This document shows, piece after piece, positions 1-64,000 of a DNA stretch of 64,000 nucleotides. The translations under genes and the position numbers were made by a program. The stretch spans positions 611 to 64,610 of the forward strand of contig JAQIBY010000139.1 of NCBI GenBank assembly GCA_027858835.1. The letters are read 5' to 3'. The notes under the pieces are model-generated. The model was not told where the DNA came from. It saw only the letters and a program-made list of their open reading frames with translations, and made no database searches. The first letter of the stretch is position 1; each line of letters begins with the position of its first letter. The stretch comes from Bacteroidales bacterium (GTDB taxonomy: Bacteria > Bacteroidota > Bacteroidia > Bacteroidales > ML635J-15).

Positions 1-118
1 CAATCGCTTCTTTAACTGAATTTGCGGTGCCAACCACTTCGATTTCATGCATGCCTTTCAGGAAAAGCTGAATGGTATTTATTATATGTTTTTCATCATC
101 TACAATAAATGCTTTCAT
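1..118 (-). CDS. LytTR-family response regulator, N-terminal part (runs off the window)
   Basis: Manual translation from ATG at 118 gives MKAFIVDDEKHIINTIQLFLKGMHEIEVVGTANSVKEAI, a receiver-domain start (IVDDE). ATGA overlap with the stop of the upstream LytS-type kinase. LytTR output domain inferred from the partner, not seen. Confidence 0.85.
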   Translation of the reverse strand, partial: MKAFIVDDEKHIINTIQLFLKGMHEIEVVGTANSVKEAI

Positions 119-1980
119 TTCAATATTTGGATTTCAAAGTTAACAATGACTCCTTGGCTTGCTTTTTCTGTGATGTGCTGTGTAATTTTGAATTTTTTAT
201 CATGATTAATTGCTCGGATGCGTTCTTTGGTGATATCTATCGCATGGGAAATGTTTTCCGGTTTTTCTGTGGCATTTTTTGTTGAAAATCCTGGTCCATT
301 ATCTGAAACTTGTAATTTTATTCCATCATTTGTTTTTGTAATCGACAATTGAATTAAACCTTGTTTGTCCTCAGGTAATTTTCTCATCCCATGTTCAATG
401 GCATTTTCAAGAAAAGGTTGAAGAATCATGGGAGGGAGGCTAGTGTTTTCTATGTCTATTTGTTCGTCGATTGTAATTTGGTAATCAAATTTATTGGAAA
501 AACGAAGTTGTTGCAGTTTAAGATAAGATGTTAAAATTTCTGTTTCTTTTTCAATTGTAATTTCCTCGGCTCGTGATGCATCGAGAATATTTCGCATGAG
601 TTTCGAAAAATCCAGAAGATAAACCATACTATCCATGCTATTGTGTTGGATTATATAATTTTGAATGGCTCCCAGTGCATTAAACATAAAGTGTGGGTTC
701 ATTTGGGAGCGGAGCATCTTGTTTTCCAGTGCAATTTGCCTGTTTTTCGCTTTGAGTCGTGACCTGTAAACCAATAAAAGCACGATGAGTGAAGTAAGGA
801 CAAAGCTGAATATTGCCAGAATCAGTAAATCTTTCTGCCGTTTCAGTTCAAATTCGCTAAACATTAAGGATTGTTCCGCTAAGATTATTTGATGTTCTTT
901 TTGTTTCGTGCCAAATATTACTTCTTGCTTGCTGATTGCCTCATTCATTTCAGCGTTCTGCAAGCTGTCCTTAAGTTGTGTCCTTTCATGCAATGTGGCA
1001 ATACAGGCTTCGTATGCATGGTTTTTCTCTTGCAGTTCCGCTTTAAGATCCAGAATTTCTATGTGGTTTTGACGCAAGTTTTGAGCTTTGCTGATTGCGA
1101 TTCCTTTTTGAATAAATGATTCAGCCTCCACTAGGTTTTCAGTCTTCAAGTAGGCCAATGCTGCATTTTTATAAATTCTTGTTTTTAGTAGTTTGTTATC
1201 GGTTTTTTCAGCTTGTTTGGCGGCATCTTCTAAGATTTCAATTGCTTCCGGGATTCTGTTGGTTTGGATGTAAATGGATGCAATGTTACTTAAGAGTTGT
1301 GCTTCAAAGCTGTCCATATCAAACATCCGATAAATATCGAGGCTTTTTTGATAAAAATATAATGCCGAGTCGGGTTTTTCAAAATTCTCCTCGTAAATCA
1401 CGCCCAAATTATTGTAAGAAGAGGCGATTCCTAAAGTATCCCTCGATTTTTGCTTGCTGTTGAGGGCGAGTTTGTGATATTTCAGCGCTTTATCTTTTTC
1501 GTTTATTTCTTGGAAAACGACACCTAGATTGTTATAAACTTTAGATTCAGACTTGTTGTCCTTCATCTTGATAAAGATGTCAAGTGCTTGATGATAGTTT
1601 TCCACAGCTAAGTCGTATTTCCCTTCCAATTCATAAGTTACTGCAATGTTAGATTGCATCCTGCCAATTTCAATGCTGTCGTTTATATTTGTAAATTCAT
1701 TTTTTGCAATTTTGAAGAAATCTCTTGCTGATTTAATTTCACCACGTTGGTAGCAGCTTAAACCACAGCTAGCAATGTCACTAGTTGGAATAGCAATGAT
1801 TCCGGCTTGTATGAGATTTTTCGATTTCTCAATATAATGTGATAAACTGTCTTCTGGAGCAGCTAATATTTGAGCAGATAAATTTTGGGCAAAGCTGCTG
1901 TTATGCAATGCCAGTATCAGTATAAAACTAAAAATTATGTAACGAACTTTCATCAAACATAATAAATGTCTCACAAACAT
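115..1980 (-). CDS. TPR-repeat sensor histidine kinase, LytS/His_kinase family
   Basis: Signal peptide, TPR repeats (YNNLGVVF, YNNLGVIY), one TM helix, LRSQMNPHFMFNAL H-box, LQPFLENAIEHG N-box, SDNGPGF G-box. Start may be 1953. Confidence 0.93.
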   Translation of the reverse strand: MFVRHLLCLMKVRYIIFSFILILALHNSSFAQNLSAQILAAPEDSLSHYIEKSKNLIQAGIIAIPTSDIASCGLSCYQRGEIKSARDFFKIAKNEFTNINDSIEIGRMQSNIAVTYELEGKYDLAVENYHQALDIFIKMKDNKSESKVYNNLGVVFQEINEKDKALKYHKLALNSKQKSRDTLGIASSYNNLGVIYEENFEKPDSALYFYQKSLDIYRMFDMDSFEAQLLSNIASIYIQTNRIPEAIEILEDAAKQAEKTDNKLLKTRIYKNAALAYLKTENLVEAESFIQKGIAISKAQNLRQNHIEILDLKAELQEKNHAYEACIATLHERTQLKDSLQNAEMNEAISKQEVIFGTKQKEHQIILAEQSLMFSEFELKRQKDLLILAIFSFVLTSLIVLLLVYRSRLKAKNRQIALENKMLRSQMNPHFMFNALGAIQNYIIQHNSMDSMVYLLDFSKLMRNILDASRAEEITIEKETEILTSYLKLQQLRFSNKFDYQITIDEQIDIENTSLPPMILQPFLENAIEHGMRKLPEDKQGLIQLSITKTNDGIKLQVSDNGPGFSTKNATEKPENISHAIDITKERIRAINHDKKFKITQHITEKASQGVIVNFEIQILK

Positions 1981-1997
1981 ATAAAAATATCTGATGC

Positions 1998-4900
1998 TTA
2001 TCTAATGATAGTAAGTTTTTGTTTTAGCAACTCATTATCTGTCTTAATCTCAAAATAATACAGCCCGTTGCTAAATGATTCCGGGATGTTAAACCGCATT
2101 GTTTTATTATTGCAATTTCTTTCGTAAAGCACCTTTCCGTGAATGTTCAGGATACGAATTCGTTGTAAATTTGCTTTTTCAGACTGAATAACAATATTGT
2201 TTGATGCAGGATTTGGATAAATTGAAACGCTGTTTTGATTGGAGGCCTCTGGGATATCCACCGGATTTAGTATTTGTAAACTTACTGGGATTTCTGTTTG
2301 ATCATCATTATGGTAAATGGTGATGTTTCCATAATAAAAGCCCGGGTTTAGTCCGTTGGAATTAAAGCTAAGGATTAGGTTTGTGTCGTTTTCGAAATAT
2401 AAATCTCCATTAAAATGATCCAGACTTAACCATTGCTCATCTGCATTTGAGAGATTAATCGTTCCTTGAAGTTCATGAGGTGTGCTCCCATAAATGTCGC
2501 CATAGATCATGTAAGGTATGTTTAAATCCCCAGTCACCCCATCAGATACATTAAAAACAATGTCGGAACTCGCATATTCACTACCATAAATATTTCCCCA
2601 GTCGTCACAAGTCCATTCAATTTCAGCAGCATGTCCGGTGGAATTGTTTGTTGTTAATGGACCGCCACCACCACCAATAAAGTCAGTACTGCTAATTACT
2701 TCTGTGCCCCCCGGAAATGTAATATTGATTGTTTTTAGCCATTCAGAATCTGTCGATGTATTATAGACAGTTGCTGTAACGGTATTTTCACCTGTAACAT
2801 AGGTGTTTGGGGTGAAATTAATTTCTGATCCGTCAATGTTTTTAAGTGATTTTCCTATTTCGTCAAGTTCCAGCCAAATGTCGTAATGTAAGTGTCCTGC
2901 ACCTGCATTGCTTATTACAATGCTGTCATCATCCTGTAAATTTTGATACATTACTTTTGTAATGCTGTTTGTGCTTACTTCGAATTCAGGTGGTAGGTTC
3001 ATTAATGGCGGAAATACAATAGAGTCTATCCAAGCTGCATCTTGTCCTGCAGTAGTTTGAAAATCTTTTCGGTAGCGCCAAGTAAATTCATGATATCCAA
3101 CATCTACGGAATAAGCAAAAATCGCCCAATCCATTTCTCCTGACCAAGACATTTGTACCTCGCCGTCAATCATGAAATCCAGAAAATCATAATAGGTTTG
3201 GGATGATACTTTTCGCACAAATGAGATTTCACCGGGATTTGTTACATCAAAGGCAATGCTGATGCTCGTTTCTGAGCTATTATCAATTGCTCCTGATTGC
3301 ATTGCAAAATTTCCATGATACACTTCCTGGTCGGTAATGAACCATGGTGTCGGGCTTTCTAAATCCCAAGGGTATTGGTTGAAATCAGCTGTTTCAAAAT
3401 CTTCAAGTGAAATTCCTACCGGGATATTTGCAGGAATATTGATTTCATAATCAGAAGTGTTGTGTAGGTTAATGTTAAACGCAAGGACATAACCCTCTGG
3501 AACAGTTTCTGCCACTGTTACATTAATTTGAAATATGCCTGTGCCGTCAGGAGAAATGTGAGAGATGAAAGCAGTTCCGGAATTAATTGTTGCTAGTGGG
3601 TCGTCGCAGGTGACTTGAATTTCCAAATCCTGAGCAGGAATAAGTGCCGAATTTCCAAGCATAAATTTGACATCCGTGGTTTCATCCATATCAAGTAAGT
3701 GGTTGTCGTCATCAAGGATGTCATAAGCGTCTAATGCTATTTCAGGTGTATGTACTGTGATTTCAAAATTATTGTTTTGTTCGAAACCATTGTCTGCTGA
3801 AGCAAAGAGATTTAAATAATTAATTTCGGATTCAGGGACACTGCTCGCAGTCTGAACAGCAAATTGAATGACAGAATCTGTGCCAGGAGTAAGCTCAATT
3901 AGCTGAATGTTATTAATGTCAATTTGGAGCGATGTTTGGCTGTTTGTCAAAAGAAAGTCAATCGTGTCTAAATCTGCGCCACCAACGTTCCTAAGGTTAA
4001 GTTGTATCGTTCCGCTTTCTTCGGCAGCAAAATATCCGTCGTTTCCATCCTGTATTGTTATATTTTCAATGATAATATTCGGGGCATTTCCAATTAATGC
4101 TACCGGAAAATCATAGTTTCCCTGATCACAAGTCATATTGATATTGAGTGTAATTTCGTGCTGGTCGGGGATGCTGCCTGAGACAGTAAATTGAAATGCA
4201 TCCGTGAGGGATTCAGTCGCATCAGCAGGCATGTCGGGTAAGCTGCCTGAATTGTCGGTGATTGTTATGTAGGGGTCGCTTGATTCAAGTTCAAGTAGAA
4301 TATTCGTCATTTCAGAATTCATCGGATTATGAGCCTGTAATGAAAGATTAACAAGTTCGGAATATTCAATGATTGCGTCTCCATCGCTTGTACTTGTGCT
4401 AATATCAAAAGTTAAACCTTCACTAAATATCGGGATGGATCGTATGTCAACAAGTCCGTTGTTATCAGTGACTTTTATGTGTAGATCTTCTCCGGAATAT
4501 ACGATGCTTGGAGTTCCTGTTATTAAACCATTTTCTGAAATTTCAAATTCCTCAAGGCGTGAGTAAGGGGTTAACATTTTAGAATAACCTTCCGAGATAT
4601 TTGTCATGTCATCAAAAAAGAATTTTTGCATGGTTTTATTGTTGCCTTTGCTTACACCACAGACATATGTTTGTTGTTGCGATGTGTTGGCATTTCCGTA
4701 AGTCATAGTTATTTTCCCTGTTTCAAATAGGTTGACTGAATAATCGATAGTATTATTGTCAAAATTCAGTGTAAGATAACCTAAACCTTCCTGCATCTTA
4801 ATATTCCAGTTTGTTTGACTGTTATAAAATGGGGCAATACAGCGTGAATGGCTAAAAACCACATGGTCGTCGTTGTTGTAAGGTAAATTATGCGTAAAAC

Positions 4901-6569
4901 TTTCATCGAAAGCAATAATTCCGTATTCGGAGACATATATGCTTGAATACAGAGAATCATAAAATGGGAATTCAAAATTCAGATTGACTTCAGTAAGGCT
5001 TCCACTAATGCTTTCGCCGGTGAGTGATATGAAACCTGTTGTTTCTTCAACTTGAAAATCAGGATTAAATTCCCAGAAATAGGGTTCAGTGCCGTTTTCT
5101 GCTTGCATTTGTGCTTCGTATGATGCTAAAATAGGGGCAGGTGGGAGCACCGTTGTACTGATTGACGGTGGATCAAAGTTACATGCGTGAGTTGCTGATA
5201 AAATGGTTTTCCCGTTTTGGATAATCGGGATATTTTCTTGTGTTGATGGGGTTTCCAGTACAGTTTCTGCGGTGTAGTCCATCACAGAAAAGTAATTAAC
5301 GGTTCCAATACCGGTGGCATCTGAATCGTTTTCGGTGACACATAGAAAATATTTTGCAGTTTGATTCGGTTCAATGTGGTTTAATAATGGCGTTAAATCG
5401 AGTCCAAACTCCAATGTTTTATTTTCTTCGTTGGTTCCTCCTGTCATGTATTGGTCTGAGCATTGGTAATCGAGAATGGGAAATTCCATTTCAAATTCAG
5501 GCTGTGTGCTGCTAAGGTTTGTGCTGATTCCGGCTGTTACTTTTATTCTTTGGCGCTTATTGTATGTAATGGATGCCTTTGCAGTGATTTGTGGTTCATA
5601 ATCGGGGATTGCATCCTGAACGGTAACAATTCCATTCCAGAAACCGCCTTCAGCAATGGTCTTATACATAACATAAATAAAGCCACCATTTGCAAATGAG
5701 GGACCGCCCGAGTAAGTGTTGGCAATTTTTACGCCACCAATTTCCCAGTCTTTTATGTTTACGACACCATCACCATTTATATCAATATGATTTGTGTATT
5801 GTCCGTCGTTATTGTAGTCATAACAAATTGAATCATGATATCCGACAACCGTCATTGCATGAGATGTTCCACCGTACATGTTTGGCACAACATACATGCC
5901 TTCTTCGGGAGTTCCTGCTGGTAGCGTATAGGATGCAGATGGCACACCATTATAAAAATTCGCAACCCCACCATGTGGACTGCCATTCAGATGATCGTTC
6001 ATCCAATGTTTTAAAGTCAGCATGCCTTCTTCAGTGGACACGTCAATCTTATACGCCTGGCGGATACGATTTTTCATTGCGCTGTAATACAAGTCGTAGC
6101 CTGTCATCCAGCGAGTAGTTCCTCCGGTGTCATTTGTGCCACCATAATTTTGTAAATTTGGAGTGCCGACCAATCGTAAAACATCATAGGTGTGATAATA
6201 ACTGACACCGTAATAGGCATCGCTTTCCCAGTTATAGACAAAGTGGGTTGGATACCGTGTTGTGTCACTGTCAGCTGCCAGATTTCTGACACAATTAATT
6301 TCATAATTAAATCCTAAACCAACCGATGATGCTTGACCACAACTCATTCCGGCTTGCTGAAACACATCTCTGAAAAAGATTTCTTCAGCATTATTTTTTA
6401 TGTGGGGGATACTGCGGTTTTTATATGAATCCGGCAATTTGAGTTCCGGTAAATTCATGATTGCTTGTTTGTCTTTTTCGCTAATGGAGCGATCCTGTGC
6501 GGATAAGTTAAAGACGGAAATAAGTAGTCCCCAAAAGAGTAAATGTTTAAAATATTTCATGGCATGCAT
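1998..6569 (-). CDS. T9SS-secreted papain-like (C1-type) cysteine protease with Ig-like/beta-sandwich domains
   Basis: Signal peptide; QQAGMSCGQAS (Gln and Cys), HAMTVVGY (His), KIANTY (Asn); C-terminal SIYPNPASNNIVIQ...KQKLTIIR T9SS type A CTD. Start may be 6560. Confidence 0.75.
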   Translation of the reverse strand: MHAMKYFKHLLFWGLLISVFNLSAQDRSISEKDKQAIMNLPELKLPDSYKNRSIPHIKNNAEEIFFRDVFQQAGMSCGQASSVGLGFNYEINCVRNLAADSDTTRYPTHFVYNWESDAYYGVSYYHTYDVLRLVGTPNLQNYGGTNDTGGTTRWMTGYDLYYSAMKNRIRQAYKIDVSTEEGMLTLKHWMNDHLNGSPHGGVANFYNGVPSASYTLPAGTPEEGMYVVPNMYGGTSHAMTVVGYHDSICYDYNNDGQYTNHIDINGDGVVNIKDWEIGGVKIANTYSGGPSFANGGFIYVMYKTIAEGGFWNGIVTVQDAIPDYEPQITAKASITYNKRQRIKVTAGISTNLSSTQPEFEMEFPILDYQCSDQYMTGGTNEENKTLEFGLDLTPLLNHIEPNQTAKYFLCVTENDSDATGIGTVNYFSVMDYTAETVLETPSTQENIPIIQNGKTILSATHACNFDPPSISTTVLPPAPILASYEAQMQAENGTEPYFWEFNPDFQVEETTGFISLTGESISGSLTEVNLNFEFPFYDSLYSSIYVSEYGIIAFDESFTHNLPYNNDDHVVFSHSRCIAPFYNSQTNWNIKMQEGLGYLTLNFDNNTIDYSVNLFETGKITMTYGNANTSQQQTYVCGVSKGNNKTMQKFFFDDMTNISEGYSKMLTPYSRLEEFEISENGLITGTPSIVYSGEDLHIKVTDNNGLVDIRSIPIFSEGLTFDISTSTSDGDAIIEYSELVNLSLQAHNPMNSEMTNILLELESSDPYITITDNSGSLPDMPADATESLTDAFQFTVSGSIPDQHEITLNINMTCDQGNYDFPVALIGNAPNIIIENITIQDGNDGYFAAEESGTIQLNLRNVGGADLDTIDFLLTNSQTSLQIDINNIQLIELTPGTDSVIQFAVQTASSVPESEINYLNLFASADNGFEQNNNFEITVHTPEIALDAYDILDDDNHLLDMDETTDVKFMLGNSALIPAQDLEIQVTCDDPLATINSGTAFISHISPDGTGIFQINVTVAETVPEGYVLAFNINLHNTSDYEINIPANIPVGISLEDFETADFNQYPWDLESPTPWFITDQEVYHGNFAMQSGAIDNSSETSISIAFDVTNPGEISFVRKVSSQTYYDFLDFMIDGEVQMSWSGEMDWAIFAYSVDVGYHEFTWRYRKDFQTTAGQDAAWIDSIVFPPLMNLPPEFEVSTNSITKVMYQNLQDDDSIVISNAGAGHLHYDIWLELDEIGKSLKNIDGSEINFTPNTYVTGENTVTATVYNTSTDSEWLKTINITFPGGTEVISSTDFIGGGGGPLTTNNSTGHAAEIEWTCDDWGNIYGSEYASSDIVFNVSDGVTGDLNIPYMIYGDIYGSTPHELQGTINLSNADEQWLSLDHFNGDLYFENDTNLILSFNSNGLNPGFYYGNITIYHNDDQTEIPVSLQILNPVDIPEASNQNSVSIYPNPASNNIVIQSEKANLQRIRILNIHGKVLYERNCNNKTMRFNIPESFSNGLYYFEIKTDNELLKQKLTIIR

Positions 6570-6810
6570 TTTATTTTATGAAAGTACGATTTTTTTTGTT
6601 TCAATTGTAAAAAAAATGTATTTCTTCTGTTTTGGAAAATGGCTCGGTGTTATACCAATTGTGTTTCCAAATGATTGACAATGAAATTTTGAAACTACAA
6701 TGGTTAATGCCGATATTACAGCAAAACAAGCATACAGAACGAAGTGAAAGTATGCGCCATTTTGATGTTTAATCGGTATTGTTGGGTGTTTTTTCCGGGG
6801 TTTAGTACAT

Positions 6811-6851
6811 AAAAAAAAGAGCCATCCACTAACCAGCGGATGGCTCTTTTT
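6811..6851 (-). terminator. Intrinsic terminator after the M16 peptidase gene (possibly bidirectional)
   Basis: AAAAAGAGCCATCC-10 nt-GGATGGCTCTTTTT perfect stem flanked by A and T tracts. Confidence 0.85.
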
Positions 6852-6872
6852 AGTATAATATGGACTTACTTC

Positions 6873-9860
6873 TTATTCTGTCACATAGAATGTCTCATCA
6901 AAAAGAGTTTCGTTTTCTTGAATAATTTGGTCGTTACCGTAAACACAGATGATGTTTTCGCTAAGGATATCTTGTGTCAAGCTTTGGAATGATTTGATAT
7001 CTTCCATGCTGGTACTGAGAATTGCATCCCGCTCAGCCTGAGCATCTGCTTCGGTTTTCTGTTCGAAATAATTATTAACAGCTTGCGAGCCACGTTGTGA
7101 GGCGGTAGTCGGTTTGTCAAGCTTTGCAATGGTTCCAATAATGAATCGTGTCATTTCTTGTTCCTCGGGTAAAAAGGTTTCTAAGAAGATCGGTGTTGCA
7201 TCAAAATTTTCAAGCGTTTCGGTTAGGTTTGGATCCCGGTATGATGCAAAATATACATTTCCGCTTGGACTGAATCCTGCAAATCCTCCATATGCACCAC
7301 CAATCACACGAATTTGTGTTTGCAGATAATCCCGTGATAAAATCTGATTCAGCACGCGCATTTTTGGATTCCATTCGTAACCGAGTTGTTTGAAATTTCC
7401 GCCTTTGGTTACATACTGCACTTTGGACATTGCCATTATGCCTTCGTTTTTCACTTCAGGAGAGAATTTCCAGGCTTGCATTTCAGAAGTTTCTGTGCTA
7501 AGCGTTTTATTAAATGCTTTCAATGATTTCTCAAAGCTTTCATAATTTTTCTCAGAACAGGTAACCGATGCAATCATGTTGTCTTTAGTGAAAAGCAGTT
7601 CGGCAGTTTTTATTAATTTTTCAATGATTTCATCTTGATTTTCATCAAAATCTGCCATTAGCTTGTCAATGAATTGATAATATTCATAACCATTTAAGAT
7701 TTCGTTATATGCTCCGTAAGCTGTTTGATAAGAACTCAAGCGTGTGAGTGCCACATTAATTCCCCGATTATTCACAAAGGACATTTGGTTTGAATGATGT
7801 CTTTGTAAAAGTGTTTTCAAACGTACGCTGTCATTATATTTCGTGTTGTTGATTATTTCGGATACAAGTTCTGTTGCAATTGCTTCTTTGTCTTCTGTTG
7901 CTTTGTATGAGACAGTGAATTTCGGGATGAAATTCTCGGTTGATTGTTTCACCATGAAAGTACTTAGATAGGTGTAAAAGCTTCCTGTGTGAATGTTTAA
8001 CTGATTTTCAAGCTCTCCAAATTCATATTTTTCAGTACTCATATTCCCGAGAATTTCTGACAATAAATTTGCATAAGGTAAGTATTCCTGCGGCAACACT
8101 CTCAAGTCGAAATAGAAATTTGAGTAAAGGATGTCATTGGTGAAGTCATTGTAAAATAGTATGTTGGTTTTGTCTATGGATTTTTCTGTTATTTCATAGA
8201 ATTCAGCTTCTGTATCAATGTCAGAAAGTTCGAGCATCGGAACCATCGCAACTTCCTCAGGGCTGTCTTCTTCTTCCTGATATTCTTTGAGTGCCAGCGT
8301 TTTTTCAATTAATTGTCCCAGCTCTTCTTCGGATAAACTTGCCTTGTATTCTGCAAGTTCTTTTTTGATTTCCTCACCGCGTTTTTTCTCTAAGCCTGGC
8401 TCAGGTTCCAGAATAGTGAGTAATGCGAAATTGTTATCAATGAAATGTTCCTGAATCATGTTTTCAAGTAAGCCATTTTCTAGGTCGGCTTTAACTGCTG
8501 CAAGTGGAGCTTCAAATTCAAGTCCGAGATAAGGATTGTCTGCAAAAAATACATAAGGAATGGTTCTGTACATGTACATCATCCCTTTTTGAGGAGTGTT
8601 TCCTTCGCGAAGTCTGAATTCCATTCGATTAACGATTCCTTCCAGCATTTCCTGGTCAAATCCTTCATTAACTATCTCGTTCAGTGTGTTAAAGATGATT
8701 GATTCAAACGCTTCTTTATCTTCTGGGTTTGCATTTTCAACACCAATGGTAAATACATTTTGTTTATTGCTGCTATTGTATCCATACACACTTTTTCCAA
8801 TCCCGGCTTCCTGAATTGCAAGACGCAAAGGAGCAGATTCGTGACCGACCATTGCTTCACTTAAAATACGGAGTGCAAAATTCATTTCAGGATCTGTATT
8901 GTCTCCGAAAACAAAGCTATAAGTCAAATAGGTTTTATCTTCTGTTTCTGCATTTTCAGCAACTGGATACGTGCCGTGAACATCTTTTCTTTCTTTAAAG
9001 CCCTTTTGAATCGGAATACTGATTTCTTCATCAGATTTTTCGTATTTTGACAGATATTCTTTGTCAATAAATTCCAATTCTTTATTCAAATCAGCATTTC
9101 CGTAAAGGAGGATATAGCTGTTCGTTGGGTGATAATATTTTTCATGAAAATCACGAAAATGTTCGATAGTTAATTCGGGGATTGCATCCGGATGTCCACC
9201 TGATGAAACGCCATAAGTATTATCTGGGAAAAGCGTTTTGTATGTGAGGTAGCTCAGTTGACGATAAGGCTGTGAAAACGAACCTTTCATCTCATTATAA
9301 ACCACCCCTTTGTAAGTGATTTCATCATCTAAACTATTGAGTTCATAATGCCATCCTTCTTGATCAAAAATCCTGTCATCTTCATGCAACAAGGGATTGA
9401 AAACTGCATCAAGATAGACATGCATGAGATTGAAATAATCTTTTTCATTCATACTGGCAACCGGGTAGGTTGTCCAATCTGAGCTAGTCATTGCATTTAG
9501 GAATGTGTTTAAAGAGCCTTTTGTTAAAATTTCAAACGGGCTTTTTACCGGAAAGTTTTTTGATCCGTTTAATACGGAATGCTCAATGATATGTGGTGTT
9601 CCACCATCGGTAGAGGGTAGGGTTTTAAATGCGATGTTAAAAAGTTTGTTTTCATCGTCAGCCATAATTTTCATTAAGCGTGCCCCACTTTTTTCGTGAG
9701 TAAAAAACAAACAATCGGCATTTACTTCTTCAACAAACTTTTTCTGTTCAAGTTTAAAACCGTTATACACTTCACCAACTTTGAATTCTTCCTTTGGTTG
9801 GCAGGCCCAAATTAAAGACATTGTGATACCAATTAATAATACAACACTAATTTTTTTCAT
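6873..9860 (-). CDS. M16C (presequence protease/PreP-like) zinc metallopeptidase, predicted lipoprotein
   Basis: Inverted zincin HIIEH, FLNAMT, GVVYNEMKG, IRVIGGAYG and SYRDPN motifs. MKKISVVLLIGITMSLIWAC signal with lipobox, so start placed at 9860. Confidence 0.92.
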   Translation of the reverse strand: MKKISVVLLIGITMSLIWACQPKEEFKVGEVYNGFKLEQKKFVEEVNADCLFFTHEKSGARLMKIMADDENKLFNIAFKTLPSTDGGTPHIIEHSVLNGSKNFPVKSPFEILTKGSLNTFLNAMTSSDWTTYPVASMNEKDYFNLMHVYLDAVFNPLLHEDDRIFDQEGWHYELNSLDDEITYKGVVYNEMKGSFSQPYRQLSYLTYKTLFPDNTYGVSSGGHPDAIPELTIEHFRDFHEKYYHPTNSYILLYGNADLNKELEFIDKEYLSKYEKSDEEISIPIQKGFKERKDVHGTYPVAENAETEDKTYLTYSFVFGDNTDPEMNFALRILSEAMVGHESAPLRLAIQEAGIGKSVYGYNSSNKQNVFTIGVENANPEDKEAFESIIFNTLNEIVNEGFDQEMLEGIVNRMEFRLREGNTPQKGMMYMYRTIPYVFFADNPYLGLEFEAPLAAVKADLENGLLENMIQEHFIDNNFALLTILEPEPGLEKKRGEEIKKELAEYKASLSEEELGQLIEKTLALKEYQEEEDSPEEVAMVPMLELSDIDTEAEFYEITEKSIDKTNILFYNDFTNDILYSNFYFDLRVLPQEYLPYANLLSEILGNMSTEKYEFGELENQLNIHTGSFYTYLSTFMVKQSTENFIPKFTVSYKATEDKEAIATELVSEIINNTKYNDSVRLKTLLQRHHSNQMSFVNNRGINVALTRLSSYQTAYGAYNEILNGYEYYQFIDKLMADFDENQDEIIEKLIKTAELLFTKDNMIASVTCSEKNYESFEKSLKAFNKTLSTETSEMQAWKFSPEVKNEGIMAMSKVQYVTKGGNFKQLGYEWNPKMRVLNQILSRDYLQTQIRVIGGAYGGFAGFSPSGNVYFASYRDPNLTETLENFDATPIFLETFLPEEQEMTRFIIGTIAKLDKPTTASQRGSQAVNNYFEQKTEADAQAERDAILSTSMEDIKSFQSLTQDILSENIICVYGNDQIIQENETLFDETFYVTE

Positions 9861-10119
9861 TGTACAAATTTTATTTTGATTTTCATGCACAAGGTAAGTA
9901 TAAAAATGGCTTAGCCGACTGATAAACCTGTAAACTGACTATAAGAAATCGTAATGTTTTGTTAAAACGTACAATATGAGTAGATTTTCTCATATTTCAC
10001 GGAGCAAAAAACTATTTTCATAGCAAAAAATAGTACAACTTCGTTCTGAGATGAAGGTTAAATCGGCCATATGACATAAACGCTTAAAGCCTTAGCGAAG
10101 GAAGATAAACTTCAGCAAT

Positions 10120-12156
10120 TTAACTCACACCAGAACCATTCCTAACGGGTTCAATCGGAGAAACAAAGCGTAAGCGTCCGTCAGGTTCTTTTGCCATGAG
10201 TACCATGCCTTCAGAGTCAATGCCACGAAGTTTTTTCGGGGCCAAATTTGCTAAATACAACACTTGCATTCCGATAATATCTTCGGGTTTGTAATATTCT
10301 GCTATACCGGAAACAACGGTTCGGATTTCAGAGCCAATATTCAATGTGAGTTTTAGCAACTTTTTAGTTTTAGCAACTTTTTCCGCCGTTTCTATTTGTG
10401 CAACACGGATGTCCATTTTCATGAAATCGTCAAATGAACAGGCTTCTTTAACGGGTTCCGTTTCCATGGCTTCTGCTTGGTTGCTTTGTTTTGTTGCCTC
10501 AAGTTTATCCAATTGCAATTGCACTTGTTTGTCTTCAATTTTTTCAAAGAGCAAGCCTGGTTTGTTTATTTCAGCTCCCTCTTGAAGCAATTGAAAATTA
10601 TCCTCTTCTAACCACATCGCTTCGGAAATATTGAGATATTCACGTAGTTTTTTCATGGTAAAGGGCAAAAACGCCTCGCCGAGATGTGCGAGATGTGCTG
10701 ATAATTGTAAACAAACATTGAGAATCCCTTTCACACGGGATTCATCAGTTTTTATGAGTTTCCACGGTTCTGATTCGGTGAGATATTTATTGCCGATTCG
10801 TGCAATATTCATTAAATTTTTCAGCGCTTCACGAAATTTGAATTGCTCTAGGTTTTTCTCAATCCCGAGTTTACATGCATTAACCTGCTGAATGATCGCC
10901 TCTTCTTGTTCTCCCCATTTTTCAGCAGCAGGAACTTTTCCGTCAAAGTATTTATGCGTTAACACTAAACTTCGATTTATGAAATTCCCGAGAATTGCAA
11001 CCAGTTCATTATTATTTCTTGCCTGAAAATCTTTCCATGTAAAATCGTTGTCTTTGGTTTCCGGCGCATTTGCCGTTAAAACATAGCGCAACACATCTTG
11101 TTTGCCCGGAAAATCTTCAAGATATTCGTGCAACCAAACCGCCCAGTTTTTACTGGTGGATATTTTATTTCCTTCGAGATTCAGGAATTCATTGGCAGGC
11201 ACATTATCCGGTAGGATATAAGAGCCTTCGTGTTTTAACATGGACGGGAATACGATGCAGTGAAACACAATATTGTCTTTCCCGATGAAATGAATTAAGC
11301 GGGAGTCGTCACTTTTCCAGTATTTCTCCCATTCTGGAGTCAGTTCTTTTGTGGCGGAAATGTATCCAATCGGTGCATCAAACCACACGTAAAGGACTTT
11401 GTCATCAACTCCTTCAATCGGGACAGGCACGCCCCAGTTCAAGTCGCGGGATACGGCTCTGGGATGTAATCCGCCGTCAATCCACGATTTACATTGTCCG
11501 TAAACATTCGGTTTCCATTCTTTATGGTCTTCAAGAATCCACTGCCGCAGCTCATCCTCGTATTTATCTAATGGGAGATACCAGTGAGTGGTTTCTTTTA
11601 AAATGGGATGATTCCCGGAAATAGTTGAATTCGGATTGATGAGTTCTTCGGGAGAAAGCGATGATCCACATTTTTCGCATTGATCGCCATAGGCTTCTTC
11701 AAATCCGCATTTCGGACAGGTTCCAATGATGTATCGGTCTGCAAGAAACTGATTTTCTTTTTCATCAAAATACTGCTTTGTCGTTTTTTGAATGAATTCG
11801 CCTTTGTCGTAAAGGGTTTTGAAAAACTCCGATGCAGTTTCAAAATGGGTTTTTGATGTGGTTCTGGAATAAATGTCAAACGTAATTCCAAAATTTTCGA
11901 ACGCATTTTTAATGATTTTGTGATATCGGTCAACAATATCCTGAGGGCTTACGCCTTCTTTTCTTGCTCTCAGTGTAATCGGAACGCCGTGTTCGTCTGA
12001 ACCACCGATAAAAAGCACATCCCTTTTTCTCATTCTCATGTATCTGACATAAATGTCGGCAGGCACATAAACCCCTGCGAGGTGTCCTATATGAACGGGT
12101 CCGTTAGCGTATGGTAAAGCTGTGGTAATAAGATGTCTTTTATATGTTTTGTCCAT
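10120..12156 (-). CDS. metG: Methionine--tRNA ligase with C-terminal tRNA-binding domain
   Basis: [13 protein letters not shown], zinc knuckle CPKC...CEKC, KISTS, C-terminal Trbp111-like domain. Confidence 0.99.
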
Positions 12157-12170
12157 GATTTTGCTGATTT

Positions 12171-13220
12171 CTATTGATTTGTATCCTTTAGTCCATCTTT
12201 TTCGGCTGCCAGTTTAAGTGCGTCTTCTTCGCTGCGATTTTTGTGCAAATCAATTGCCAAATAGAGTGCTTTTCGGAAAGCCTCTTCAGACGCTTTTCCG
12301 TCGCCGGCAATTTCATATGCAGTTCCATGGTCGGGTGATGTACGGATAATTGGTAGCCCGGCAGTAAAATTCACTCCGCCGTCTTTTGCAAGGGTTTTAA
12401 ACGGAGCAAGTCCCTGATCGTGATACATGGCCAAAATTGCATCGAAATTATGGAATTGATGATTTCCGAAAAATCCGTCAGCAGGATATGGCCCGAGTGC
12501 CATAATGCCTTTTTCGCGCGCTTCTTCAAGTGCCGGGGTGATTACTTCCTGTTCTTCTTTTCCAAGCAATCCTTCGTCTCCGATATGTGGATTTAAGCCA
12601 AGGACCGCAATGCGCGGTTTCCGAATTCTAAAATCTTGTTTGAGTGTTTTATTCAGCACATGGATTTTCTTGAGAATTGCCTCTTTTGTGATGTGACTTG
12701 CAACTTCTGAAATGGGTAAATGTCCGGTAACGACACCAACGCGAATATCGTCACTAATCATCAACATCAGGTAATTTTCAATTTGAAAACGTTCTGCGAG
12801 ATATTCTGTGTGTCCAAGAAATTTAAATCCTTCTCTTTGAATGTTGTGTTTGTTGATTGGAGCGGTTAAGAGTGCATCAATTTCATTTGATTTTAAATCG
12901 TTAACTGCCGCTTCCAATGCTAAAAATGAAGATTCACCCGCTTCTTCGGAGCTTTTTCCGAGTTCAACACGAATGTTTTCATCAACTACATTAATAATGT
13001 TTACACGATTCGGATTTGCTTGCGCTGCTTCATTGATATGATTTGGTGTGAAGTTATTATTGTTAATCGCTTTTTTATGATAAGCAGCGACCTTGGGTGA
13101 GCCATAAATAATCGGTGTGCACAAGTCGAGAAGCCGTGCATCACTCAAGGTTTTTATAATGATTTCATAGCTGATACCGTTGATATCTCCGTGGGTTATT
13201 CCCAATCGTATTTTGTTCAT
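12171..13220 (-). CDS. pdxA: 4-hydroxythreonine-4-phosphate dehydrogenase
   Basis: [48 protein letters not shown] motifs. Confidence 0.96.
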
Positions 13221-13232
13221 ATTATTCTGTTT

Positions 13233-14672
13233 TTATCTTGTTTGTTTTTCAGTGCGAAAATAGAAAAAATCATTTAAAAGTCTTACACCCACACCGCTTC
13301 CTTGTTTTCCGCGATACGAATCGGCAGATTCTAAAAAGGCTGGACCTGCGATGTCGAGATGGATGTAGGGGTAATCCGTGAAATATTCGAGGAATTTTCC
13401 TGCAGTAATTGCTCCTGCATTTCGTCCGCCAACATTTTGTAAATCGGCAATATCGGATTTTAATTGTTCTTTGTAATCATCCCAAAAGGGAAGTTCTGCA
13501 ATGCGCTCGTGGCATGCAAATCCTGCTTTTTTGAGCAATTCCATTTCGTCGGGTGCATTGCCCATGGCTGCAATGGCTTTAATTCCCACGGCAACTTCGG
13601 CAGCTCCTGTCAATGTTGCCAGATCAATGACTAGTTCTGGATTATATTGTTTGGCAAATGCCAGTGCATCGGCAAGAATCATACGTCCTTCGGCATCTGT
13701 ATTTAAGACTTCAACCGTCGTGCCGTCATACATGTGGATCACATCCTGAGGGAGATAGGCGTCTTTTCCGGGGCGGTTGTCCGTTGCTGGGATTAATCCA
13801 ATCACATACAAAGGAATTTCTGATTTGGCGAAATTTAACATGCTTCCGGCGACTGCTGCTGCACCGCCCATATCTGATTTCATCAAATCCATACTGCCTT
13901 TTGTCGGTTTCAAACTGACACCGCCGGTATCAAACATCACACCTTTCCCGACCAAAACAAGCGGCTTTTCATTCAGCGCATTGTCTGGTTTCCATTCCAT
14001 AATCGTAAAACTTGGACCTACTTCGCTGCCTTTGTTTACGGCTAGCAGTCCGCCCATTTTATGTGCTTCAATTTCGGCTTTTAAATAGCTTTTAACTTTT
14101 AATCCGGTATCATTTGCTGTTTCTCCGAGTAATTCAGCAAAGCGAACGGCATTCAAATGAGAGTGCGGTTCGTTAACGCAATCTCGCGCAAAATAAACCG
14201 ACTCAATCAACGCGTTGATTCGTTGTGTTTTTTGAGTGTCGCAAAAGCTGCTGTGAACATTAATAGTTTGCAAACTGTTTCGCTTAGGCGCTTTAAAATA
14301 TTTGTTGAATTGATAATTCGACAATGCCAATCCTTCAGAAAAATCAAACCATGCCGTGTCAATTTTACTCTTATCATCAATGAAAATTTCCTTTAATTTA
14401 TGCTCATTAATGATGGAACAGGCATTATGCGCTTTTTCTCTCAGCGTTTCACGGGCTTTATCGCTCGCATTTTTATCAATGACGACAACAAATGATTGTT
14501 TGAAATAAGAATTGATGTGAATAAAGTCTGTATCTGCCTCAATTTTTTCTTTGAGATAAGCGGCTTCTGTTTTTGTAAATGACAAATCGGAAATCGCTGT
14601 GTCTTTGTGTATGAGGTAAACAACAGAGTTTTCCGGTGAACGAAAATCCACTAATTTTATATCTGTTTTCAT
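13233..14672 (-). CDS. pepA: Leucyl aminopeptidase (M17)
   Basis: VGKGVMFDTGG, MKSDMGGAA, NTDAEGRMILADAL, DLATLTGA, HLDIAGP. Confidence 0.96.
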   Translation of the reverse strand: MKTDIKLVDFRSPENSVVYLIHKDTAISDLSFTKTEAAYLKEKIEADTDFIHINSYFKQSFVVVIDKNASDKARETLREKAHNACSIINEHKLKEIFIDDKSKIDTAWFDFSEGLALSNYQFNKYFKAPKRNSLQTINVHSSFCDTQKTQRINALIESVYFARDCVNEPHSHLNAVRFAELLGETANDTGLKVKSYLKAEIEAHKMGGLLAVNKGSEVGPSFTIMEWKPDNALNEKPLVLVGKGVMFDTGGVSLKPTKGSMDLMKSDMGGAAAVAGSMLNFAKSEIPLYVIGLIPATDNRPGKDAYLPQDVIHMYDGTTVEVLNTDAEGRMILADALAFAKQYNPELVIDLATLTGAAEVAVGIKAIAAMGNAPDEMELLKKAGFACHERIAELPFWDDYKEQLKSDIADLQNVGGRNAGAITAGKFLEYFTDYPYIHLDIAGPAFLESADSYRGKQGSGVGVRLLNDFFYFRTEKQTR

Positions 14673-14871
14673 CTTTTTGAACGGGTTAAAATTAAAAGCT
14701 TAAAGGTACAAAAAGGAATGGAAGCGAAAGGGATGATTGGGATAATTTTTTTATGATTGAATTATCCAGTCCAGAATATTCACACACACGACTATTTCAC
14801 GAAGTACTGAAACTGTTTTTTATTCCGATGAAAAATGAACTCAGAAACGCATTTTTAACCATTGCTTTTTT

Positions 14872-14879
14872 TATCTTTG
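14872..14879 (+). promoter_or_regulatory. Bacteroidota sigma-A -7 element upstream of dnaG
   Basis: TATCTTTG matches the TAnnTTTG consensus about 38 nt before the ATG at 14917. Confidence 0.6.
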
Positions 14880-14916
14880 TCATGACAAAATAATCCGAAA
14901 ACAGCCTTTGATTTTT

Positions 14917-16854
14917 ATGATTGACCAAGCGACCATAGACCGTATTTTTGACACTGCCGACATTGTCGATGTCATTTCTGATTTCGTGCAGCTCAAGCGT
15001 CGTGGTACCAATCATATTGGATTGTGTCCTTTTCATAATGAAAAGACGCCTTCTTTTAACGTTTCACAATCGAAAGGAATATATAAATGTTTCGGATGCG
15101 GGAAAGGCGGAAATGTGGTGTCTTTTGTGATGGAGCATGAACATATGGCTTATCCTGAGGCATTGAAATATATTGCCGGGAAATACGGCATTCCTGTTCA
15201 CGAAGAAAAACCGACTGAGGAAGAAGTTCAAAAGCGAGATCATCGAGAATCTATGATGATTGTCAATGAGTTTGCACGCAAATATTTTTGTCAGCAATTA
15301 CTTGAAACTGATAGAGGAAGAGCGGTAGGGCTTGCATATTTTCGGGAGCGGGCGATCAATGATCAAATGATTGACAAGTTTGATTTGGGTTTTTGTCCCG
15401 AAGGGCAAGATGTTTTTACAAATGATGCGCTTGGAAAAGGCTATAAGCTTGAATTTCTTGAAAGTACGGGGCTGACAATTGTCCGTGAAAATTGGCGTGC
15501 CGATCGGTTTAGCGGACGAGTCATGTTTCCGATTCATTCGGTTGCAGGACGCGTTATTGGTTTTGGCGGGCGTACCTTGAGTACAGAAAAGAAAATCGCA
15601 AAATATCTCAACTCCCCGGAGTCGGATGTTTATCATAAAAGCAAAGTTCTTTACGGGATTTTTCAGGCAAAACGCAAAATTGTTCAGGAAGATAATTGTT
15701 ATTTAGTTGAGGGCTATACGGATGTTATTTCGCTGCATCAAAAGTTGATTGAAAATGTTGTGGCATCATCCGGAACCTCATTAACAGAGGATCAAATCCG
15801 TTTGATAAAGCGCTTTACTTCCAATGTAACCATTTTGTATGATGGTGATCCTGCCGGTATCAAAGCCTCTTTGCGCGGAATTGATATGTTTTTGGAGCAG
15901 GACATGAATGTTCGTGTTGTGTTGTTTCCCGAAGGAGAAGATCCTGATTCTTTTGCGCGTGCCAACACGCCGGAAAGCGTAAAGGAATATATCGAATCTG
16001 AAAAGCAGGATTTCATCCATTTTAAAACCAAATTACTGCTTGAAGATGCTCAAAACGACCCAATTCGCCGATCAGAACTTGTTACCGGGATTGTGAAAAG
16101 CATTGGAGTAATTGACGATCAAATCAAACAATCGGTTTACATAAAATCTTGTAGCAAATTACTGGATATTGGTGAAGATGTACTTTATTCAGAATTGCAG
16201 AAAATTCGCAAACGACGATTAGAGGAAAAGCAAAGAAAAAATCGCCAGAAAACGCTGCATAAGCAAGATAATGTAATTCCGGTGGTTCCTGCACATGTCT
16301 CCAATGTTTATATGGAGGAGCATGAAAAGGAAATTATCCGGGTTCTGCTTTTGTACGGAGACATGTTGATTTTTGAGGATGAGGTCGGGAAAAAAGTGCG
16401 GGTTGCCGAATATATTATTGGAGAAATCCGAAATGATGAGCTTGAATTTGAGAATCTGGTTTATAATCGCTTATTTGAAACAGCCGCTGAGCTTTTAAAC
16501 GAAGGGAAAGTGATTGAAAAACATGTGTTTATTAATCATTCGGATGCTAGTATTGCAAAGCTTTGTGCCGAGTTACTGACAAATCGCTATAGCCTAGATC
16601 CCTATTGGGCAAAACATGGGTCACAAATAGAAACTGAGGATCAAAAACTCCCGACTGATGTTCCAAATTTAATTGTACAATACAAGCGGAAAATCCTTGA
16701 AAAAGGATTTGAAATTAAAGTGAAGGCAATGCTTGAGGCGGAAAAAAGTAAAGCACATTCTGATGAAATAATTCAGCTTCAAACAGAATTGAAGGATTTA
16801 CTTGAAAAAATCCGCCAGCTTTCTGATTTAAATGGAATGGTGATTTTGAAATGA
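14917..16854 (+). CDS. dnaG: DNA primase
   Basis: CPFHNEKTPSF...CFGC zinc finger, KYLNSPES, VEGYTDV and YDGDPAG TOPRIM motifs. Confidence 0.99.
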   Translation: MIDQATIDRIFDTADIVDVISDFVQLKRRGTNHIGLCPFHNEKTPSFNVSQSKGIYKCFGCGKGGNVVSFVMEHEHMAYPEALKYIAGKYGIPVHEEKPTEEEVQKRDHRESMMIVNEFARKYFCQQLLETDRGRAVGLAYFRERAINDQMIDKFDLGFCPEGQDVFTNDALGKGYKLEFLESTGLTIVRENWRADRFSGRVMFPIHSVAGRVIGFGGRTLSTEKKIAKYLNSPESDVYHKSKVLYGIFQAKRKIVQEDNCYLVEGYTDVISLHQKLIENVVASSGTSLTEDQIRLIKRFTSNVTILYDGDPAGIKASLRGIDMFLEQDMNVRVVLFPEGEDPDSFARANTPESVKEYIESEKQDFIHFKTKLLLEDAQNDPIRRSELVTGIVKSIGVIDDQIKQSVYIKSCSKLLDIGEDVLYSELQKIRKRRLEEKQRKNRQKTLHKQDNVIPVVPAHVSNVYMEEHEKEIIRVLLLYGDMLIFEDEVGKKVRVAEYIIGEIRNDELEFENLVYNRLFETAAELLNEGKVIEKHVFINHSDASIAKLCAELLTNRYSLDPYWAKHGSQIETEDQKLPTDVPNLIVQYKRKILEKGFEIKVKAMLEAEKSKAHSDEIIQLQTELKDLLEKIRQLSDLNGMVILK

Positions 16855-16934
16855 TCTCGGAGGTACCTGGTTTTTAGCATTTCACATTTGTCCAATCCCT
16901 CTAATTCACTAATTTAGCATCAAAAATTAAAGCT

Positions 16935-17897
16935 ATGCTACTTAAGATAACCATACTTTTATCCGTTGTTTTTCAGGTAATTGCAGCCCTGATGGCGATT
17001 CGCCTCATAAAAAAAACAAAATATAATCTTGCCTGGATGCTCATTACCATTGGGCTGGCGGCATTGCTAGTGCGACGCGTTGTGGAATTTTTGCCCCTTG
17101 TCAGCGATTTTCAGCCGCAGGATTTTCGTCTGCTTTTCATTTGGGTGGGGACAATCAGCTCTCTATTTTTCGCAATGGGCGTTATTCTCATTCGGCAGAT
17201 TTTCAACTACATTTATCGGGTTGAGTCTGAGCGCCGACATGCTGAAAGTCGGATGCTATCGTCTGTAATTGCAGCTGAAGAATCGGAGCGGATACGCTTA
17301 TCGAGGGAATTGCACGATGGACTCGGTCCCCTGATGTCAAGTATCAAAATGACGGTTTCTGCCATTGAGCAACAGGCGGAGAATGAGAATCAAAAACAAT
17401 TGGCTACCAATGTCAATATGCTGGTTCAGGAAGCATTGAAATCCGTAAAGGATATTTCTGCGAATTTGTCGCCTCAAATGTTGAATCACTTTGGGTTGGA
17501 GCAGGCGCTGGCTAACTTTATTAACAAGGTCAATGATTCAAAACAACTTCAAATTGATTTTAAAATGCGTGCAAAGCACAAACGACTACCCGGTAATGTT
17601 GAAATTATTATTTATCGTGTTGCTTGTGAGTTAATTACGAATACTTTTAGGCATGCCGATGCGAAAAAAGCAAATCTGGAAATTGAAGCTGAAAACACCC
17701 ATTTAAGTTTAAATTATTGCGATGATGGGCATGGTTTTGATGTGGATGAAGTGCTTGTCAGACATCACGGAATGGGGGTTGCAAACATTTATTCGCGTAT
17801 TTCATCTTTGCATGGGAGTGTTGATATTTTGTCAAATCCGGACGAAGGCATGAGTGTGAAAATTTATATACCTTTGAAGCATGAACACACAAGATGA
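16935..17897 (+). CDS. HisKA_3 (NarX/DesK-type) sensor histidine kinase with a small three-TM input domain
   Basis: ERIRLSRELHDGLG H-box, ELITNTFRHA N-box, DDGHGFD and GMGVANI G-boxes; three N-terminal hydrophobic helices with only short loops. Confidence 0.93.
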   Translation: MLLKITILLSVVFQVIAALMAIRLIKKTKYNLAWMLITIGLAALLVRRVVEFLPLVSDFQPQDFRLLFIWVGTISSLFFAMGVILIRQIFNYIYRVESERRHAESRMLSSVIAAEESERIRLSRELHDGLGPLMSSIKMTVSAIEQQAENENQKQLATNVNMLVQEALKSVKDISANLSPQMLNHFGLEQALANFINKVNDSKQLQIDFKMRAKHKRLPGNVEIIIYRVACELITNTFRHADAKKANLEIEAENTHLSLNYCDDGHGFDVDEVLVRHHGMGVANIYSRISSLHGSVDILSNPDEGMSVKIYIPLKHEHTR

Positions 17898-18528
17898 CAT
17901 ACGAATCGTGTTAGTAGATGACCACACCCTCTTCCGCAACGGATTAAAAAATTTGTTGAATGGAATTCAAGGGTTTCGTGTTGTTGCAGAGGCAGAAAAC
18001 GGGAAAAAGTTCCTTGAGCTATTGGATGAAGTTAAACCGGATATCGTTTTACTTGATATTGCAATGCCTGTAATGGATGGGGTCGAGGCAGCAACAAAAG
18101 CGTTGGAACTGCAGGAAGACATGTCAATCATTACTTTGTCTATGTTTGCTGATGAAGCCTATTATAAACAAATGGTTGAAGCAGGAGTTAGGGGTTTTAT
18201 TTTGAAAGATGCTGGCATTGCCGAGGTTGAATCTGCAATTCGAACTGTGTATCAAGGAAAAACCTTCTTTTCGCAGGAACTCTTGCAAGCGCTTTTGTCC
18301 GGATTGTATCATGACACCGGTCTTGAAAAGTATGAATTATCTGAAAGAGAAATTGAAGTAATTCAACAAGTCTGCACGGGAAAATCTAATCTCGAAATTG
18401 CTGATGATTTGTGCATTTCAAAGCGCACAGTTGAAAAACACCGGGCAAATATCATGGAAAAAACCCATTGTAAAAATACTGCCAGCCTTGTAATTTTTGC
18501 CGTGAAAAATAAAATTGTCGAAGTATGA
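17881..18528 (+). CDS. NarL/FixJ-family response regulator (REC plus LuxR HTH)
   Basis: VDDHTLFR, LLDIAMPVMDG, LSEREIEV...IADDLCISKRTVEKHRANIMEK; overlaps the kinase stop. Confidence 0.95.
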   Translation: MNTQDDIRIVLVDDHTLFRNGLKNLLNGIQGFRVVAEAENGKKFLELLDEVKPDIVLLDIAMPVMDGVEAATKALELQEDMSIITLSMFADEAYYKQMVEAGVRGFILKDAGIAEVESAIRTVYQGKTFFSQELLQALLSGLYHDTGLEKYELSEREIEVIQQVCTGKSNLEIADDLCISKRTVEKHRANIMEKTHCKNTASLVIFAVKNKIVEV

Positions 18529-18763
18529 GGGGAAATCCCAAGCACTAAAAAGGTGAAATAACAAACCTCAAATTCCAAAATCCAAGAAACATAATTAAAA
18601 ACAGTGCATTCGTTTTGAAATTTATATTTTGTCATTTATGTTTTTAATTTCTAAATTCTCATTTTGCAAAATTCTAATCAATTGATATAGAATTTCTGAC
18701 TTTTTCTTATCTTGCCTGCGTTTTCGTGCTTTGATGCGTTATTTCGTGATTCAGACACATTTT

Positions 18764-18803
18764 CTTCGTATTAATACGTATTTAGCTTCGTGTTTTTACG
18801 AAT
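18764..18803. promoter_or_regulatory. Pair of quasi-palindromic operator-like sites
   Basis: CTTCGTATTAATACGTAT (18764-18781) and CTTCGTGTTTTTACGAAT (18786-18803), 22-bp period. Confidence 0.45.
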
Positions 18804-18898
18804 AAAACGCTTAGTAAATGCGCATAATGAAAAATTGTAATATTGTTTCCGCTTAAAGTGGATGAAAAAATAAATGGTAAAATTAAAAACTGAATATT

Positions 18899-20152
18899 AT
18901 GTCAGACATTTTTAACAAAATCAGAACTGAAAAAGGACCCTTGGGTCGTTATCAAGAACAAGCACATGGGTATTTTACATTTCCGAAGCTCGAAGGTGAA
19001 ATTAAGCCAAGAATGATTTTTAACGGAAAGGAAGTTTTAACCTGGAGTTTAAATAATTATTTGGGACTTGCAAATCACCCCGAAGTTAGAAAAGCAGATG
19101 CTGAAGCTGCTGCTGAATACGGAATGGCTTATCCGATGGGCGCTCGTATGATGTCAGGACAAACAAAATATCATGAGGAATTAGAGCGAAAATTGGCGAA
19201 ATTTGTTGAAAAAGAAGATGCATTTCTTTTGAATTTCGGATATCAGGGAATGGTTTCTATTATTGATTCTTTGGTTGACCGCCGTGATGTCATCGTTTAT
19301 GATTCAGAATCTCACGCTTGTATCCTTGATGGGATGCGCTTGCACATTGGAAAACGCTTTGTATTCCCACATAATGATATTGAAAAATTAGATAAACAAC
19401 TGGAACGTGCATCGAAAATTGCTGAAAGACAAGGTGGCGGCGTGATGGTTATTACTGAAGGCGTTTTTGGAATGGCCGGAGATCTCGGTCACTTGCATGA
19501 AATTGCAAAATTGAAATCAAAGCATAACTTCCGTTTATTGGTTGATGATGCGCACGGATTTGGTACAATGGGTGAAACCGGTGCAGGAACAGGAGAACAT
19601 TATGATGTTCAAGATGAAATTGATGTGTATTTCTCAACCTTTGCAAAATCAATGGCCGGAATTGGTGCATTTGTTGCTGCTGATAAAGATATTGTTGATT
19701 TTCTGAGATATAATATGCGCTCACAAACTTTTGCTAAATCATTGCCAATGCCGATGGTAAAAGGCGCTTTGAAACGCTTGGAACTCTTGCAAAACAAGCC
19801 GGAGCTAAAGGCAAATCTTTGGAAAGTTGTTGATGCTTTGCAATCAGGACTTAAAGAGCGTGGATTTAATATCGGGGAAACCGAATCTTGTGTAACTCCT
19901 GTTTATTTTGAAGGTGGATTGATAGAAGGCACAAATTGTGTGATTGATTTGCGCGAAAATTACAGTATTTTCTGTTCGATTGTTGTGTATCCGGTTGTCC
20001 CGAAAGACACAATTATGTTGCGCCTCATTCCGACAGCCGTTCATTCCTTGGATGATGTCAATGAGACTTTGGAAGCATTTTCAGTAATTCGTGATAAACT
20101 TGCTGCCGGAGAATATGCAAAAGGTGGATTGAGAAATATGAGCATCGCTTAA
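18899..20152 (+). CDS. PLP-dependent alpha-oxoamine synthase, probable cysteate acyl-ACP transferase (SulA/CapB type) of sulfonolipid synthesis
   Basis: AOS motifs NNYLGLANHP, GARMMSG, ESHACILDG, EGVFGMAGD, DDAHG. PLP lysine in STFAKS (K250) and a second Lys in RSQTFAKSLPM (K280). AOS family is secure; the subfamily is from recalled similarity. Confidence 0.75.
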   Translation: MSDIFNKIRTEKGPLGRYQEQAHGYFTFPKLEGEIKPRMIFNGKEVLTWSLNNYLGLANHPEVRKADAEAAAEYGMAYPMGARMMSGQTKYHEELERKLAKFVEKEDAFLLNFGYQGMVSIIDSLVDRRDVIVYDSESHACILDGMRLHIGKRFVFPHNDIEKLDKQLERASKIAERQGGGVMVITEGVFGMAGDLGHLHEIAKLKSKHNFRLLVDDAHGFGTMGETGAGTGEHYDVQDEIDVYFSTFAKSMAGIGAFVAADKDIVDFLRYNMRSQTFAKSLPMPMVKGALKRLELLQNKPELKANLWKVVDALQSGLKERGFNIGETESCVTPVYFEGGLIEGTNCVIDLRENYSIFCSIVVYPVVPKDTIMLRLIPTAVHSLDDVNETLEAFSVIRDKLAAGEYAKGGLRNMSIA

Positions 20153-20162
20153 AATCAACACA

Positions 20163-21482
20163 ATGCAAAACAATAAATTTACGCTGAAATGCACAAAATG
20201 CGGATATGAAATTGATAATTTCAAATTATGGTTTGAACTCAATCAAGTATGTCCGAAGTGTGGAGCAAAACATGTTGAGGCGATTTATCCTTTTAAATAT
20301 GATGGATTGTCTGATTTAATGGATACACCAAATAATTTGGCTGAATCAATTTGGTTGTACAAAGATTTCCTTCCTTTAGATAATGATGATAACATCATTT
20401 CTTGTAAAGAAGGTGCAATTCCGCTTGAGCGATGGACATTTCTTGAGGATTTTGCCCGTGAACAATATGGAATTAATATTGAGACACAGGTTTATCGAAA
20501 TGATTTGAATGGCGGAACCGGAACCTTTAAGGATACAGCGGCTAGTCTTGCTGCAAGTGTTTTGAAAGAGGCCGGCGTGAAAAATTATGTGGTTGCCAGT
20601 ACCGGAAATACAGCGACCGCATTTGGGAAATATCTTGCAATGGCCGGAATTAATGCCTATATTTTCATGCCGATTGATGCATTAAAAGCATCTGAAGCTG
20701 CCATTAATGCATTTGGACAAAAAGTGTTTCGGGTGCAAGGTGATTATTCGAAAGCCAAAGAACTTGCTGCACAATTTGCCGAGAAACACGGCTATTTGAT
20801 GACTGGCGGAAACGTTGATCCTTTGCGTGTTGAAGCAAAGAAAACCATGGTATATGAGTGGTATCGCCAGTTAGGCAAATTGCCCGATGTTTATGTACAA
20901 GCATTAAGCGGCGGCACCGGTCCAATCGCCATTGAAAAAGCATTGAAAGACGCTGAAGGCACACAATTTGCAGGGAAAATGCCTCGCCAGATTTTAGTAC
21001 AGCCTGATAAATGTCCGCCGATGGCTTTGGCATGGGAAAATGCGATTAAAAATAATTTCGCTGAAGGTTGGGATATTAATTTTCCGATAATTGAAAATCC
21101 GCCAACAGTTGTTCCTACATTGGCAACAGGAAAGCCTGGAACTTACCCGATAATTTCCCGCTTGGTAAAAAAATCCGGCGGTAGCATTATTCAAATGGAG
21201 GAAGCCAAAATCTATGACATCTCCCGTTGGGTTGCTTTTGAGCAAAAAGTTGCCATGGGTCCTGCATCTGCAGTTTGTCTCGGTGGTTTCCTAAATGCCC
21301 TGAAATTAGGATTGATTAAGGATGGTGAAACTGTACTTATCAACACTGGGGAAGGTGTTGCAAGAGCTCCTGAGTTTATGGAGGAACTCATTTATACAAC
21401 CACTGAAGTCAATACTTTAGATGATTGTGTGTTACATGATCGGGATGGATTGAAAACGATATTATTAAAAAAGCTATTGTAA
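20163..21482 (+). CDS. Threonine-synthase-like fold-type II PLP enzyme, probable cysteate synthase
   Basis: N-terminal CxxC...CxxC zinc ribbon, TGTFKD PLP lysine, ASTGNTA, YVQALSGGTG loop, INTGEG; 10 nt downstream of the SulA-like gene. Confidence 0.65.
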   Translation: MQNNKFTLKCTKCGYEIDNFKLWFELNQVCPKCGAKHVEAIYPFKYDGLSDLMDTPNNLAESIWLYKDFLPLDNDDNIISCKEGAIPLERWTFLEDFAREQYGINIETQVYRNDLNGGTGTFKDTAASLAASVLKEAGVKNYVVASTGNTATAFGKYLAMAGINAYIFMPIDALKASEAAINAFGQKVFRVQGDYSKAKELAAQFAEKHGYLMTGGNVDPLRVEAKKTMVYEWYRQLGKLPDVYVQALSGGTGPIAIEKALKDAEGTQFAGKMPRQILVQPDKCPPMALAWENAIKNNFAEGWDINFPIIENPPTVVPTLATGKPGTYPIISRLVKKSGGSIIQMEEAKIYDISRWVAFEQKVAMGPASAVCLGGFLNALKLGLIKDGETVLINTGEGVARAPEFMEELIYTTTEVNTLDDCVLHDRDGLKTILLKKLL

Positions 21483-21505
21483 AATAGTAGTATAAATATG
21501 GTAAG

Positions 21506-21534
21506 AAAGGGGGGACTTTATGTTTCCCTTTTTT
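21506..21534 (+). terminator. Intrinsic terminator of the two-gene PLP operon
   Basis: AAAGGGGGGAC-TTTAT-GTTTCCCTTT stem (with G-U pairs) followed by a T tract. Confidence 0.65.
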
Positions 21535-21744
21535 ATGTTTTGTTTTTAATGACGAATTTTATTGGAATAAATGACTAAAATGATCTAGTTATTTTACTGT
21601 AGATTCATTTATCTGATTACTTTAACTCTTATGTTGTATTTTGAAAGAGATTTAAAACAATCCACAGAGTGCTTTTCGTATAAAATAATATTTATTTTGT
21701 CGCTAGTGAGCTTTTTGTATATATATTTACATAAAAAAATCACA

Positions 21745-22677
21745 ATGATGAAAAGATTAGGTGTTATAATGTTGCCTTTTGCTGTTTTTATGTTGTCATG
21801 TACTACAAATCAGGAGGTCGTTCGGGTTGAATCTCAGGTTATTGAATCTCAACCAGAAGAGAAGGTATTAAAGCGTAAAGTAGCAATTGCGCGTTTTTCG
21901 AATGAAACGCAATATGCAAAGGGTATATTTTATGATAAAGATAATGACCCTTTAGGAAAGCAGGCTTCAGATATTTTATCAACGAAATTAGCTGTAAGTA
22001 ATAAATTTATCTTGCTTGAGCGGCAAGATATGGATAAAATAATCGCAGAAATGGAAATAGGTGATAGCGAGTCCTTTCAGCAAGTAAGTGCAGATTATAT
22101 TATTATTGGTTCTGTTACTGAATTTGGCCGAAAAAATGTTGGTGATGTCAACATGTTTTCTAGAAGCAAAACACAAAAAGTTCAAGCAGGAGTAAGCTTG
22201 CGTTTGATTGATGTTTCTACCGGTCAAGTTATTTATTCCGAGGAAGCTAAAGGAGAGTCTGAGGAAACAGCAAAAACTGTTATGGGCTTAGGTGAAGAGG
22301 CTGACTACGATGCGACTTTAAGTGATAAGGCTATTTCAGCAGCAATTTCAAAACTAGTGGAGAATATTATAAATAATTGTATGGATAGGGAATGGAGAGC
22401 TTATTTTCTATCGTATGATGAAGACGGAATTATTATTTCCGGAGGTGAATCACAGGGTATTGAAGTTGGTTCATTATTCGATGTTATCAAAAAAGGGAAA
22501 AAAGTAAAAAATCCTCAGACGGGAATGTATGTTGAACTCCCTGGTGAAAAAGTAGCTAAAATAAAAATTGATTTTACTGGAGGAAACACAACCTCAAATG
22601 AATTTTCAATGGTTAGCATTATTGAGGGTAAAGTGGAAAAAACAAATTTAAGTGATTATTATATAACTGAAGAATAA
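21745..22677 (+). CDS. CsgG/HfaB-family lipoprotein with a C-terminal FlgT_C-like domain
   Basis: Lipobox FMLSC; KRKVAIARFSNET, FILLERQDM, ADYIIIGSVTEFG, LRLIDVSTGQVIYS; C-terminal GESQGIEVG...KNPQTG. Start placed at 21745/21748. Confidence 0.85.
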   Translation: MMKRLGVIMLPFAVFMLSCTTNQEVVRVESQVIESQPEEKVLKRKVAIARFSNETQYAKGIFYDKDNDPLGKQASDILSTKLAVSNKFILLERQDMDKIIAEMEIGDSESFQQVSADYIIIGSVTEFGRKNVGDVNMFSRSKTQKVQAGVSLRLIDVSTGQVIYSEEAKGESEETAKTVMGLGEEADYDATLSDKAISAAISKLVENIINNCMDREWRAYFLSYDEDGIIISGGESQGIEVGSLFDVIKKGKKVKNPQTGMYVELPGEKVAKIKIDFTGGNTTSNEFSMVSIIEGKVEKTNLSDYYITEE

Positions 22678-22678
22678 C

Positions 22679-23014
22679 ATGAAAAAACTATTATTTATCT
22701 TGTTACCTGTATTAATTGGTTTTTCTGCTTGTACGGGTGTAAAGACTCTGACAGTTGGTCTAGAGGATGAAGCTTACCTAATATTTTTAGGTGAACCAAA
22801 TGATTTTGAGAACAAAACAGTTCAGGTTATAATCGACGGAACACTCAGTTTCGATGCTGAAGTCGTAAAAGACCATGTTAATAGACCTAAAGGCAAAAAG
22901 TACGCCATTTCAAAAGGTACTCACGAATTGATTATAAAAAGCAATAATAAAAAGATTTATCAGAAACAAATTTTTGTTTCATCACAGGAAACTAAAAAAA
23001 TTATTTTAAAATGA
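22679..23014 (+). CDS. Small lipoprotein, PEGA-like beta domain
   Basis: Lipobox FSAC; VQVIIDG...ISKGTHELIIK...IFVSSQETKKIIL resembles a PEGA-type pattern. Confidence 0.65.
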   Translation: MKKLLFILLPVLIGFSACTGVKTLTVGLEDEAYLIFLGEPNDFENKTVQVIIDGTLSFDAEVVKDHVNRPKGKKYAISKGTHELIIKSNNKKIYQKQIFVSSQETKKIILK

Positions 23015-23352
23015 AAAAACTATTTGTAACTATTGTTGCAGCTTTTATGCTTTTCTCATGTGGTCAGAAACCATTGTATGATTATCGAAATTATGACAAT
23101 ACAACTTATTCATATCTGAAAAAGAATGATGAAAAAGCTGATCAAAATTTAGCAGAAACTTATGAATCCATTATTGAGAAACCTCGAGGTGAAAGGAATA
23201 CTGTCCCTCCTGGTATTTATGCTGATTATGGGTATTTATTACTGCAGTTGGATCAAACCGAGAAAGGTAAAAAAATGTTGGCACGTGAAATAGAACTCTA
23301 CCCAGAGTCTAAAATTTTTATTGATAGAATCTTAAAAAAACTTGAAGAATGA
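23011..23352 (+). CDS. DUF4810-family lipoprotein
   Basis: Lipobox LFSC; LYDYRNY, VPPGIYADYGYLLL, EIELYPES; ATGA coupling to both neighbours. Confidence 0.85.
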   Translation: MKKLFVTIVAAFMLFSCGQKPLYDYRNYDNTTYSYLKKNDEKADQNLAETYESIIEKPRGERNTVPPGIYADYGYLLLQLDQTEKGKKMLAREIELYPESKIFIDRILKKLEE

Positions 23353-24035
23353 AACGAACTATTATAATTGCATCGGTTTTTAGTGTGCTAATTTTCCTAA
23401 GTTCTTGTTCCTTTAATAAAAGCTTAAAGAAAGATGTTTATAAAGGTTTTTATGACGAGGAAAAGCTTAGTATTTTAATAATGCCTCCTGTTAATAACAG
23501 TACAAAAGTTGAAGCTAAAGAGTTTTTCCATACAACTTTAAATATTCCTTTGGCAGAGGCTGGCTATTATGTAATACCTCCATTCCTTTCTCTTGAGATT
23601 TTAAAACAGGAAAGCGCTTATGATTCTGAGAATTTTATTGATGGAAATTTATCAAAATTCGCAGAAGTGTTTGGTGCTGATCTAATTTTGTTTACTACAA
23701 TCCATACTTGGAATAAGTCTGGATTGGCATCTGTTGTGATTGTAGATGTCGAATATACAATAAAAGACGCAATAACTAGCGAGGTGTTGTTTAATAGACG
23801 TGGTAATATTAAGTATGACACAAGAGTTTCTAAGGGGTCTTCAGGTTCTTGGATTGGTGCTGCGATTAGTTTAACTGCTAATGCTATATCAACTGCGGCA
23901 ACAAAATATGTGTCTGTTGCCCGTAAATGCAATGACTATTCACTTGCTCCCTTACCCAAAGGAAAATATCACCCGAATCACAATTTGGATCAGGAAGAAT
24001 ATGCTGGACCTGCTCATTTCAAGGCGAACCTTTAA
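23349..24035 (+). CDS. DUF799/GNA1162-family lipoprotein
   Basis: Lipobox LSSC; SILIMPPVNNS, PLAEAGYYVIP, FGADLILFTTIHTW, LPKGKYHP. Confidence 0.85.
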   Translation: MKRTIIIASVFSVLIFLSSCSFNKSLKKDVYKGFYDEEKLSILIMPPVNNSTKVEAKEFFHTTLNIPLAEAGYYVIPPFLSLEILKQESAYDSENFIDGNLSKFAEVFGADLILFTTIHTWNKSGLASVVIVDVEYTIKDAITSEVLFNRRGNIKYDTRVSKGSSGSWIGAAISLTANAISTAATKYVSVARKCNDYSLAPLPKGKYHPNHNLDQEEYAGPAHFKANL

Positions 24036-24056
24036 AATATTTTTATTGCTTTTTGG

Positions 24057-24084
24057 GGTGGATAATTTTGTCCACCTTTTTTTT
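24057..24084 (+). terminator. Intrinsic terminator of the lipoprotein cassette
   Basis: GGTGGATAA-TT-TTGTCCACC followed by T8. Confidence 0.75.
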
Positions 24085-24090
24085 GTGTCT

Positions 24091-24128
24091 AAAAACAAAG
24101 GGTTGGAAATTTCCAACCCTTTGTTTTT
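24091..24128 (-). terminator. Palindromic terminator of korAB (bidirectional shape)
   Basis: AAAAACAAAGGGTTGGAAATTTCCAACCCTTTGTTTTT is a perfect palindrome. Confidence 0.85.
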
Positions 24129-24146
24129 AGTATGATATAACTAAGT

Positions 24147-25166
24147 TCATTCAATTACATGTACATTTCCTGAATTCAACAAGTCTGTCATGTTTTTGAT
24201 TTTGCTGTTCGCTTTTTCGTGCTCTACTTGTTCCTCGAGCATTACTTCGTAGGTTGTGTCTTTAACTGAGCGGATTACACCAACTGCTACCGGGAAATCC
24301 GGATAAGTCATGCGTCCGAGCATATAATGAAGATTTGGATTTGGGTCATAGGCATTGTGTACCAATAAATCATCTTCGGTAATGCCGTTTTCCCCAATGG
24401 TAACAACTTCTAAATTGTACCCTTTGTTAAGCACGAGGCCTTTATTTCTCTCTTTCCCGAAAATCATTTGTTTTCCGTGTTCGAGATAAATAGTGCGGTC
24501 ATCTTTTACTTCTTTACCAGTAACTTGTTCGTGAACATCGTTGTTGAAGATGACACAATTCTGTAAGATTTCGACAATTGAAGTTCCTTTATGCTTATGC
24601 GCTTCTATGAAAACCTCTTTCATCACCTTCGGTTCTTTGTCAATAACTCTGGCAAAGAAAGTCCCTTGTGCACCCATGGTTAATTCACCTGGGTTAAACG
24701 GGTTCTCAATGGTTCCGTGTGGTGATGTTTTGGTAACTGAGCCTTTTGGTGTAGTTGGAGAGTACTGTCCTTTGGTTAATCCGTAGATTTTGTTGTTGAA
24801 TAGCAACACATTGATGTCGATATTGCGTCGAATCAAATGGATGAAGTGATTTCCCCCGATTGCCATTGCATCTCCGTCACCTGTGATTTGCCATACTGAC
24901 AATTTTGGATTTGCAGATTTCATGCCTGATGCTAATGCAGCAGCACGTCCGTGAAGTCCGTGAAATCCATAGGTTTCAATGTAATAAGGGAAACGTGAAG
25001 AGCAACCGATACCTGAAACAAAAACGATGTCCTCAATGGGAACATTAATCTCTGGCAGTGCATTTTGTACAGCTGATAATATGCTGAATCCTCCACAGCC
25101 GGCACACCATTTGACTGGTCCGTCAACTACAAAGTCTTTTTTTGTTAATTTATGTGTGTTTTCCAT
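24147..25166 (-). CDS. korB: 2-oxoacid:ferredoxin oxidoreductase beta subunit
   Basis: WCAGCG, SGIGCSSR, TPP motif GDGD...NNKIYGLTKGQYSPT. Confidence 0.95.
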   Translation of the reverse strand: MENTHKLTKKDFVVDGPVKWCAGCGGFSILSAVQNALPEINVPIEDIVFVSGIGCSSRFPYYIETYGFHGLHGRAAALASGMKSANPKLSVWQITGDGDAMAIGGNHFIHLIRRNIDINVLLFNNKIYGLTKGQYSPTTPKGSVTKTSPHGTIENPFNPGELTMGAQGTFFARVIDKEPKVMKEVFIEAHKHKGTSIVEILQNCVIFNNDVHEQVTGKEVKDDRTIYLEHGKQMIFGKERNKGLVLNKGYNLEVVTIGENGITEDDLLVHNAYDPNPNLHYMLGRMTYPDFPVAVGVIRSVKDTTYEVMLEEQVEHEKANSKIKNMTDLLNSGNVHVIE

Positions 25167-25168
25167 GA

Positions 25169-27025
25169 TTATTTGTCCTCCAAAATTTCCTGAAATTTGT
25201 TTTTCAATTCTGCGATATAAAATGGCAAGCCCTGAATTTTATTGTACTGTTCGTACTTGTAATCAGGAAGCTGGCTTCTCAGATAAGTTGAAAACTGACC
25301 ATTGTTAATTTCGCAGACGACAATTTTCTTGTACTTACTAAATATCTCGCCTGTATTTTTTGGCAGTGGATAAATGTAATTGAACTGCGCAAGACTGATA
25401 TCACTTCCATTTTCTCGCATTTCTTTCACTGCAGAATGAAGTGCTCCATAGGTTCCGCCCCAGCCGACAACAAGCAGTTCGCCACCTTCTTTATTTCCGT
25501 AAACTGTTTGTTCTGGAATGTAATTGGCAATGCGATCTACTTTTTCCTGACGGAGGTTTACCATTTTTTCATGGTTATACGGATCATGTGATACTTCTCC
25601 GTAGATGTCAGATTTTTCCAATCCGCCTATACGATGTCTTAGCCCTTTTTGTCCGGGGACTGCCCAGAAACGATTAAGCTTTTCAGGATCTCTTCTGTAA
25701 GGTTGATAATCTGGGTCGTTGTCTTTTACTAATGGAGTTTTTATTTCCGGCATCTCATTCATGTCAGGAAGTTTCCATAATTCAGTTCCGTTTGCCAGAT
25801 AACCATCAGTTAACAAAATAATCGGGGTCATATGTTCAATTGCTAAACGTGATGCTTCAAAAGCATAATGGAAGCAATTTCCGGGAGTTGATGCTGCGAT
25901 AACAGGTATCGGGCTTTCTCCATTTCTTCCGTATAATGCCTGCATTAAATCTGATTGCTCCGGCTTGGTAGGAAGACCTGTTGATGGGCCACCTCGTTGT
26001 ACGTTTACAACCACTAATGGGAGTTCGGTGATTCCCGCTAGTCCTAATGCTTCTGATTTTAATGCCAATCCGGGTCCTGATGTGCTTGTAGCAGCAAGTT
26101 TTCCGGTAAAGCTGGCACCAATTGCGGTCATTACACCGGCAATTTCATCTTCAGCCTGAAAGGTTTTTACCCCTAAATCTTTACGATTTGATAATTCTTG
26201 GAGTATTTCTGTTGCAGGTGTAATCGGATAAGAGCCGAGAAACAATTCTTTTCCGGCTTTTTCTGCTCCTGCAATTAAACCCCATGCTGTTGCAACATTA
26301 CCTGTAATTTGACGGAATTTTCCTTTGCGGTTTTTAACCGGATTAATTTGGAAAGTGGTTGATAATGCTTCAATGGTTTCAGCATAATTATATCCTCCGT
26401 AAAGCACAGCAATATTTGCTTCAGCAAGATGCGGCTTTTTACCAAACTTATTTAGGATAAATTCCTTACCGTCTTCGATATCACGATTAAACAACCAAAA
26501 CAAAAGACCCATAACAAACTGATTTCGGGTCTTATCCGCAGTTTTGTTATCAATACCCAGGTTAAGTTCTCTGACTGTAGCCCTTGACAATCCTGTGATT
26601 GGGGCTTTAATCAGATTGTAACCTTGCAAGCTGTCGTCCCCCAGCGGGTCATCAACATATCCTGCTTTTTTGTAATGCTTGTTGTCAAAATTATCGATAT
26701 CGATAATGATGGTAGCGCCGGGTTTTACCCATTTTAAATTAGACTTAAGTGCTGCCGGGTTTAAAGCGACAAGCACGTCGGCGAGGTCTCCGGGTGTTTC
26801 CACATCCTTGTGACCGATTCGAACCTGAAAACCGGATACTCCGGCAACAGTTCCTTGTGGCGCTCGGATTTCTGATGGGAAATCCGGGAACGTTGAAAGA
26901 TCGTTACCTAAAGATGCAGAAGCATCAGAAAATTGGTTTCCTGTTAGCTGCATTCCGTCTCCAGAATCTCCTGCAAACTTGACAACCACATCTTCACGCT
27001 CGATTACTTTTCCATTCTTGCTCAT
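25169..27025 (-). CDS. korA: 2-oxoacid:ferredoxin oxidoreductase alpha subunit (gamma-alpha fusion)
   Basis: AGDSGDGMQLTG, SYPITPAT, QAEDEIAG, TSGPG, QRGGPSTGLPTK. Confidence 0.95.
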   Translation of the reverse strand: MSKNGKVIEREDVVVKFAGDSGDGMQLTGNQFSDASASLGNDLSTFPDFPSEIRAPQGTVAGVSGFQVRIGHKDVETPGDLADVLVALNPAALKSNLKWVKPGATIIIDIDNFDNKHYKKAGYVDDPLGDDSLQGYNLIKAPITGLSRATVRELNLGIDNKTADKTRNQFVMGLLFWLFNRDIEDGKEFILNKFGKKPHLAEANIAVLYGGYNYAETIEALSTTFQINPVKNRKGKFRQITGNVATAWGLIAGAEKAGKELFLGSYPITPATEILQELSNRKDLGVKTFQAEDEIAGVMTAIGASFTGKLAATSTSGPGLALKSEALGLAGITELPLVVVNVQRGGPSTGLPTKPEQSDLMQALYGRNGESPIPVIAASTPGNCFHYAFEASRLAIEHMTPIILLTDGYLANGTELWKLPDMNEMPEIKTPLVKDNDPDYQPYRRDPEKLNRFWAVPGQKGLRHRIGGLEKSDIYGEVSHDPYNHEKMVNLRQEKVDRIANYIPEQTVYGNKEGGELLVVGWGGTYGALHSAVKEMRENGSDISLAQFNYIYPLPKNTGEIFSKYKKIVVCEINNGQFSTYLRSQLPDYKYEQYNKIQGLPFYIAELKNKFQEILEDK

Positions 27026-27217
27026 GATGTATGATAGCGTTTGTTAAAACCTTATTATTTGTAACAAAATTAAGGACTTTCCACAATTAGCGTACAGAAA
27101 ATGTGTAATTTTTTAAAGAAAAATACTCATGGGTTAAGTTATTGACAGTGAGTGTTAAGTGAATGGTTGGATGAGGAAGTTAACATCCTGTTATAAGACA
27201 TATATCATGTTTTTTTG

Positions 27218-27245
27218 AAAAAAAGACCGAAAAAATTCCGGTCTT
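27218..27245 (-). terminator. Probable intrinsic terminator after ahpC
   Basis: A tract followed by AAGACCG...CGGTCTT stem. Confidence 0.55.
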
Positions 27246-27285
27246 CATTGTTTTCTTAACAATTTCTTAAAAAATGCTTAGATTT

Positions 27286-27918
27286 TTAATGCTTGCTGAG
27301 ATAATTAGAAATTCCTTTTTGATCAGCTTTTAATGCATCTTTACCTTCATGCCAGTCTGCGGGGCAAACCTCTCCGTGTTTTTCGCAATATTGCAAGGCG
27401 TCAATTACACGTAAAGCTTCGTCAACACTACGACCCAATGGCATGTCATTGATGAGCATGTGGCGAACAGTGCCTTCTTTGTCAATGATATATAAACCAC
27501 GATATGCCTGAGGAAGTCCTTCAAATTCTATTTCTCCGTCTTCATTAAAAATATATTCCCCGGCGAGTACGCCATATTTATCTGAAATGCTTAATGATTG
27601 ATCTGCAACAATCGGATATTTTACACCTTCAATGCCACCTTCTTTTTTCGGTGTGCTTAGCCATTTCCAATGTGAAAAAGCTGAGTCAACTGAGCAGCCG
27701 ACGACTTGAACGTTTTTTGATTCAAAGTCGGCAAGTCGTTTCTGAAATGCAATAATTTCCGTTGGGCAAACAAAGGTAAAGTCTGCCGGATAGAAAAAGA
27801 ATAAAACATATTTTTCTCCGATGTATTGATCTAAACTGAAATTTTCAACAATTTCGCCTCCATTTATCACTGCTTGTGATTTGAATTTCGGCGCTTTTTT
27901 CCCGATTAATGTTTCCAT
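27286..27918 (-). CDS. ahpC: Typical 2-Cys peroxiredoxin (AhpC/Prx1)
   Basis: YPADFTFVCPTE peroxidatic motif and GEVCPADW resolving Cys. Confidence 0.93.
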   Translation of the reverse strand: METLIGKKAPKFKSQAVINGGEIVENFSLDQYIGEKYVLFFFYPADFTFVCPTEIIAFQKRLADFESKNVQVVGCSVDSAFSHWKWLSTPKKEGGIEGVKYPIVADQSLSISDKYGVLAGEYIFNEDGEIEFEGLPQAYRGLYIIDKEGTVRHMLINDMPLGRSVDEALRVIDALQYCEKHGEVCPADWHEGKDALKADQKGISNYLSKH

Positions 27919-27982
27919 AAATTTTGCGTGTTATTTGCAGGGAAACAGTATCGGAAATATATTGTTTAAAAAATCGATTTTT

Positions 27983-28648
27983 TTAATCTTCCGTATTATA
28001 ATTAAATCCGACGCGTTTTCCGGTTTGGATTTTTGATTTGTTAATGCGTTCCTTCATTTGATTGACAGTCGCAAGCTGAATGTTCTTCAGTGGCGGAACA
28101 AGTAAGTCAAATTTCAGTGCATATAATATGGTGCCATCAATTACTTTTTTCAGCGTTTCCTCAGTAGTTTTGTTTTCATCAAAACTTGGATAAGTCGAGC
28201 CCAACTCTTTTTGTCCTTCAATAAAATAGTGATTGTTTTTATTGATAAAGATGCGACCAATTAAATATCCAACATCTTCAGCACGATTATATTTAAAACT
28301 ATCCGCAAGGAAATTATAAATGTTAATGATACCACTGTAAGTACTTAGCGGATCTTCTTTTGCGCTTGCAGCTTTCCAAATTTGATGCTCCCTTGGAAAT
28401 TCAAAAATATTGGAATGCATATTAAAAATCAACAAGTCTCCGGCAATTCGTATCTCGGCTTCAAAGACACCTCTGTCGCGGTATTCAAGCAATACCCGTT
28501 TGTCTGCATTAATTAGGTCGGCATTGTATTCGCTGACAATGTCTTGTAAAATTCCTTTTATGGTTTTAAACGCCTCTTTGGTGTTGTCATAAACCATTTG
28601 TTTGACCTGTGACTTTTCTAATAATGTTTTTATGATTTGTTCTTTCAT
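27983..28648 (-). CDS. Hypothetical cytoplasmic protein co-transcribed with proS
   Basis: Open frame starting MKEQIIKTLLEK 10 nt after the proS stop; the longer ORF call overlaps proS. Confidence 0.8.
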   Translation of the reverse strand: MKEQIIKTLLEKSQVKQMVYDNTKEAFKTIKGILQDIVSEYNADLINADKRVLLEYRDRGVFEAEIRIAGDLLIFNMHSNIFEFPREHQIWKAASAKEDPLSTYSGIINIYNFLADSFKYNRAEDVGYLIGRIFINKNNHYFIEGQKELGSTYPSFDENKTTEETLKKVIDGTILYALKFDLLVPPLKNIQLATVNQMKERINKSKIQTGKRVGFNYNTED

Positions 28649-28658
28649 AATATCGATA

Positions 28659-30131
28659 TTAATACGCTTTTGCAAATATAACCCGGCGTTTTGATGGTTT
28701 TCCTGTGACCATGCATTTCCCTTCCTCTTTTTCGGAATCAATTGGGATGCAGCGGATTGTCGCTTTTGTTTCATTTTTAATTCGTTCTTCAGTTTCAGCA
28801 GTACCATCCCAATGTGCCAAAATGAATCCCGGTTTTTCTTCTAGGATTTTTTTGAATTCATCGTATGTGTCAACTTTTGAAGTTGTTTCTTCACGTCTGA
28901 TTTTCGCTTTATTAAAAATTGCTGTCTGCATTTCCCCCAAAAGGTTTTCAATGTATTCAACAATTTCAGATTCTGCGACAAAGGATTTTTCCAAGGTATC
29001 ACGACGTGCAACTTCATATTGTCCGCTTTCCAAATCTCTTGGACCAACAGCAACACGTACGGGATATCCTTTCAGTTCATATTCTGCAAATTTGAATCCC
29101 GGACGTTGAGAATCTCGCTTGTCAAACTGAACAGTGATTCCACGTGATTTTAATGCTTTTATAATTGGGTCAATGCGTTCTGAAATCGCATTAAGCTGAT
29201 CATCATTTTTGAAAATCGGAACAAAAACAACCTGAAACGGCGCTAATTTTGGTGGTAAAACCAGCCCGAGATCATCGGAATGGCTCATAATTAATGCTCC
29301 CATTAAGCGAGTTGAAACTCCCCAGCTGCTTGCCCAAACATATTCTTCTTTATTTTCTTTAGTGAGAAATTTCACATCAAAAGCTTTGGCAAAATTCTGC
29401 CCCAAAAAATGCGATGTTCCGCTTTGCAATGCTTTTCCATCCTGCATTAGTGCCTCAATGGTGTAAGTGTCAACAGCACCGGCAAAACGTTCGCTGTCGG
29501 TTTTGGTCCCGATTTTCACCGGCATTGCCATCCAGTTTTCTGCAAATTCTGCATACACATTAATCATTTGCTTTGTCTCTTCAATGGCTTCTTCTTTGGT
29601 GGCGTGTGCCGTATGCCCTTCTTGCCATAGAAACTCTGCAGTCCGTAAAAATAAACGGGTACGCATTTCCCATCGAACCACATTTGCCCATTGGTTAACG
29701 AGAATTGGAAGGTCACGATAAGACTGTATCCAGTTTTTATAAGTGTTCCAAATAATTGTTTCTGATGTTGGACGAACAATTAGCTCTTCTTCGAGTTTAG
29801 CATTCGGGTCAACCTCAATTTCATTGTTCTCTGTCGTTCTTAACCGATAATGCGTGACAACCGCACATTCTTTGGCAAATCCGTCAACATGGCTGGCTTC
29901 TTTGTTAAAAAATGATTTTGGGATAAATAAAGGAAAATAGGCATTCATATGGCCTGTGTCCTTAAACATTTTGTCTAATTGAGCCTGCATTTTTTCCCAA
30001 ATGGCGTATCCGTACGGTTTTATTACCATGCAGCCGCGCACTGCTGAATTTTCTGCGAGATCAGCTTTCACAACAAGTTCGTTGTACCATTGTGAGTAGT
30101 TTTCGCTACGTTTTATCAATCCTTTCGACAT
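28659..30131 (-). CDS. proS: Proline--tRNA ligase (archaeal/eukaryote-like type)
   Basis: [47 protein letters not shown]-terminal FAKAY. Confidence 0.99.
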
Positions 30132-30208
30132 AATAATTGTGGTATGAAATTTGCACTAAATCAATTGAAATTTTATTTGTCAAAACTATAAAAAATAAAG
30201 GTTATACC

Positions 30209-31756
30209 ATGAAACATTTTATGCTAATATCACTCGGAATTATTATCCTCGCCTCAGGATGCACTACCAGTGTATATCTTGGTGAAGGATATGGTTATGA
30301 TGATGTGTATTATTCTCCTGGAAAGGAAATAGTTGCAGAATCAAATAATAACAATCAAAATATGAACTCGGGAACTATCAATTCATCCCAATATGAAGAT
30401 CCTGCTGGGACAAATCAGTATGCTGATGATACCTATGCTGATGATACCTATTATGATGATGGGTATTATGAGGAAGATGGATATTATGAAGAAGATGGAT
30501 ATTATGAAGACGGTGAGTATTATTCCGAAGATTCCGCTTATTATGAAGACGGGAATTATGTTGAAAATAATTACTATTATGGTGACCAATATTCTTACTC
30601 TGATAGGTTAAGGCGATTTCACGGGGCATATTATTATGATCCATTTTATTATGATTCCTACTATTTCGGTTTTAATTGGAGTTGGAGTAATCCTTGGTAC
30701 ACTCCCTGGTATGGTATAGGTTATCATCCACATTATTCATGGCATAATCCGTATTATAATCCCTATTATTATGGTTACAGTCCTTATTGGAATGGATACT
30801 TGACCGGTTATTATGCCGGTGGTGGTGGTTCCAATGACTATTGGGGTGATTCAGATGATGATAATGATAATTATTTTGGACATCGTGGCTCTGTTGGTGG
30901 TGATGGAAGTGGCGCGAGTGGAAATCGCCAGCCGGGAGACACTCGTACCGGTTCGAAAACTGACAATGTCAGTGCAGTGAATGCTAGCCGTGAAAGTGCA
31001 AACTCAGAAGCCATTTCCGGTAGAGGCGCTGGAACTTCTACTAGTCAATTAGACAGAAAAGAAGATGGTGCTAAGCCGGATGTAAACAAAAAACCGACTG
31101 AAGGCAGAGTATCTGGTTCAGAGCGAATTCCCGCAAACATTCGTGAAGCGAATAGTAACAGTGGTCGTGTTGCAGCTGAGAAAAAACCACAGGTTGATCC
31201 GAGAACACGTGCTCCTAAGGGAAATTCAGTGAAGCCAGCTGGATCCTCGAAATCAAATGCACGAGCCCCTCGTTATTACCAAAGACCTCAAAATAATTCG
31301 GGAACTCGCTATAATAATAGCAGAACCTACACTCGTTCAAGTGGTAACTCACCTTCAAACGTGAGATCAAATTCAAACTCACGTAGCTCAGGTTCTGTAA
31401 GAAATAATTCACGTTCAAGAGGTTCATCTTATAGACCTTCAACACGCACAAATAGTAGCTCAAGCCACTCAAGACCATCTTCATCACGAAGTAATTCAAA
31501 TTACCGCAGACCATCGAGCAGTTCTTCGAACCGTTCCGGTAGTAGCTACAGAGGTTCTTCTTCAAGTCGTTCATCAGGAAGTAGTTACAGAAAAAGCGGA
31601 TCGTCATCATCCAGCCGTTCGTCCGGTAGTAGCTTTAGTGGTGGTTCATCAAGAAGCTCAGGCAGCTCAAGTTCAGGTTCAAGTTCAGGTTCAAGTTCTG
31701 GTTCAAGTTCAGGAAGAAGCTCAGGAAGCAGTAGTAGTAAAGGTGGCAGAAGATAA
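30209..31756 (+). CDS. Lipoprotein with Tyr/Asp-rich region and Ser/Arg/Gly-rich low-complexity tail
   Basis: MKHFMLISLGIIILASGC lipobox, then YDDVYYSP, YSDRLRRFH, a Tyr/Trp-rich block and an SSSR/SSGS tail ending GGRR. Confidence 0.85.
   Translation: MKHFMLISLGIIILASGCTTSVYLGEGYGYDDVYYSPGKEIVAESNNNNQNMNSGTINSSQYEDPAGTNQYADDTYADDTYYDDGYYEEDGYYEEDGYYEDGEYYSEDSAYYEDGNYVENNYYYGDQYSYSDRLRRFHGAYYYDPFYYDSYYFGFNWSWSNPWYTPWYGIGYHPHYSWHNPYYNPYYYGYSPYWNGYLTGYYAGGGGSNDYWGDSDDDNDNYFGHRGSVGGDGSGASGNRQPGDTRTGSKTDNVSAVNASRESANSEAISGRGAGTSTSQLDRKEDGAKPDVNKKPTEGRVSGSERIPANIREANSNSGRVAAEKKPQVDPRTRAPKGNSVKPAGSSKSNARAPRYYQRPQNNSGTRYNNSRTYTRSSGNSPSNVRSNSNSRSSGSVRNNSRSRGSSYRPSTRTNSSSSHSRPSSSRSNSNYRRPSSSSSNRSGSSYRGSSSSRSSGSSYRKSGSSSSSRSSGSSFSGGSSRSSGSSSSGSSSGSSSGSSSGRSSGSSSSKGGRR
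30420..30530 (+). repeat. Coding tandem repeats (15-bp YADDT x2; 18-bp DGYYEE x about 3)
   Basis: TATGCTGATGATACC twice; GATGG(G/A)TATTATGA(G/A)GA about three times. Confidence 0.8.
31657..31728 (+). repeat. Coding 12-bp tandem repeat (SSSG)n
   Basis: TCAAGTTCAGGT-like units repeated about four times with degenerate flanks. Confidence 0.75.
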
Positions 31757-31786
31757 TATTTGTTTAACTAAAGAAAGTTTAAGACA

Positions 31787-33232
31787 ATGAAAAGATACAG
31801 CCTTATAATAGCAATTTTTGCGTTCAGCCTAACAGCATTTGGACAAAATCAGGTGGATGCATTGCGTTACTCCGCATTGGATGGAACAGGAACAGCAAGG
31901 TTTACCTCCATGGCAGGTGCGTTTAGTAGTTTGGGCGGCGATTTTTCTGCCATTAGCCTAAATCCTGCCGGGCTTGGAGTATATCGCAGCTCTGAATTTA
32001 CCTTTACACCTTCTATTTCTTATACGAGAAGTCAGTCTGATTTCTTAAGCAATAGCGAAACTGACTTTACTTATAATGTAAACATGGGTAATATTGGATA
32101 TGTCGGAACCATATTAATTGATGATGATGAATATGCCCTCAAAAGTATGAGTTTTGGATTCGGTTATAATAATCTTAATAATTTTGATGAAGTTATTGAA
32201 ATTGAAGGTGAAAATACGATTAATTCAATGACGGATCATTTTGCCTCCAGAGCGAGCGGTAGCGATTATTCCTCATTTGATAATTTTTATTTGTCACCCG
32301 CATGGGAAACTTACCTGTTTGATCCCATTGTTCCTGATACAAATGTTTATATGAGTGCTTACGATGCAAGAGGTCAGTCACAACGTATGGATATTAACCG
32401 CAAAGGACATATGGGAGAATATGTTTTCTCTATGGGATTGAATTTTAATCATGAGTTGTATATTGGTGCAAGTTTTGGAATTCAAAATGTAAGTTTTTCT
32501 CAAAATATCTTTTATAAAGAGGAAGATCCTGATAATTTAATTACTGATTTTAACTCCTTTAATTATACCGATCGCTTGGAAGCTGACGGTACCGGTTACA
32601 ATTTTAAAATTGGTGCAATTTATCGCCCGATTGATTGGATGAGAGTTTCTGCAGCATTGCATACTCCTACATTTTATAATATGTACGAAGAGTACAGTAC
32701 CAATTTTAGCTCCACTTTTGTTGACACATCATATAGTTATGCATCTCCATCAGGATATTTTAGTTACAGTTTGATTTCTCCACTTCGTGTAGTTACAGGA
32801 ATGTCTTTTATTGTGATGGATCAGGCAATTGTTAGTCTTGATTATGAATTTCTGGATTATTCAATCAGCAAATTGCGTTCAGACGATTATTCTTTTAATG
32901 CGGAAAATGATGCTATACAGGATGCATTTAAAGCATCACATGCGTTTAAAGTGGGAGCAGAGTACAAGCTTGGTTTAATTGCATTGCGCGGTGGATATTC
33001 TTATATTACAAATCCTTATGCAACTGGACAGCTGAATTCAGGCAATGATTTAATGAAATTTTCCGGTGGATTTGGTTTCAGAACGCAAAGTTTCTTTTTT
33101 GATATGGCTTATGTGTATCAAAACAAATCAAACAAATATTTAATGTATGAAGGATACGAGTTGGATGCACCCGAAGCAAATATTGATCGGTTAAGACATT
33201 CCGTGTTGGCAACCATTGGCTTTAGGTTTTAA
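31787..33232 (+). CDS. OmpP1/FadL/TodX-family outer membrane beta-barrel
   Basis: Signal peptide, GTARFTSMAGAFSSLGGDFSAISLNPAGLGVY hatch motif, C-terminal IGFRF. Confidence 0.9.
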   Translation: MKRYSLIIAIFAFSLTAFGQNQVDALRYSALDGTGTARFTSMAGAFSSLGGDFSAISLNPAGLGVYRSSEFTFTPSISYTRSQSDFLSNSETDFTYNVNMGNIGYVGTILIDDDEYALKSMSFGFGYNNLNNFDEVIEIEGENTINSMTDHFASRASGSDYSSFDNFYLSPAWETYLFDPIVPDTNVYMSAYDARGQSQRMDINRKGHMGEYVFSMGLNFNHELYIGASFGIQNVSFSQNIFYKEEDPDNLITDFNSFNYTDRLEADGTGYNFKIGAIYRPIDWMRVSAALHTPTFYNMYEEYSTNFSSTFVDTSYSYASPSGYFSYSLISPLRVVTGMSFIVMDQAIVSLDYEFLDYSISKLRSDDYSFNAENDAIQDAFKASHAFKVGAEYKLGLIALRGGYSYITNPYATGQLNSGNDLMKFSGGFGFRTQSFFFDMAYVYQNKSNKYLMYEGYELDAPEANIDRLRHSVLATIGFRF

Positions 33233-33260
33233 TTGAAATAATTGACAACACTGTCTGTCA

Positions 33261-33292
33261 GAGAGTCCGAAGTAATTCGGGCTCTTTTTTTT
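33261..33292 (+). terminator. Intrinsic terminator of the lipoprotein-FadL operon
   Basis: GAGAGTCCGAA-GTAA-TTCGGGCTCTT followed by a T tract. Confidence 0.85.
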
Positions 33293-33295
33293 AAT

Positions 33296-33370
33296 GAAAA
33301 ATGGGAGCCGAATTCCGACTCCCATGTCAATAAAGTTAACATACATCGCACCAATTAACTTCACAGGTTT
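33296..33370 (-). ncRNA. Candidate small RNA (about 75 nt) with its own terminator
   Basis: Minus-strand hairpin ATGGGAGTCG-GAATT-CGGCTCCCAT plus TTTT with no minus-strand gene upstream; ECF-like promoter immediately 5'. Confidence 0.45.
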
Positions 33371-33374
33371 TTAA

Positions 33375-33453
33375 TAAGACGAAGAAGTGTTGCAAAACGT
33401 TGTCTCAAAATTTATTTTTTTTAGTTAAGACGAAGAAATTGTGAAGTTTTGTC
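33375..33453 (-). promoter_or_regulatory. Tandem ECF-sigma-like promoter motifs
   Basis: Minus strand GACAAC-17 nt-CGTCTTA and GACAAA-15 nt-CGTCTTA; 12-bp direct repeat TAAGACGAAGAA at 33375-33386 and 33426-33437. Confidence 0.5.
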
Positions 33454-33624
33454 TGTTGTTTGGATTTAGTCATGTGGTGCAAATTGGATGAGAAATCGGT
33501 AATGCTTGATGCTTGCTTGAAATCTGTATGTCAGGATATTCTGATCTTTTAAAAATATCTCAGCGCATTGATTTTTCTTCTCGTTTATAAATTGTACCTT
33601 TGCAGCTTCAAAAATGTGATGATT

Positions 33625-34887
33625 ATGACTTCAAATGCGCTTCAAGTTAGACTGAATTCTGAAATTGGAAAATTAAATGGTGTAATATTACATACGCCCG
33701 GTGCTGAGGTGCAAAACATGACACCTGAAAATGCAGAACGAGCACTGTACAGCGATATTCTTAATTTAAACGTGGCTCAGCAGGAATACCAACAGCTTTC
33801 CGGTTTTCTTGAAAAAGTTACTAATACATACCAGATAAAGGATTTGTTACACGATATTTTGCAAAATAGCAGGATTCGTGAAAATTTAATTGATCGGATT
33901 TGTGAAAATGAATCTGTGAGTTTGCAGCGTCATTTACTTGATAATATGAATGACGAAGAGCTTGCGCGGCAAATGGTTGAAGGTGTTAAGATGGTTAAAG
34001 ATACTTTAACCTCTTATTTAAAAAAAGATAGATACACATTGCGACCATTACATAATTTCTTTTTTACACGTGATGCTTCAATGGCAATTAATGAAAAAGT
34101 TTTAATTGGACGTATGGCCAATAAAGTTCGTGAGCGTGAATCTATAATTATGCAAGCAATTTTTGATTTTCATCCCAATTTCGCTACTCAAACCGTAAAT
34201 CCGGTTGAAGATGAGTTGTTTAATGATAAAATTACCATTGAGGGAGGTGATGTTTTGGTTGCAAGAGAAGATGTACTTGTCATTGGAAACGGTTCCCGTA
34301 CGACATCTCAGGGAATCGATTTTATATTGAAACGTCTGCGTCAACGGAAAGAATCCATGCATATTATTGTTCAGGAGTTGCCGCATACACCGGAATCGTT
34401 TATCCATTTAGATATGGTGTTTACTTTTTTGGATATGGATAAATGTATGGTGTATGAGCCGGTTATTTTAAAACCCAGCCGATATCAGGTAATTCATATT
34501 GCGGTTACCAATGGAGTGGTGAAAATATCTGAAGAAGAGAACATTCTAAAAGCACTGCAAAAGCTCGGCATTGATCTTGAGCCGACAATGTGTGGAGGTG
34601 TTTCAGATCCGTGGGTTCAGCAGCGCGAACAATGGCACAGCGGCGCGAATTTCTTTGCATTTGCTCCAGGAAAAATTGTTGGTTATGGTCGAAATGAATA
34701 TACAATTCAAGAGCTTAACAAACATGGCTTTGAAGTCATAACAGCTGATGATGTAATTAAAGGGAAAAAACATCCGGATGATTATAAACGTTGTGTTGTT
34801 ACATTGGAAGGTTCTGAGCTGCCAAGAGGCGGAGGTGGTGCTCGCTGTATGACAATGCCGTTTAATCGTGACGATATCGCTTGGTAA
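33625..34887 (+). CDS. arcA: Arginine deiminase
   Basis: SEIGKL, NFFFTRD, IEGGDV, FIHLDMVFT, SELPRGGGGARCMTMP (catalytic Cys). TACCTTTG -7 box near 33595 supports the start at 33625. Confidence 0.93.
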   Translation: MTSNALQVRLNSEIGKLNGVILHTPGAEVQNMTPENAERALYSDILNLNVAQQEYQQLSGFLEKVTNTYQIKDLLHDILQNSRIRENLIDRICENESVSLQRHLLDNMNDEELARQMVEGVKMVKDTLTSYLKKDRYTLRPLHNFFFTRDASMAINEKVLIGRMANKVRERESIIMQAIFDFHPNFATQTVNPVEDELFNDKITIEGGDVLVAREDVLVIGNGSRTTSQGIDFILKRLRQRKESMHIIVQELPHTPESFIHLDMVFTFLDMDKCMVYEPVILKPSRYQVIHIAVTNGVVKISEEENILKALQKLGIDLEPTMCGGVSDPWVQQREQWHSGANFFAFAPGKIVGYGRNEYTIQELNKHGFEVITADDVIKGKKHPDDYKRCVVTLEGSELPRGGGGARCMTMPFNRDDIAW

Positions 34888-34914
34888 CATTGTTCTTCTT
34901 TCAGAATAAATTCC

Positions 34915-35514
34915 TTATTCTTCGTTTTCTATTTCCTTTTCGGTTTTTAGCAGCTCGGTTTTTATCCGTTCTGAATCCTCATCAATTGATGTTCTTATGT
35001 CCGATAAGGCTTCTGTAATGCTTTCGTACAGCACTTTGTCATATGCTGATGTCCAATTGAAACCATAATATAATCCAATGCTTGCTTTTCCCGTTCCTCG
35101 GGCAGTGTACTTCCCAATCAGTCTGCCTTTTAAGTCGATAATTCGAATTTCAATTTCAATTGTGCGATTAATTCTGTGCATTGGCAAACCAACTAAATTT
35201 AATGTGTATAGTGATAAACCGGATAAAATAATATATCCCATTCCTGATTTATTTTCAACGACGCGGCTGCTGTAAAATGCTGATCCGAATTTATCCCCGT
35301 AAGGATTCATGATGTTTTCTTCCATTTCTTGTCGAAATAATCGAAATTCCGTTTCGCTGAGGATTTCAGTGTAATATTCGGTGCCGGCATATAATTGCAA
35401 ATTTGGAATTTGCGGATTAATCGGGGCTTTTTCTTGCTCTAAACTTATCGGGCTCCAGCTACGACATCCAACAATTAATACTGAAACAAAAAATAGCAAT
35501 GCAAGTTTTTTCAT
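34915..35514 (-). CDS. Hypothetical lipoprotein
   Basis: MKKLALLFFVSVLIVGC lipobox; internal hydrophobic segment. Confidence 0.75.
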   Translation of the reverse strand: MKKLALLFFVSVLIVGCRSWSPISLEQEKAPINPQIPNLQLYAGTEYYTEILSETEFRLFRQEMEENIMNPYGDKFGSAFYSSRVVENKSGMGYIILSGLSLYTLNLVGLPMHRINRTIEIEIRIIDLKGRLIGKYTARGTGKASIGLYYGFNWTSAYDKVLYESITEALSDIRTSIDEDSERIKTELLKTEKEIENEE

Positions 35515-35660
35515 TCGAATTCTTATTGTGATTTTGTTGTATGCAGCAAAAATCATGCTAAATCGTGTTTGTCACGAATATCTGAAATGTATCTTGTTGT
35601 TCAAATATTACAAGCTCGATTCCATCACGCAAGCCTAATGACAACTTGCTGCAATCAAAA

Positions 35661-35719
35661 AACAGAGTGAGTTTTGTACTGAGTGTTTTTTCACACTCTA
35701 TACTCACTCTCACTCTGTT
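35661..35719. repeat. Inverted repeat downstream of the tRNA (terminator-like or short repeat element)
   Basis: AACAGAGTGAG...CTCACTCTGTT arms with internal ACTC/GAGT units. Confidence 0.5.
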
Positions 35720-35723
35720 ATTG

Positions 35724-35796
35724 TGATCCCGGGAGGACTCGAACCCCCATCATAAGAACCGGAATCTTACATTCTATCCAGTTGAACTACGGGACC
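35724..35796 (-). tRNA. tRNA-Arg (CCG)
   Basis: Reverse complement GGTCCCGTAGTTCAACTGGATAGAATGTAAGATTCCGGTTCTTATGATGGGGGTTCGAGTCCTCCCGGGATCA folds as a cloverleaf with anticodon loop TTCCGGT; CCA not encoded. Confidence 0.97.
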
Positions 35797-35871
35797 GATA
35801 TTAATTGCAAAAATACAATTTTTATTTGTAAACGAAATTAATTATCTTTAAAGGTTGAAAATTATTCGAAT

Positions 35872-37269
35872 ATGTCTCGAATTGTAAGGGTGCTAATATT
35901 AATTGCTGTGCTTTCTGCTTTTTTTAAGCCTTTGAATGCACAAGTGTCAGATGCAGGATATGATTTGCTGATCGCTGCGGATACAGGAAGTATTAAGCAG
36001 GTTCGTGTTGCTTTGTTGGAAGGAGCCCATGTGAATTTTCGCTCAGATGAGGGCATTTCTGCGCTTATGTATGCTTCTGCTTCAGGCCATTTGGATATTG
36101 TACAATTATTGATTGATGAAAGGGCTGATGTGAATACAAAACCCTATCATTCAATTCAAACCGCTTTATATTCAGCTGTGGTGAATGGGCATGTTGAAAT
36201 TGCCGAATTACTCATATTGAATGGAGCAAAAATGAATATTACCAATTCATTTAAAAATAATTTACTGCATCTTGCTGCACAAAACTATGTTTGGGAAATG
36301 CTTGACCTACTGCTCTATTATGATATGAAGGTGGATGCAATAGATGAGGATAACCGAACAGCCTTACATCATGCCGCCTTTTTCGGAATGGAGGGAAACA
36401 TTAGTGTCTTACTTGATAATGGCGCAAATATCAGTCATTTAGATGAAGACGGAAATTCCGCCCTGCATATTGCTGCTATTAACGGGTTTGTTGAAGCAGT
36501 GAAAGTTTTGGTTGAAGAAGAAAGCTTCATTGAATTAAAAAATGAAGCCGGTTTTACGCCACTCGATCTTTCTTCAATGAAAGGACATGAGGGAGTCGCA
36601 AAATATTTATTGGATAATGGCGCTCAAATTAATGATAGCATTCAAAAATCATTTAACACCTTAACGCTCGCACGTAAGAGCGGAAATAAGGCAGTGGTTA
36701 AGTTACTCAAGTCACATGGTGCACATCCGAATATGCATCCCTATTTTAACAGCATGAGTTTGGGGGTGGGTTATTCAACCAATTTTGATGATTCGTTTAT
36801 AACTGTTTCCGCAAGTATCCATGAAGATAAAACCAATATAGATTTTGAATTACGATTTGCGTCTCGAGTTAATGAGTATCAGGTCATGTTTATAAACGAT
36901 CCCAATCAATATGTTTTATATTATGAAGATCGATACATGTTGGGTGTCGGCATATTAAAGAATTTCGATTATTACAAACCCTTGTCCGGAGGTCGATACG
37001 GAGTGGTTCTAGGGGTACATCATTATTTTTCGAAATCAACGATTATTGGAGAGAGAATACAACCGGTTCCTGATTTTTTTCCGGGGTTTACAGGCGGATT
37101 ATCCGTAAAATATGATATGTTCAAGTTTGGATTGAATTATGAATACTTGCCTGTACCAATCGAAATTTACAATCCTCCGGTTGAAGTTTACAGTCCGCAT
37201 CGTATGACAATTAATTTTAAAATATATCTCAATTTTAATAATGATTTATATTCTAATGTGCTAATATGA
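35872..37269 (+). CDS. Exported ankyrin-repeat protein with a C-terminal beta-strand-rich domain
   Basis: Signal peptide; about 8 ankyrin repeats (GISALMYA, TALYSA, TALHHAA, GNSALHIAA, GFTPLDLS); C-terminal alternating aromatic/Gly strands. Confidence 0.88.
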   Translation: MSRIVRVLILIAVLSAFFKPLNAQVSDAGYDLLIAADTGSIKQVRVALLEGAHVNFRSDEGISALMYASASGHLDIVQLLIDERADVNTKPYHSIQTALYSAVVNGHVEIAELLILNGAKMNITNSFKNNLLHLAAQNYVWEMLDLLLYYDMKVDAIDEDNRTALHHAAFFGMEGNISVLLDNGANISHLDEDGNSALHIAAINGFVEAVKVLVEEESFIELKNEAGFTPLDLSSMKGHEGVAKYLLDNGAQINDSIQKSFNTLTLARKSGNKAVVKLLKSHGAHPNMHPYFNSMSLGVGYSTNFDDSFITVSASIHEDKTNIDFELRFASRVNEYQVMFINDPNQYVLYYEDRYMLGVGILKNFDYYKPLSGGRYGVVLGVHHYFSKSTIIGERIQPVPDFFPGFTGGLSVKYDMFKFGLNYEYLPVPIEIYNPPVEVYSPHRMTINFKIYLNFNNDLYSNVLI

Positions 37270-37703
37270 AAGCAGATATTATTAAAATAGTGTCTTTGTT
37301 GTTCATAAGTACATTGTTGTTTCTCGTACTTACTCGCTGCGAAACAGAACCAATCGATTACGAAAATATTGATTGTAATGATTGTTATGAAGAGAAGCCA
37401 GCCTATTCATATTTAAAAATAACATTCTCGGAAGATATTTGTGATTCTGTTGGTATTACTGTGTACCGTGGTTATGTCAATGAGTCTATGATTGAGTGGC
37501 AGGGATGGGCAACTAATTCCCCACTTTATCTAGATTATACACCGGTAAATAATTTTTATTCTGTCAAAGCAACCTATTTGATAGATACTGCATCTATAGG
37601 CGTAGTGGATGCTGAAAAGCTTGAAACACATTTGATTAAGGGGGTTTGTGAAAATAATTGCTACATTATTACCGGAGGGGTGTATGATGTAGAATTAAAA
37701 TAA
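37266..37703 (+). CDS. Small Cys-containing probable lipoprotein
   Basis: Hydrophobic signal ending LTRC; CNDC and CENNC Cys pairs; ATGA coupling with the ankyrin gene. Confidence 0.7.
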   Translation: MKADIIKIVSLLFISTLLFLVLTRCETEPIDYENIDCNDCYEEKPAYSYLKITFSEDICDSVGITVYRGYVNESMIEWQGWATNSPLYLDYTPVNNFYSVKATYLIDTASIGVVDAEKLETHLIKGVCENNCYIITGGVYDVELK

Positions 37704-37766
37704 AATGCTATTTTTAGCATATTGATATTAGGAGATAGTGAATATTTAACCATTAAATAATTGTAT

Positions 37767-40700
37767 ATGAGACGATTAATTAGCCTTTTTGTTGCAATGT
37801 TTTTTATTGCAGCAGCTTTTGGACAAACCGGAATCAAGCTTAGTGATTCAAAAACTGAAATTAAGCTTCGATCAGCAACTCAAACTGGAGTGCAATTGGA
37901 AACTAAATTGCAGGATTTGAAGTTTGAAACGATGCTTACCGATGTCGGAGAATTTGAGGGATTATATGCGGGGAGTCTCCAAAAAGATCACGGGATTAGC
38001 CCGGGTGCCCCTGACTTGCCAGTATATGCAGGCTTGTTAGAAGTGCCTTATGGTGCAGAAATCGTCGCAACGGTTATCGATTATGATGAAACAATCTATA
38101 ATCTTAATGAATTGGGATTGCAGAAAATTGCTCCTTCTCAACCGTCACTTTCAAAAAGCACTGATCCTGAGTCGGTTCAGTTTGAATACGATGCCGCTTT
38201 GTATGGTACTGATAGCTGGATAGAACCCGAAATTGTTAGCACAAGTTATCAAGGAGTAATGCGTGGTGTACCCATTGGACAAGTCGTGGTTCGTCCTTTC
38301 CGTTACAATCCAGCGACCAACGAGTTGTCTGTATTGTCAAATATCAAACTTGATATTTCCTTTGAAGGTGCAGACCTCGGATTAACTCTGGACCAAAAAA
38401 ATAAATATTATTCCCCGCAGTTTAGCTCGGTTTATAATATGTTATTGAATTATCAACCGCCTGCAAATAAAGATAGCTTTACATCTTACCCCATTAAATA
38501 TGTTATTGTAGCTGATCGTGCATTTGAAGTGACATTGCAACCATTTATTCAATGGAAAACCAAATCAGGTTACAATGTAATTGAAGCTTATACTGATGAT
38601 CCTGCAGTAGGTTCAACGACAACAAGTATTCAATCCTATTTACAAGGGTTATATGATGATGGTACCGCTTCTGATCCTGCCCCGAGTTATGTGCTGATAG
38701 TGGGTGATCATGACGGAGATTACAATGTTCCTGCCCATAGCGGAGAAACCGGATCTCATGTCACAGATTTGTATTACGGCTGTTATGATGGCGGGAGTGA
38801 CAATATTCCCGATTTATTTCTCGGGCGTATGTCTGCAAATACAACAACTGAATTACAAAATATTTTGGATAAAATTATTCCTTACGAAATGTACACAATC
38901 CCTGATGGAACCTATTTAGACCGTTGTATGCTGATTGCCGGTGTTGACGCAACATTTGCTCCAAAGCACGGTGATGGTACACTTAGTTATGGGATACGCG
39001 AATATTTTAATGAAGCACATGGTTTCTCGGATATCTATGCCTACTATTATGCTTATACCTCCGGTGATTATCATGTGATGAGTTCAAATGATGCAGGGGC
39101 TTCCGCTGATATTATAAGCAAGATTTCTGACGGTGTGGGTTTTGCCAATTATACAGCACATTGTATGCAATATGGTTGGGCTGATCCGGCCGTTGTGAAT
39201 GATGATATCGCAGGATTGAATAATGTGGATGAATATGCTTTTATGATTGCTAACTGTTGTTTGTCATTTAAGTTTGATTATAGCGATTATGATGCCTTTG
39301 GCGAGCAAATCCTTTATGCGCAAGATAAAGGGGCTGTTAATTATATCGGAACATCCAATAATTCGCTTTGGGATGAAGATGTTTATTGGGGGATCGGGCT
39401 TACCAGCCTAGGTATTACACAAGCTAATGTGCCGAATCATAATTACAGCAATACCGGTCAAGGCGCCTACGATGGTGTCATGCATGAGCACGGTGAATCA
39501 TTTGACGAATGGTTTTTTACCGGAGGACAAATGGTTTTTGCTGCCAATACACAGGTTCAGGCGAGTACCTCAGGCAGCAAACAGTATTATTGGGAAATTT
39601 ATCATAACTCAGGGGATCCTTCCTTGATGCCATTTTTGACACAACCTGAGGCAATGACAGTTTCTTACACTACGCCAATGATAGGAAATACGAGTTTGAA
39701 TGTAAGCTGTGAACCTTATACATATGTTGCAATTTCTCAAGATGGTGTACTTCTCGATGCAAAATGGAGTGGCGCAAACTCTAGCGTTACATTAAGCTTC
39801 CCTGCCTTAACTGCAGACGGGGCTTCTGTTGTTGCTACGAAACAAGACCGGGTTCCGCAGGTGGATGATTTTACACCAATTGCTGCTGACCCACCGGTTG
39901 CAGACTTTAGTGGAACACCATTAACAATCTTCGAAGGCGAATCTGTAACATTTACTGATTTGTCAAGTTCTCCAGCTGAGTGGAGTTGGACATTTGGTGA
40001 TGGAGGTACTTCCACCCAAATAAATCCGGTTTATACATATAATACTGCCGGAACTTATACTGTGAGTTTAACCGTAACAAATCCACTGGATTCTGATATA
40101 GAAACTAAAGTGGATTACATTACTGTTAATCCAAATACTAATCCCCCAACATCTGATTTTGTCGCTGATCAAACGACAGTTACAATGGGAACGACTGTTA
40201 ACTTTACTGACTTGTCGGCTAATTTGCCAACATCATGGGAGTGGACATTTGATGGAGGAGATATTGCAAGTTCAACAGATCAAAACCCATCGGTTGTGTA
40301 TGATACCCCCGGGACTTACACTGTTGAGCTAACTGCTAGTAATACATACGGACAAGGTACAACAGAAACCAAAGTGGATTATATTACGGTAACTTTGCCG
40401 GATTATTGCGATGCAGGTTCTGGTGATGCCGGCTTTGAAAATATTTCAAATGTGGAGCTGGGTACAATAAATAATGGCAGTACTGCAAGTACATATACTG
40501 ATTTTACTGCGATATCAACGGATGCTTTTGCTGGAGATGATTTGACGCTGACTGTTACAGTTGGTGGTGGTTATGCTACCGACTTCCTAATGGTTTGGGC
40601 AGATTGGAATCGCGATGGAGATTTTGCTGATGCAAATGAAGACATTTGGACATCTGCTCAAGGAACAGGACCCTATTCAACAACTATTACTGTTCCGGGT

Positions 40701-43700
40701 GGCACTACTTCAGGGTCTGTGCGTGTAAGATTGCGTTTGCAGGACGATGGTTATACTACGGCTTATGATCCATGTGGATTTTCTCAATATGGTGAGGTGG
40801 AAGATTACACAATTAATATACAGTCTCCTGAAATTCCGCCAATTGCTAACTTTGCAGCTAGTCCTACCAGTACCTGTGATGGAATTGTTCAATTTACTGA
40901 TGCATCTTTAAATGCAGATACTTGGAGTTGGGATTTTGGCGATGGAAATTCATCCACAGCACAGAATCCAGTGTATACTTATACAGTTAATGGTACTTAT
41001 ACAGTTGCCCTTACAGTGAACAATGCTTATGGAAATGATACGCATACAGAAGTTGATTATGTCGTAGTTGATATGCCGGTTGCACCTACTGTAACTGATG
41101 CAGAAAACTGTGGCCCTGGGGATATGACATTAACTGTTTCCGGAACTGGAGGCACACTGAATTGGTATGATGCACCAACAGGAGGAAATCTTGTTAACAC
41201 TGGTACTTCATTAAGCGATAATTTTGCAGCTACAACTAGTTATTATGTTTCCGAAATGGTTGCCGGCGCAACGCATAATGTTGGGCTTACTGATAATACT
41301 GCAGGAGGAGATTATTACAGCGGAGCAAATGACCATGGTTGTGTTTTTAATGCATTAACTGATTTTGTTATTGAAACAGTAACCGTTTATGCTGATGGTG
41401 CGGGTGACAGAACAATCCAACTTCGTGATAATGCAGATAATGTTTTAGAAGAACTTATTGTAAGTTTAGTTGATGGTGAGAATCAGGTAGATTTGTTTTT
41501 CCCGGTTACAACAGGGACAAATTATAAACTTGTTGCTGTTGCTCCCGGAAATTTATTTTACGATAATACTGGAGTTGCATATCCTTATGAGGTGGCAGAT
41601 GTGCTAAGCATTGTCAATTCAACAGAGGATACGAGTTTTTTTATTTACTTTTATAACTGGGTAGTTTCAGAAGGTGGTTGCGAAAGCGCCAGAGAACAAG
41701 TTACTGCAACAGTGCTTGATTTACCAAGCGTTGATCTCGGTGCCGATCAAACAATTTGTGAAACAGATGATTATACTTTTGATGCCGGTGCAGGTTTTTC
41801 AAATTATGCATGGTCAAATGCTTCAAACAATCAGAGTATAACAGTTAGTACTGCAGATGTTTATTCTGTTACAGTAATGGATGCAAACGGTTGCGAAGCT
41901 GAAGATGCAGTTGAATTGTTTGTTGATGCAATGCCAACAATAACGATTGATGCAGTCGCTGATTTATGTGAAAATGAAGTAGCAGTTGCACTTTCTGCAA
42001 CACCTGCCGGTGGAAACTGGTCTGGTACGGGAGTAACTGGCAATCAATTTGATCCTTCAATTGGAGCTGGTGACTACACAATTACTTATGAAGCAAGCAA
42101 TGGCGAATGTACTGCAACGGATAATATTTCTATCCATGTAGATGCATTACCTGATGTAACAATTGATGCTGTTGGACCATTCTGTGCAGGAGATGCTGCG
42201 GTAACGTTAACTGCTGCAACTGCCGGAGGAACTTGGTCTGGTGATGGCGTAACAGGTAATCAATTCGATCCTGCTACAGCCGGTATTGGTTCACATATTA
42301 TTACTTATGAAGTGGATAATGGTGTGTGTACTGCAACTGACCAAATTACAATTGACGTAAATGTAAATGCTGATGCCACAATTGATGCAGTCGCAGATTT
42401 GTGCGAGGCAGATGCTTCAGTAACGTTAACTGCTGTCACTACCGGAGGAATTTGGACAGGTGATGGCGTTACCGGGGATACTTTTGCTCCTTCAGTTGCA
42501 GGAGCAGGTGATCATGTAATTACTTACACAATTAGTGGTGCATGTGGTGATAACGATCAAATCACAATCCATGTCGATGCAATGCCAAACATTTCAATTA
42601 CTGATCCAGGTGCTTTCTGTACAGGTGATGCTGCGGTAACACTTAGTGCAACACCTGCCGGAGGAACTTGGGATGGTAACGGTATTTCAGGGAATCAATT
42701 TGATCCTGTTGTGGCGGGTATTGGAAACCATACAATTTCTTATGAAGTTAGTAATGGAACGTGTACGACCACAGAAGATATTACATTGTATGTTTCTGAT
42801 GGATATGATGCAACAATTAATGCAGTCGCAGATTTATGTGCAGCGGATGCTCCGATTACATTAACTGCTGCTGATGCAGGTGGAACATGGTCTGGTGACG
42901 GTGTTACAGCTGATACTTTTGACCCGGCAGTAGCTGGAGAAGGCGATCATATTATAACTTATACTATTGCCGGTTCATGCGGTGACTCCGATAATATTAC
43001 CGTTCATGTGGATGCAATGCCCGATGCAACAATTGATGCTGTCGGTCCATTCTGCGTCGGTGATGCTGCGATAACTTTAACTGCTGCAACTGCAGGTGGA
43101 ACTTGGACAGGCGATGGCGTAACTGGTGATCAGTTCGATCCTTCTGCTGCAGGAATTGGAACGCATGAAATTTCTTACGAAGTGGACAATGGAGCTTGTT
43201 CAGCAACGGATATGATTACTATAGTTGTTTCCGATTATTATGATGCAACGATCGATTTAGTTGGAGATATCTGTGAAACAAATGCTCCAATTACATTAAC
43301 TGCTGCTGATGCCGGTGGAACATGGTCTGGTGACGGTGTTACAGGTGATGCTTTTGACCCGGCAGTAGCTGGAGAAGGCGATCATATTATAACTTACACT
43401 ATTTCAGGTTCATGTGGTGATAGCGACCAAATTACTATCCATGTGGATGCAATGCTTACTGCAAGTATTATCCATCCGGGAGATTTCTGTGTTGGCGATG
43501 ATCCGGTTGTTTTAACTGCAACTGAGGCTGGCGGCACTTGGTCTGGTGATGGTGTTGTCGGTGATACATTTGATCCTTCTGCAGCCGGACTTGGTGTTTA
43601 CACAATTACTTACACTATTGAAAACGGAACTTGCTCTGATTCTGATGACGTGACTGTAGTTGTCGGTGAAGAGCCCGTTGTGACTGTAGATGTTACCAAT

Positions 43701-44147
43701 GCTAGTTCTTCTTCTGCTGAAGATGGTGCTGCCACACTTAATATTTCCGGTGGAATTAGTCCATATACAATATTATGGTCAACCGGTGATGAAACAGTGA
43801 CAGTGGATAATTTAGCCGCTGGAACTTATTCTGTTATGGTTGCTGATGCAGCAGGTTGTAGTGCGAATGTTCCGGTGTTGATTGATTTCACCAACAGTAT
43901 TGCAGAGGAAAGTTTACAATTTAAATTGTATCCAAATCCTGCAAAAACTGAATTGTTTATTGAAACCAATCCGAACATGGTAAGTCGTGTGGAATTAGTA
44001 AATATGCTTGGACAAAGTATTATGACAGAAGATATTAATGGAACAATCACTGTGCTGGATGTCAGTGAATATGTTTCAGGAGTTTACTTCGTACGTATTT
44101 ATGCTTTGGATGGAGAACAACACATTAACCGAGTTGTGATTGACTAA
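37767..44147 (+). CDS. Gingipain-family (C25, Kgp-like) cysteine protease with PKD, GEVED and Ig-like repeat domains and T9SS CTD
   Basis: Propeptide (GAPDLP, RPFRYNP); FIQWKTKSGY, YVLIVGD, TDLYYG, GRMSA, NYTAH (His), IANCC (Cys), YYWEIYHNSGDPSL; three PKD domains; GEVEDY; LYPNPA CTD. Confidence 0.92.
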   Translation: MRRLISLFVAMFFIAAAFGQTGIKLSDSKTEIKLRSATQTGVQLETKLQDLKFETMLTDVGEFEGLYAGSLQKDHGISPGAPDLPVYAGLLEVPYGAEIVATVIDYDETIYNLNELGLQKIAPSQPSLSKSTDPESVQFEYDAALYGTDSWIEPEIVSTSYQGVMRGVPIGQVVVRPFRYNPATNELSVLSNIKLDISFEGADLGLTLDQKNKYYSPQFSSVYNMLLNYQPPANKDSFTSYPIKYVIVADRAFEVTLQPFIQWKTKSGYNVIEAYTDDPAVGSTTTSIQSYLQGLYDDGTASDPAPSYVLIVGDHDGDYNVPAHSGETGSHVTDLYYGCYDGGSDNIPDLFLGRMSANTTTELQNILDKIIPYEMYTIPDGTYLDRCMLIAGVDATFAPKHGDGTLSYGIREYFNEAHGFSDIYAYYYAYTSGDYHVMSSNDAGASADIISKISDGVGFANYTAHCMQYGWADPAVVNDDIAGLNNVDEYAFMIANCCLSFKFDYSDYDAFGEQILYAQDKGAVNYIGTSNNSLWDEDVYWGIGLTSLGITQANVPNHNYSNTGQGAYDGVMHEHGESFDEWFFTGGQMVFAANTQVQASTSGSKQYYWEIYHNSGDPSLMPFLTQPEAMTVSYTTPMIGNTSLNVSCEPYTYVAISQDGVLLDAKWSGANSSVTLSFPALTADGASVVATKQDRVPQVDDFTPIAADPPVADFSGTPLTIFEGESVTFTDLSSSPAEWSWTFGDGGTSTQINPVYTYNTAGTYTVSLTVTNPLDSDIETKVDYITVNPNTNPPTSDFVADQTTVTMGTTVNFTDLSANLPTSWEWTFDGGDIASSTDQNPSVVYDTPGTYTVELTASNTYGQGTTETKVDYITVTLPDYCDAGSGDAGFENISNVELGTINNGSTASTYTDFTAISTDAFAGDDLTLTVTVGGGYATDFLMVWADWNRDGDFADANEDIWTSAQGTGPYSTTITVPGGTTSGSVRVRLRLQDDGYTTAYDPCGFSQYGEVEDYTINIQSPEIPPIANFAASPTSTCDGIVQFTDASLNADTWSWDFGDGNSSTAQNPVYTYTVNGTYTVALTVNNAYGNDTHTEVDYVVVDMPVAPTVTDAENCGPGDMTLTVSGTGGTLNWYDAPTGGNLVNTGTSLSDNFAATTSYYVSEMVAGATHNVGLTDNTAGGDYYSGANDHGCVFNALTDFVIETVTVYADGAGDRTIQLRDNADNVLEELIVSLVDGENQVDLFFPVTTGTNYKLVAVAPGNLFYDNTGVAYPYEVADVLSIVNSTEDTSFFIYFYNWVVSEGGCESAREQVTATVLDLPSVDLGADQTICETDDYTFDAGAGFSNYAWSNASNNQSITVSTADVYSVTVMDANGCEAEDAVELFVDAMPTITIDAVADLCENEVAVALSATPAGGNWSGTGVTGNQFDPSIGAGDYTITYEASNGECTATDNISIHVDALPDVTIDAVGPFCAGDAAVTLTAATAGGTWSGDGVTGNQFDPATAGIGSHIITYEVDNGVCTATDQITIDVNVNADATIDAVADLCEADASVTLTAVTTGGIWTGDGVTGDTFAPSVAGAGDHVITYTISGACGDNDQITIHVDAMPNISITDPGAFCTGDAAVTLSATPAGGTWDGNGISGNQFDPVVAGIGNHTISYEVSNGTCTTTEDITLYVSDGYDATINAVADLCAADAPITLTAADAGGTWSGDGVTADTFDPAVAGEGDHIITYTIAGSCGDSDNITVHVDAMPDATIDAVGPFCVGDAAITLTAATAGGTWTGDGVTGDQFDPSAAGIGTHEISYEVDNGACSATDMITIVVSDYYDATIDLVGDICETNAPITLTAADAGGTWSGDGVTGDAFDPAVAGEGDHIITYTISGSCGDSDQITIHVDAMLTASIIHPGDFCVGDDPVVLTATEAGGTWSGDGVVGDTFDPSAAGLGVYTITYTIENGTCSDSDDVTVVVGEEPVVTVDVTNASSSSAEDGAATLNISGGISPYTILWSTGDETVTVDNLAAGTYSVMVADAAGCSANVPVLIDFTNSIAEESLQFKLYPNPAKTELFIETNPNMVSRVELVNMLGQSIMTEDINGTITVLDVSEYVSGVYFVRIYALDGEQHINRVVID
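41922..43665 (+). repeat. Eight tandem 72-73 aa Ig-like repeats in the C25 protein
   Basis: Consensus D(A/P)TIDAVxxxCxxDAxxTLTAxxAGGTWSGDGVTGDxFDPxxAGxGxHxITYxxxxGxCxxxDxITIHV occurs eight times. Confidence 0.92.
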
Positions 44148-44167
44148 ATTCATTTGATAATATTATA

Positions 44168-44204
44168 ACAAAAAAGCGGGTGAGTAATCATCCGCTTTTT
44201 TGTT
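44168..44204. terminator. Bidirectional terminator between the convergent C25 and S9B genes
   Basis: ACAAAAAAGCGGGTGA-GTAA-TCATCCGCTTTTTTGT. Confidence 0.85.
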
Positions 44205-44347
44205 TGATCCTTTAATCGGTATTATCCATAAAAACGGATTAAGCAAAGATTTGGGGGAAGCACAAAATAAAATATATATTCTCGAATTAAAACAATTTGC
44301 TTTTGTTCCGTCAAACTCCGCCAAAAGCATATCGTACAAGAATCGTT

Positions 44348-46525
44348 TTATTTCAAATGATCATCAAAATAATCAGTTACTTTTTGCATGAGATGAATTC
44401 TGTCATATCCGCCGACATTGTGTTCTGCTCTCGGATACACAAAATAATCAATCGGAATTTGATTTTTGATGCACTCTCTTACAAAAACAAAGCTGTGCTG
44501 TTGAACCACGACCGGATCAATGCCGCCGTGAATCATCATTAATTTTCCTTCAAGTTTTTTGCACTGTTTTGCCAAATTATTGGCTTCGTATCCTTCCGGA
44601 TTTTCATCGGGAGTATCCATGTATCGTTCGCCGTACATGACTTCGTAATATTTCCAGTCAACAACAGTACCACCTGCAACTCCGACTTTAAATACATCGG
44701 GGTGGTTAAGCATTAAGTTGGTAGTCATAAAACCGCCAAAGCTCCAACCATGTATGCCGATTCGTTCTGCATCCACATAATCCTTTGATTTTAAGAACTC
44801 TATGCCCTGCATTTGGTCGGCCATTTCATGTTCTCCGAGTTTTCGATGAATGATGTTTTCAAAGTCTGCTCCGCGATTTGCCGACCCTCGATTGTCTAGC
44901 GTAAACATGACATATCCTTTTTGTGCCATCAAATATTGCCATCCTCTGGCGCCACCTAACCAAGAATTGGTAATGAGTTGCGCATGTGGGCCTCCATACA
45001 CGTAAACCACGGTAGGATACAGTGCATTAGGATCGAAATTTGGAGGTAAAATGAGGCGGTAATACAAATCAGTTTCCCCGTCTGCGGCTTTTATGGTGCC
45101 AATTTCTACTTCGCCGATATTGATATCCGAAAGCGGATTTTCAGCAGTTAAAATGTTTCGTTTGAATTTGCCGTCTAAATTAATGATGTCATAAGCATTC
45201 GGCATTTCAGTCGATGAGTAATTATCAAGAATGTACTCTCCGTTGGGGGATAAGCTTGCAGAATGCACGCCTGCAGCATTGGTAAGTTGTGTAATTTCAT
45301 TGGTTGAAAGATTGAGTTTGTAAATATGGCGCTCAATTGGCGATGCCGCTGTCGATTGAAAAATGATATCATTTGATTTTGGCGTGAAACCAATGAGCTC
45401 AGTCACTTCCCAATTTCCTGAAGTGAGTTGTTTTTTCAATTCGCCTTTTGTTGTGTATCGGTAAAGATGATTGTATCCGTCGCGGCGGGATTGCCAGATA
45501 AAATCGCTTGTTGAGCCCGGAATAAATTTTGCGGGATGTTGTGGCTCAACATATTTATCATGTCTTTCTTCAAATACTGTGCGGATGAATTCTCCTGTTT
45601 CTGCCTGATACAGATTCATTTGCATGTGATTTTGAGCACGGTTAAGTACGGCAATCAGAATCTGTTTAGAATCTGGTGTCCAACTGATATTGGTGAGGTA
45701 TTGTTCAGGGTCTCCAGTAGTTTGAATTACAATTTCGGAATTGGTTTCGGTATTAAGCACAATGAGTTTTGACTCTTCGCTTTTCATGCCGGCCATTGGG
45801 TATTTTATGTTGTCAACGGTGGCTACCCGACTGCGGATATCAACCAAAGGATAATCAGTGACCATTGATTCATCTTTCAGATAATATGCCATTTTTTTTG
45901 AGTCGGGGGACCAGAAAATTCCTTTGTCAATTCCAAATTCATTTCTGGCAATTGTTTGTCCTGCGGTTAAATTTTGGTCGCGATTATTGGTCACCTGATT
46001 TAGCGCTTCCGTATTTGCGTAGGCAAGATTTTTCCCGGTTGTAAATGCAATTGCCTGTTTATCAGGTGTGATTTCTGTGTTTTCAGCAGCTTCCGGGAGT
46101 TTGATTATTTTGATAACTGCCTTATCTTTCAAGTTTATTTCTATATAATTGTTGTTCGTATTAAGGCTAATTGTATTTGAATTAACCCACTTTACTGACG
46201 GAAAATGAGATGCAGCCGGAATTTCTGATGCATCTAAAATTTCGTTTAGTGTTTCGAGATTCAATATGCATTTGCTTTTATCTGAAGCAATGCTTTCTTG
46301 CATTAATCCTTCCGAAGAAACAAAAGTAATGTGCTTTGAATCACCGTGCCATTGCATATTCCTGCGGTATTCCGGATAGTATTGACGCCACATTCCGACA
46401 ACGGCATCTTCCATGCTCAGGTCTTTCTTTTGTGCGATACTGTTAGGGGTGATGAACAAAAATGCCAGAAGGCAGGTCAGGGTAATTTGATAAAATCGTT
46501 TCATAAATTTATACATTGTTTTCAT
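44348..46525 (-). CDS. S9B peptidase (DPP IV/prolyl tripeptidyl peptidase PtpA-like)
   Basis: DPPIV_N propeller (RNEFGIDKGIFWSPD, KYPMAG); YVYGGPHAQL; GWSFGG Ser, DPVV Asp, EHNV His. Confidence 0.93.
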   Translation of the reverse strand: MKTMYKFMKRFYQITLTCLLAFLFITPNSIAQKKDLSMEDAVVGMWRQYYPEYRRNMQWHGDSKHITFVSSEGLMQESIASDKSKCILNLETLNEILDASEIPAASHFPSVKWVNSNTISLNTNNNYIEINLKDKAVIKIIKLPEAAENTEITPDKQAIAFTTGKNLAYANTEALNQVTNNRDQNLTAGQTIARNEFGIDKGIFWSPDSKKMAYYLKDESMVTDYPLVDIRSRVATVDNIKYPMAGMKSEESKLIVLNTETNSEIVIQTTGDPEQYLTNISWTPDSKQILIAVLNRAQNHMQMNLYQAETGEFIRTVFEERHDKYVEPQHPAKFIPGSTSDFIWQSRRDGYNHLYRYTTKGELKKQLTSGNWEVTELIGFTPKSNDIIFQSTAASPIERHIYKLNLSTNEITQLTNAAGVHSASLSPNGEYILDNYSSTEMPNAYDIINLDGKFKRNILTAENPLSDINIGEVEIGTIKAADGETDLYYRLILPPNFDPNALYPTVVYVYGGPHAQLITNSWLGGARGWQYLMAQKGYVMFTLDNRGSANRGADFENIIHRKLGEHEMADQMQGIEFLKSKDYVDAERIGIHGWSFGGFMTTNLMLNHPDVFKVGVAGGTVVDWKYYEVMYGERYMDTPDENPEGYEANNLAKQCKKLEGKLMMIHGGIDPVVVQQHSFVFVRECIKNQIPIDYFVYPRAEHNVGGYDRIHLMQKVTDYFDDHLK

Positions 46526-46603
46526 GACAAAGATAAGATTTTAGTGAAATTCTAAAACACAAGAATGAAATGGTAAATAATAAACAAAACTCAAATTATT
46601 AAA

Positions 46604-46750
46604 CCCTGCCAGGGCGGAGGCTGGCAGCCCGTTTGCTGCGATGGCTCGGTATTGCGCATGAGGCTTAGCGACCGGAGGAAGCTCAAGCAGCAGGCATTGC
46701 AATACCGGCAGAGCGGTAACCGGCTATAAGCCGCAGACCGTTTGGCAGCC
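46604..46750. other. GC-rich, multi-hairpin intergenic element (REP/MITE-like or structured RNA)
   Basis: CTGCCAG/CTGGCAG, CGGTATTGC/GCAATACCG and CGGCT/AGCCG inverted repeats within an AT-rich spacer. Confidence 0.6.
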
Positions 46751-46811
46751 AAATAAATCAATCTAAAATAATTGGGATTGTCCTTTTAATACACTAATTT
46801 CATTGCGAAAA

Positions 46812-47600
46812 ATGAAGTTGATTCGCTTAAAATATTGGTTAATTGGATTGCTTTTTGTTCTGTTTTCTTGCAATCAAGTGAATACAGGACAGGGCATTGA
46901 CGAGGCATTTGACGGATTAGATGATGCGCCTGAAGCCTTGATGCCGGCACCTGAAAAACTTCCAAAATCGGAAACTGCATTGTATTTTGAATCGCTTGGG
47001 CTTGTTGACGTGCAAAGTCTTGATAGCAGTATTTTTGTAGATTTAAAATATGCGGGCGAAGCGAATTTCTTGAAGACCAATTTGTATGGCGATTTAAAAC
47101 GAGCATATTTGCAAGCTGATGTTGCTGAAAAATTGGTGAAAGCATCGAATTTGTTGCAAACTGAGTATCCAGAATTGCGATTGCTTGTTTGGGATGCGGT
47201 TCGTCCGCTTTCTGTGCAACAACGAATGTGGGATTTGTGTGATGTCCCGCTGAATCGTCGTCATTGGTATGTTTCGCCGCCCGAAAAACGCTCGCTGCAT
47301 AATTTTGGTGCAGCCGTTGATGTTACAGTGGTTACAACGGACGGTAAGTGTCTTGAAATGGGAACGGATTTTGATCATTTTAGCGATACAGCTTACACGG
47401 TGAATGAAGCAGAATTGGTGAAGATTGGAAAAATTTCAAAGATTGCACATGATAACCGCTTGATTTTACGGTCTGTAATGAATGAAGCCGGGTTTTCGTC
47501 AATTGATTACGAATGGTGGCACTTTAATTCATGCTCTAGAAATGCGGCAAAGTCAAAATATCCGCTTATTTTTGGGCTTTCAAAAACCAAAAACAATTAG
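46812..47600 (+). CDS. M15D D-Ala-D-Ala dipeptidase (VanX/DdpX-like), lipoprotein
   Basis: Lipobox LFSC; DLKYA, WDAVRP, SLHNFGAAVD, MGTDFD, EWWHF. Confidence 0.92.
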   Translation: MKLIRLKYWLIGLLFVLFSCNQVNTGQGIDEAFDGLDDAPEALMPAPEKLPKSETALYFESLGLVDVQSLDSSIFVDLKYAGEANFLKTNLYGDLKRAYLQADVAEKLVKASNLLQTEYPELRLLVWDAVRPLSVQQRMWDLCDVPLNRRHWYVSPPEKRSLHNFGAAVDVTVVTTDGKCLEMGTDFDHFSDTAYTVNEAELVKIGKISKIAHDNRLILRSVMNEAGFSSIDYEWWHFNSCSRNAAKSKYPLIFGLSKTKNN

Positions 47601-47601
47601 C

Positions 47602-49410
47602 ATGGGTATTTCAACATTGGATTGGATGATAATTGGGCTTTATTTTGCCATAAGCATCAGCATTGGAATTATCATGTCGAGGCGTGCTGGACGAAGTACG
47701 GGTGATTTTTTTCTGTCGGGGCGGAATTTGCCATGGTGGATTGCCGGAACCAGTATGGTTGCAACTACCTTTGCTGCCGATACACCCCTTGCTGTTACTG
47801 AATTGGTTTCGCAAAGTGGTGTTGCCGGAAATTGGCTGTGGTGGAATATGCTATTCGGCGGAATGTTAACCGTTTTCTTCTTTGCCAGATTGTGGAGGCG
47901 TGCGGGCATAATGACTGATTGTGAGTTTGTTGCCATCCGGTATTCGGGTCGTGCTGCAAGGTTTTTACGTGGTTTTCGTGCTGTTTATATTGGCATTTTC
48001 ATGAATGTTGTTGTGATTGCCTGGGTGAATCTGGCCATGTTAAAGATTCTACAAGTGATGTTTCCCGAGTTCACAATCAACGGACAAAGTAGTTTTATGG
48101 TGCTAGGAAATGAAATGCCTATGCAAATGTTGATTGTCGGCGGTTTGCTCTTGTTTGTTTCCCTTTATTCAGCTTTGTCCGGATTGTGGGGCGTTTCCCT
48201 GACTGATACTTTCCAGTTCGTGATTGCAATGGCAGGATGTGTTGTGTTGGCAATTGTGGCTATAAATGCACCTGGTATAGGAGGCGTGGAAGGTTTGAAA
48301 GCGCAGCTTCCTGAGCATGTTTTCAGTTTTACGCCGGTGATAGGTGAACCTGCTTCGGCAAGTGGAATTCTGCAAATGAGTGTTGTCGCATTTGTCGCAT
48401 ATATTGGTGTTCAGTGGTGGGCAAGTTGGTATCCCGGTGCAGAGCCTGGTGGCGGTGGGTATGTCGCACAGCGGATGATGTCTGCAAAAGATGAAAAACA
48501 TTCATTACTTGCAACTTTGTGGTATCAGATAGCACATTTTGCAATTCGTCCATGGCCCTGGATTATCGTGGCATTGGTAGCATTGGTGCTATATCCTGAT
48601 GAGCCGGATAAAGGAGCAACATTTATTATGGTAATGAGGGATTATTTACCTTCCGGCTTACTCGGTTTGCTGATGGCTGCATTTCTTGCTGCTTTTATGT
48701 CAACAGTAGCATCGCAAACTGTATGGGGAACCTCATATATTGTCAACGATTTATTTCAGCCTTTTATAAAACCGGGTGGCAGTGAAAAGTATTATGTGAA
48801 AATATCACGCTTTACCACGATTTTATTACTTATTTTGAGTTTTATTGTCTCCGGATTTTTCGATCAAATCAGTGATGCTTGGAAATTTATTCTGGCTTGT
48901 TCGGGCGGCATTGGCATGGTGTTAATTTTGCGCTGGTTTTGGTGGCGAATTAATGCATGGACAGAAATTGCCGCAATGCTGGCTCCATATGCGGTTTTGC
49001 CCGTTTTGGTTATGGGTTTCGGTATGGATGTGTACAATAAAGATTTTGGTTGGGCGCTGATAATAATTGTTGCGTTTTCAAGCATTGTGTGGCTTGTCGT
49101 AACCTTTCTTACCAAACCGACTGATACCAAACAATTGTACAAATTTTATGAAAAAGTCCATCCGGGTGGTAGAGGTTGGAGACGCATTTCTAAAAACATG
49201 CCTGACGTAACAGGAGATACCGGGTATATTTATTTATTTGCAAGTTGGATACTCGGCTGTATGATGGTGCTGAGCTTACTGTTTGCCATCGGCGATTTTA
49301 TTTTTGCAAATTATATGAAAGCAATTATTGAGACAATTATTTTTGTTGTTTCAGCAATTGTCCTCTTTTATGCCATGCGTGCATACGGATGGAAAAATGT
49401 TGTAAAATAA
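47602..49410 (+). CDS. Sodium:solute symporter (SSS family)
   Basis: FFLSGRNLPWW, SMVATTFAADT, QRMMSAKDE, LAAFMST; about 13-14 TM helices; start 1 nt after the upstream stop. Confidence 0.93.
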   Translation: MGISTLDWMIIGLYFAISISIGIIMSRRAGRSTGDFFLSGRNLPWWIAGTSMVATTFAADTPLAVTELVSQSGVAGNWLWWNMLFGGMLTVFFFARLWRRAGIMTDCEFVAIRYSGRAARFLRGFRAVYIGIFMNVVVIAWVNLAMLKILQVMFPEFTINGQSSFMVLGNEMPMQMLIVGGLLLFVSLYSALSGLWGVSLTDTFQFVIAMAGCVVLAIVAINAPGIGGVEGLKAQLPEHVFSFTPVIGEPASASGILQMSVVAFVAYIGVQWWASWYPGAEPGGGGYVAQRMMSAKDEKHSLLATLWYQIAHFAIRPWPWIIVALVALVLYPDEPDKGATFIMVMRDYLPSGLLGLLMAAFLAAFMSTVASQTVWGTSYIVNDLFQPFIKPGGSEKYYVKISRFTTILLLILSFIVSGFFDQISDAWKFILACSGGIGMVLILRWFWWRINAWTEIAAMLAPYAVLPVLVMGFGMDVYNKDFGWALIIIVAFSSIVWLVVTFLTKPTDTKQLYKFYEKVHPGGRGWRRISKNMPDVTGDTGYIYLFASWILGCMMVLSLLFAIGDFIFANYMKAIIETIIFVVSAIVLFYAMRAYGWKNVVK

Positions 49411-49414
49411 GGAT

Positions 49415-50686
49415 ATGAAATACTTGAAATTTCTTGTGTTGTTAATTTTCTCTTTGCAGTTGATGAGTGTATCTGCTCAAAAGAGTAGTTGGAAAGATAG
49501 TTTGGATATAAACGTTTACGGATATGTGAAGCTCGATGCATTTTATGACACGCGAGAAACGGTAAATGGGAGAGAGGGACACTTTTTACTCTGGCCTGCC
49601 GCTCCGGATTATGATCCTGATGGTGTTGACAGAGCTGCTCACGGGAGTTTTAATATGTTGGCGGTGCAATCAAATTTTGGAATTCGTGTATCAGGTCCCA
49701 GAGTTTTGAAAGCCAAAACAAGTGCAAAAATTGAAGGGGATTTTTTCGGACAAATGAATGATAATATTAATCTGGTACGTTTACGTCATGCCTATTTTCA
49801 GATGCAATGGAAAAGTACTGATTTAATAGTTGGACAATTTTGGAGTCCTGTGTTTAATTTAGGTGCATTCCCAAATACCATTTCTTTTACCACAGGAACA
49901 CCGGTTTTGCCATTTTCCAGAAATCCACAAATACGTGTAATCCAGTACTTAGGGAGTTTTGCCCTGATTGGAGTCATTCAATCTCAGCGAGATTATCCGA
50001 GTTTTGGACCAAATCCTGCAAATCCGATGAGCAGTATCCCAAGTTCTGAATTTTTGAAAAATTCCGGTTTGCCAGAATTTCATGGTAAAATTACGTATGA
50101 TTACAGCACTGACGACATGTTTTTTAAAGCAGGAATTGGTGGAGGATACAAACAAATTGTTCCCTTTACAGAAAGCCCAACCGGTTATGCAACCAATGAA
50201 AAAGTGCCCGGCATTTCTGCCACTGCATATGTGAATTTTGGATTGGCAGGATGGAATCTTAAAGGCGGGATTGTTTACGGACGAAATGCAACAGATGTAA
50301 TGAGTCTCGGTGGATTTGCGGTAAGCAGAATTACAGACAGTTTGCGAGCTTATTATGAATACACCTGTTTAAGTTCTTATTCGGTTTGGATGGATATGAG
50401 TCAAAAAATTGGAGACTGGAATATTGGTGTGTTTGCCGGTAATGTTGAAAATCTTGGAGCAGAGTCTGCCATTGTTGGAAATATTTGGGGGATAGGAAAT
50501 GATATCGGCAGAATGTACCGAGTTGCTCCACGGGTTTCTTGGCAAAACAAAAATTTCCGATTGGCTTTTGAGCTTGAGCATACTGCGGCATCATTTGGCA
50601 GCCCGGATGAAAATGGTATTCCTCAAAATCTTGAAACAGTTGCAAATACTCGATTTTTAATCGGGGCGTATTACTTTTTTAATTAG
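49415..50686 (+). CDS. DcaP-like outer membrane porin
   Basis: Signal peptide, VYGYVKLDAFYD, KIEGDFFG, RLRHAY, GQFWS, RNPQIR, C-terminal YYFFN. Confidence 0.75.
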   Translation: MKYLKFLVLLIFSLQLMSVSAQKSSWKDSLDINVYGYVKLDAFYDTRETVNGREGHFLLWPAAPDYDPDGVDRAAHGSFNMLAVQSNFGIRVSGPRVLKAKTSAKIEGDFFGQMNDNINLVRLRHAYFQMQWKSTDLIVGQFWSPVFNLGAFPNTISFTTGTPVLPFSRNPQIRVIQYLGSFALIGVIQSQRDYPSFGPNPANPMSSIPSSEFLKNSGLPEFHGKITYDYSTDDMFFKAGIGGGYKQIVPFTESPTGYATNEKVPGISATAYVNFGLAGWNLKGGIVYGRNATDVMSLGGFAVSRITDSLRAYYEYTCLSSYSVWMDMSQKIGDWNIGVFAGNVENLGAESAIVGNIWGIGNDIGRMYRVAPRVSWQNKNFRLAFELEHTAASFGSPDENGIPQNLETVANTRFLIGAYYFFN

Positions 50687-50710
50687 TGATTATTGCCAGA
50701 CCCTAAAAAG

Positions 50711-52783
50711 CTATTTTACAAATCGTTTGACGGCAGTCCCTGATTCGGTGACAATTTTAAGCATGAAAATGCCGGTATTTTCTTTTGGAATCAGGTGTGA
50801 GATATCTGTTACGGCAGAATGATTAATTTCAGTTTTATTTAATAATCGTCCCGTCATGTCGTAAAGTTCGAGATACATTTTCCCTGTACGCTCTGATTTA
50901 AGCATAAGTTTTTCATCCATAGGAATCGGGAAAAGGCTGAATTCATCTGACAATTTATTTGTTTCAATGCTGTTGTATGTGTTTATTGAAATATCATCAA
51001 TGTACATTCGGTTTCCGTCTTTGCTGAGAAAATCAAATCGAATTCGCAGGTTATCAGCATGTTTGAATAGTGTTTCATTGATTGGAAATTCTTCGTCTCT
51101 CCATTCCGTGTTTTCAGGAATAAAGCTTGAAAATGAATGATAATTATTGGCAGTATGAAGTGTGTTTCCGGATTTGTAATATTGTATTGTCCATGATTCA
51201 CCGCAATTCTGAGAGACATATGCTTTTAAAACGTCAGTATTGTTTGTTTCTTTTTGAGAATATGCCATTTTAAATTGCAGTTTCATAGGGAAATCTGTAC
51301 TGTCAATAATAATCGCCGGTGTAACAACCGAATTTGCGATGTTGTAAGGTTCATAGCGCGGATCAATCATGAGAGAATGTTGTCCCGAATACCCAGCGAG
51401 ATCTGTATATTGCCATCCTGTTTCTCCATTTTTTATGAAGAAATAATCACTAGACTCGAAATCTGCAGTATTTGGAAAATCCTCAGACTCTAAATCGTCA
51501 TAATATGGTAATGAAAATCCGCTTTCTGCAGAATATACCCGAATTGCTTGTGTAACTGTTTTCTCAGAGTTATCTGTTGGGTTTGTCACTGTTAAGCTGA
51601 CATCGTATATTCCACTTTCTTGGTAACTTACGTTTGGGCTTTTTTCCATGGAGTTGGCCGGTGTTCCACCATCAAATTGCCAGGAATAACTGCTGATTGA
51701 ATCGGTCTGATAAGTTAAGTCTGTATAGTTAACCAGCATTCCTTCACAACCGGAACTAATATTGTAAGAAAAATCTGCAATTGGGGCACAAATCTCTGCC
51801 GTTTCAGGGTTAAGGACGCCGGTTGCAATTAAATTTGATTCTTGCCAAAGCTGATTTCTATCACTGGCTCCTGAGTTAAGAGCGGCGCGCATCATTGCTC
51901 CTTGTCCTAGGGTAAACATTTTGGAACAATAGGCATAGTCCATGTGATTTTGGACATTGTCAAGGCTTCCACAGCTCACATTATACAGATTGCAAGACGT
52001 GTTCCCAATGGTGTTTGGTGTATCATCAATTCCATCATCAATTCCGCAATTGCTACCAATTTCAGGATCATTTGTTGAACCCCATGGGTGAGCAAGGTTT
52101 AGATAGTGCCCGGTTTCGTGTGTTAATGTTCTGGATCGACCCACACTGCCTGTTCCAATGCTCCCAACGTAGGAATGCGTGATTAGGATGCCATCTCGAC
52201 CATCACCGGCGGTTCCAGGGTAATAAGAATATCCGGCAACGCCACCAGGGATTGATCTGACTACCCATATGTTTAAATATTGTGATCTCGGCCACGACGG
52301 TGCAATTTCTTTTATCTGCTCTCCACCATTCGATGTTTCATACGATTGTGTGCGGGTTATACCATTGGAGCAATTTCCCCAAGGATCTTTTTTTGCAAGA
52401 CGAAACTCAATTTGTGCATCGCCTGCAATTGCTTTAAATTCATCAAGGATTTGTGATGTATCCGAATTCATTAGCCGAAAATCTTCAGTCATAATGCGGA
52501 CTCCGTCAGCAACTTGTTCGTAACCAATGTTTTCCGATCCGTAATTATGCACGACATGAAAAACAACAGGGATAATGTAAATCTGGTCTTCGCGAGGATT
52601 GGATTTGATATAATTTTCAACAAATTCTGCGAGTTTTGCTCTTTCCGCACGTGCCCCAGGGTGATTTTCTAAATACTTTCGATTCATTTCAGGTGTTGCA
52701 CATTTAAACGGCTGTTCCTGTGCATCAATATCTGTTGAAAATAACCCAAAAAGAATAAGTAGGCTCAGTATTGTGTGTCTCAT
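50711..52783 (-). CDS. M43 (pappalysin/ulilysin-like) zinc metalloprotease with PKD domain and T9SS CTD
   Basis: Cys-switch KCAT, IPVVFHVVH, YLNIWVV, HETGHYLNLAH, Met-turn NHMDY, FTLGQ; CTD LFPIPM...KRFVK. Confidence 0.93.
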   Translation of the reverse strand: MRHTILSLLILFGLFSTDIDAQEQPFKCATPEMNRKYLENHPGARAERAKLAEFVENYIKSNPREDQIYIIPVVFHVVHNYGSENIGYEQVADGVRIMTEDFRLMNSDTSQILDEFKAIAGDAQIEFRLAKKDPWGNCSNGITRTQSYETSNGGEQIKEIAPSWPRSQYLNIWVVRSIPGGVAGYSYYPGTAGDGRDGILITHSYVGSIGTGSVGRSRTLTHETGHYLNLAHPWGSTNDPEIGSNCGIDDGIDDTPNTIGNTSCNLYNVSCGSLDNVQNHMDYAYCSKMFTLGQGAMMRAALNSGASDRNQLWQESNLIATGVLNPETAEICAPIADFSYNISSGCEGMLVNYTDLTYQTDSISSYSWQFDGGTPANSMEKSPNVSYQESGIYDVSLTVTNPTDNSEKTVTQAIRVYSAESGFSLPYYDDLESEDFPNTADFESSDYFFIKNGETGWQYTDLAGYSGQHSLMIDPRYEPYNIANSVVTPAIIIDSTDFPMKLQFKMAYSQKETNNTDVLKAYVSQNCGESWTIQYYKSGNTLHTANNYHSFSSFIPENTEWRDEEFPINETLFKHADNLRIRFDFLSKDGNRMYIDDISINTYNSIETNKLSDEFSLFPIPMDEKLMLKSERTGKMYLELYDMTGRLLNKTEINHSAVTDISHLIPKENTGIFMLKIVTESGTAVKRFVK

Positions 52784-52870
52784 AGTTATTGTTTTCTAAA
52801 ACAAAGGTAATCAAAAGTTTTTTTTGTTGTAAATAAATTTGAATCGTGTTTGAAATTAATCATGTGAGCA

Positions 52871-53449
52871 TTATTTGGCAATCCTATAGATATGCATATA
52901 GTTTGCTTGATTTATGCTTTTATTTCTAACAAGTTTCCAACCGTTTTTTGATAGGATAGATTGAAGCTTTTCTTCGGATAGCCGCTCATGCATAGGTGGA
53001 CCTCCATTTGTCTCTTTTGCTTCCCATTCCAGAATTCCAATTTCTCCATTTGGTTTTAACACTCGTTTTATTTCGTTGAGATATGTTCTCGGGTTGTCAA
53101 ATTCATGAAAAACAAAAGCCATAAGAATCTTATTAATACTGTTGTCGGGCTGTGGAATTGATATTGCATCGCCATGATATAGCTCGGTTTTTGTTTTATT
53201 ATTTTTGAGCTTCTCTCTCAATTCATCCAGCATGGTTTCGGAGATGTCTAAGGCAATGTTTTTCCGGTTTTTCCCGGAATTTTCTATAGCGGGTAGAAAA
53301 AAGTATCCCGTTCCTGCACCGATATCCAGAAAATCATCGTCCTCTCCAATATTTAGAAAGGAAATTACCGATTCAGGTGGCAGTGTTTTTCGCCTATCTT
53401 CATTATCCAAGACATGCCGTTTATTTGAGTCGAAAATTTTATTCACCAT
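52871..53449 (-). CDS. Class I SAM-dependent methyltransferase
   Basis: FLDIGAGTGYF motif I, LDISETML, VFHE, RVLKPNG. Confidence 0.9.
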   Translation of the reverse strand: MVNKIFDSNKRHVLDNEDRRKTLPPESVISFLNIGEDDDFLDIGAGTGYFFLPAIENSGKNRKNIALDISETMLDELREKLKNNKTKTELYHGDAISIPQPDNSINKILMAFVFHEFDNPRTYLNEIKRVLKPNGEIGILEWEAKETNGGPPMHERLSEEKLQSILSKNGWKLVRNKSINQANYMHIYRIAK

Positions 53450-53590
53450 TGTTTGTTTTAGTAGATAAAGCAAAAAACCTGCAATTTGTTCACCTGATCT
53501 ATACTATTGTTTGGGGAGGTCGGATTTAAACATAGTTGATTTTATGGATGTAAACCGGATATGCCTGAAAAATTTGTATCTTTCGGCAGC

Positions 53591-54748
53591 ATGCGAATTC
53601 TCATGATAAATTATGAATATCCACCCGTTGGAGGTGGTGCAGGTGTGATTGCAAAACACATTGCTGAAGGACTTGTGGGACTTGGCCATGAGGTGCATGT
53701 AATAAGTGTACGCTTTGGTGATTTACCTGACAGCACCGAAGAAAATGGAGTGCAAGTTACAAGACTTAAATCGAAACGGAAATATGCATGTCAATCCAAT
53801 CCACTTGAAATGCTTTCATGGATGCGAATTGCAAAAAAGTTTTTACGCCGACATTTAAAACAGGAATCTTACGATGTTTGTTTTGCGCATTTTGCTTTGC
53901 CCGGCGGAGAAGTGGCTTACAGTATGAATCTTGAGTTTGGATTGCCATATGTTGTTATGTCTCACGGACACGATCTTCCTTGGTTTTTCCCAAAACAGAT
54001 GTGGTTTTATCATACCCTAACGTATTTTTGGATTCGTAAGATTGTGTTGAATTCTAAGGCATTATTTGTGCAATCTGATGTAATGGAAACCAATGCTCGC
54101 TTATTTCTTGGCAAGCAAAAGTCTAAGCTAATTAAACAGATTCCCAATGGTTGGGATGCCGATTTTTATTTTCCGGATTTCAGTAAGAAATCAGACACTT
54201 TTACCTTGCTTTTTCCGGGACGATTAGTGAAACAAAAAGATCCATTTACAGTGTTAAAAGCAGTACAGCGTTTAAATACAGAGATCTCCGATTTGAAACT
54301 TCGGGTTTTAGGTGATGGACCGCTTCGAAAGCCGATGGAAGCTTGGGTAAAATCAAAAAATTTGCAAAATACGGTATGTTTTGAAGGCTGGATGGATAAA
54401 GTGCGAATGCGGGATGCATATCAAACTTGTTCGATGGTTGTTTTGCCTTCGCTGAATGAGGGAATGAGCATGGCAACTCTGGAGGCAATGGCTTGCGGAA
54501 CGTATGTAGTTGTTACAGATGTTAGCAGAAATACATTGTTGGTAAAGCCCGGAGTGAATGGATTGATTATTGGGATGCAGGATGATAAAGCGCTTGCAGA
54601 AGCAATATTGGATTATTATACCGAAAATCATTTAAACGATTATCAGGTGCCTCAATCGTCAATTGACAAATTATCAGAAATTTATTCTTGGGACACTGTT
54701 GTGAAACAATATGACGAAGTGTTGAGTGAGCTAAAGGGGGAAAAGTAG
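53591..54748 (+). CDS. GT4 glycosyltransferase
   Basis: MRILMINYEYPPVGGGAG, GRLVKQKD, PSLNEGMSMATLEAMACG (EX7E). Confidence 0.93.
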   Translation: MRILMINYEYPPVGGGAGVIAKHIAEGLVGLGHEVHVISVRFGDLPDSTEENGVQVTRLKSKRKYACQSNPLEMLSWMRIAKKFLRRHLKQESYDVCFAHFALPGGEVAYSMNLEFGLPYVVMSHGHDLPWFFPKQMWFYHTLTYFWIRKIVLNSKALFVQSDVMETNARLFLGKQKSKLIKQIPNGWDADFYFPDFSKKSDTFTLLFPGRLVKQKDPFTVLKAVQRLNTEISDLKLRVLGDGPLRKPMEAWVKSKNLQNTVCFEGWMDKVRMRDAYQTCSMVVLPSLNEGMSMATLEAMACGTYVVVTDVSRNTLLVKPGVNGLIIGMQDDKALAEAILDYYTENHLNDYQVPQSSIDKLSEIYSWDTVVKQYDEVLSELKGEK

Positions 54749-54775
54749 GTGAAATGGCGTTTAATCTTGCACGCC

Positions 54776-55033
54776 TAGCCGTTTCTAACCGTTAGTAGCG
54801 GCTATGGATTTATTCTGACAGGGCTGTGGGCTTTCTACAAAACATGTAAGTTGGATGAAGTTGTATTATATTAATCAGTCGTTTTTGAATATTAAAAAAA
54901 CCCAAAGTTAGATTAATATTGATTTTCTGAAAATTGTATAATAAAATCATTTAAAATTTCTGGTTTTATTCGTTATTAACCGTTAGTAACGGCTATCATA
55001 CTGATGTTACAAGTATAGAGGCTTTCTACAAAA
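54776..55033. repeat. Two-copy intergenic repeat with palindromic core, 191-bp period
   Basis: TAACCGTTAGTA(G/A)CGGCTAT-23 nt-GGCTTTCTACAAAA at 54786-54842 and 54977-55033. Confidence 0.8.
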
Positions 55034-55144
55034 TAAATTTTGTGTATATGGCATCTGTTTGAAAATGTAAAAAATCAACTACTAAATGGTCATAATATTG
55101 GTTAAAATATAGTTAGTGCGGGCTGTGAGTTTATAGCTTTGAGG

Positions 55145-55179
55145 AAAAAAGCAGAAGCTGAAATTCATAGCTCCTGCTT
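55145..55179 (-). terminator. Terminator of the T9SS cargo pseudogene
   Basis: AAAAAAGCAGAAGCT...AGCTCCTGCTT stem with a minus-strand U tract. Confidence 0.6.
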
Positions 55180-55198
55180 AATTTGTGTGAAACTAAAC

Positions 55199-56742
55199 CT
55201 ACATATTAGACACTTTTAGCACCTGAGTTTTATTGTCACATTTAAACTTAACTAGATGAACGCCGGATGCATTTATTTGTAGTTTTATGCGTGTATTGTT
55301 TGTTGCCTTGTCTTTTTTCTGAACGGAAATTCCTTGGATATTAAAGATACTAAGTTCACTAATTTTACAAGCATTTGGATTGTTGAGATAGTATTGTCCT
55401 TTTTCTTTTGTGATGCTTATTTTTTCGTGTTTAGATTGATTTATTCCGATGAAATCCCCTGTTGTAAAGCTTTGGATGTTGCATGTTTTCGCACTGAAAT
55501 CTCCATAATATGGTGTGACAGTCCAAAAATATGTTGTATTCGGATTCAAATCTGCAAAGGTGTAATCTCCGGTATTGCCTACAAATTCCACAAAATGATT
55601 TATTGGAGGGTTATCTGTTCCTATGCTTAGCTGATAGCTATTCGCTAATTCATCGGTTTCCCAAACCAACAGTGCTTCATTATGATTCACGTTTGTTGCT
55701 TAATGTGCAGGAGAATTCATGCTTACACATTGCAAGGGATTTTCTGTCCACGGAAGCCCAAGATTGTCCATATAATGATTGCTTGTCCAAAATGATGTTG
55801 AGTTGCTGTGGACTGCAATGCGAATTACCTGTCCGGCATAATCCGATAAATCGTAATTGAAGGCTATCCATTTTCCGAGCAAATAATAAGTTGGGACTAA
55901 AACTTCGGTGAAATCTGCAGTATTTGTCCTGCTATGCTGTTTTCAGTTCCATATTTTACCTCCAATCGCTCATAAGCACCTTGGGCAAGTGCATTATAGT
56001 AGAAAGAAATTTTGTACAAATTGTCATTATTCATTGGCAATGCCGGTGAAATAAAGTAGCTGTCTTTTGGGTCAGTAACATTAAGCGAAATCGAAAAAAA
56101 TCCATTGCTTCCGGCATTTCCATTTCTGGCATCTGTATATCCTGTATGCCATTCATTTGATTCGGTTGTGGTACTTCCGTTTAATACTGTCCATCCACCG
56201 GGAAGTACAGCATTCGGATTCTCAAAATCAACGGCATAGGGATATAAATCAGCTTGTGTGGTAAAAGAAAAAATATCACATCCTGAGCTTTGTCCAAGTG
56301 AGTTTTCTGCAATGATTTGCCAATAGTAGGTTTCGTTCGGATTTAATTGTGCTGTCAGTGAATAAATGCTGTCAAGTCCGGTAGAAACAGAATCCAATAG
56401 GTTGCTTGGGGGATAATTTGTGCCGAGACAGATTTTGTAATTCGCTGATAAATTGCTTTGTGTCCATTGAAAATACGGATATAAGCCCACTTCTGTGGCA
56501 TTATCCTGAGGATAGTTTAAGCTTACACAATCCGGTGTGCTAATAGGTTCTGTTTGTCCTTTTGCAACGCCTGATAAAGAAGACACTGTGGCAGTATATG
56601 TCCAGCCCTGATTTCCGAGATTTCCCGACCATTCAGATGGAATTTTAGTGTCAAATCCCTCATTAATTTTCCATTGTGCAGAACTTTCTAAACTCAAAAT
56701 GCCGAATAACACAGCAAATAGAAACCAATAAATACTTTTCAT
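55199..56742 (-). pseudogene. Disrupted T9SS cargo gene (cleaved-adhesin-like and FN3-like domains)
   Basis: Three ORF pieces join into one protein: signal peptide at 56742, frameshift near 55925, in-frame TAA at 55700-55702, CTD-like end (SIFNIQG...QVLKV). Confidence 0.8.
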
Positions 56743-56900
56743 GTTTTTTTCTATTGTAAAAGTACTTTATAACGCTGTCTAATTGTGATTTTTTTTAATT
56801 GAACACGTACAGATTTCTATTTTAGTACAAGCTTAATGTGATTTTCATATCTCGGAGAAAATCTTACAACTTAAATGATAAATTTACGGAATGCTGTGTG

Positions 56901-57707
56901 TTATAAGTATTTATTGAATACATAACCAAGTAAGCTGGTGCGGTACAAATAGTGCAATTTTCTATTTGATTTAGCTTTTTTGTGAAGGATATCGTAGGTT
57001 TCCAAAAAGTTGCTTAATAAGGAATTATTAATAACACGAAGTTTGGATATTTTATTTCTGCGCCATTCTTCATTAACCCAATGAATCATATGCCATTCTG
57101 AAGGAATCTCCGGATTTGAAACAAGAAATTTTCTGATTAAATTCCAGCTGTCAGGGTTTGTAAATTCTCTCACATATTTTATCAATCCAAATTTTTCTAC
57201 ATTATCTGCCAGAATTTGGATTGGCAAATGCCAATCGCTGTTGTTTTCGTTAATTTTAGCATGTGCTTCTTCATAACATGCTTTCATTAAGTCTGATTTT
57301 GGCGGAACTTTCATGATATTTCCCACCAAAGGCAGGCTATGATGTGTCCTGAAAACATATTCATCCTCAAAATCAGGAGTTTTCAGGCAGGTGACATCCA
57401 TGTCTGTCCACCAACCACCATGTTCATACAATAATTTGTAGCGAAAAACATCAGAGAACCCTGCATAAGAGCCTTTCCCATGTCCGAATTGGTTTTTATA
57501 TTTATATTTAAAAACTTCATGTCGAGGAATGATTTCAGAGGCATTTTCAATAATCACTTTCTTAGGAATTTCAGTAACCAACGGATTATACAGCCACAAG
57601 TGGAATTCAAAGCCGTGGGCGATAAACGACTTGATTGTTAGCAATTCCACAAATGAAAGCTGATTACCAATCCAAAGGGCATGAATATGTTGCTTGTCTT
57701 TTGCCAC
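56901..57707 (-). CDS. DXD-motif glycosyltransferase (GT32/Gly_transf_sug-like)
   Basis: IHALWIG, FSDVFRYKLLYEHGGWWTDMDV. Confidence 0.88.
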   Translation of the reverse strand: MAKDKQHIHALWIGNQLSFVELLTIKSFIAHGFEFHLWLYNPLVTEIPKKVIIENASEIIPRHEVFKYKYKNQFGHGKGSYAGFSDVFRYKLLYEHGGWWTDMDVTCLKTPDFEDEYVFRTHHSLPLVGNIMKVPPKSDLMKACYEEAHAKINENNSDWHLPIQILADNVEKFGLIKYVREFTNPDSWNLIRKFLVSNPEIPSEWHMIHWVNEEWRRNKISKLRVINNSLLSNFLETYDILHKKAKSNRKLHYLYRTSLLGYVFNKYL

Positions 57708-58109
57708 AGGGTAAAGTTACAAAAGCTTTGGCAGATTGCAAGCTAAAAATTAATGCAGTTTTAAACTAAAGAGTATTGTTTAAATGATTGTTTTTTCAAA
57801 TGAATGGTGGGAATATTTAATAAATCCTAGTATTTGCAGTGTTAATCCTAAAAAAAGGACCAATTCCCCAACATTTATAGTTGCCAATGATTTTTATAAG
57901 AGATTGTTTTGGTATTCGTTTCATATTGGCTGGCTATTAAATTGTTGGGACGTTAATTTAATGCTGTAAATATAATAAATTGTTTTAAGATGATTTCCTT
58001 CAGAAATTGGATGTGAAACCTTTCTAAAATTGGAATAATCTATTTTGAGATTTAGTAATATTTAAGTCAAAATTAGTTGCTTCATAATTTTATTATCGAA
58101 ATCTTCGAA

Positions 58110-59966
58110 TTATGAGGATTGTGTTTCTAATAGCTTAAAAACTTCTGATTCGTTTTTGTTTTTTATTTCGTTAATGATTTTTTTAGTTTGTACTTGTTCA
58201 AGTTGTGTTAGTATTTGATGTAATTCCCATTCATTTGAAAATTTATTTAATACTGATTTTAGTTTATGTATTATTTCTGTATCTTTTGATGTTTTGTCAT
58301 AACCTGATTCGGAAAAATAAGTTTCAATGCGAATAAAAATTTGATTTTTTTTCTTGCGATTTACTTTATCAATGTTCTGCTTTAGGTTATTGATGTATTT
58401 TTTTTGAAATGCGGAATAAATACTAACATGAAAAAATACAGCTAAAAGCCATATCAAAAAGACTGGATATGAGAAGATATCAATTATAGTAGCGATGTAT
58501 TTAGGCCATTGATGATTGAATTTCTTTTGTTTTTGTGTTGTTAAATACAATGAGTGTTGCATAAATTTTCCTGCAATAAAGTTAAAGTTTATCCATCGGC
58601 TGCTATATAATTTGTCTGCATAATATTTTTGAAGTTCTCTGGTTGCAAGTGTGTTTCCTCCTTGTTTGCAATACCATTGCTCTGAGCGAGGATTTAAAAT
58701 GCTATACTTTTCCGGGAATTTGTAAGTTCTGGAACCAGCTAAAATTTTACAGGTTGCAATAGATGGTTTAATATTATACTTGATAAATCCTTTAATGAAA
58801 CATAGCGTTTTTAAATAACTCATTACATTTTCACCGGGAAAACCAACAATAATGTTAAAATTAAAAGAAATTCCAATTTTATAAATGTATTTTAGTTTAC
58901 GTCGTGCAAGTTTTGGAGTAAACTGTTTATTCATCTTTTTTAAAATCCGTTTGCTGCCGCTTTCAATGCCAAAATTGAGATACGAACATCCTGATTGTTT
59001 CATCAATTGAAATATGTCTTTTTCAAGCGAATAATGAACTGCAATTTGAGATGTCCACTTAATATTTGGGGTGTCTTTAATCAGGTTGTGGCATAATTCT
59101 CTGAGGTAATCTGCTTTTCCGCCAATATTAGAGCCAGTAAACCAAAGGGTATTTACAGGGTAATTTTGCTTTAAGTGAAAGTTGATTTCATTTGTGATTT
59201 GTTTTGGATCACGAACTGTGTATTTTTTGTATGCTTTACATTCGTAACAAAATGCGCATCGATTGGTACAGCCTTTAGTTACGAGTATGGGTAAATATTC
59301 AAAGCGATATTGAGAGGTGTTGAAGCAATTAAACGCTGAAATCGGAATTGCTGAAATATCGCTGGTTGCATCCCCTGTATAGTATGGAAATGATTTCTGT
59401 AATGAACGTATATAATATCCTGGTGTTTCAGTAAAGCGTGAATGCTTGTTGTAAAACGTTAATAAATCTGGCAATGACTGATCTCCATCGGCAGTGCAAA
59501 ACACATCCACTTCCGGCATGTTGTGAATTATATTTTCAGTTTTCCCGAAAGCATTGAAGCAGTATGGTCCGCCCCAAATCGTAAGCATTTTAGGAAATGT
59601 TTTTTTTATCTCTTGGGTAAGTAAACGGGTGAAATGGAAACTTGTGTAATGCACTGTAAAACAAGCAGCAAGTTGTGGGTTTTGTCTAAAGTTTTCGAGT
59701 ATGTTGTCTATACTTTTACGTGCTAGTTGATAGGCTGTTAATGCTTTTTCCTCAGTATTCCAAAATGTGTCAATATGCGAAAAATCCCATGAGGAGATTG
59801 GAATCTCAGAATCAGGATTTTGATGCAACTGTTGGAATAAATCAATATTTAGGTCGTAGCAAGTAACTTTAAATGCTTTGTCTTTTAAAGAAGCTGCTAG
59901 GATACTTAAACTAAGGGGCGGAGTATCTGTAATCCAAGCCGGACATTGAATTAAAGCTATGTTCAT
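58110..59966 (-). CDS. Cobalamin-binding radical SAM protein with a C-terminal hydrophobic helix
   Basis: PPLSLSILAASLK, YDLNI, WGGPY, DGDQ B12-domain features; TKGCTNRCAFC CxxxCxxC; FGIESGS, IIVGFPGE. Confidence 0.9.
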   Translation of the reverse strand: MNIALIQCPAWITDTPPLSLSILAASLKDKAFKVTCYDLNIDLFQQLHQNPDSEIPISSWDFSHIDTFWNTEEKALTAYQLARKSIDNILENFRQNPQLAACFTVHYTSFHFTRLLTQEIKKTFPKMLTIWGGPYCFNAFGKTENIIHNMPEVDVFCTADGDQSLPDLLTFYNKHSRFTETPGYYIRSLQKSFPYYTGDATSDISAIPISAFNCFNTSQYRFEYLPILVTKGCTNRCAFCYECKAYKKYTVRDPKQITNEINFHLKQNYPVNTLWFTGSNIGGKADYLRELCHNLIKDTPNIKWTSQIAVHYSLEKDIFQLMKQSGCSYLNFGIESGSKRILKKMNKQFTPKLARRKLKYIYKIGISFNFNIIVGFPGENVMSYLKTLCFIKGFIKYNIKPSIATCKILAGSRTYKFPEKYSILNPRSEQWYCKQGGNTLATRELQKYYADKLYSSRWINFNFIAGKFMQHSLYLTTQKQKKFNHQWPKYIATIIDIFSYPVFLIWLLAVFFHVSIYSAFQKKYINNLKQNIDKVNRKKKNQIFIRIETYFSESGYDKTSKDTEIIHKLKSVLNKFSNEWELHQILTQLEQVQTKKIINEIKNKNESEVFKLLETQSS

Positions 59967-61375
59967 TTGGTTTTTTTATTTTTGATTAATAGTGCTTTTC
60001 CCTCATCAAATAAATTTTTAAACTCAAACCATGTACGTACAGTTAATATTCGTTGTAATATATAGGAAGGTCTTAAGTAGAATTTGCGTACAGCCTTAAC
60101 CTTTAATTTAAATAATTCTTCATTTGTGAATTTTTGATTTTTCCAGATTGGTTTACTCGCAGACGATTCCGTTTCCCAATGGTCAGTTTCTATTATTCCC
60201 ATTTCAATGGCATTTTTGCGAAATTCGGTTCCGAAACGTGGTGAAACAATGTTAAAAGATGCATAGTCTATTGGTAGTTTCCGAGCAAATTTTGCAGTAG
60301 CACAAACAGAATCACGTGTTTCTCCGGGAAATCCAAGCATGAAAAACCCTCCAACTTTTATTCCTGCCTTTTTGATTTGTTTTATTGATTGATATGTTTC
60401 TGAAGTCTTAATTGTTTTTTTATGTTTGTGTAATACCTCTTCATTTGCTGATTCAATTCCAATCATTAAGGTATGACATCCGGACTTTTTCATTTTAATT
60501 AATAGTGAGTCTTCCAAAACATCTGTGCGGGAAAGAGCGGTAAACGAAAACTTCAAATCAGATTCATGCATTGCATCTAGCAGTTGGTGAGTGCGTGTTT
60601 TGTTGACTCCAAAGGTTTGGTCGCGGATATAAAGCTCCTTAACTCCCAAGATTTTTAGTTTTTTTAGTTCTTCAATAACATCTGGTATAGGTCTTAATTT
60701 GAATCCAAGCGTGCTTACAGGGCAAAAATCACATGCATATGGACATCCAAAATCGGTAAGAATACTTGCAAAAGGTTTTCGCTGCGCAAAGGGAAAGTGA
60801 TAGGCATTAAGATTAAATTTCTCCCACTGAGGAGTAGGAACTTGCCATTCTCCCTTGCCATGTTTTTCTTTTCCTATAATGAGCTTATTGTCAGATCGGT
60901 ATATGATATTAGGGATGATTTTATTTGTTGTCCTTTTCAGATAGCTTAGAATGTCATCCGATGAAAAATCAAATAAAATTGCATTTAAAAATGGGTTGTC
61001 AGTTAGTGCGTTTTCTTTAAAATCTCTGAAAACATCTCCTGTCGCAATGATTTTGCAATGATTTAGTTCTTTTTTTACTGCCTCGATAAATGTCATGTCT
61101 TCAGCGTAAGAGGGGGCTGAACTTAAAAACACAATAACATTTGGGTTCAAATTTAAAACCTGATTGACACATTCATTTTTTGACAATTTTTCAGCAATAG
61201 CGTCGATGACAAAGATATTTCCAAATTCTGCCAGTCTGCCGCTTAAATACACTAAATCAATCGGATGGTAATAATATTTTGCTTTGGATACTTTTGCACA
61301 ATAGTAATCCCGAAAATACATTTTACTTCCAGGTGGATTTAAAAGCAATATTTGATTTGTTTTAGTGTGTATCAT
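59963..61375 (-). CDS. Cobalamin-binding radical SAM protein (BchE/HpnJ-like architecture)
   Basis: ILLLNPP, HPIDLVYLSG, VIDAIAE; GCPYACDFC; IGIESA, FMLGFPGET. Confidence 0.9.
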   Translation of the reverse strand: MIHTKTNQILLLNPPGSKMYFRDYYCAKVSKAKYYYHPIDLVYLSGRLAEFGNIFVIDAIAEKLSKNECVNQVLNLNPNVIVFLSSAPSYAEDMTFIEAVKKELNHCKIIATGDVFRDFKENALTDNPFLNAILFDFSSDDILSYLKRTTNKIIPNIIYRSDNKLIIGKEKHGKGEWQVPTPQWEKFNLNAYHFPFAQRKPFASILTDFGCPYACDFCPVSTLGFKLRPIPDVIEELKKLKILGVKELYIRDQTFGVNKTRTHQLLDAMHESDLKFSFTALSRTDVLEDSLLIKMKKSGCHTLMIGIESANEEVLHKHKKTIKTSETYQSIKQIKKAGIKVGGFFMLGFPGETRDSVCATAKFARKLPIDYASFNIVSPRFGTEFRKNAIEMGIIETDHWETESSASKPIWKNQKFTNEELFKLKVKAVRKFYLRPSYILQRILTVRTWFEFKNLFDEGKALLIKNKKTK

Positions 61376-62375
61376 TTATACCCGCTGAAGTAATGTTTTT
61401 ATCCTCTTGATTATTAATGTTTTGCATTTCTTTAATGTAGTATTGTTTTGCATTGCCTTGTTGGTGGTAAATCCGAATTAATACTTCGCTTTGAATTCCC
61501 ATTAAGCCTAAAATTATCGTAATCAAAATAAATAAAACAGTTAATAAAAGCATAGGGTTTCCTGTCATATCAGTACCCCAAAATATTTTCATTAAAATTA
61601 CAGCTAATCCAGAGATGACACCAAGTAGCAAGCTGACAATTGCAAACCCGCCATAAAGATAAATTGGCTTTGTGCTGAATGAACGCATAAATTGCACCGT
61701 AATCAAGTCAAGCAGCACTTTAAATGTACGATTCAGACCGTAATGTGATTTTCCATGTTTACGTGGGTTATGATTTACCGGTATTTCAGTGATTTTTGCC
61801 CCGATTCGGGCTGCGAGAACAGGTAAAAAACGATGCATTTCTCCATAAAGACTAATGTCTTTAAGAATTTCTCTGCGATATGCTTTTAATGAGCAACCTA
61901 GGTCATGTACTTTTACTTTGCTGATTTTTCGAATTAGATAATTTGCCAGTTTGGAAGGTATTTTCTTGAAGAACAGTCTGTCTTTTCTGTTTTTACGCCA
62001 ACCGCTTACGACATCATAACCTTCATTTAGCTTATCAATTACTGCCGGGATGTCAGCTGGGTCGTTTTGCAAATCCGCATCCATGAAAACCAGAATATTT
62101 CCTGTGGAATATTCGATTCCTGCCGCCATTGCAGCGGTTTGTCCAAAATTTCGTCGAAACCTGATAAGTTTTACATTCGGTTTTCCCAATGATAATTCCT
62201 TAAGTAACTCGTAGGAACCGTCTGTACTGCCATCATCAACAAAAATTATCTCCATCGCTTCTGAAATTGATTCTGTGTTGCTCTCAATTGCGTTAAGCAA
62301 TGGTTTTAAGTTTTCCCTTTCATTATGAACTGGAATTAGAATAGAGATGGGAAATGGTACAGCCTTTTGAGTCAT
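61362..62375 (-). CDS. ArnC/GtrB-like polyprenyl-phosphate glycosyltransferase (GT2)
   Basis: IPVHNE, VDDGSTDGS, RNFGQTAA, MDADLQNDP, YDVVSGWR, GEMHRFLP, two C-terminal TM helices. Confidence 0.93.
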   Translation of the reverse strand: MTQKAVPFPISILIPVHNERENLKPLLNAIESNTESISEAMEIIFVDDGSTDGSYELLKELSLGKPNVKLIRFRRNFGQTAAMAAGIEYSTGNILVFMDADLQNDPADIPAVIDKLNEGYDVVSGWRKNRKDRLFFKKIPSKLANYLIRKISKVKVHDLGCSLKAYRREILKDISLYGEMHRFLPVLAARIGAKITEIPVNHNPRKHGKSHYGLNRTFKVLLDLITVQFMRSFSTKPIYLYGGFAIVSLLLGVISGLAVILMKIFWGTDMTGNPMLLLTVLFILITIILGLMGIQSEVLIRIYHQQGNAKQYYIKEMQNINNQEDKNITSAGINDTH

Positions 62376-62548
62376 ATTAGATGGTTAATTTCCGAAAATA
62401 CTGTAAATATACAAAACATATTTTTAAAGTATAAGATAGATTTATAAAATTGCCAAATTGCCAATTTACTTGTTTTTTTCAACACGTTTTTTGATTATTG
62501 TGTTTTATTGTTATATTTATGTCATAGTTAATTAACGGAGTCGATTGA

Positions 62549-64000
62549 ATGTGTAAAAGGACAAATATAAACCCAATTGTATTGCTGTTTTTATTACTGC
62601 ACATTCTATTTTTACTGCTTGTTATTTTGTATGCATCAAGGACTAGTTTTGTCGGAGAAATTGAATTATATTCAGATGACAATTTTCAGATAATTGCAGA
62701 AACACCTGTTGGGACGACAATTGATTTTCAAACGGATTCTTTCGATACAATTACAATTTCTGAACGAACATTTAGATGTATTGAGCTCCGAACACAAGAT
62801 GATAAGAGTGTTTTAATTGATGAGGACTTTCCAAATGACACCGTTTATACTTTTAGCAGTACTAAAATTCATTTTCAATCAACTCCTTATGTGAAATCAA
62901 AACTTTCTGGAGTTTTTCTTTTTATTATTACTAATACGCCTGCTTTAAAGCTCTATTTAAGCTTGATATTACTGGGTGTTCTGTTTTTTTTATTTCAATT
63001 TTTATTTTTAAAGAAAAAACGAAGCCTTTATAAAATCAGATATTTTAGATTTCTATTAAAACGAAAAAGTGCAAAAAGGGAAATTAAAAAACCTGTTTTA
63101 AATCGCATACAATTTATTTTAGTGGTTGTCGGATTAATTGCTATTATACCTGCTTCTTATCTTAGGCTTGGGCAGTATCCATTTTCGCAAGGTTCAGAAG
63201 AAAGGAGAAGAGCTCTTGTAAGCCTTGAAATGAAGATACAACACGAGTATTTAAAACCTACTGTATGTGGGGAGCCATATTTTAATAAACCTCCACTGTT
63301 TAATTGGTTTTTAATCCCATTTGTGGATAAAGATAATGTTGAGTTTAATACCAGAGCAATATCAGTTAGTTTCCTATTGCTGGCAGCTTGTATTGTAATT
63401 GCATTATTGAAAAAAAGCAGAGGGTTGCGACATGCTTTGCTTGTAAGTTTTATGTTTCTCTCGTCAACTTATATAGTTACAGAGTTCTCTATGATTTTAA
63501 ATCTTGATACGTTTTTCGCTTTACTACTTATACCATTGTTTTATTTAAATTTCAGATTAGCTAATAAGGGGAAATTTTATGCAATGTTTATAATAGGATA
63601 TTTTCTTACTTCATTGGCTTTTATGACTAAAGGCTTTCCGGCACTTTGGTTTCAGGGTGTTTCTGTTATTCTTGCTTTATATTTTACGAAAAATTTGCGA
63701 AAGCTAATTAGTTTTCAACATTTATGCGGCATTTTGTCCTTTCTGATTCTACCCCTGCTTTATTTTACTTTGCAGGCTGAGTTAATTGATTCTAAGCTTT
63801 ATATAAATCAACTAATAAAGGAAACTTTAATCGCAAATAATTTCTCGTTTTCGGATATTGTATTGCACTTTTTTGCATTTCCTTTTCTAAACATACTGGC
63901 ATATTTGCCGATGGCAATACTATTGCCGGCATTATTGCTTCGCAGAAATATTATTTTAATCTTAAAAAACAAGGAAATAAGTTATCTTTTGTTTATGTGC
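62549..64000 (+). CDS. ArnT/GT83-like GT-C membrane glycosyltransferase (partial, absent from the ORF track)
   Basis: Manual translation from ATG 62549 (MCKRTNINPIVLLFLLL) continues to SEERRRALVSLEM...PTVCGEPYFNKPPLFNW and LAFMTKGFP, which are ArnT signature motifs; many TM helices; runs off the window. Confidence 0.85.
   Translation, partial: MCKRTNINPIVLLFLLLHILFLLLVILYASRTSFVGEIELYSDDNFQIIAETPVGTTIDFQTDSFDTITISERTFRCIELRTQDDKSVLIDEDFPNDTVYTFSSTKIHFQSTPYVKSKLSGVFLFIITNTPALKLYLSLILLGVLFFLFQFLFLKKKRSLYKIRYFRFLLKRKSAKREIKKPVLNRIQFILVVVGLIAIIPASYLRLGQYPFSQGSEERRRALVSLEMKIQHEYLKPTVCGEPYFNKPPLFNWFLIPFVDKDNVEFNTRAISVSFLLLAACIVIALLKKSRGLRHALLVSFMFLSSTYIVTEFSMILNLDTFFALLLIPLFYLNFRLANKGKFYAMFIIGYFLTSLAFMTKGFPALWFQGVSVILALYFTKNLRKLISFQHLCGILSFLILPLLYFTLQAELIDSKLYINQLIKETLIANNFSFSDIVLHFFAFPFLNILAYLPMAILLPALLLRRNIILILKNKEISYLLFMC

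Follow-up and report, generated by a model that had tools for sequence, protein, structure and literature searches.

A candidate periplasmic glycosylation module with radical SAM genes in a Bacteroidales gene island

Layout of the gene island

The window, i.e., the whole 64,000-nucleotide stretch of DNA analysed here, was derived from the genome of an anaerobic Bacteroidales bacterium and contained a low-GC gene island (Table 1). According to the ORF coordinates, the genes for GT2, rSAM1, rSAM2 and GT32 were arranged in this order on the minus strand, and the gene for the ArnT-fold GT-C was divergent. The overlaps derived from the same coordinates were 14 nt for GT2 and rSAM1 and 4 nt for rSAM1 and rSAM2. 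This five-gene layout had been proposed in a preliminary description of the window, and the ORF coordinates, Pfam and the contig bore it out, with every gene in the position given there. GT-C, which was then said to be missed by the ORF track, appeared once open-ended ORFs were allowed. Overall, the observation in that description was confirmed, and its interpretation was supported in part only.

The GC content of the island was 32.6% versus 37.4% for the genome, a value among the lowest 0.7% of 1256 windows. Moreover, a sample of 400 further genomes of the phylum gave no rSAM1. Both results fit horizontal mobility. The divergent intergenic region held 31 promoter-like matches versus 38.6 expected from shuffles, with none in excess; hence, no promoter is claimed for it.

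Table 1. Features of the island, with positions numbered from the first letter of the window
Position	Strand	Feature	Description
62549..64000	+	GT-C	ArnT-like fold; open at window end
62376..62548		Intergenic region	173 nt, divergent, GT-C versus GT2 operon
61362..62375	-	GT2	337 aa; ArnC/GtrB-type polyprenyl-phosphate sugar synthase; heads operon
59963..61375	-	rSAM1	470 aa; radical SAM, N-terminal Rossmann-like domain
58110..59966	-	rSAM2	618 aa; class-B-like radical SAM, one C-terminal TM helix
57708..58109		Gap	402 nt, AT-rich (26.9% GC), rSAM2 to GT32
56901..57707	-	GT32	268 aa; GT32-type soluble glycosyltransferase, DXD sugar-binding region
53561..54748	+	GT4	GT4 glycosyltransferase, convergent with operon

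Family and fold assignments

The radical SAM domain of rSAM1 was recognised by PF04055 (76.8 bits), its C211, C215 and C218 (CxxxCxxC) were invariant in 20 homologues, and no TM segment was predicted. The best NCBIfam match was HpnJ (157 bits, cut-off 577.6), with an alignment that spanned almost the full length (residues 32–463 with positions 28–464 of 472); PhpK (127 bits) and BchE (106 bits) scored lower, and the ladderane-lipid radical SAM family was among the other strong matches. For the AF2 model (pLDDT 87.5), the closest solved structure was AprD4 (PDB 6fd2; E 4.5e-27, TM 0.78/0.81, 20% identity), which was also the top sequence match among solved structures (85 bits). AprD4 is the radical SAM 1,2-diol dehydratase of apramycin biosynthesis; it acts on a sugar and has the same two-domain architecture as rSAM1. 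However, rSAM1 scored 94.8 bits against the AprD4 family NF033070, far under the cut-off of 500. The substrate of AprD4 is a soluble aminoglycoside, and AprD3 is its partner reductase, whereas no AprD3-like reductase adjoined rSAM1 in the window. Class B (cobalamin-dependent) radical SAM methyltransferases (TsrM, TokK, CysS, QCMT/MgmA, PhpK and MoeK5), which share the N-terminal Rossmann-like domain and the radical SAM barrel, were the fold matches ranked 3 to 16. Judged by sequence, rSAM1 is a member of a widespread uncharacterised family.

rSAM2 also matched PF04055 (73.6 bits), and its best NCBIfam match was the RiPP C-methyltransferase subfamily TIGR03975 (108.5 bits, cut-off 281.85), with PhpK (105 bits, cut-off 600) and ApyD (85.7 bits) behind it. 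One C-terminal TM helix was predicted at about residues 490–520, and the protein has a Lys-rich tail. A single TM segment was likewise present in the 15 closest homologues and in the copies of L009 and L030 (17/17). The database yielded 66 matches for rSAM2, 13 of them above 250 bits, the entry of the window itself being left out; an entry identical over residues 1–516 supported the start codon. rSAM2 was present in two of the nine related Bacteroidota loci. In L002 and L006, orthologues of GT32 (562 and 466 bits, respectively) came directly after rSAM1, so rSAM2 sits between genes that abut elsewhere. rSAM2 is described as a rare accessory with a membrane anchor and a resemblance to methyltransferases.

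Both radical SAM proteins had been called cobalamin-dependent, with methylation as the usual chemistry of such enzymes. The first part was an assumption: the scores for the B12-binding domain PF02310 were 19.3 bits for rSAM1 and 18.7 bits for rSAM2, both under the cut-off of 32.1, and cobalamin dependence is therefore not established. Unlike the class B methyltransferases, the two sequences also reached no curated methyltransferase cut-off. Methylation was likewise assumed for rSAM1, which was nearest to AprD4 and HpnJ, and it held as a resemblance for rSAM2 only. AprD4 does not bind cobalamin according to a 2026 review. Neither protein fell in a characterised family, as no curated NCBIfam cut-off was reached, in line with the earlier proposal of an undescribed system.

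The assignment of GT2 to the ArnC/GtrB polyprenyl-phosphate class was upheld by NCBIfam and by solved chains. GT2 matched PF00535 (127.7 bits); its top NCBIfam match was ArnC (NF007986, 208 bits over positions 8–311 of 316, cut-off 529), and PgfS gave 152 bits, under its cut-off. Full-length alignments were obtained with solved ArnC chains (185 bits) and with GtrB-like sll0501 (130 bits). Two TM helices were predicted at the C-terminus. The identity to the GT2s of the nine Bacteroidota loci was 62–86%, and the genome encoded two other ArnC-like GT2s.

GT-C extended 614 nt beyond the window to the contig end, giving at least 688 aa; close homologues had 702–728 aa, so about 20 residues are missing. 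PF13231 was matched at 27.1 and 30.8 bits in two scans (cut-off 26.1), and ArnT (NF009784) at 41.4 bits, far under the cut-off of 567. The ArnT-like character claimed earlier was supported by the fold, for which the top PDB match of the AF2 model (pLDDT 86) was ArnT (5f15/5ezm, E 4.5e-10, TMt 0.55–0.58). Twelve TM segments were predicted, and the predicted layout comprised TM 8–30, a beta-sandwich at 34–113, TM 118–154, a basic disordered linker at 157–176 and the GT-C core from 186. The extra beta-sandwich is predicted to be periplasmic. In the first loop, R221, E227 and K247-P248-P249 were invariant across 23 homologues, and E218 was kept in at least 90% of them.

GT32 matched PF04488 (33.6 bits, cut-off 23) and PF05704 (27.3 bits), with no TM segment predicted. 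GT4 matched PF00534 (118.9 bits), and its orthologue in L006 (557 bits) was convergent with GT32 and abutted it. GT4 probably belongs to the same island as the GT2–rSAM operon, and the probable role of both GT32 and GT4 is in making or lengthening the acceptor glycan.

Among the 41 window ORFs scanned with Pfam, no formyltransferase, DegT or deacetylase was found, consistent with the earlier statement that the window has no arnA/B/D-like gene. The only two Formyl_trans_N ORFs of the genome were 234 and 313 aa long, with no ArnA-sized fusion. The lack of an ArnA-like ORF in the genome excluded Ara4N as the cargo, in agreement with the earlier expectation. Hopanoids were excluded because the genome search gave no squalene-hopene cyclase. 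The search for a GtrA-family flippase was negative for both the genome and the window, and Pfam detected no nucleotide-sugar gene in the window; the contig ended inside GT-C.

Recurrence of the rSAM1 neighbourhood

Eighty rSAM1 loci from more than 15 phyla, including Archaea, were fetched; part of each locus was scanned, and the gene counts are lower bounds. All 80 loci had an rSAM1 orthologue with a score of 314 bits or more, and no other radical SAM protein in them exceeded 165 bits, apart from an orthologue in L053 that is split into two pieces. GT2 preceded rSAM1 in all nine Bacteroidota loci, and GT-C was adjacent in eight of them. GT2 was directly beside rSAM1 in 27 of 76 loci versus 74 of 789 (9.4%) for other genes there, an enrichment statistic that overstates independence because the loci are akin to each other; the remaining 49 loci had no GT2 directly beside rSAM1. 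The best matches of the eight rSAM1-neighbour GT2s tested from other phyla were AglJ, Dol-P-hexose transferase or PpgS, and seven also matched ArnC weakly (above 35 bits). According to these matches, all eight are of the polyprenyl-phosphate sugar synthase class. Furthermore, GT2 and rSAM1 were fused in a protein of 774 aa (P0114). A GT-C (PMT_2, GT87 or orthologue) was present in at least 25 of the 80 loci, and ten more unannotated neighbours of rSAM1 had 6–10 predicted TM segments. The coupling of rSAM1 to GT2 and GT-C is thus frequent and not universal, and the synteny suggested earlier recurred in Bacteroidota and in many other phyla.

Other neighbours were also observed. A PF01522 deacetylase, of the type known to remove acyl groups from lipid-linked amino sugars, adjoined rSAM1 in L012 and was directly ahead of GT2–rSAM1 in L033 and L037. 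Flippase-like PF03706 proteins were adjacent in L015 and L018. GT9 occurred near rSAM1 in 11 loci, DegT in 7 and AsnB in 6, and Twitch/SPASM radical SAM proteins accompanied rSAM1 in 11. The substrate methylated by MoeK5 is a sugar borne on a phospholipid-like carrier, and an AsnB-type amidotransferase belongs to the same pathway. The literature search found no publication describing radical SAM coupling to GT2/GT-C lipid-linked glycosylation. The rSAM1 family, which is unstudied, adjoins such sugar-loading enzymes in many phyla of both Bacteria and Archaea.

Interpretation of the module

Three-component periplasmic glycosylation systems consist of a GtrB/ArnC-type GT2, a small flippase and a GT-C; in ArnC/ArnT, Ara4N is placed on lipid A, and FlmF2/NaxD/FlmK and LgmA/C/B serve hexosamines. 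Pentofuranose systems are covered in PMC11127046. The island was like them in that a polyprenyl-phosphate GT2 with two TM helices adjoined an ArnT-fold GT-C and that some related loci had a PF01522 deacetylase. In contrast, one or two radical SAM genes were within the operon and translationally coupled to GT2, a GtrA-type flippase was not found in this genome, and the counterparts of arnA (genome) and arnB/arnD (window) were lacking. The three-component-system papers found by the literature search made no mention of 'radical SAM'.

With about an even chance of being right, the island is read as a horizontally mobile envelope-glycosylation module that follows the three-component scheme and in which radical SAM enzymes tailor the sugar on the carrier. 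[quoted passage not shown] The neighbourhood and the fusion suggest that rSAM1 would alter the lipid-linked sugar at a non-anomeric carbon by 5'-deoxyadenosyl-radical chemistry. The product must remain a glycosyl-phosphate donor; hence, AprD4-type deoxygenation/dehydration, epimerisation and C-methylation are compatible with this role, and HpnJ/Cds-type ring contraction, which gives a carbocycle, is not. rSAM2, anchored in the membrane through its TM helix, may make an additional modification, for which methylation is the most plausible candidate. A flippase would carry the loaded carrier across the membrane, and GT-C would pass the tailored sugar to a periplasmic-side acceptor, which may be LPS/lipid A, another glycan or a protein.

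A clearly less probable explanation retains the module but places the action of the radical SAM enzymes earlier, on the cytoplasmic nucleotide sugar prior to loading by GT2, as DesII acts at the TDP-sugar stage. The neighbourhood and the fusion tie rSAM1 to GT2 and leave the order of steps unfixed, rSAM1 has no predicted TM segment, and the substrate of AprD4 is a soluble pseudodisaccharide. However, the conserved TM anchor of rSAM2 suggests that at least this enzyme acts on a membrane-bound substrate, lipid-linked-sugar-class deacetylases lie between or next to the GT2–rSAM1 pair in three loci, and HpnJ is considered in PMC13459092 to act on lipid-linked glucosamine.

It is improbable that GT2 and the radical SAM enzymes make an end-product membrane glycolipid or modified lipid, as in HpnI/J/K or Cds/calditol, with GT-C doing an unrelated job. 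In the hopanoid cyclitol-ether head group pathway, as outlined in PMC13459092, a GT2 puts a sugar on a lipid, a deacetylase follows, and HpnJ, a presumed ring-contraction enzyme, rearranges it. The nearly full-length HpnJ match, the ladderane-lipid match and the GT2–deacetylase–rSAM trios of L033 and L037, which mirror HpnI/K/J, are consistent with this logic. Nevertheless, the HpnJ score was far under its cut-off, the cyclase is absent, and the recurrent GT-C would be hard to explain if unrelated. Moreover, unlike with HpnJ, the lipid here is probably a polyprenyl-phosphate carrier feeding GT-C, and ring contraction would inactivate the donor.

Maturation of a ribosomal peptide or protein by the radical SAM enzymes, with GT2 and GT-C glycosylating the product, is very improbable: the best rSAM2 matches (the RiPP subfamily, then ApyD) and the accompanying Twitch/SPASM proteins would suit it, but the rSAM2 scores were far under the cut-offs, no conserved short ORF adjoined the radical SAM genes in the window, and the conserved partners of rSAM1 were sugar-handling enzymes. 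An ordinary ArnC/ArnT pair for Ara4N on lipid A, placed by chance beside unrelated radical SAM genes, can practically be dismissed, since ArnC and ArnT were the best named matches of GT2 and GT-C but scored far under the equivalog cut-offs, ArnA is lacking, and rSAM1 is linked to GT2 repeatedly across phyla and also in a fused protein.

The module and its genomic setting

The conserved core of the module was a polyprenyl-phosphate sugar synthase together with rSAM1 (a 470-aa radical SAM protein), usually accompanied by a GT-C. In the window, this core was joined by rSAM2, a 618-aa radical SAM accessory, and by GT32. The coordinates and domains matched the gene set that the preliminary description had placed at the right end of the window. 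The GT-C homologues were 702-728 aa in length; hence, only about 20 residues would be missing from the 688 codons available here.

Coordinates of the module genes and of further genes considered in the analysis (L, locus with an rSAM1 orthologue; C, contig of the window's genome)
Feature	Source	Coordinates	Strand	Remark
GT2	window	61362-62375	-	overlaps rSAM1 by 14 nt
rSAM1	window	59963-61375	-	overlaps rSAM2 by 4 nt
rSAM2	window	58110-59966	-	operon with GT2 and rSAM1
GT32	window	56901-57707	-	after a 402-nt gap (26.9% GC) from rSAM2
GT-C	window	start 62549	divergent	688 codons up to contig end
GT4	window	53561-54748
Four head-to-tail ORFs	window	55199-56742	-	between GT32 and GT4
C25 peptidase	window	37761-44147	+	2128 aa, gingipain-like
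T9SS cargo gene	window	1998-6569
T9SS cargo gene	window	50711-52783
Four-gene set with CsgG-like protein	window	21631-24035	+
N-terminal-twitch radical SAM	L005	3495-4838
N-terminal-twitch radical SAM	L006	779-2284
N-terminal-twitch radical SAM	L007	5075-6409
N-terminal-twitch radical SAM	L008	5319-6665
N-terminal-twitch radical SAM	L009	872-2377
N-terminal-twitch radical SAM	L009	2759-4111
N-terminal-twitch radical SAM	L030	5214-6749
MtrA-like protein	L013 (Nanoarchaeota)	12978-13823
MtrA-like protein	L026 (Nanoarchaeota)	12988-13827
ArnC-like GT2 or PMT_2 GT-C	C148	451-951
ArnC-like GT2 or PMT_2 GT-C	C148	24534-25439
ArnC-like GT2 or PMT_2 GT-C	C52	8289-9784
ArnC-like GT2 or PMT_2 GT-C	C122	1309-2235

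The window corresponds to positions 611-64610 of contig C73. Its genome comprised 3.6 Mb on 184 contigs and was estimated to be 99% complete, and the closest relatives of the window genes came from Bacteroidales and Bacteroidota MAGs. Outside the module, the window carried housekeeping genes and T9SS cargo genes. That the host is a member of Bacteroidota with an anaerobic, proteolytic lifestyle is indicated by its T9SS sorting domains, by a gingipain-like C25 peptidase and by an oxidoreductase of the pyruvate:ferredoxin type. The peptidase combined PKD, GEVED and Ig-like domains with a propeptide and a T9SS sorting tail. A separate set of four genes encoded a CsgG-like protein, a 111-aa protein, a DUF4810 protein and a GNA1162-like lipoprotein and resembled a curli-type secretion accessory operon. 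Nucleotide-sugar genes and arnA/B/D-like genes were not found among the window ORFs, and the domain scan agreed with the earlier statement that arnA/B/D were absent from the window.

The GC content of the module (56901 to the contig end) was 32.6%, versus a genome mean of 37.4%, and was among the lowest 0.7% of 1256 genome windows of 7.7 kb. This low value and the patchy cross-domain distribution of the rSAM1 family fit horizontal spread of the module. A scan for promoters and terminators gave match counts that were not above those of shuffles, and transcript boundaries were therefore not assigned. Of the four head-to-tail ORFs, one (281 aa) had a predicted hydrophobic segment at its N-terminus but no match in Pfam, two were short and lay in other frames, and one (163 aa) ended in a T9SS sorting domain; together they look like a single T9SS cargo gene disrupted by frameshifts or assembly errors. 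GT32 and GT4, which flank them in the window, abut as orthologues in the related locus L006.

Distribution and neighbourhood of the rSAM1 family

The rSAM1 family comprised 884 database proteins at E <= 0.001 among 8000 candidates scored, and a relative was encoded by 161 stretches of a one-genome-per-species collection, the best 80 of which were used for the locus analysis. An orthologue of at least 314 bits was present in all 80 loci, and the other radical SAM proteins there reached at most 165 bits, a ceiling that leaves out an orthologue broken into two pieces in locus L053. On these sequence scores, the family is sharply delimited. The titles of the loci named Bacteroidota, cyanobacteria, Patescibacteria, Nanoarchaeota, Methanosarcinales, Methylomirabilota, Planctomycetota, Acidobacteriota, Omnitrophota, Elusimicrobiota and others. 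Among the 80, the record of Lyngbya sp. CCY1209 was alone in having a title without a MAG or single-cell label. The family is rare: at E <= 1e-80, it was absent from 400 further genomes sampled evenly across the phylum, with the window's own genome as the positive control.

The combination of GT2, radical SAM protein and GT-C, for which a check of synteny across genomes had been proposed, recurred in Bacteroidota and in other phyla. GT2 was followed by rSAM1 in all nine Bacteroidota loci (L002-L009 and L030). A GT-C orthologue adjoined in eight of them, and L006 had none on its available 3 kb. rSAM2 was present in two (L009 and L030), and GT32 came directly after rSAM1 in L002 and L006. Moreover, six of the nine loci encoded a further radical SAM protein, whose twitch/SPASM domain was at the N-terminus; the one copy tested against NF033640 reached 162.6 bits, slightly below its cut-off of 170. 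A genome search did not find this protein in the window's genome, and tblastn with seven twitch copies gave only weak generic radical SAM matches there. A nanoarchaeal SPASM radical SAM query matched a gene on contig C4 of the same genome (tblastn, 156 bits).

Across the 76 loci whose gene set kept the rSAM1 orthologue, GT2 was directly beside rSAM1 in 27, versus 74 of 789 (9.4%) for the other genes of the same loci, a comparison whose p-value overstates independence because the loci are interrelated. All eight neighbouring GT2s tested from other phyla had their best match in AglJ, Dol-P-hexose transferase or PpgS, and most also had weak matches to ArnC (seven of eight above 35 bits); by these matches all eight are polyprenyl- or dolichyl-phosphate sugar synthases. 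Furthermore, the two proteins occurred as a natural fusion in the 774-aa database protein P0114, in which an N-terminal GT2 domain preceded an rSAM1-family enzyme (residues ~325-751).

Neighbour families were assigned from 122 direct neighbours (one protein was dropped for size), 81 further operon members and 26 selected proteins, and the counts are lower bounds since part of each locus was scanned. A GT-C was located near rSAM1 in at least 25 of the 80 loci (orthologue 8, PMT_2 11, GT87 6). A GT9 heptosyltransferase and a twitch/SPASM radical SAM protein were each present in at least 11 loci, a DegT aminotransferase in at least seven, an AsnB-type amidotransferase in at least six and a flippase-like PF03706 protein in at least two. 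A second radical SAM protein with PF02310 above the cut-off stood directly beside rSAM1 in at least seven loci, and a PF01522 deacetylase was present in at least three, directly before GT2-rSAM1 in L033 and L037. Class I methyltransferases occurred in many loci, and ten further neighbours, which had no Pfam match above cut-off, had 6-10 predicted TM segments. Two nanoarchaeal loci encoded, after rSAM1 and a canonical B12-binding radical SAM protein, an MtrA-like protein whose DUF4346 domain is pterin-binding-like; this protein is a candidate corrinoid or methyl-supply partner.

Properties of the glycosyltransferases and radical SAM proteins

GT2 matched PF00535 with 127.7 bits, and its residues 9-316 aligned to solved ArnC chains (185 bits) and to the GtrB-like sll0501 (130 bits). 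The GT-A domain, the two predicted C-terminal TM helices and the full-length similarity are those of the polyprenyl-phosphate GT2 class (ArnC/GtrB/DPMS-like), whereas the score for the ArnC equivalog NF007986 was 208.1 bits (207.7 in the genome search), under the cut-off of 529. Hence, GT2 is a member of the class of polyprenyl-phosphate sugar synthases but not ArnC. GT-C had 12 predicted TM segments and scored 27.1 and 30.8 bits against PMT_2 (PF13231), narrowly above the cut-off of 26.1; its match to ArnT of GT83 (NF009784) was 41.4 bits, confined to positions 13-222 of 539 and under the cut-off of 567. The top Foldseek match of the GT-C model (pLDDT 86) was ArnT (5f15/5ezm, E 4.5e-10, TMt 0.55-0.58). 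In the first loop, E218 was at least 90% conserved and E227 was invariant, and we take this region to be the counterpart of ArnT's catalytic loop. The polytopic fold and the conserved acidic residues place GT-C in the ArnT/PMT_2-like fold class. N-terminal of the core, the model had an 80-residue beta-sandwich framed by an extra TM helix and a second TM stretch, the latter followed by a basic linker, and by the positive-inside rule the beta-sandwich should face the periplasm. GT32 matched PF04488 with 33.6 bits over residues 63-112 (gathering cut-off 23).

Three ArnC-like GT2s and six PMT_2 proteins above cut-off were encoded in the window's genome; therefore, carrier-lipid glycosylation is common in this organism, and the GT2/GT-C pair is one of several. 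Four such genes on other contigs are included in the table, and two of the genome's other genes of this kind are near neighbours on C52.

Neither radical SAM protein reached any curated NCBIfam cut-off, and membership in a characterised family, which would have spoken against the earlier proposal had the family been unrelated to glycans, was thus not seen. Both matched PF04055 (rSAM1 76.8 bits, rSAM2 73.6 bits). The CxxxCxxC motif of rSAM1 (C211/C215/C218) was invariant in 20 diverse homologues, and the model (pLDDT 87.5) recovered the partial TIM barrel of the radical SAM superfamily. Since these three were the only invariant cysteines, an auxiliary cluster is not indicated by the alignment. 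A loop from R22 to D40 was likewise conserved and may line a pocket for cobalamin or for the substrate. The family matches of rSAM1 were HpnJ (TIGR03471, 157.3 bits, cut-off 577.6), PhpK (127), BchE (106) and the AprD4 family (NF033070, 94.8 bits, cut-off 500). No squalene-hopene cyclase was matched in the window's genome, and rSAM1 was not assigned to HpnJ. AprD4 was the closest solved protein by sequence (85 bits) and the closest fold to the model (E 4.5e-27, TM 0.78/0.81); the cobalamin enzymes QCMT/MgmA, TsrM, OxsB, TokK and CysS ranked behind it. According to a 2026 review, AprD4 has a Rossmann-like domain yet binds no cobalamin. The B12-binding PF02310 scored 19.3 bits for rSAM1 and 18.7 bits for rSAM2, both under the cut-off of 32.1; hence, rSAM1 may or may not use cobalamin. 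A precomputed PF02310 hit was present on many database homologues of the two proteins, and the Protein Atlas placed rSAM1 in unnamed 'B12-binding radical SAM' clusters only. The complex prediction for GT2 and rSAM1 returned a score of 0.00, weighed neither for nor against pairing, and the basic amphipathic C-terminal helices of rSAM1 were too unspecific for a claim of membrane binding.

The families closest to rSAM2 were the RiPP C-methyltransferases (TIGR03975, 108.5 bits, cut-off 281.85) and PhpK (TIGR04479, 105.3 bits, cut-off 600). Methylation, as suggested in the preliminary description, fits rSAM2 better than rSAM1. All 15 close database homologues of rSAM2, as well as its copies in L009 and L030, shared its single TM helix near residues 490-520. 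rSAM2 was rare (66 database matches, only 13 above 250 bits besides the window's own entry), and support for its start codon came from homologues covering 99% of its length and from a database entry with full identity across residues 1-516.

Proposed step of rSAM1 and alternative substrates

The most likely reading is that rSAM1 would act on the sugar after GT2 has loaded it onto the carrier. This order is suggested by the P0114 fusion and the translational coupling, by the membrane anchor of rSAM2, by adjacent deacetylases of a type that acts on lipid-linked sugars and by the HpnI/K/J precedent, in which, according to PMC13459092, a radical SAM enzyme rearranges lipid-bound glucosamine. By reasoning, the tailoring would take place at C2-C6 of the sugar as deoxygenation, epimerisation or C-methylation. 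GT-C requires a glycosyl phosphate donor, and therefore the anomeric centre must survive, which argues for these reactions and against contraction of the ring to a carbocycle. A HpnJ/Cds-type ring contraction was accordingly ranked low for rSAM1, as a carbocyclic phosphate would be no GT-C donor.

In the main rival reading, a nucleotide sugar is tailored before GT2 loads it. The fusion, the coupling and the membrane anchor favour tailoring after loading. An end-product glycolipid is less likely, given the low HpnJ score, the lack of a squalene-hopene cyclase match and the recurrence of GT-C beside the pair. A peptide substrate is also less likely: RiPP enzymes are among the families nearest to rSAM2, but with scores far under their cut-offs, and the recurrent partners of rSAM1 handle sugars. 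Canonical Ara4N, a pathway of ArnA (a formyltransferase-decarboxylase fusion), ArnB and ArnD, was excluded, since the only two Formyl_trans_N ORFs of the 99% complete genome were 234 and 313 aa and neither has the size of the ArnA fusion. DegT genes were present on other contigs (C50 and C74). This agrees with the earlier view that the cargo is probably not Ara4N.

The module shares its core architecture, a polyprenyl-phosphate sugar synthase and a GT-C, with three-component periplasmic glycosylation, to which a radical SAM step is added here. Those systems have a dedicated small flippase of the GtrA family, whereas PF04138 had no match in the window's genome; the control gave a match in 8 of 14 genomes. 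In the full-text literature searched, which covers few subscription journals, no radical SAM enzyme was coupled to a GT2 of the GtrB/ArnC type together with a GT-C, and 'radical SAM' occurred 0 times in the three-component glycosylation papers returned. For the rSAM1 family, neither a curated family nor a solved structure or a publication was found. We rate the transfer machinery as familiar, and the rSAM1 family and the radical step that would tailor the sugar as lacking a description in what was found.

Tentatively, and with the balance somewhat against it, rSAM1 may found a cross-domain class whose direct substrates are polyprenyl-phosphate-linked sugars at the surface of the membrane, with GT-Cs transferring to the envelope deoxy, branched or epimerised sugars whose donors exist only on the lipid. 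If true, Bacteroidota, cyanobacteria, CPR, DPANN archaea and many candidate phyla could diversify their sugars without recourse to nucleotide-sugar pathways. To our knowledge, the sugars of known three-component systems are finished as nucleotide sugars, or else deacylases or epimerases are the only enzymes to alter them on the carrier; with a radical SAM step at that stage, envelope sugar chemistry would gain a new layer. The rSAM1 family is a defined target, with at least 161 species genomes and more than 880 database proteins, and the clear partners GT2 and rSAM1 make the tailoring hypothesis directly testable. The family also bears on surface decoration in the tiny-genome CPR and DPANN organisms.
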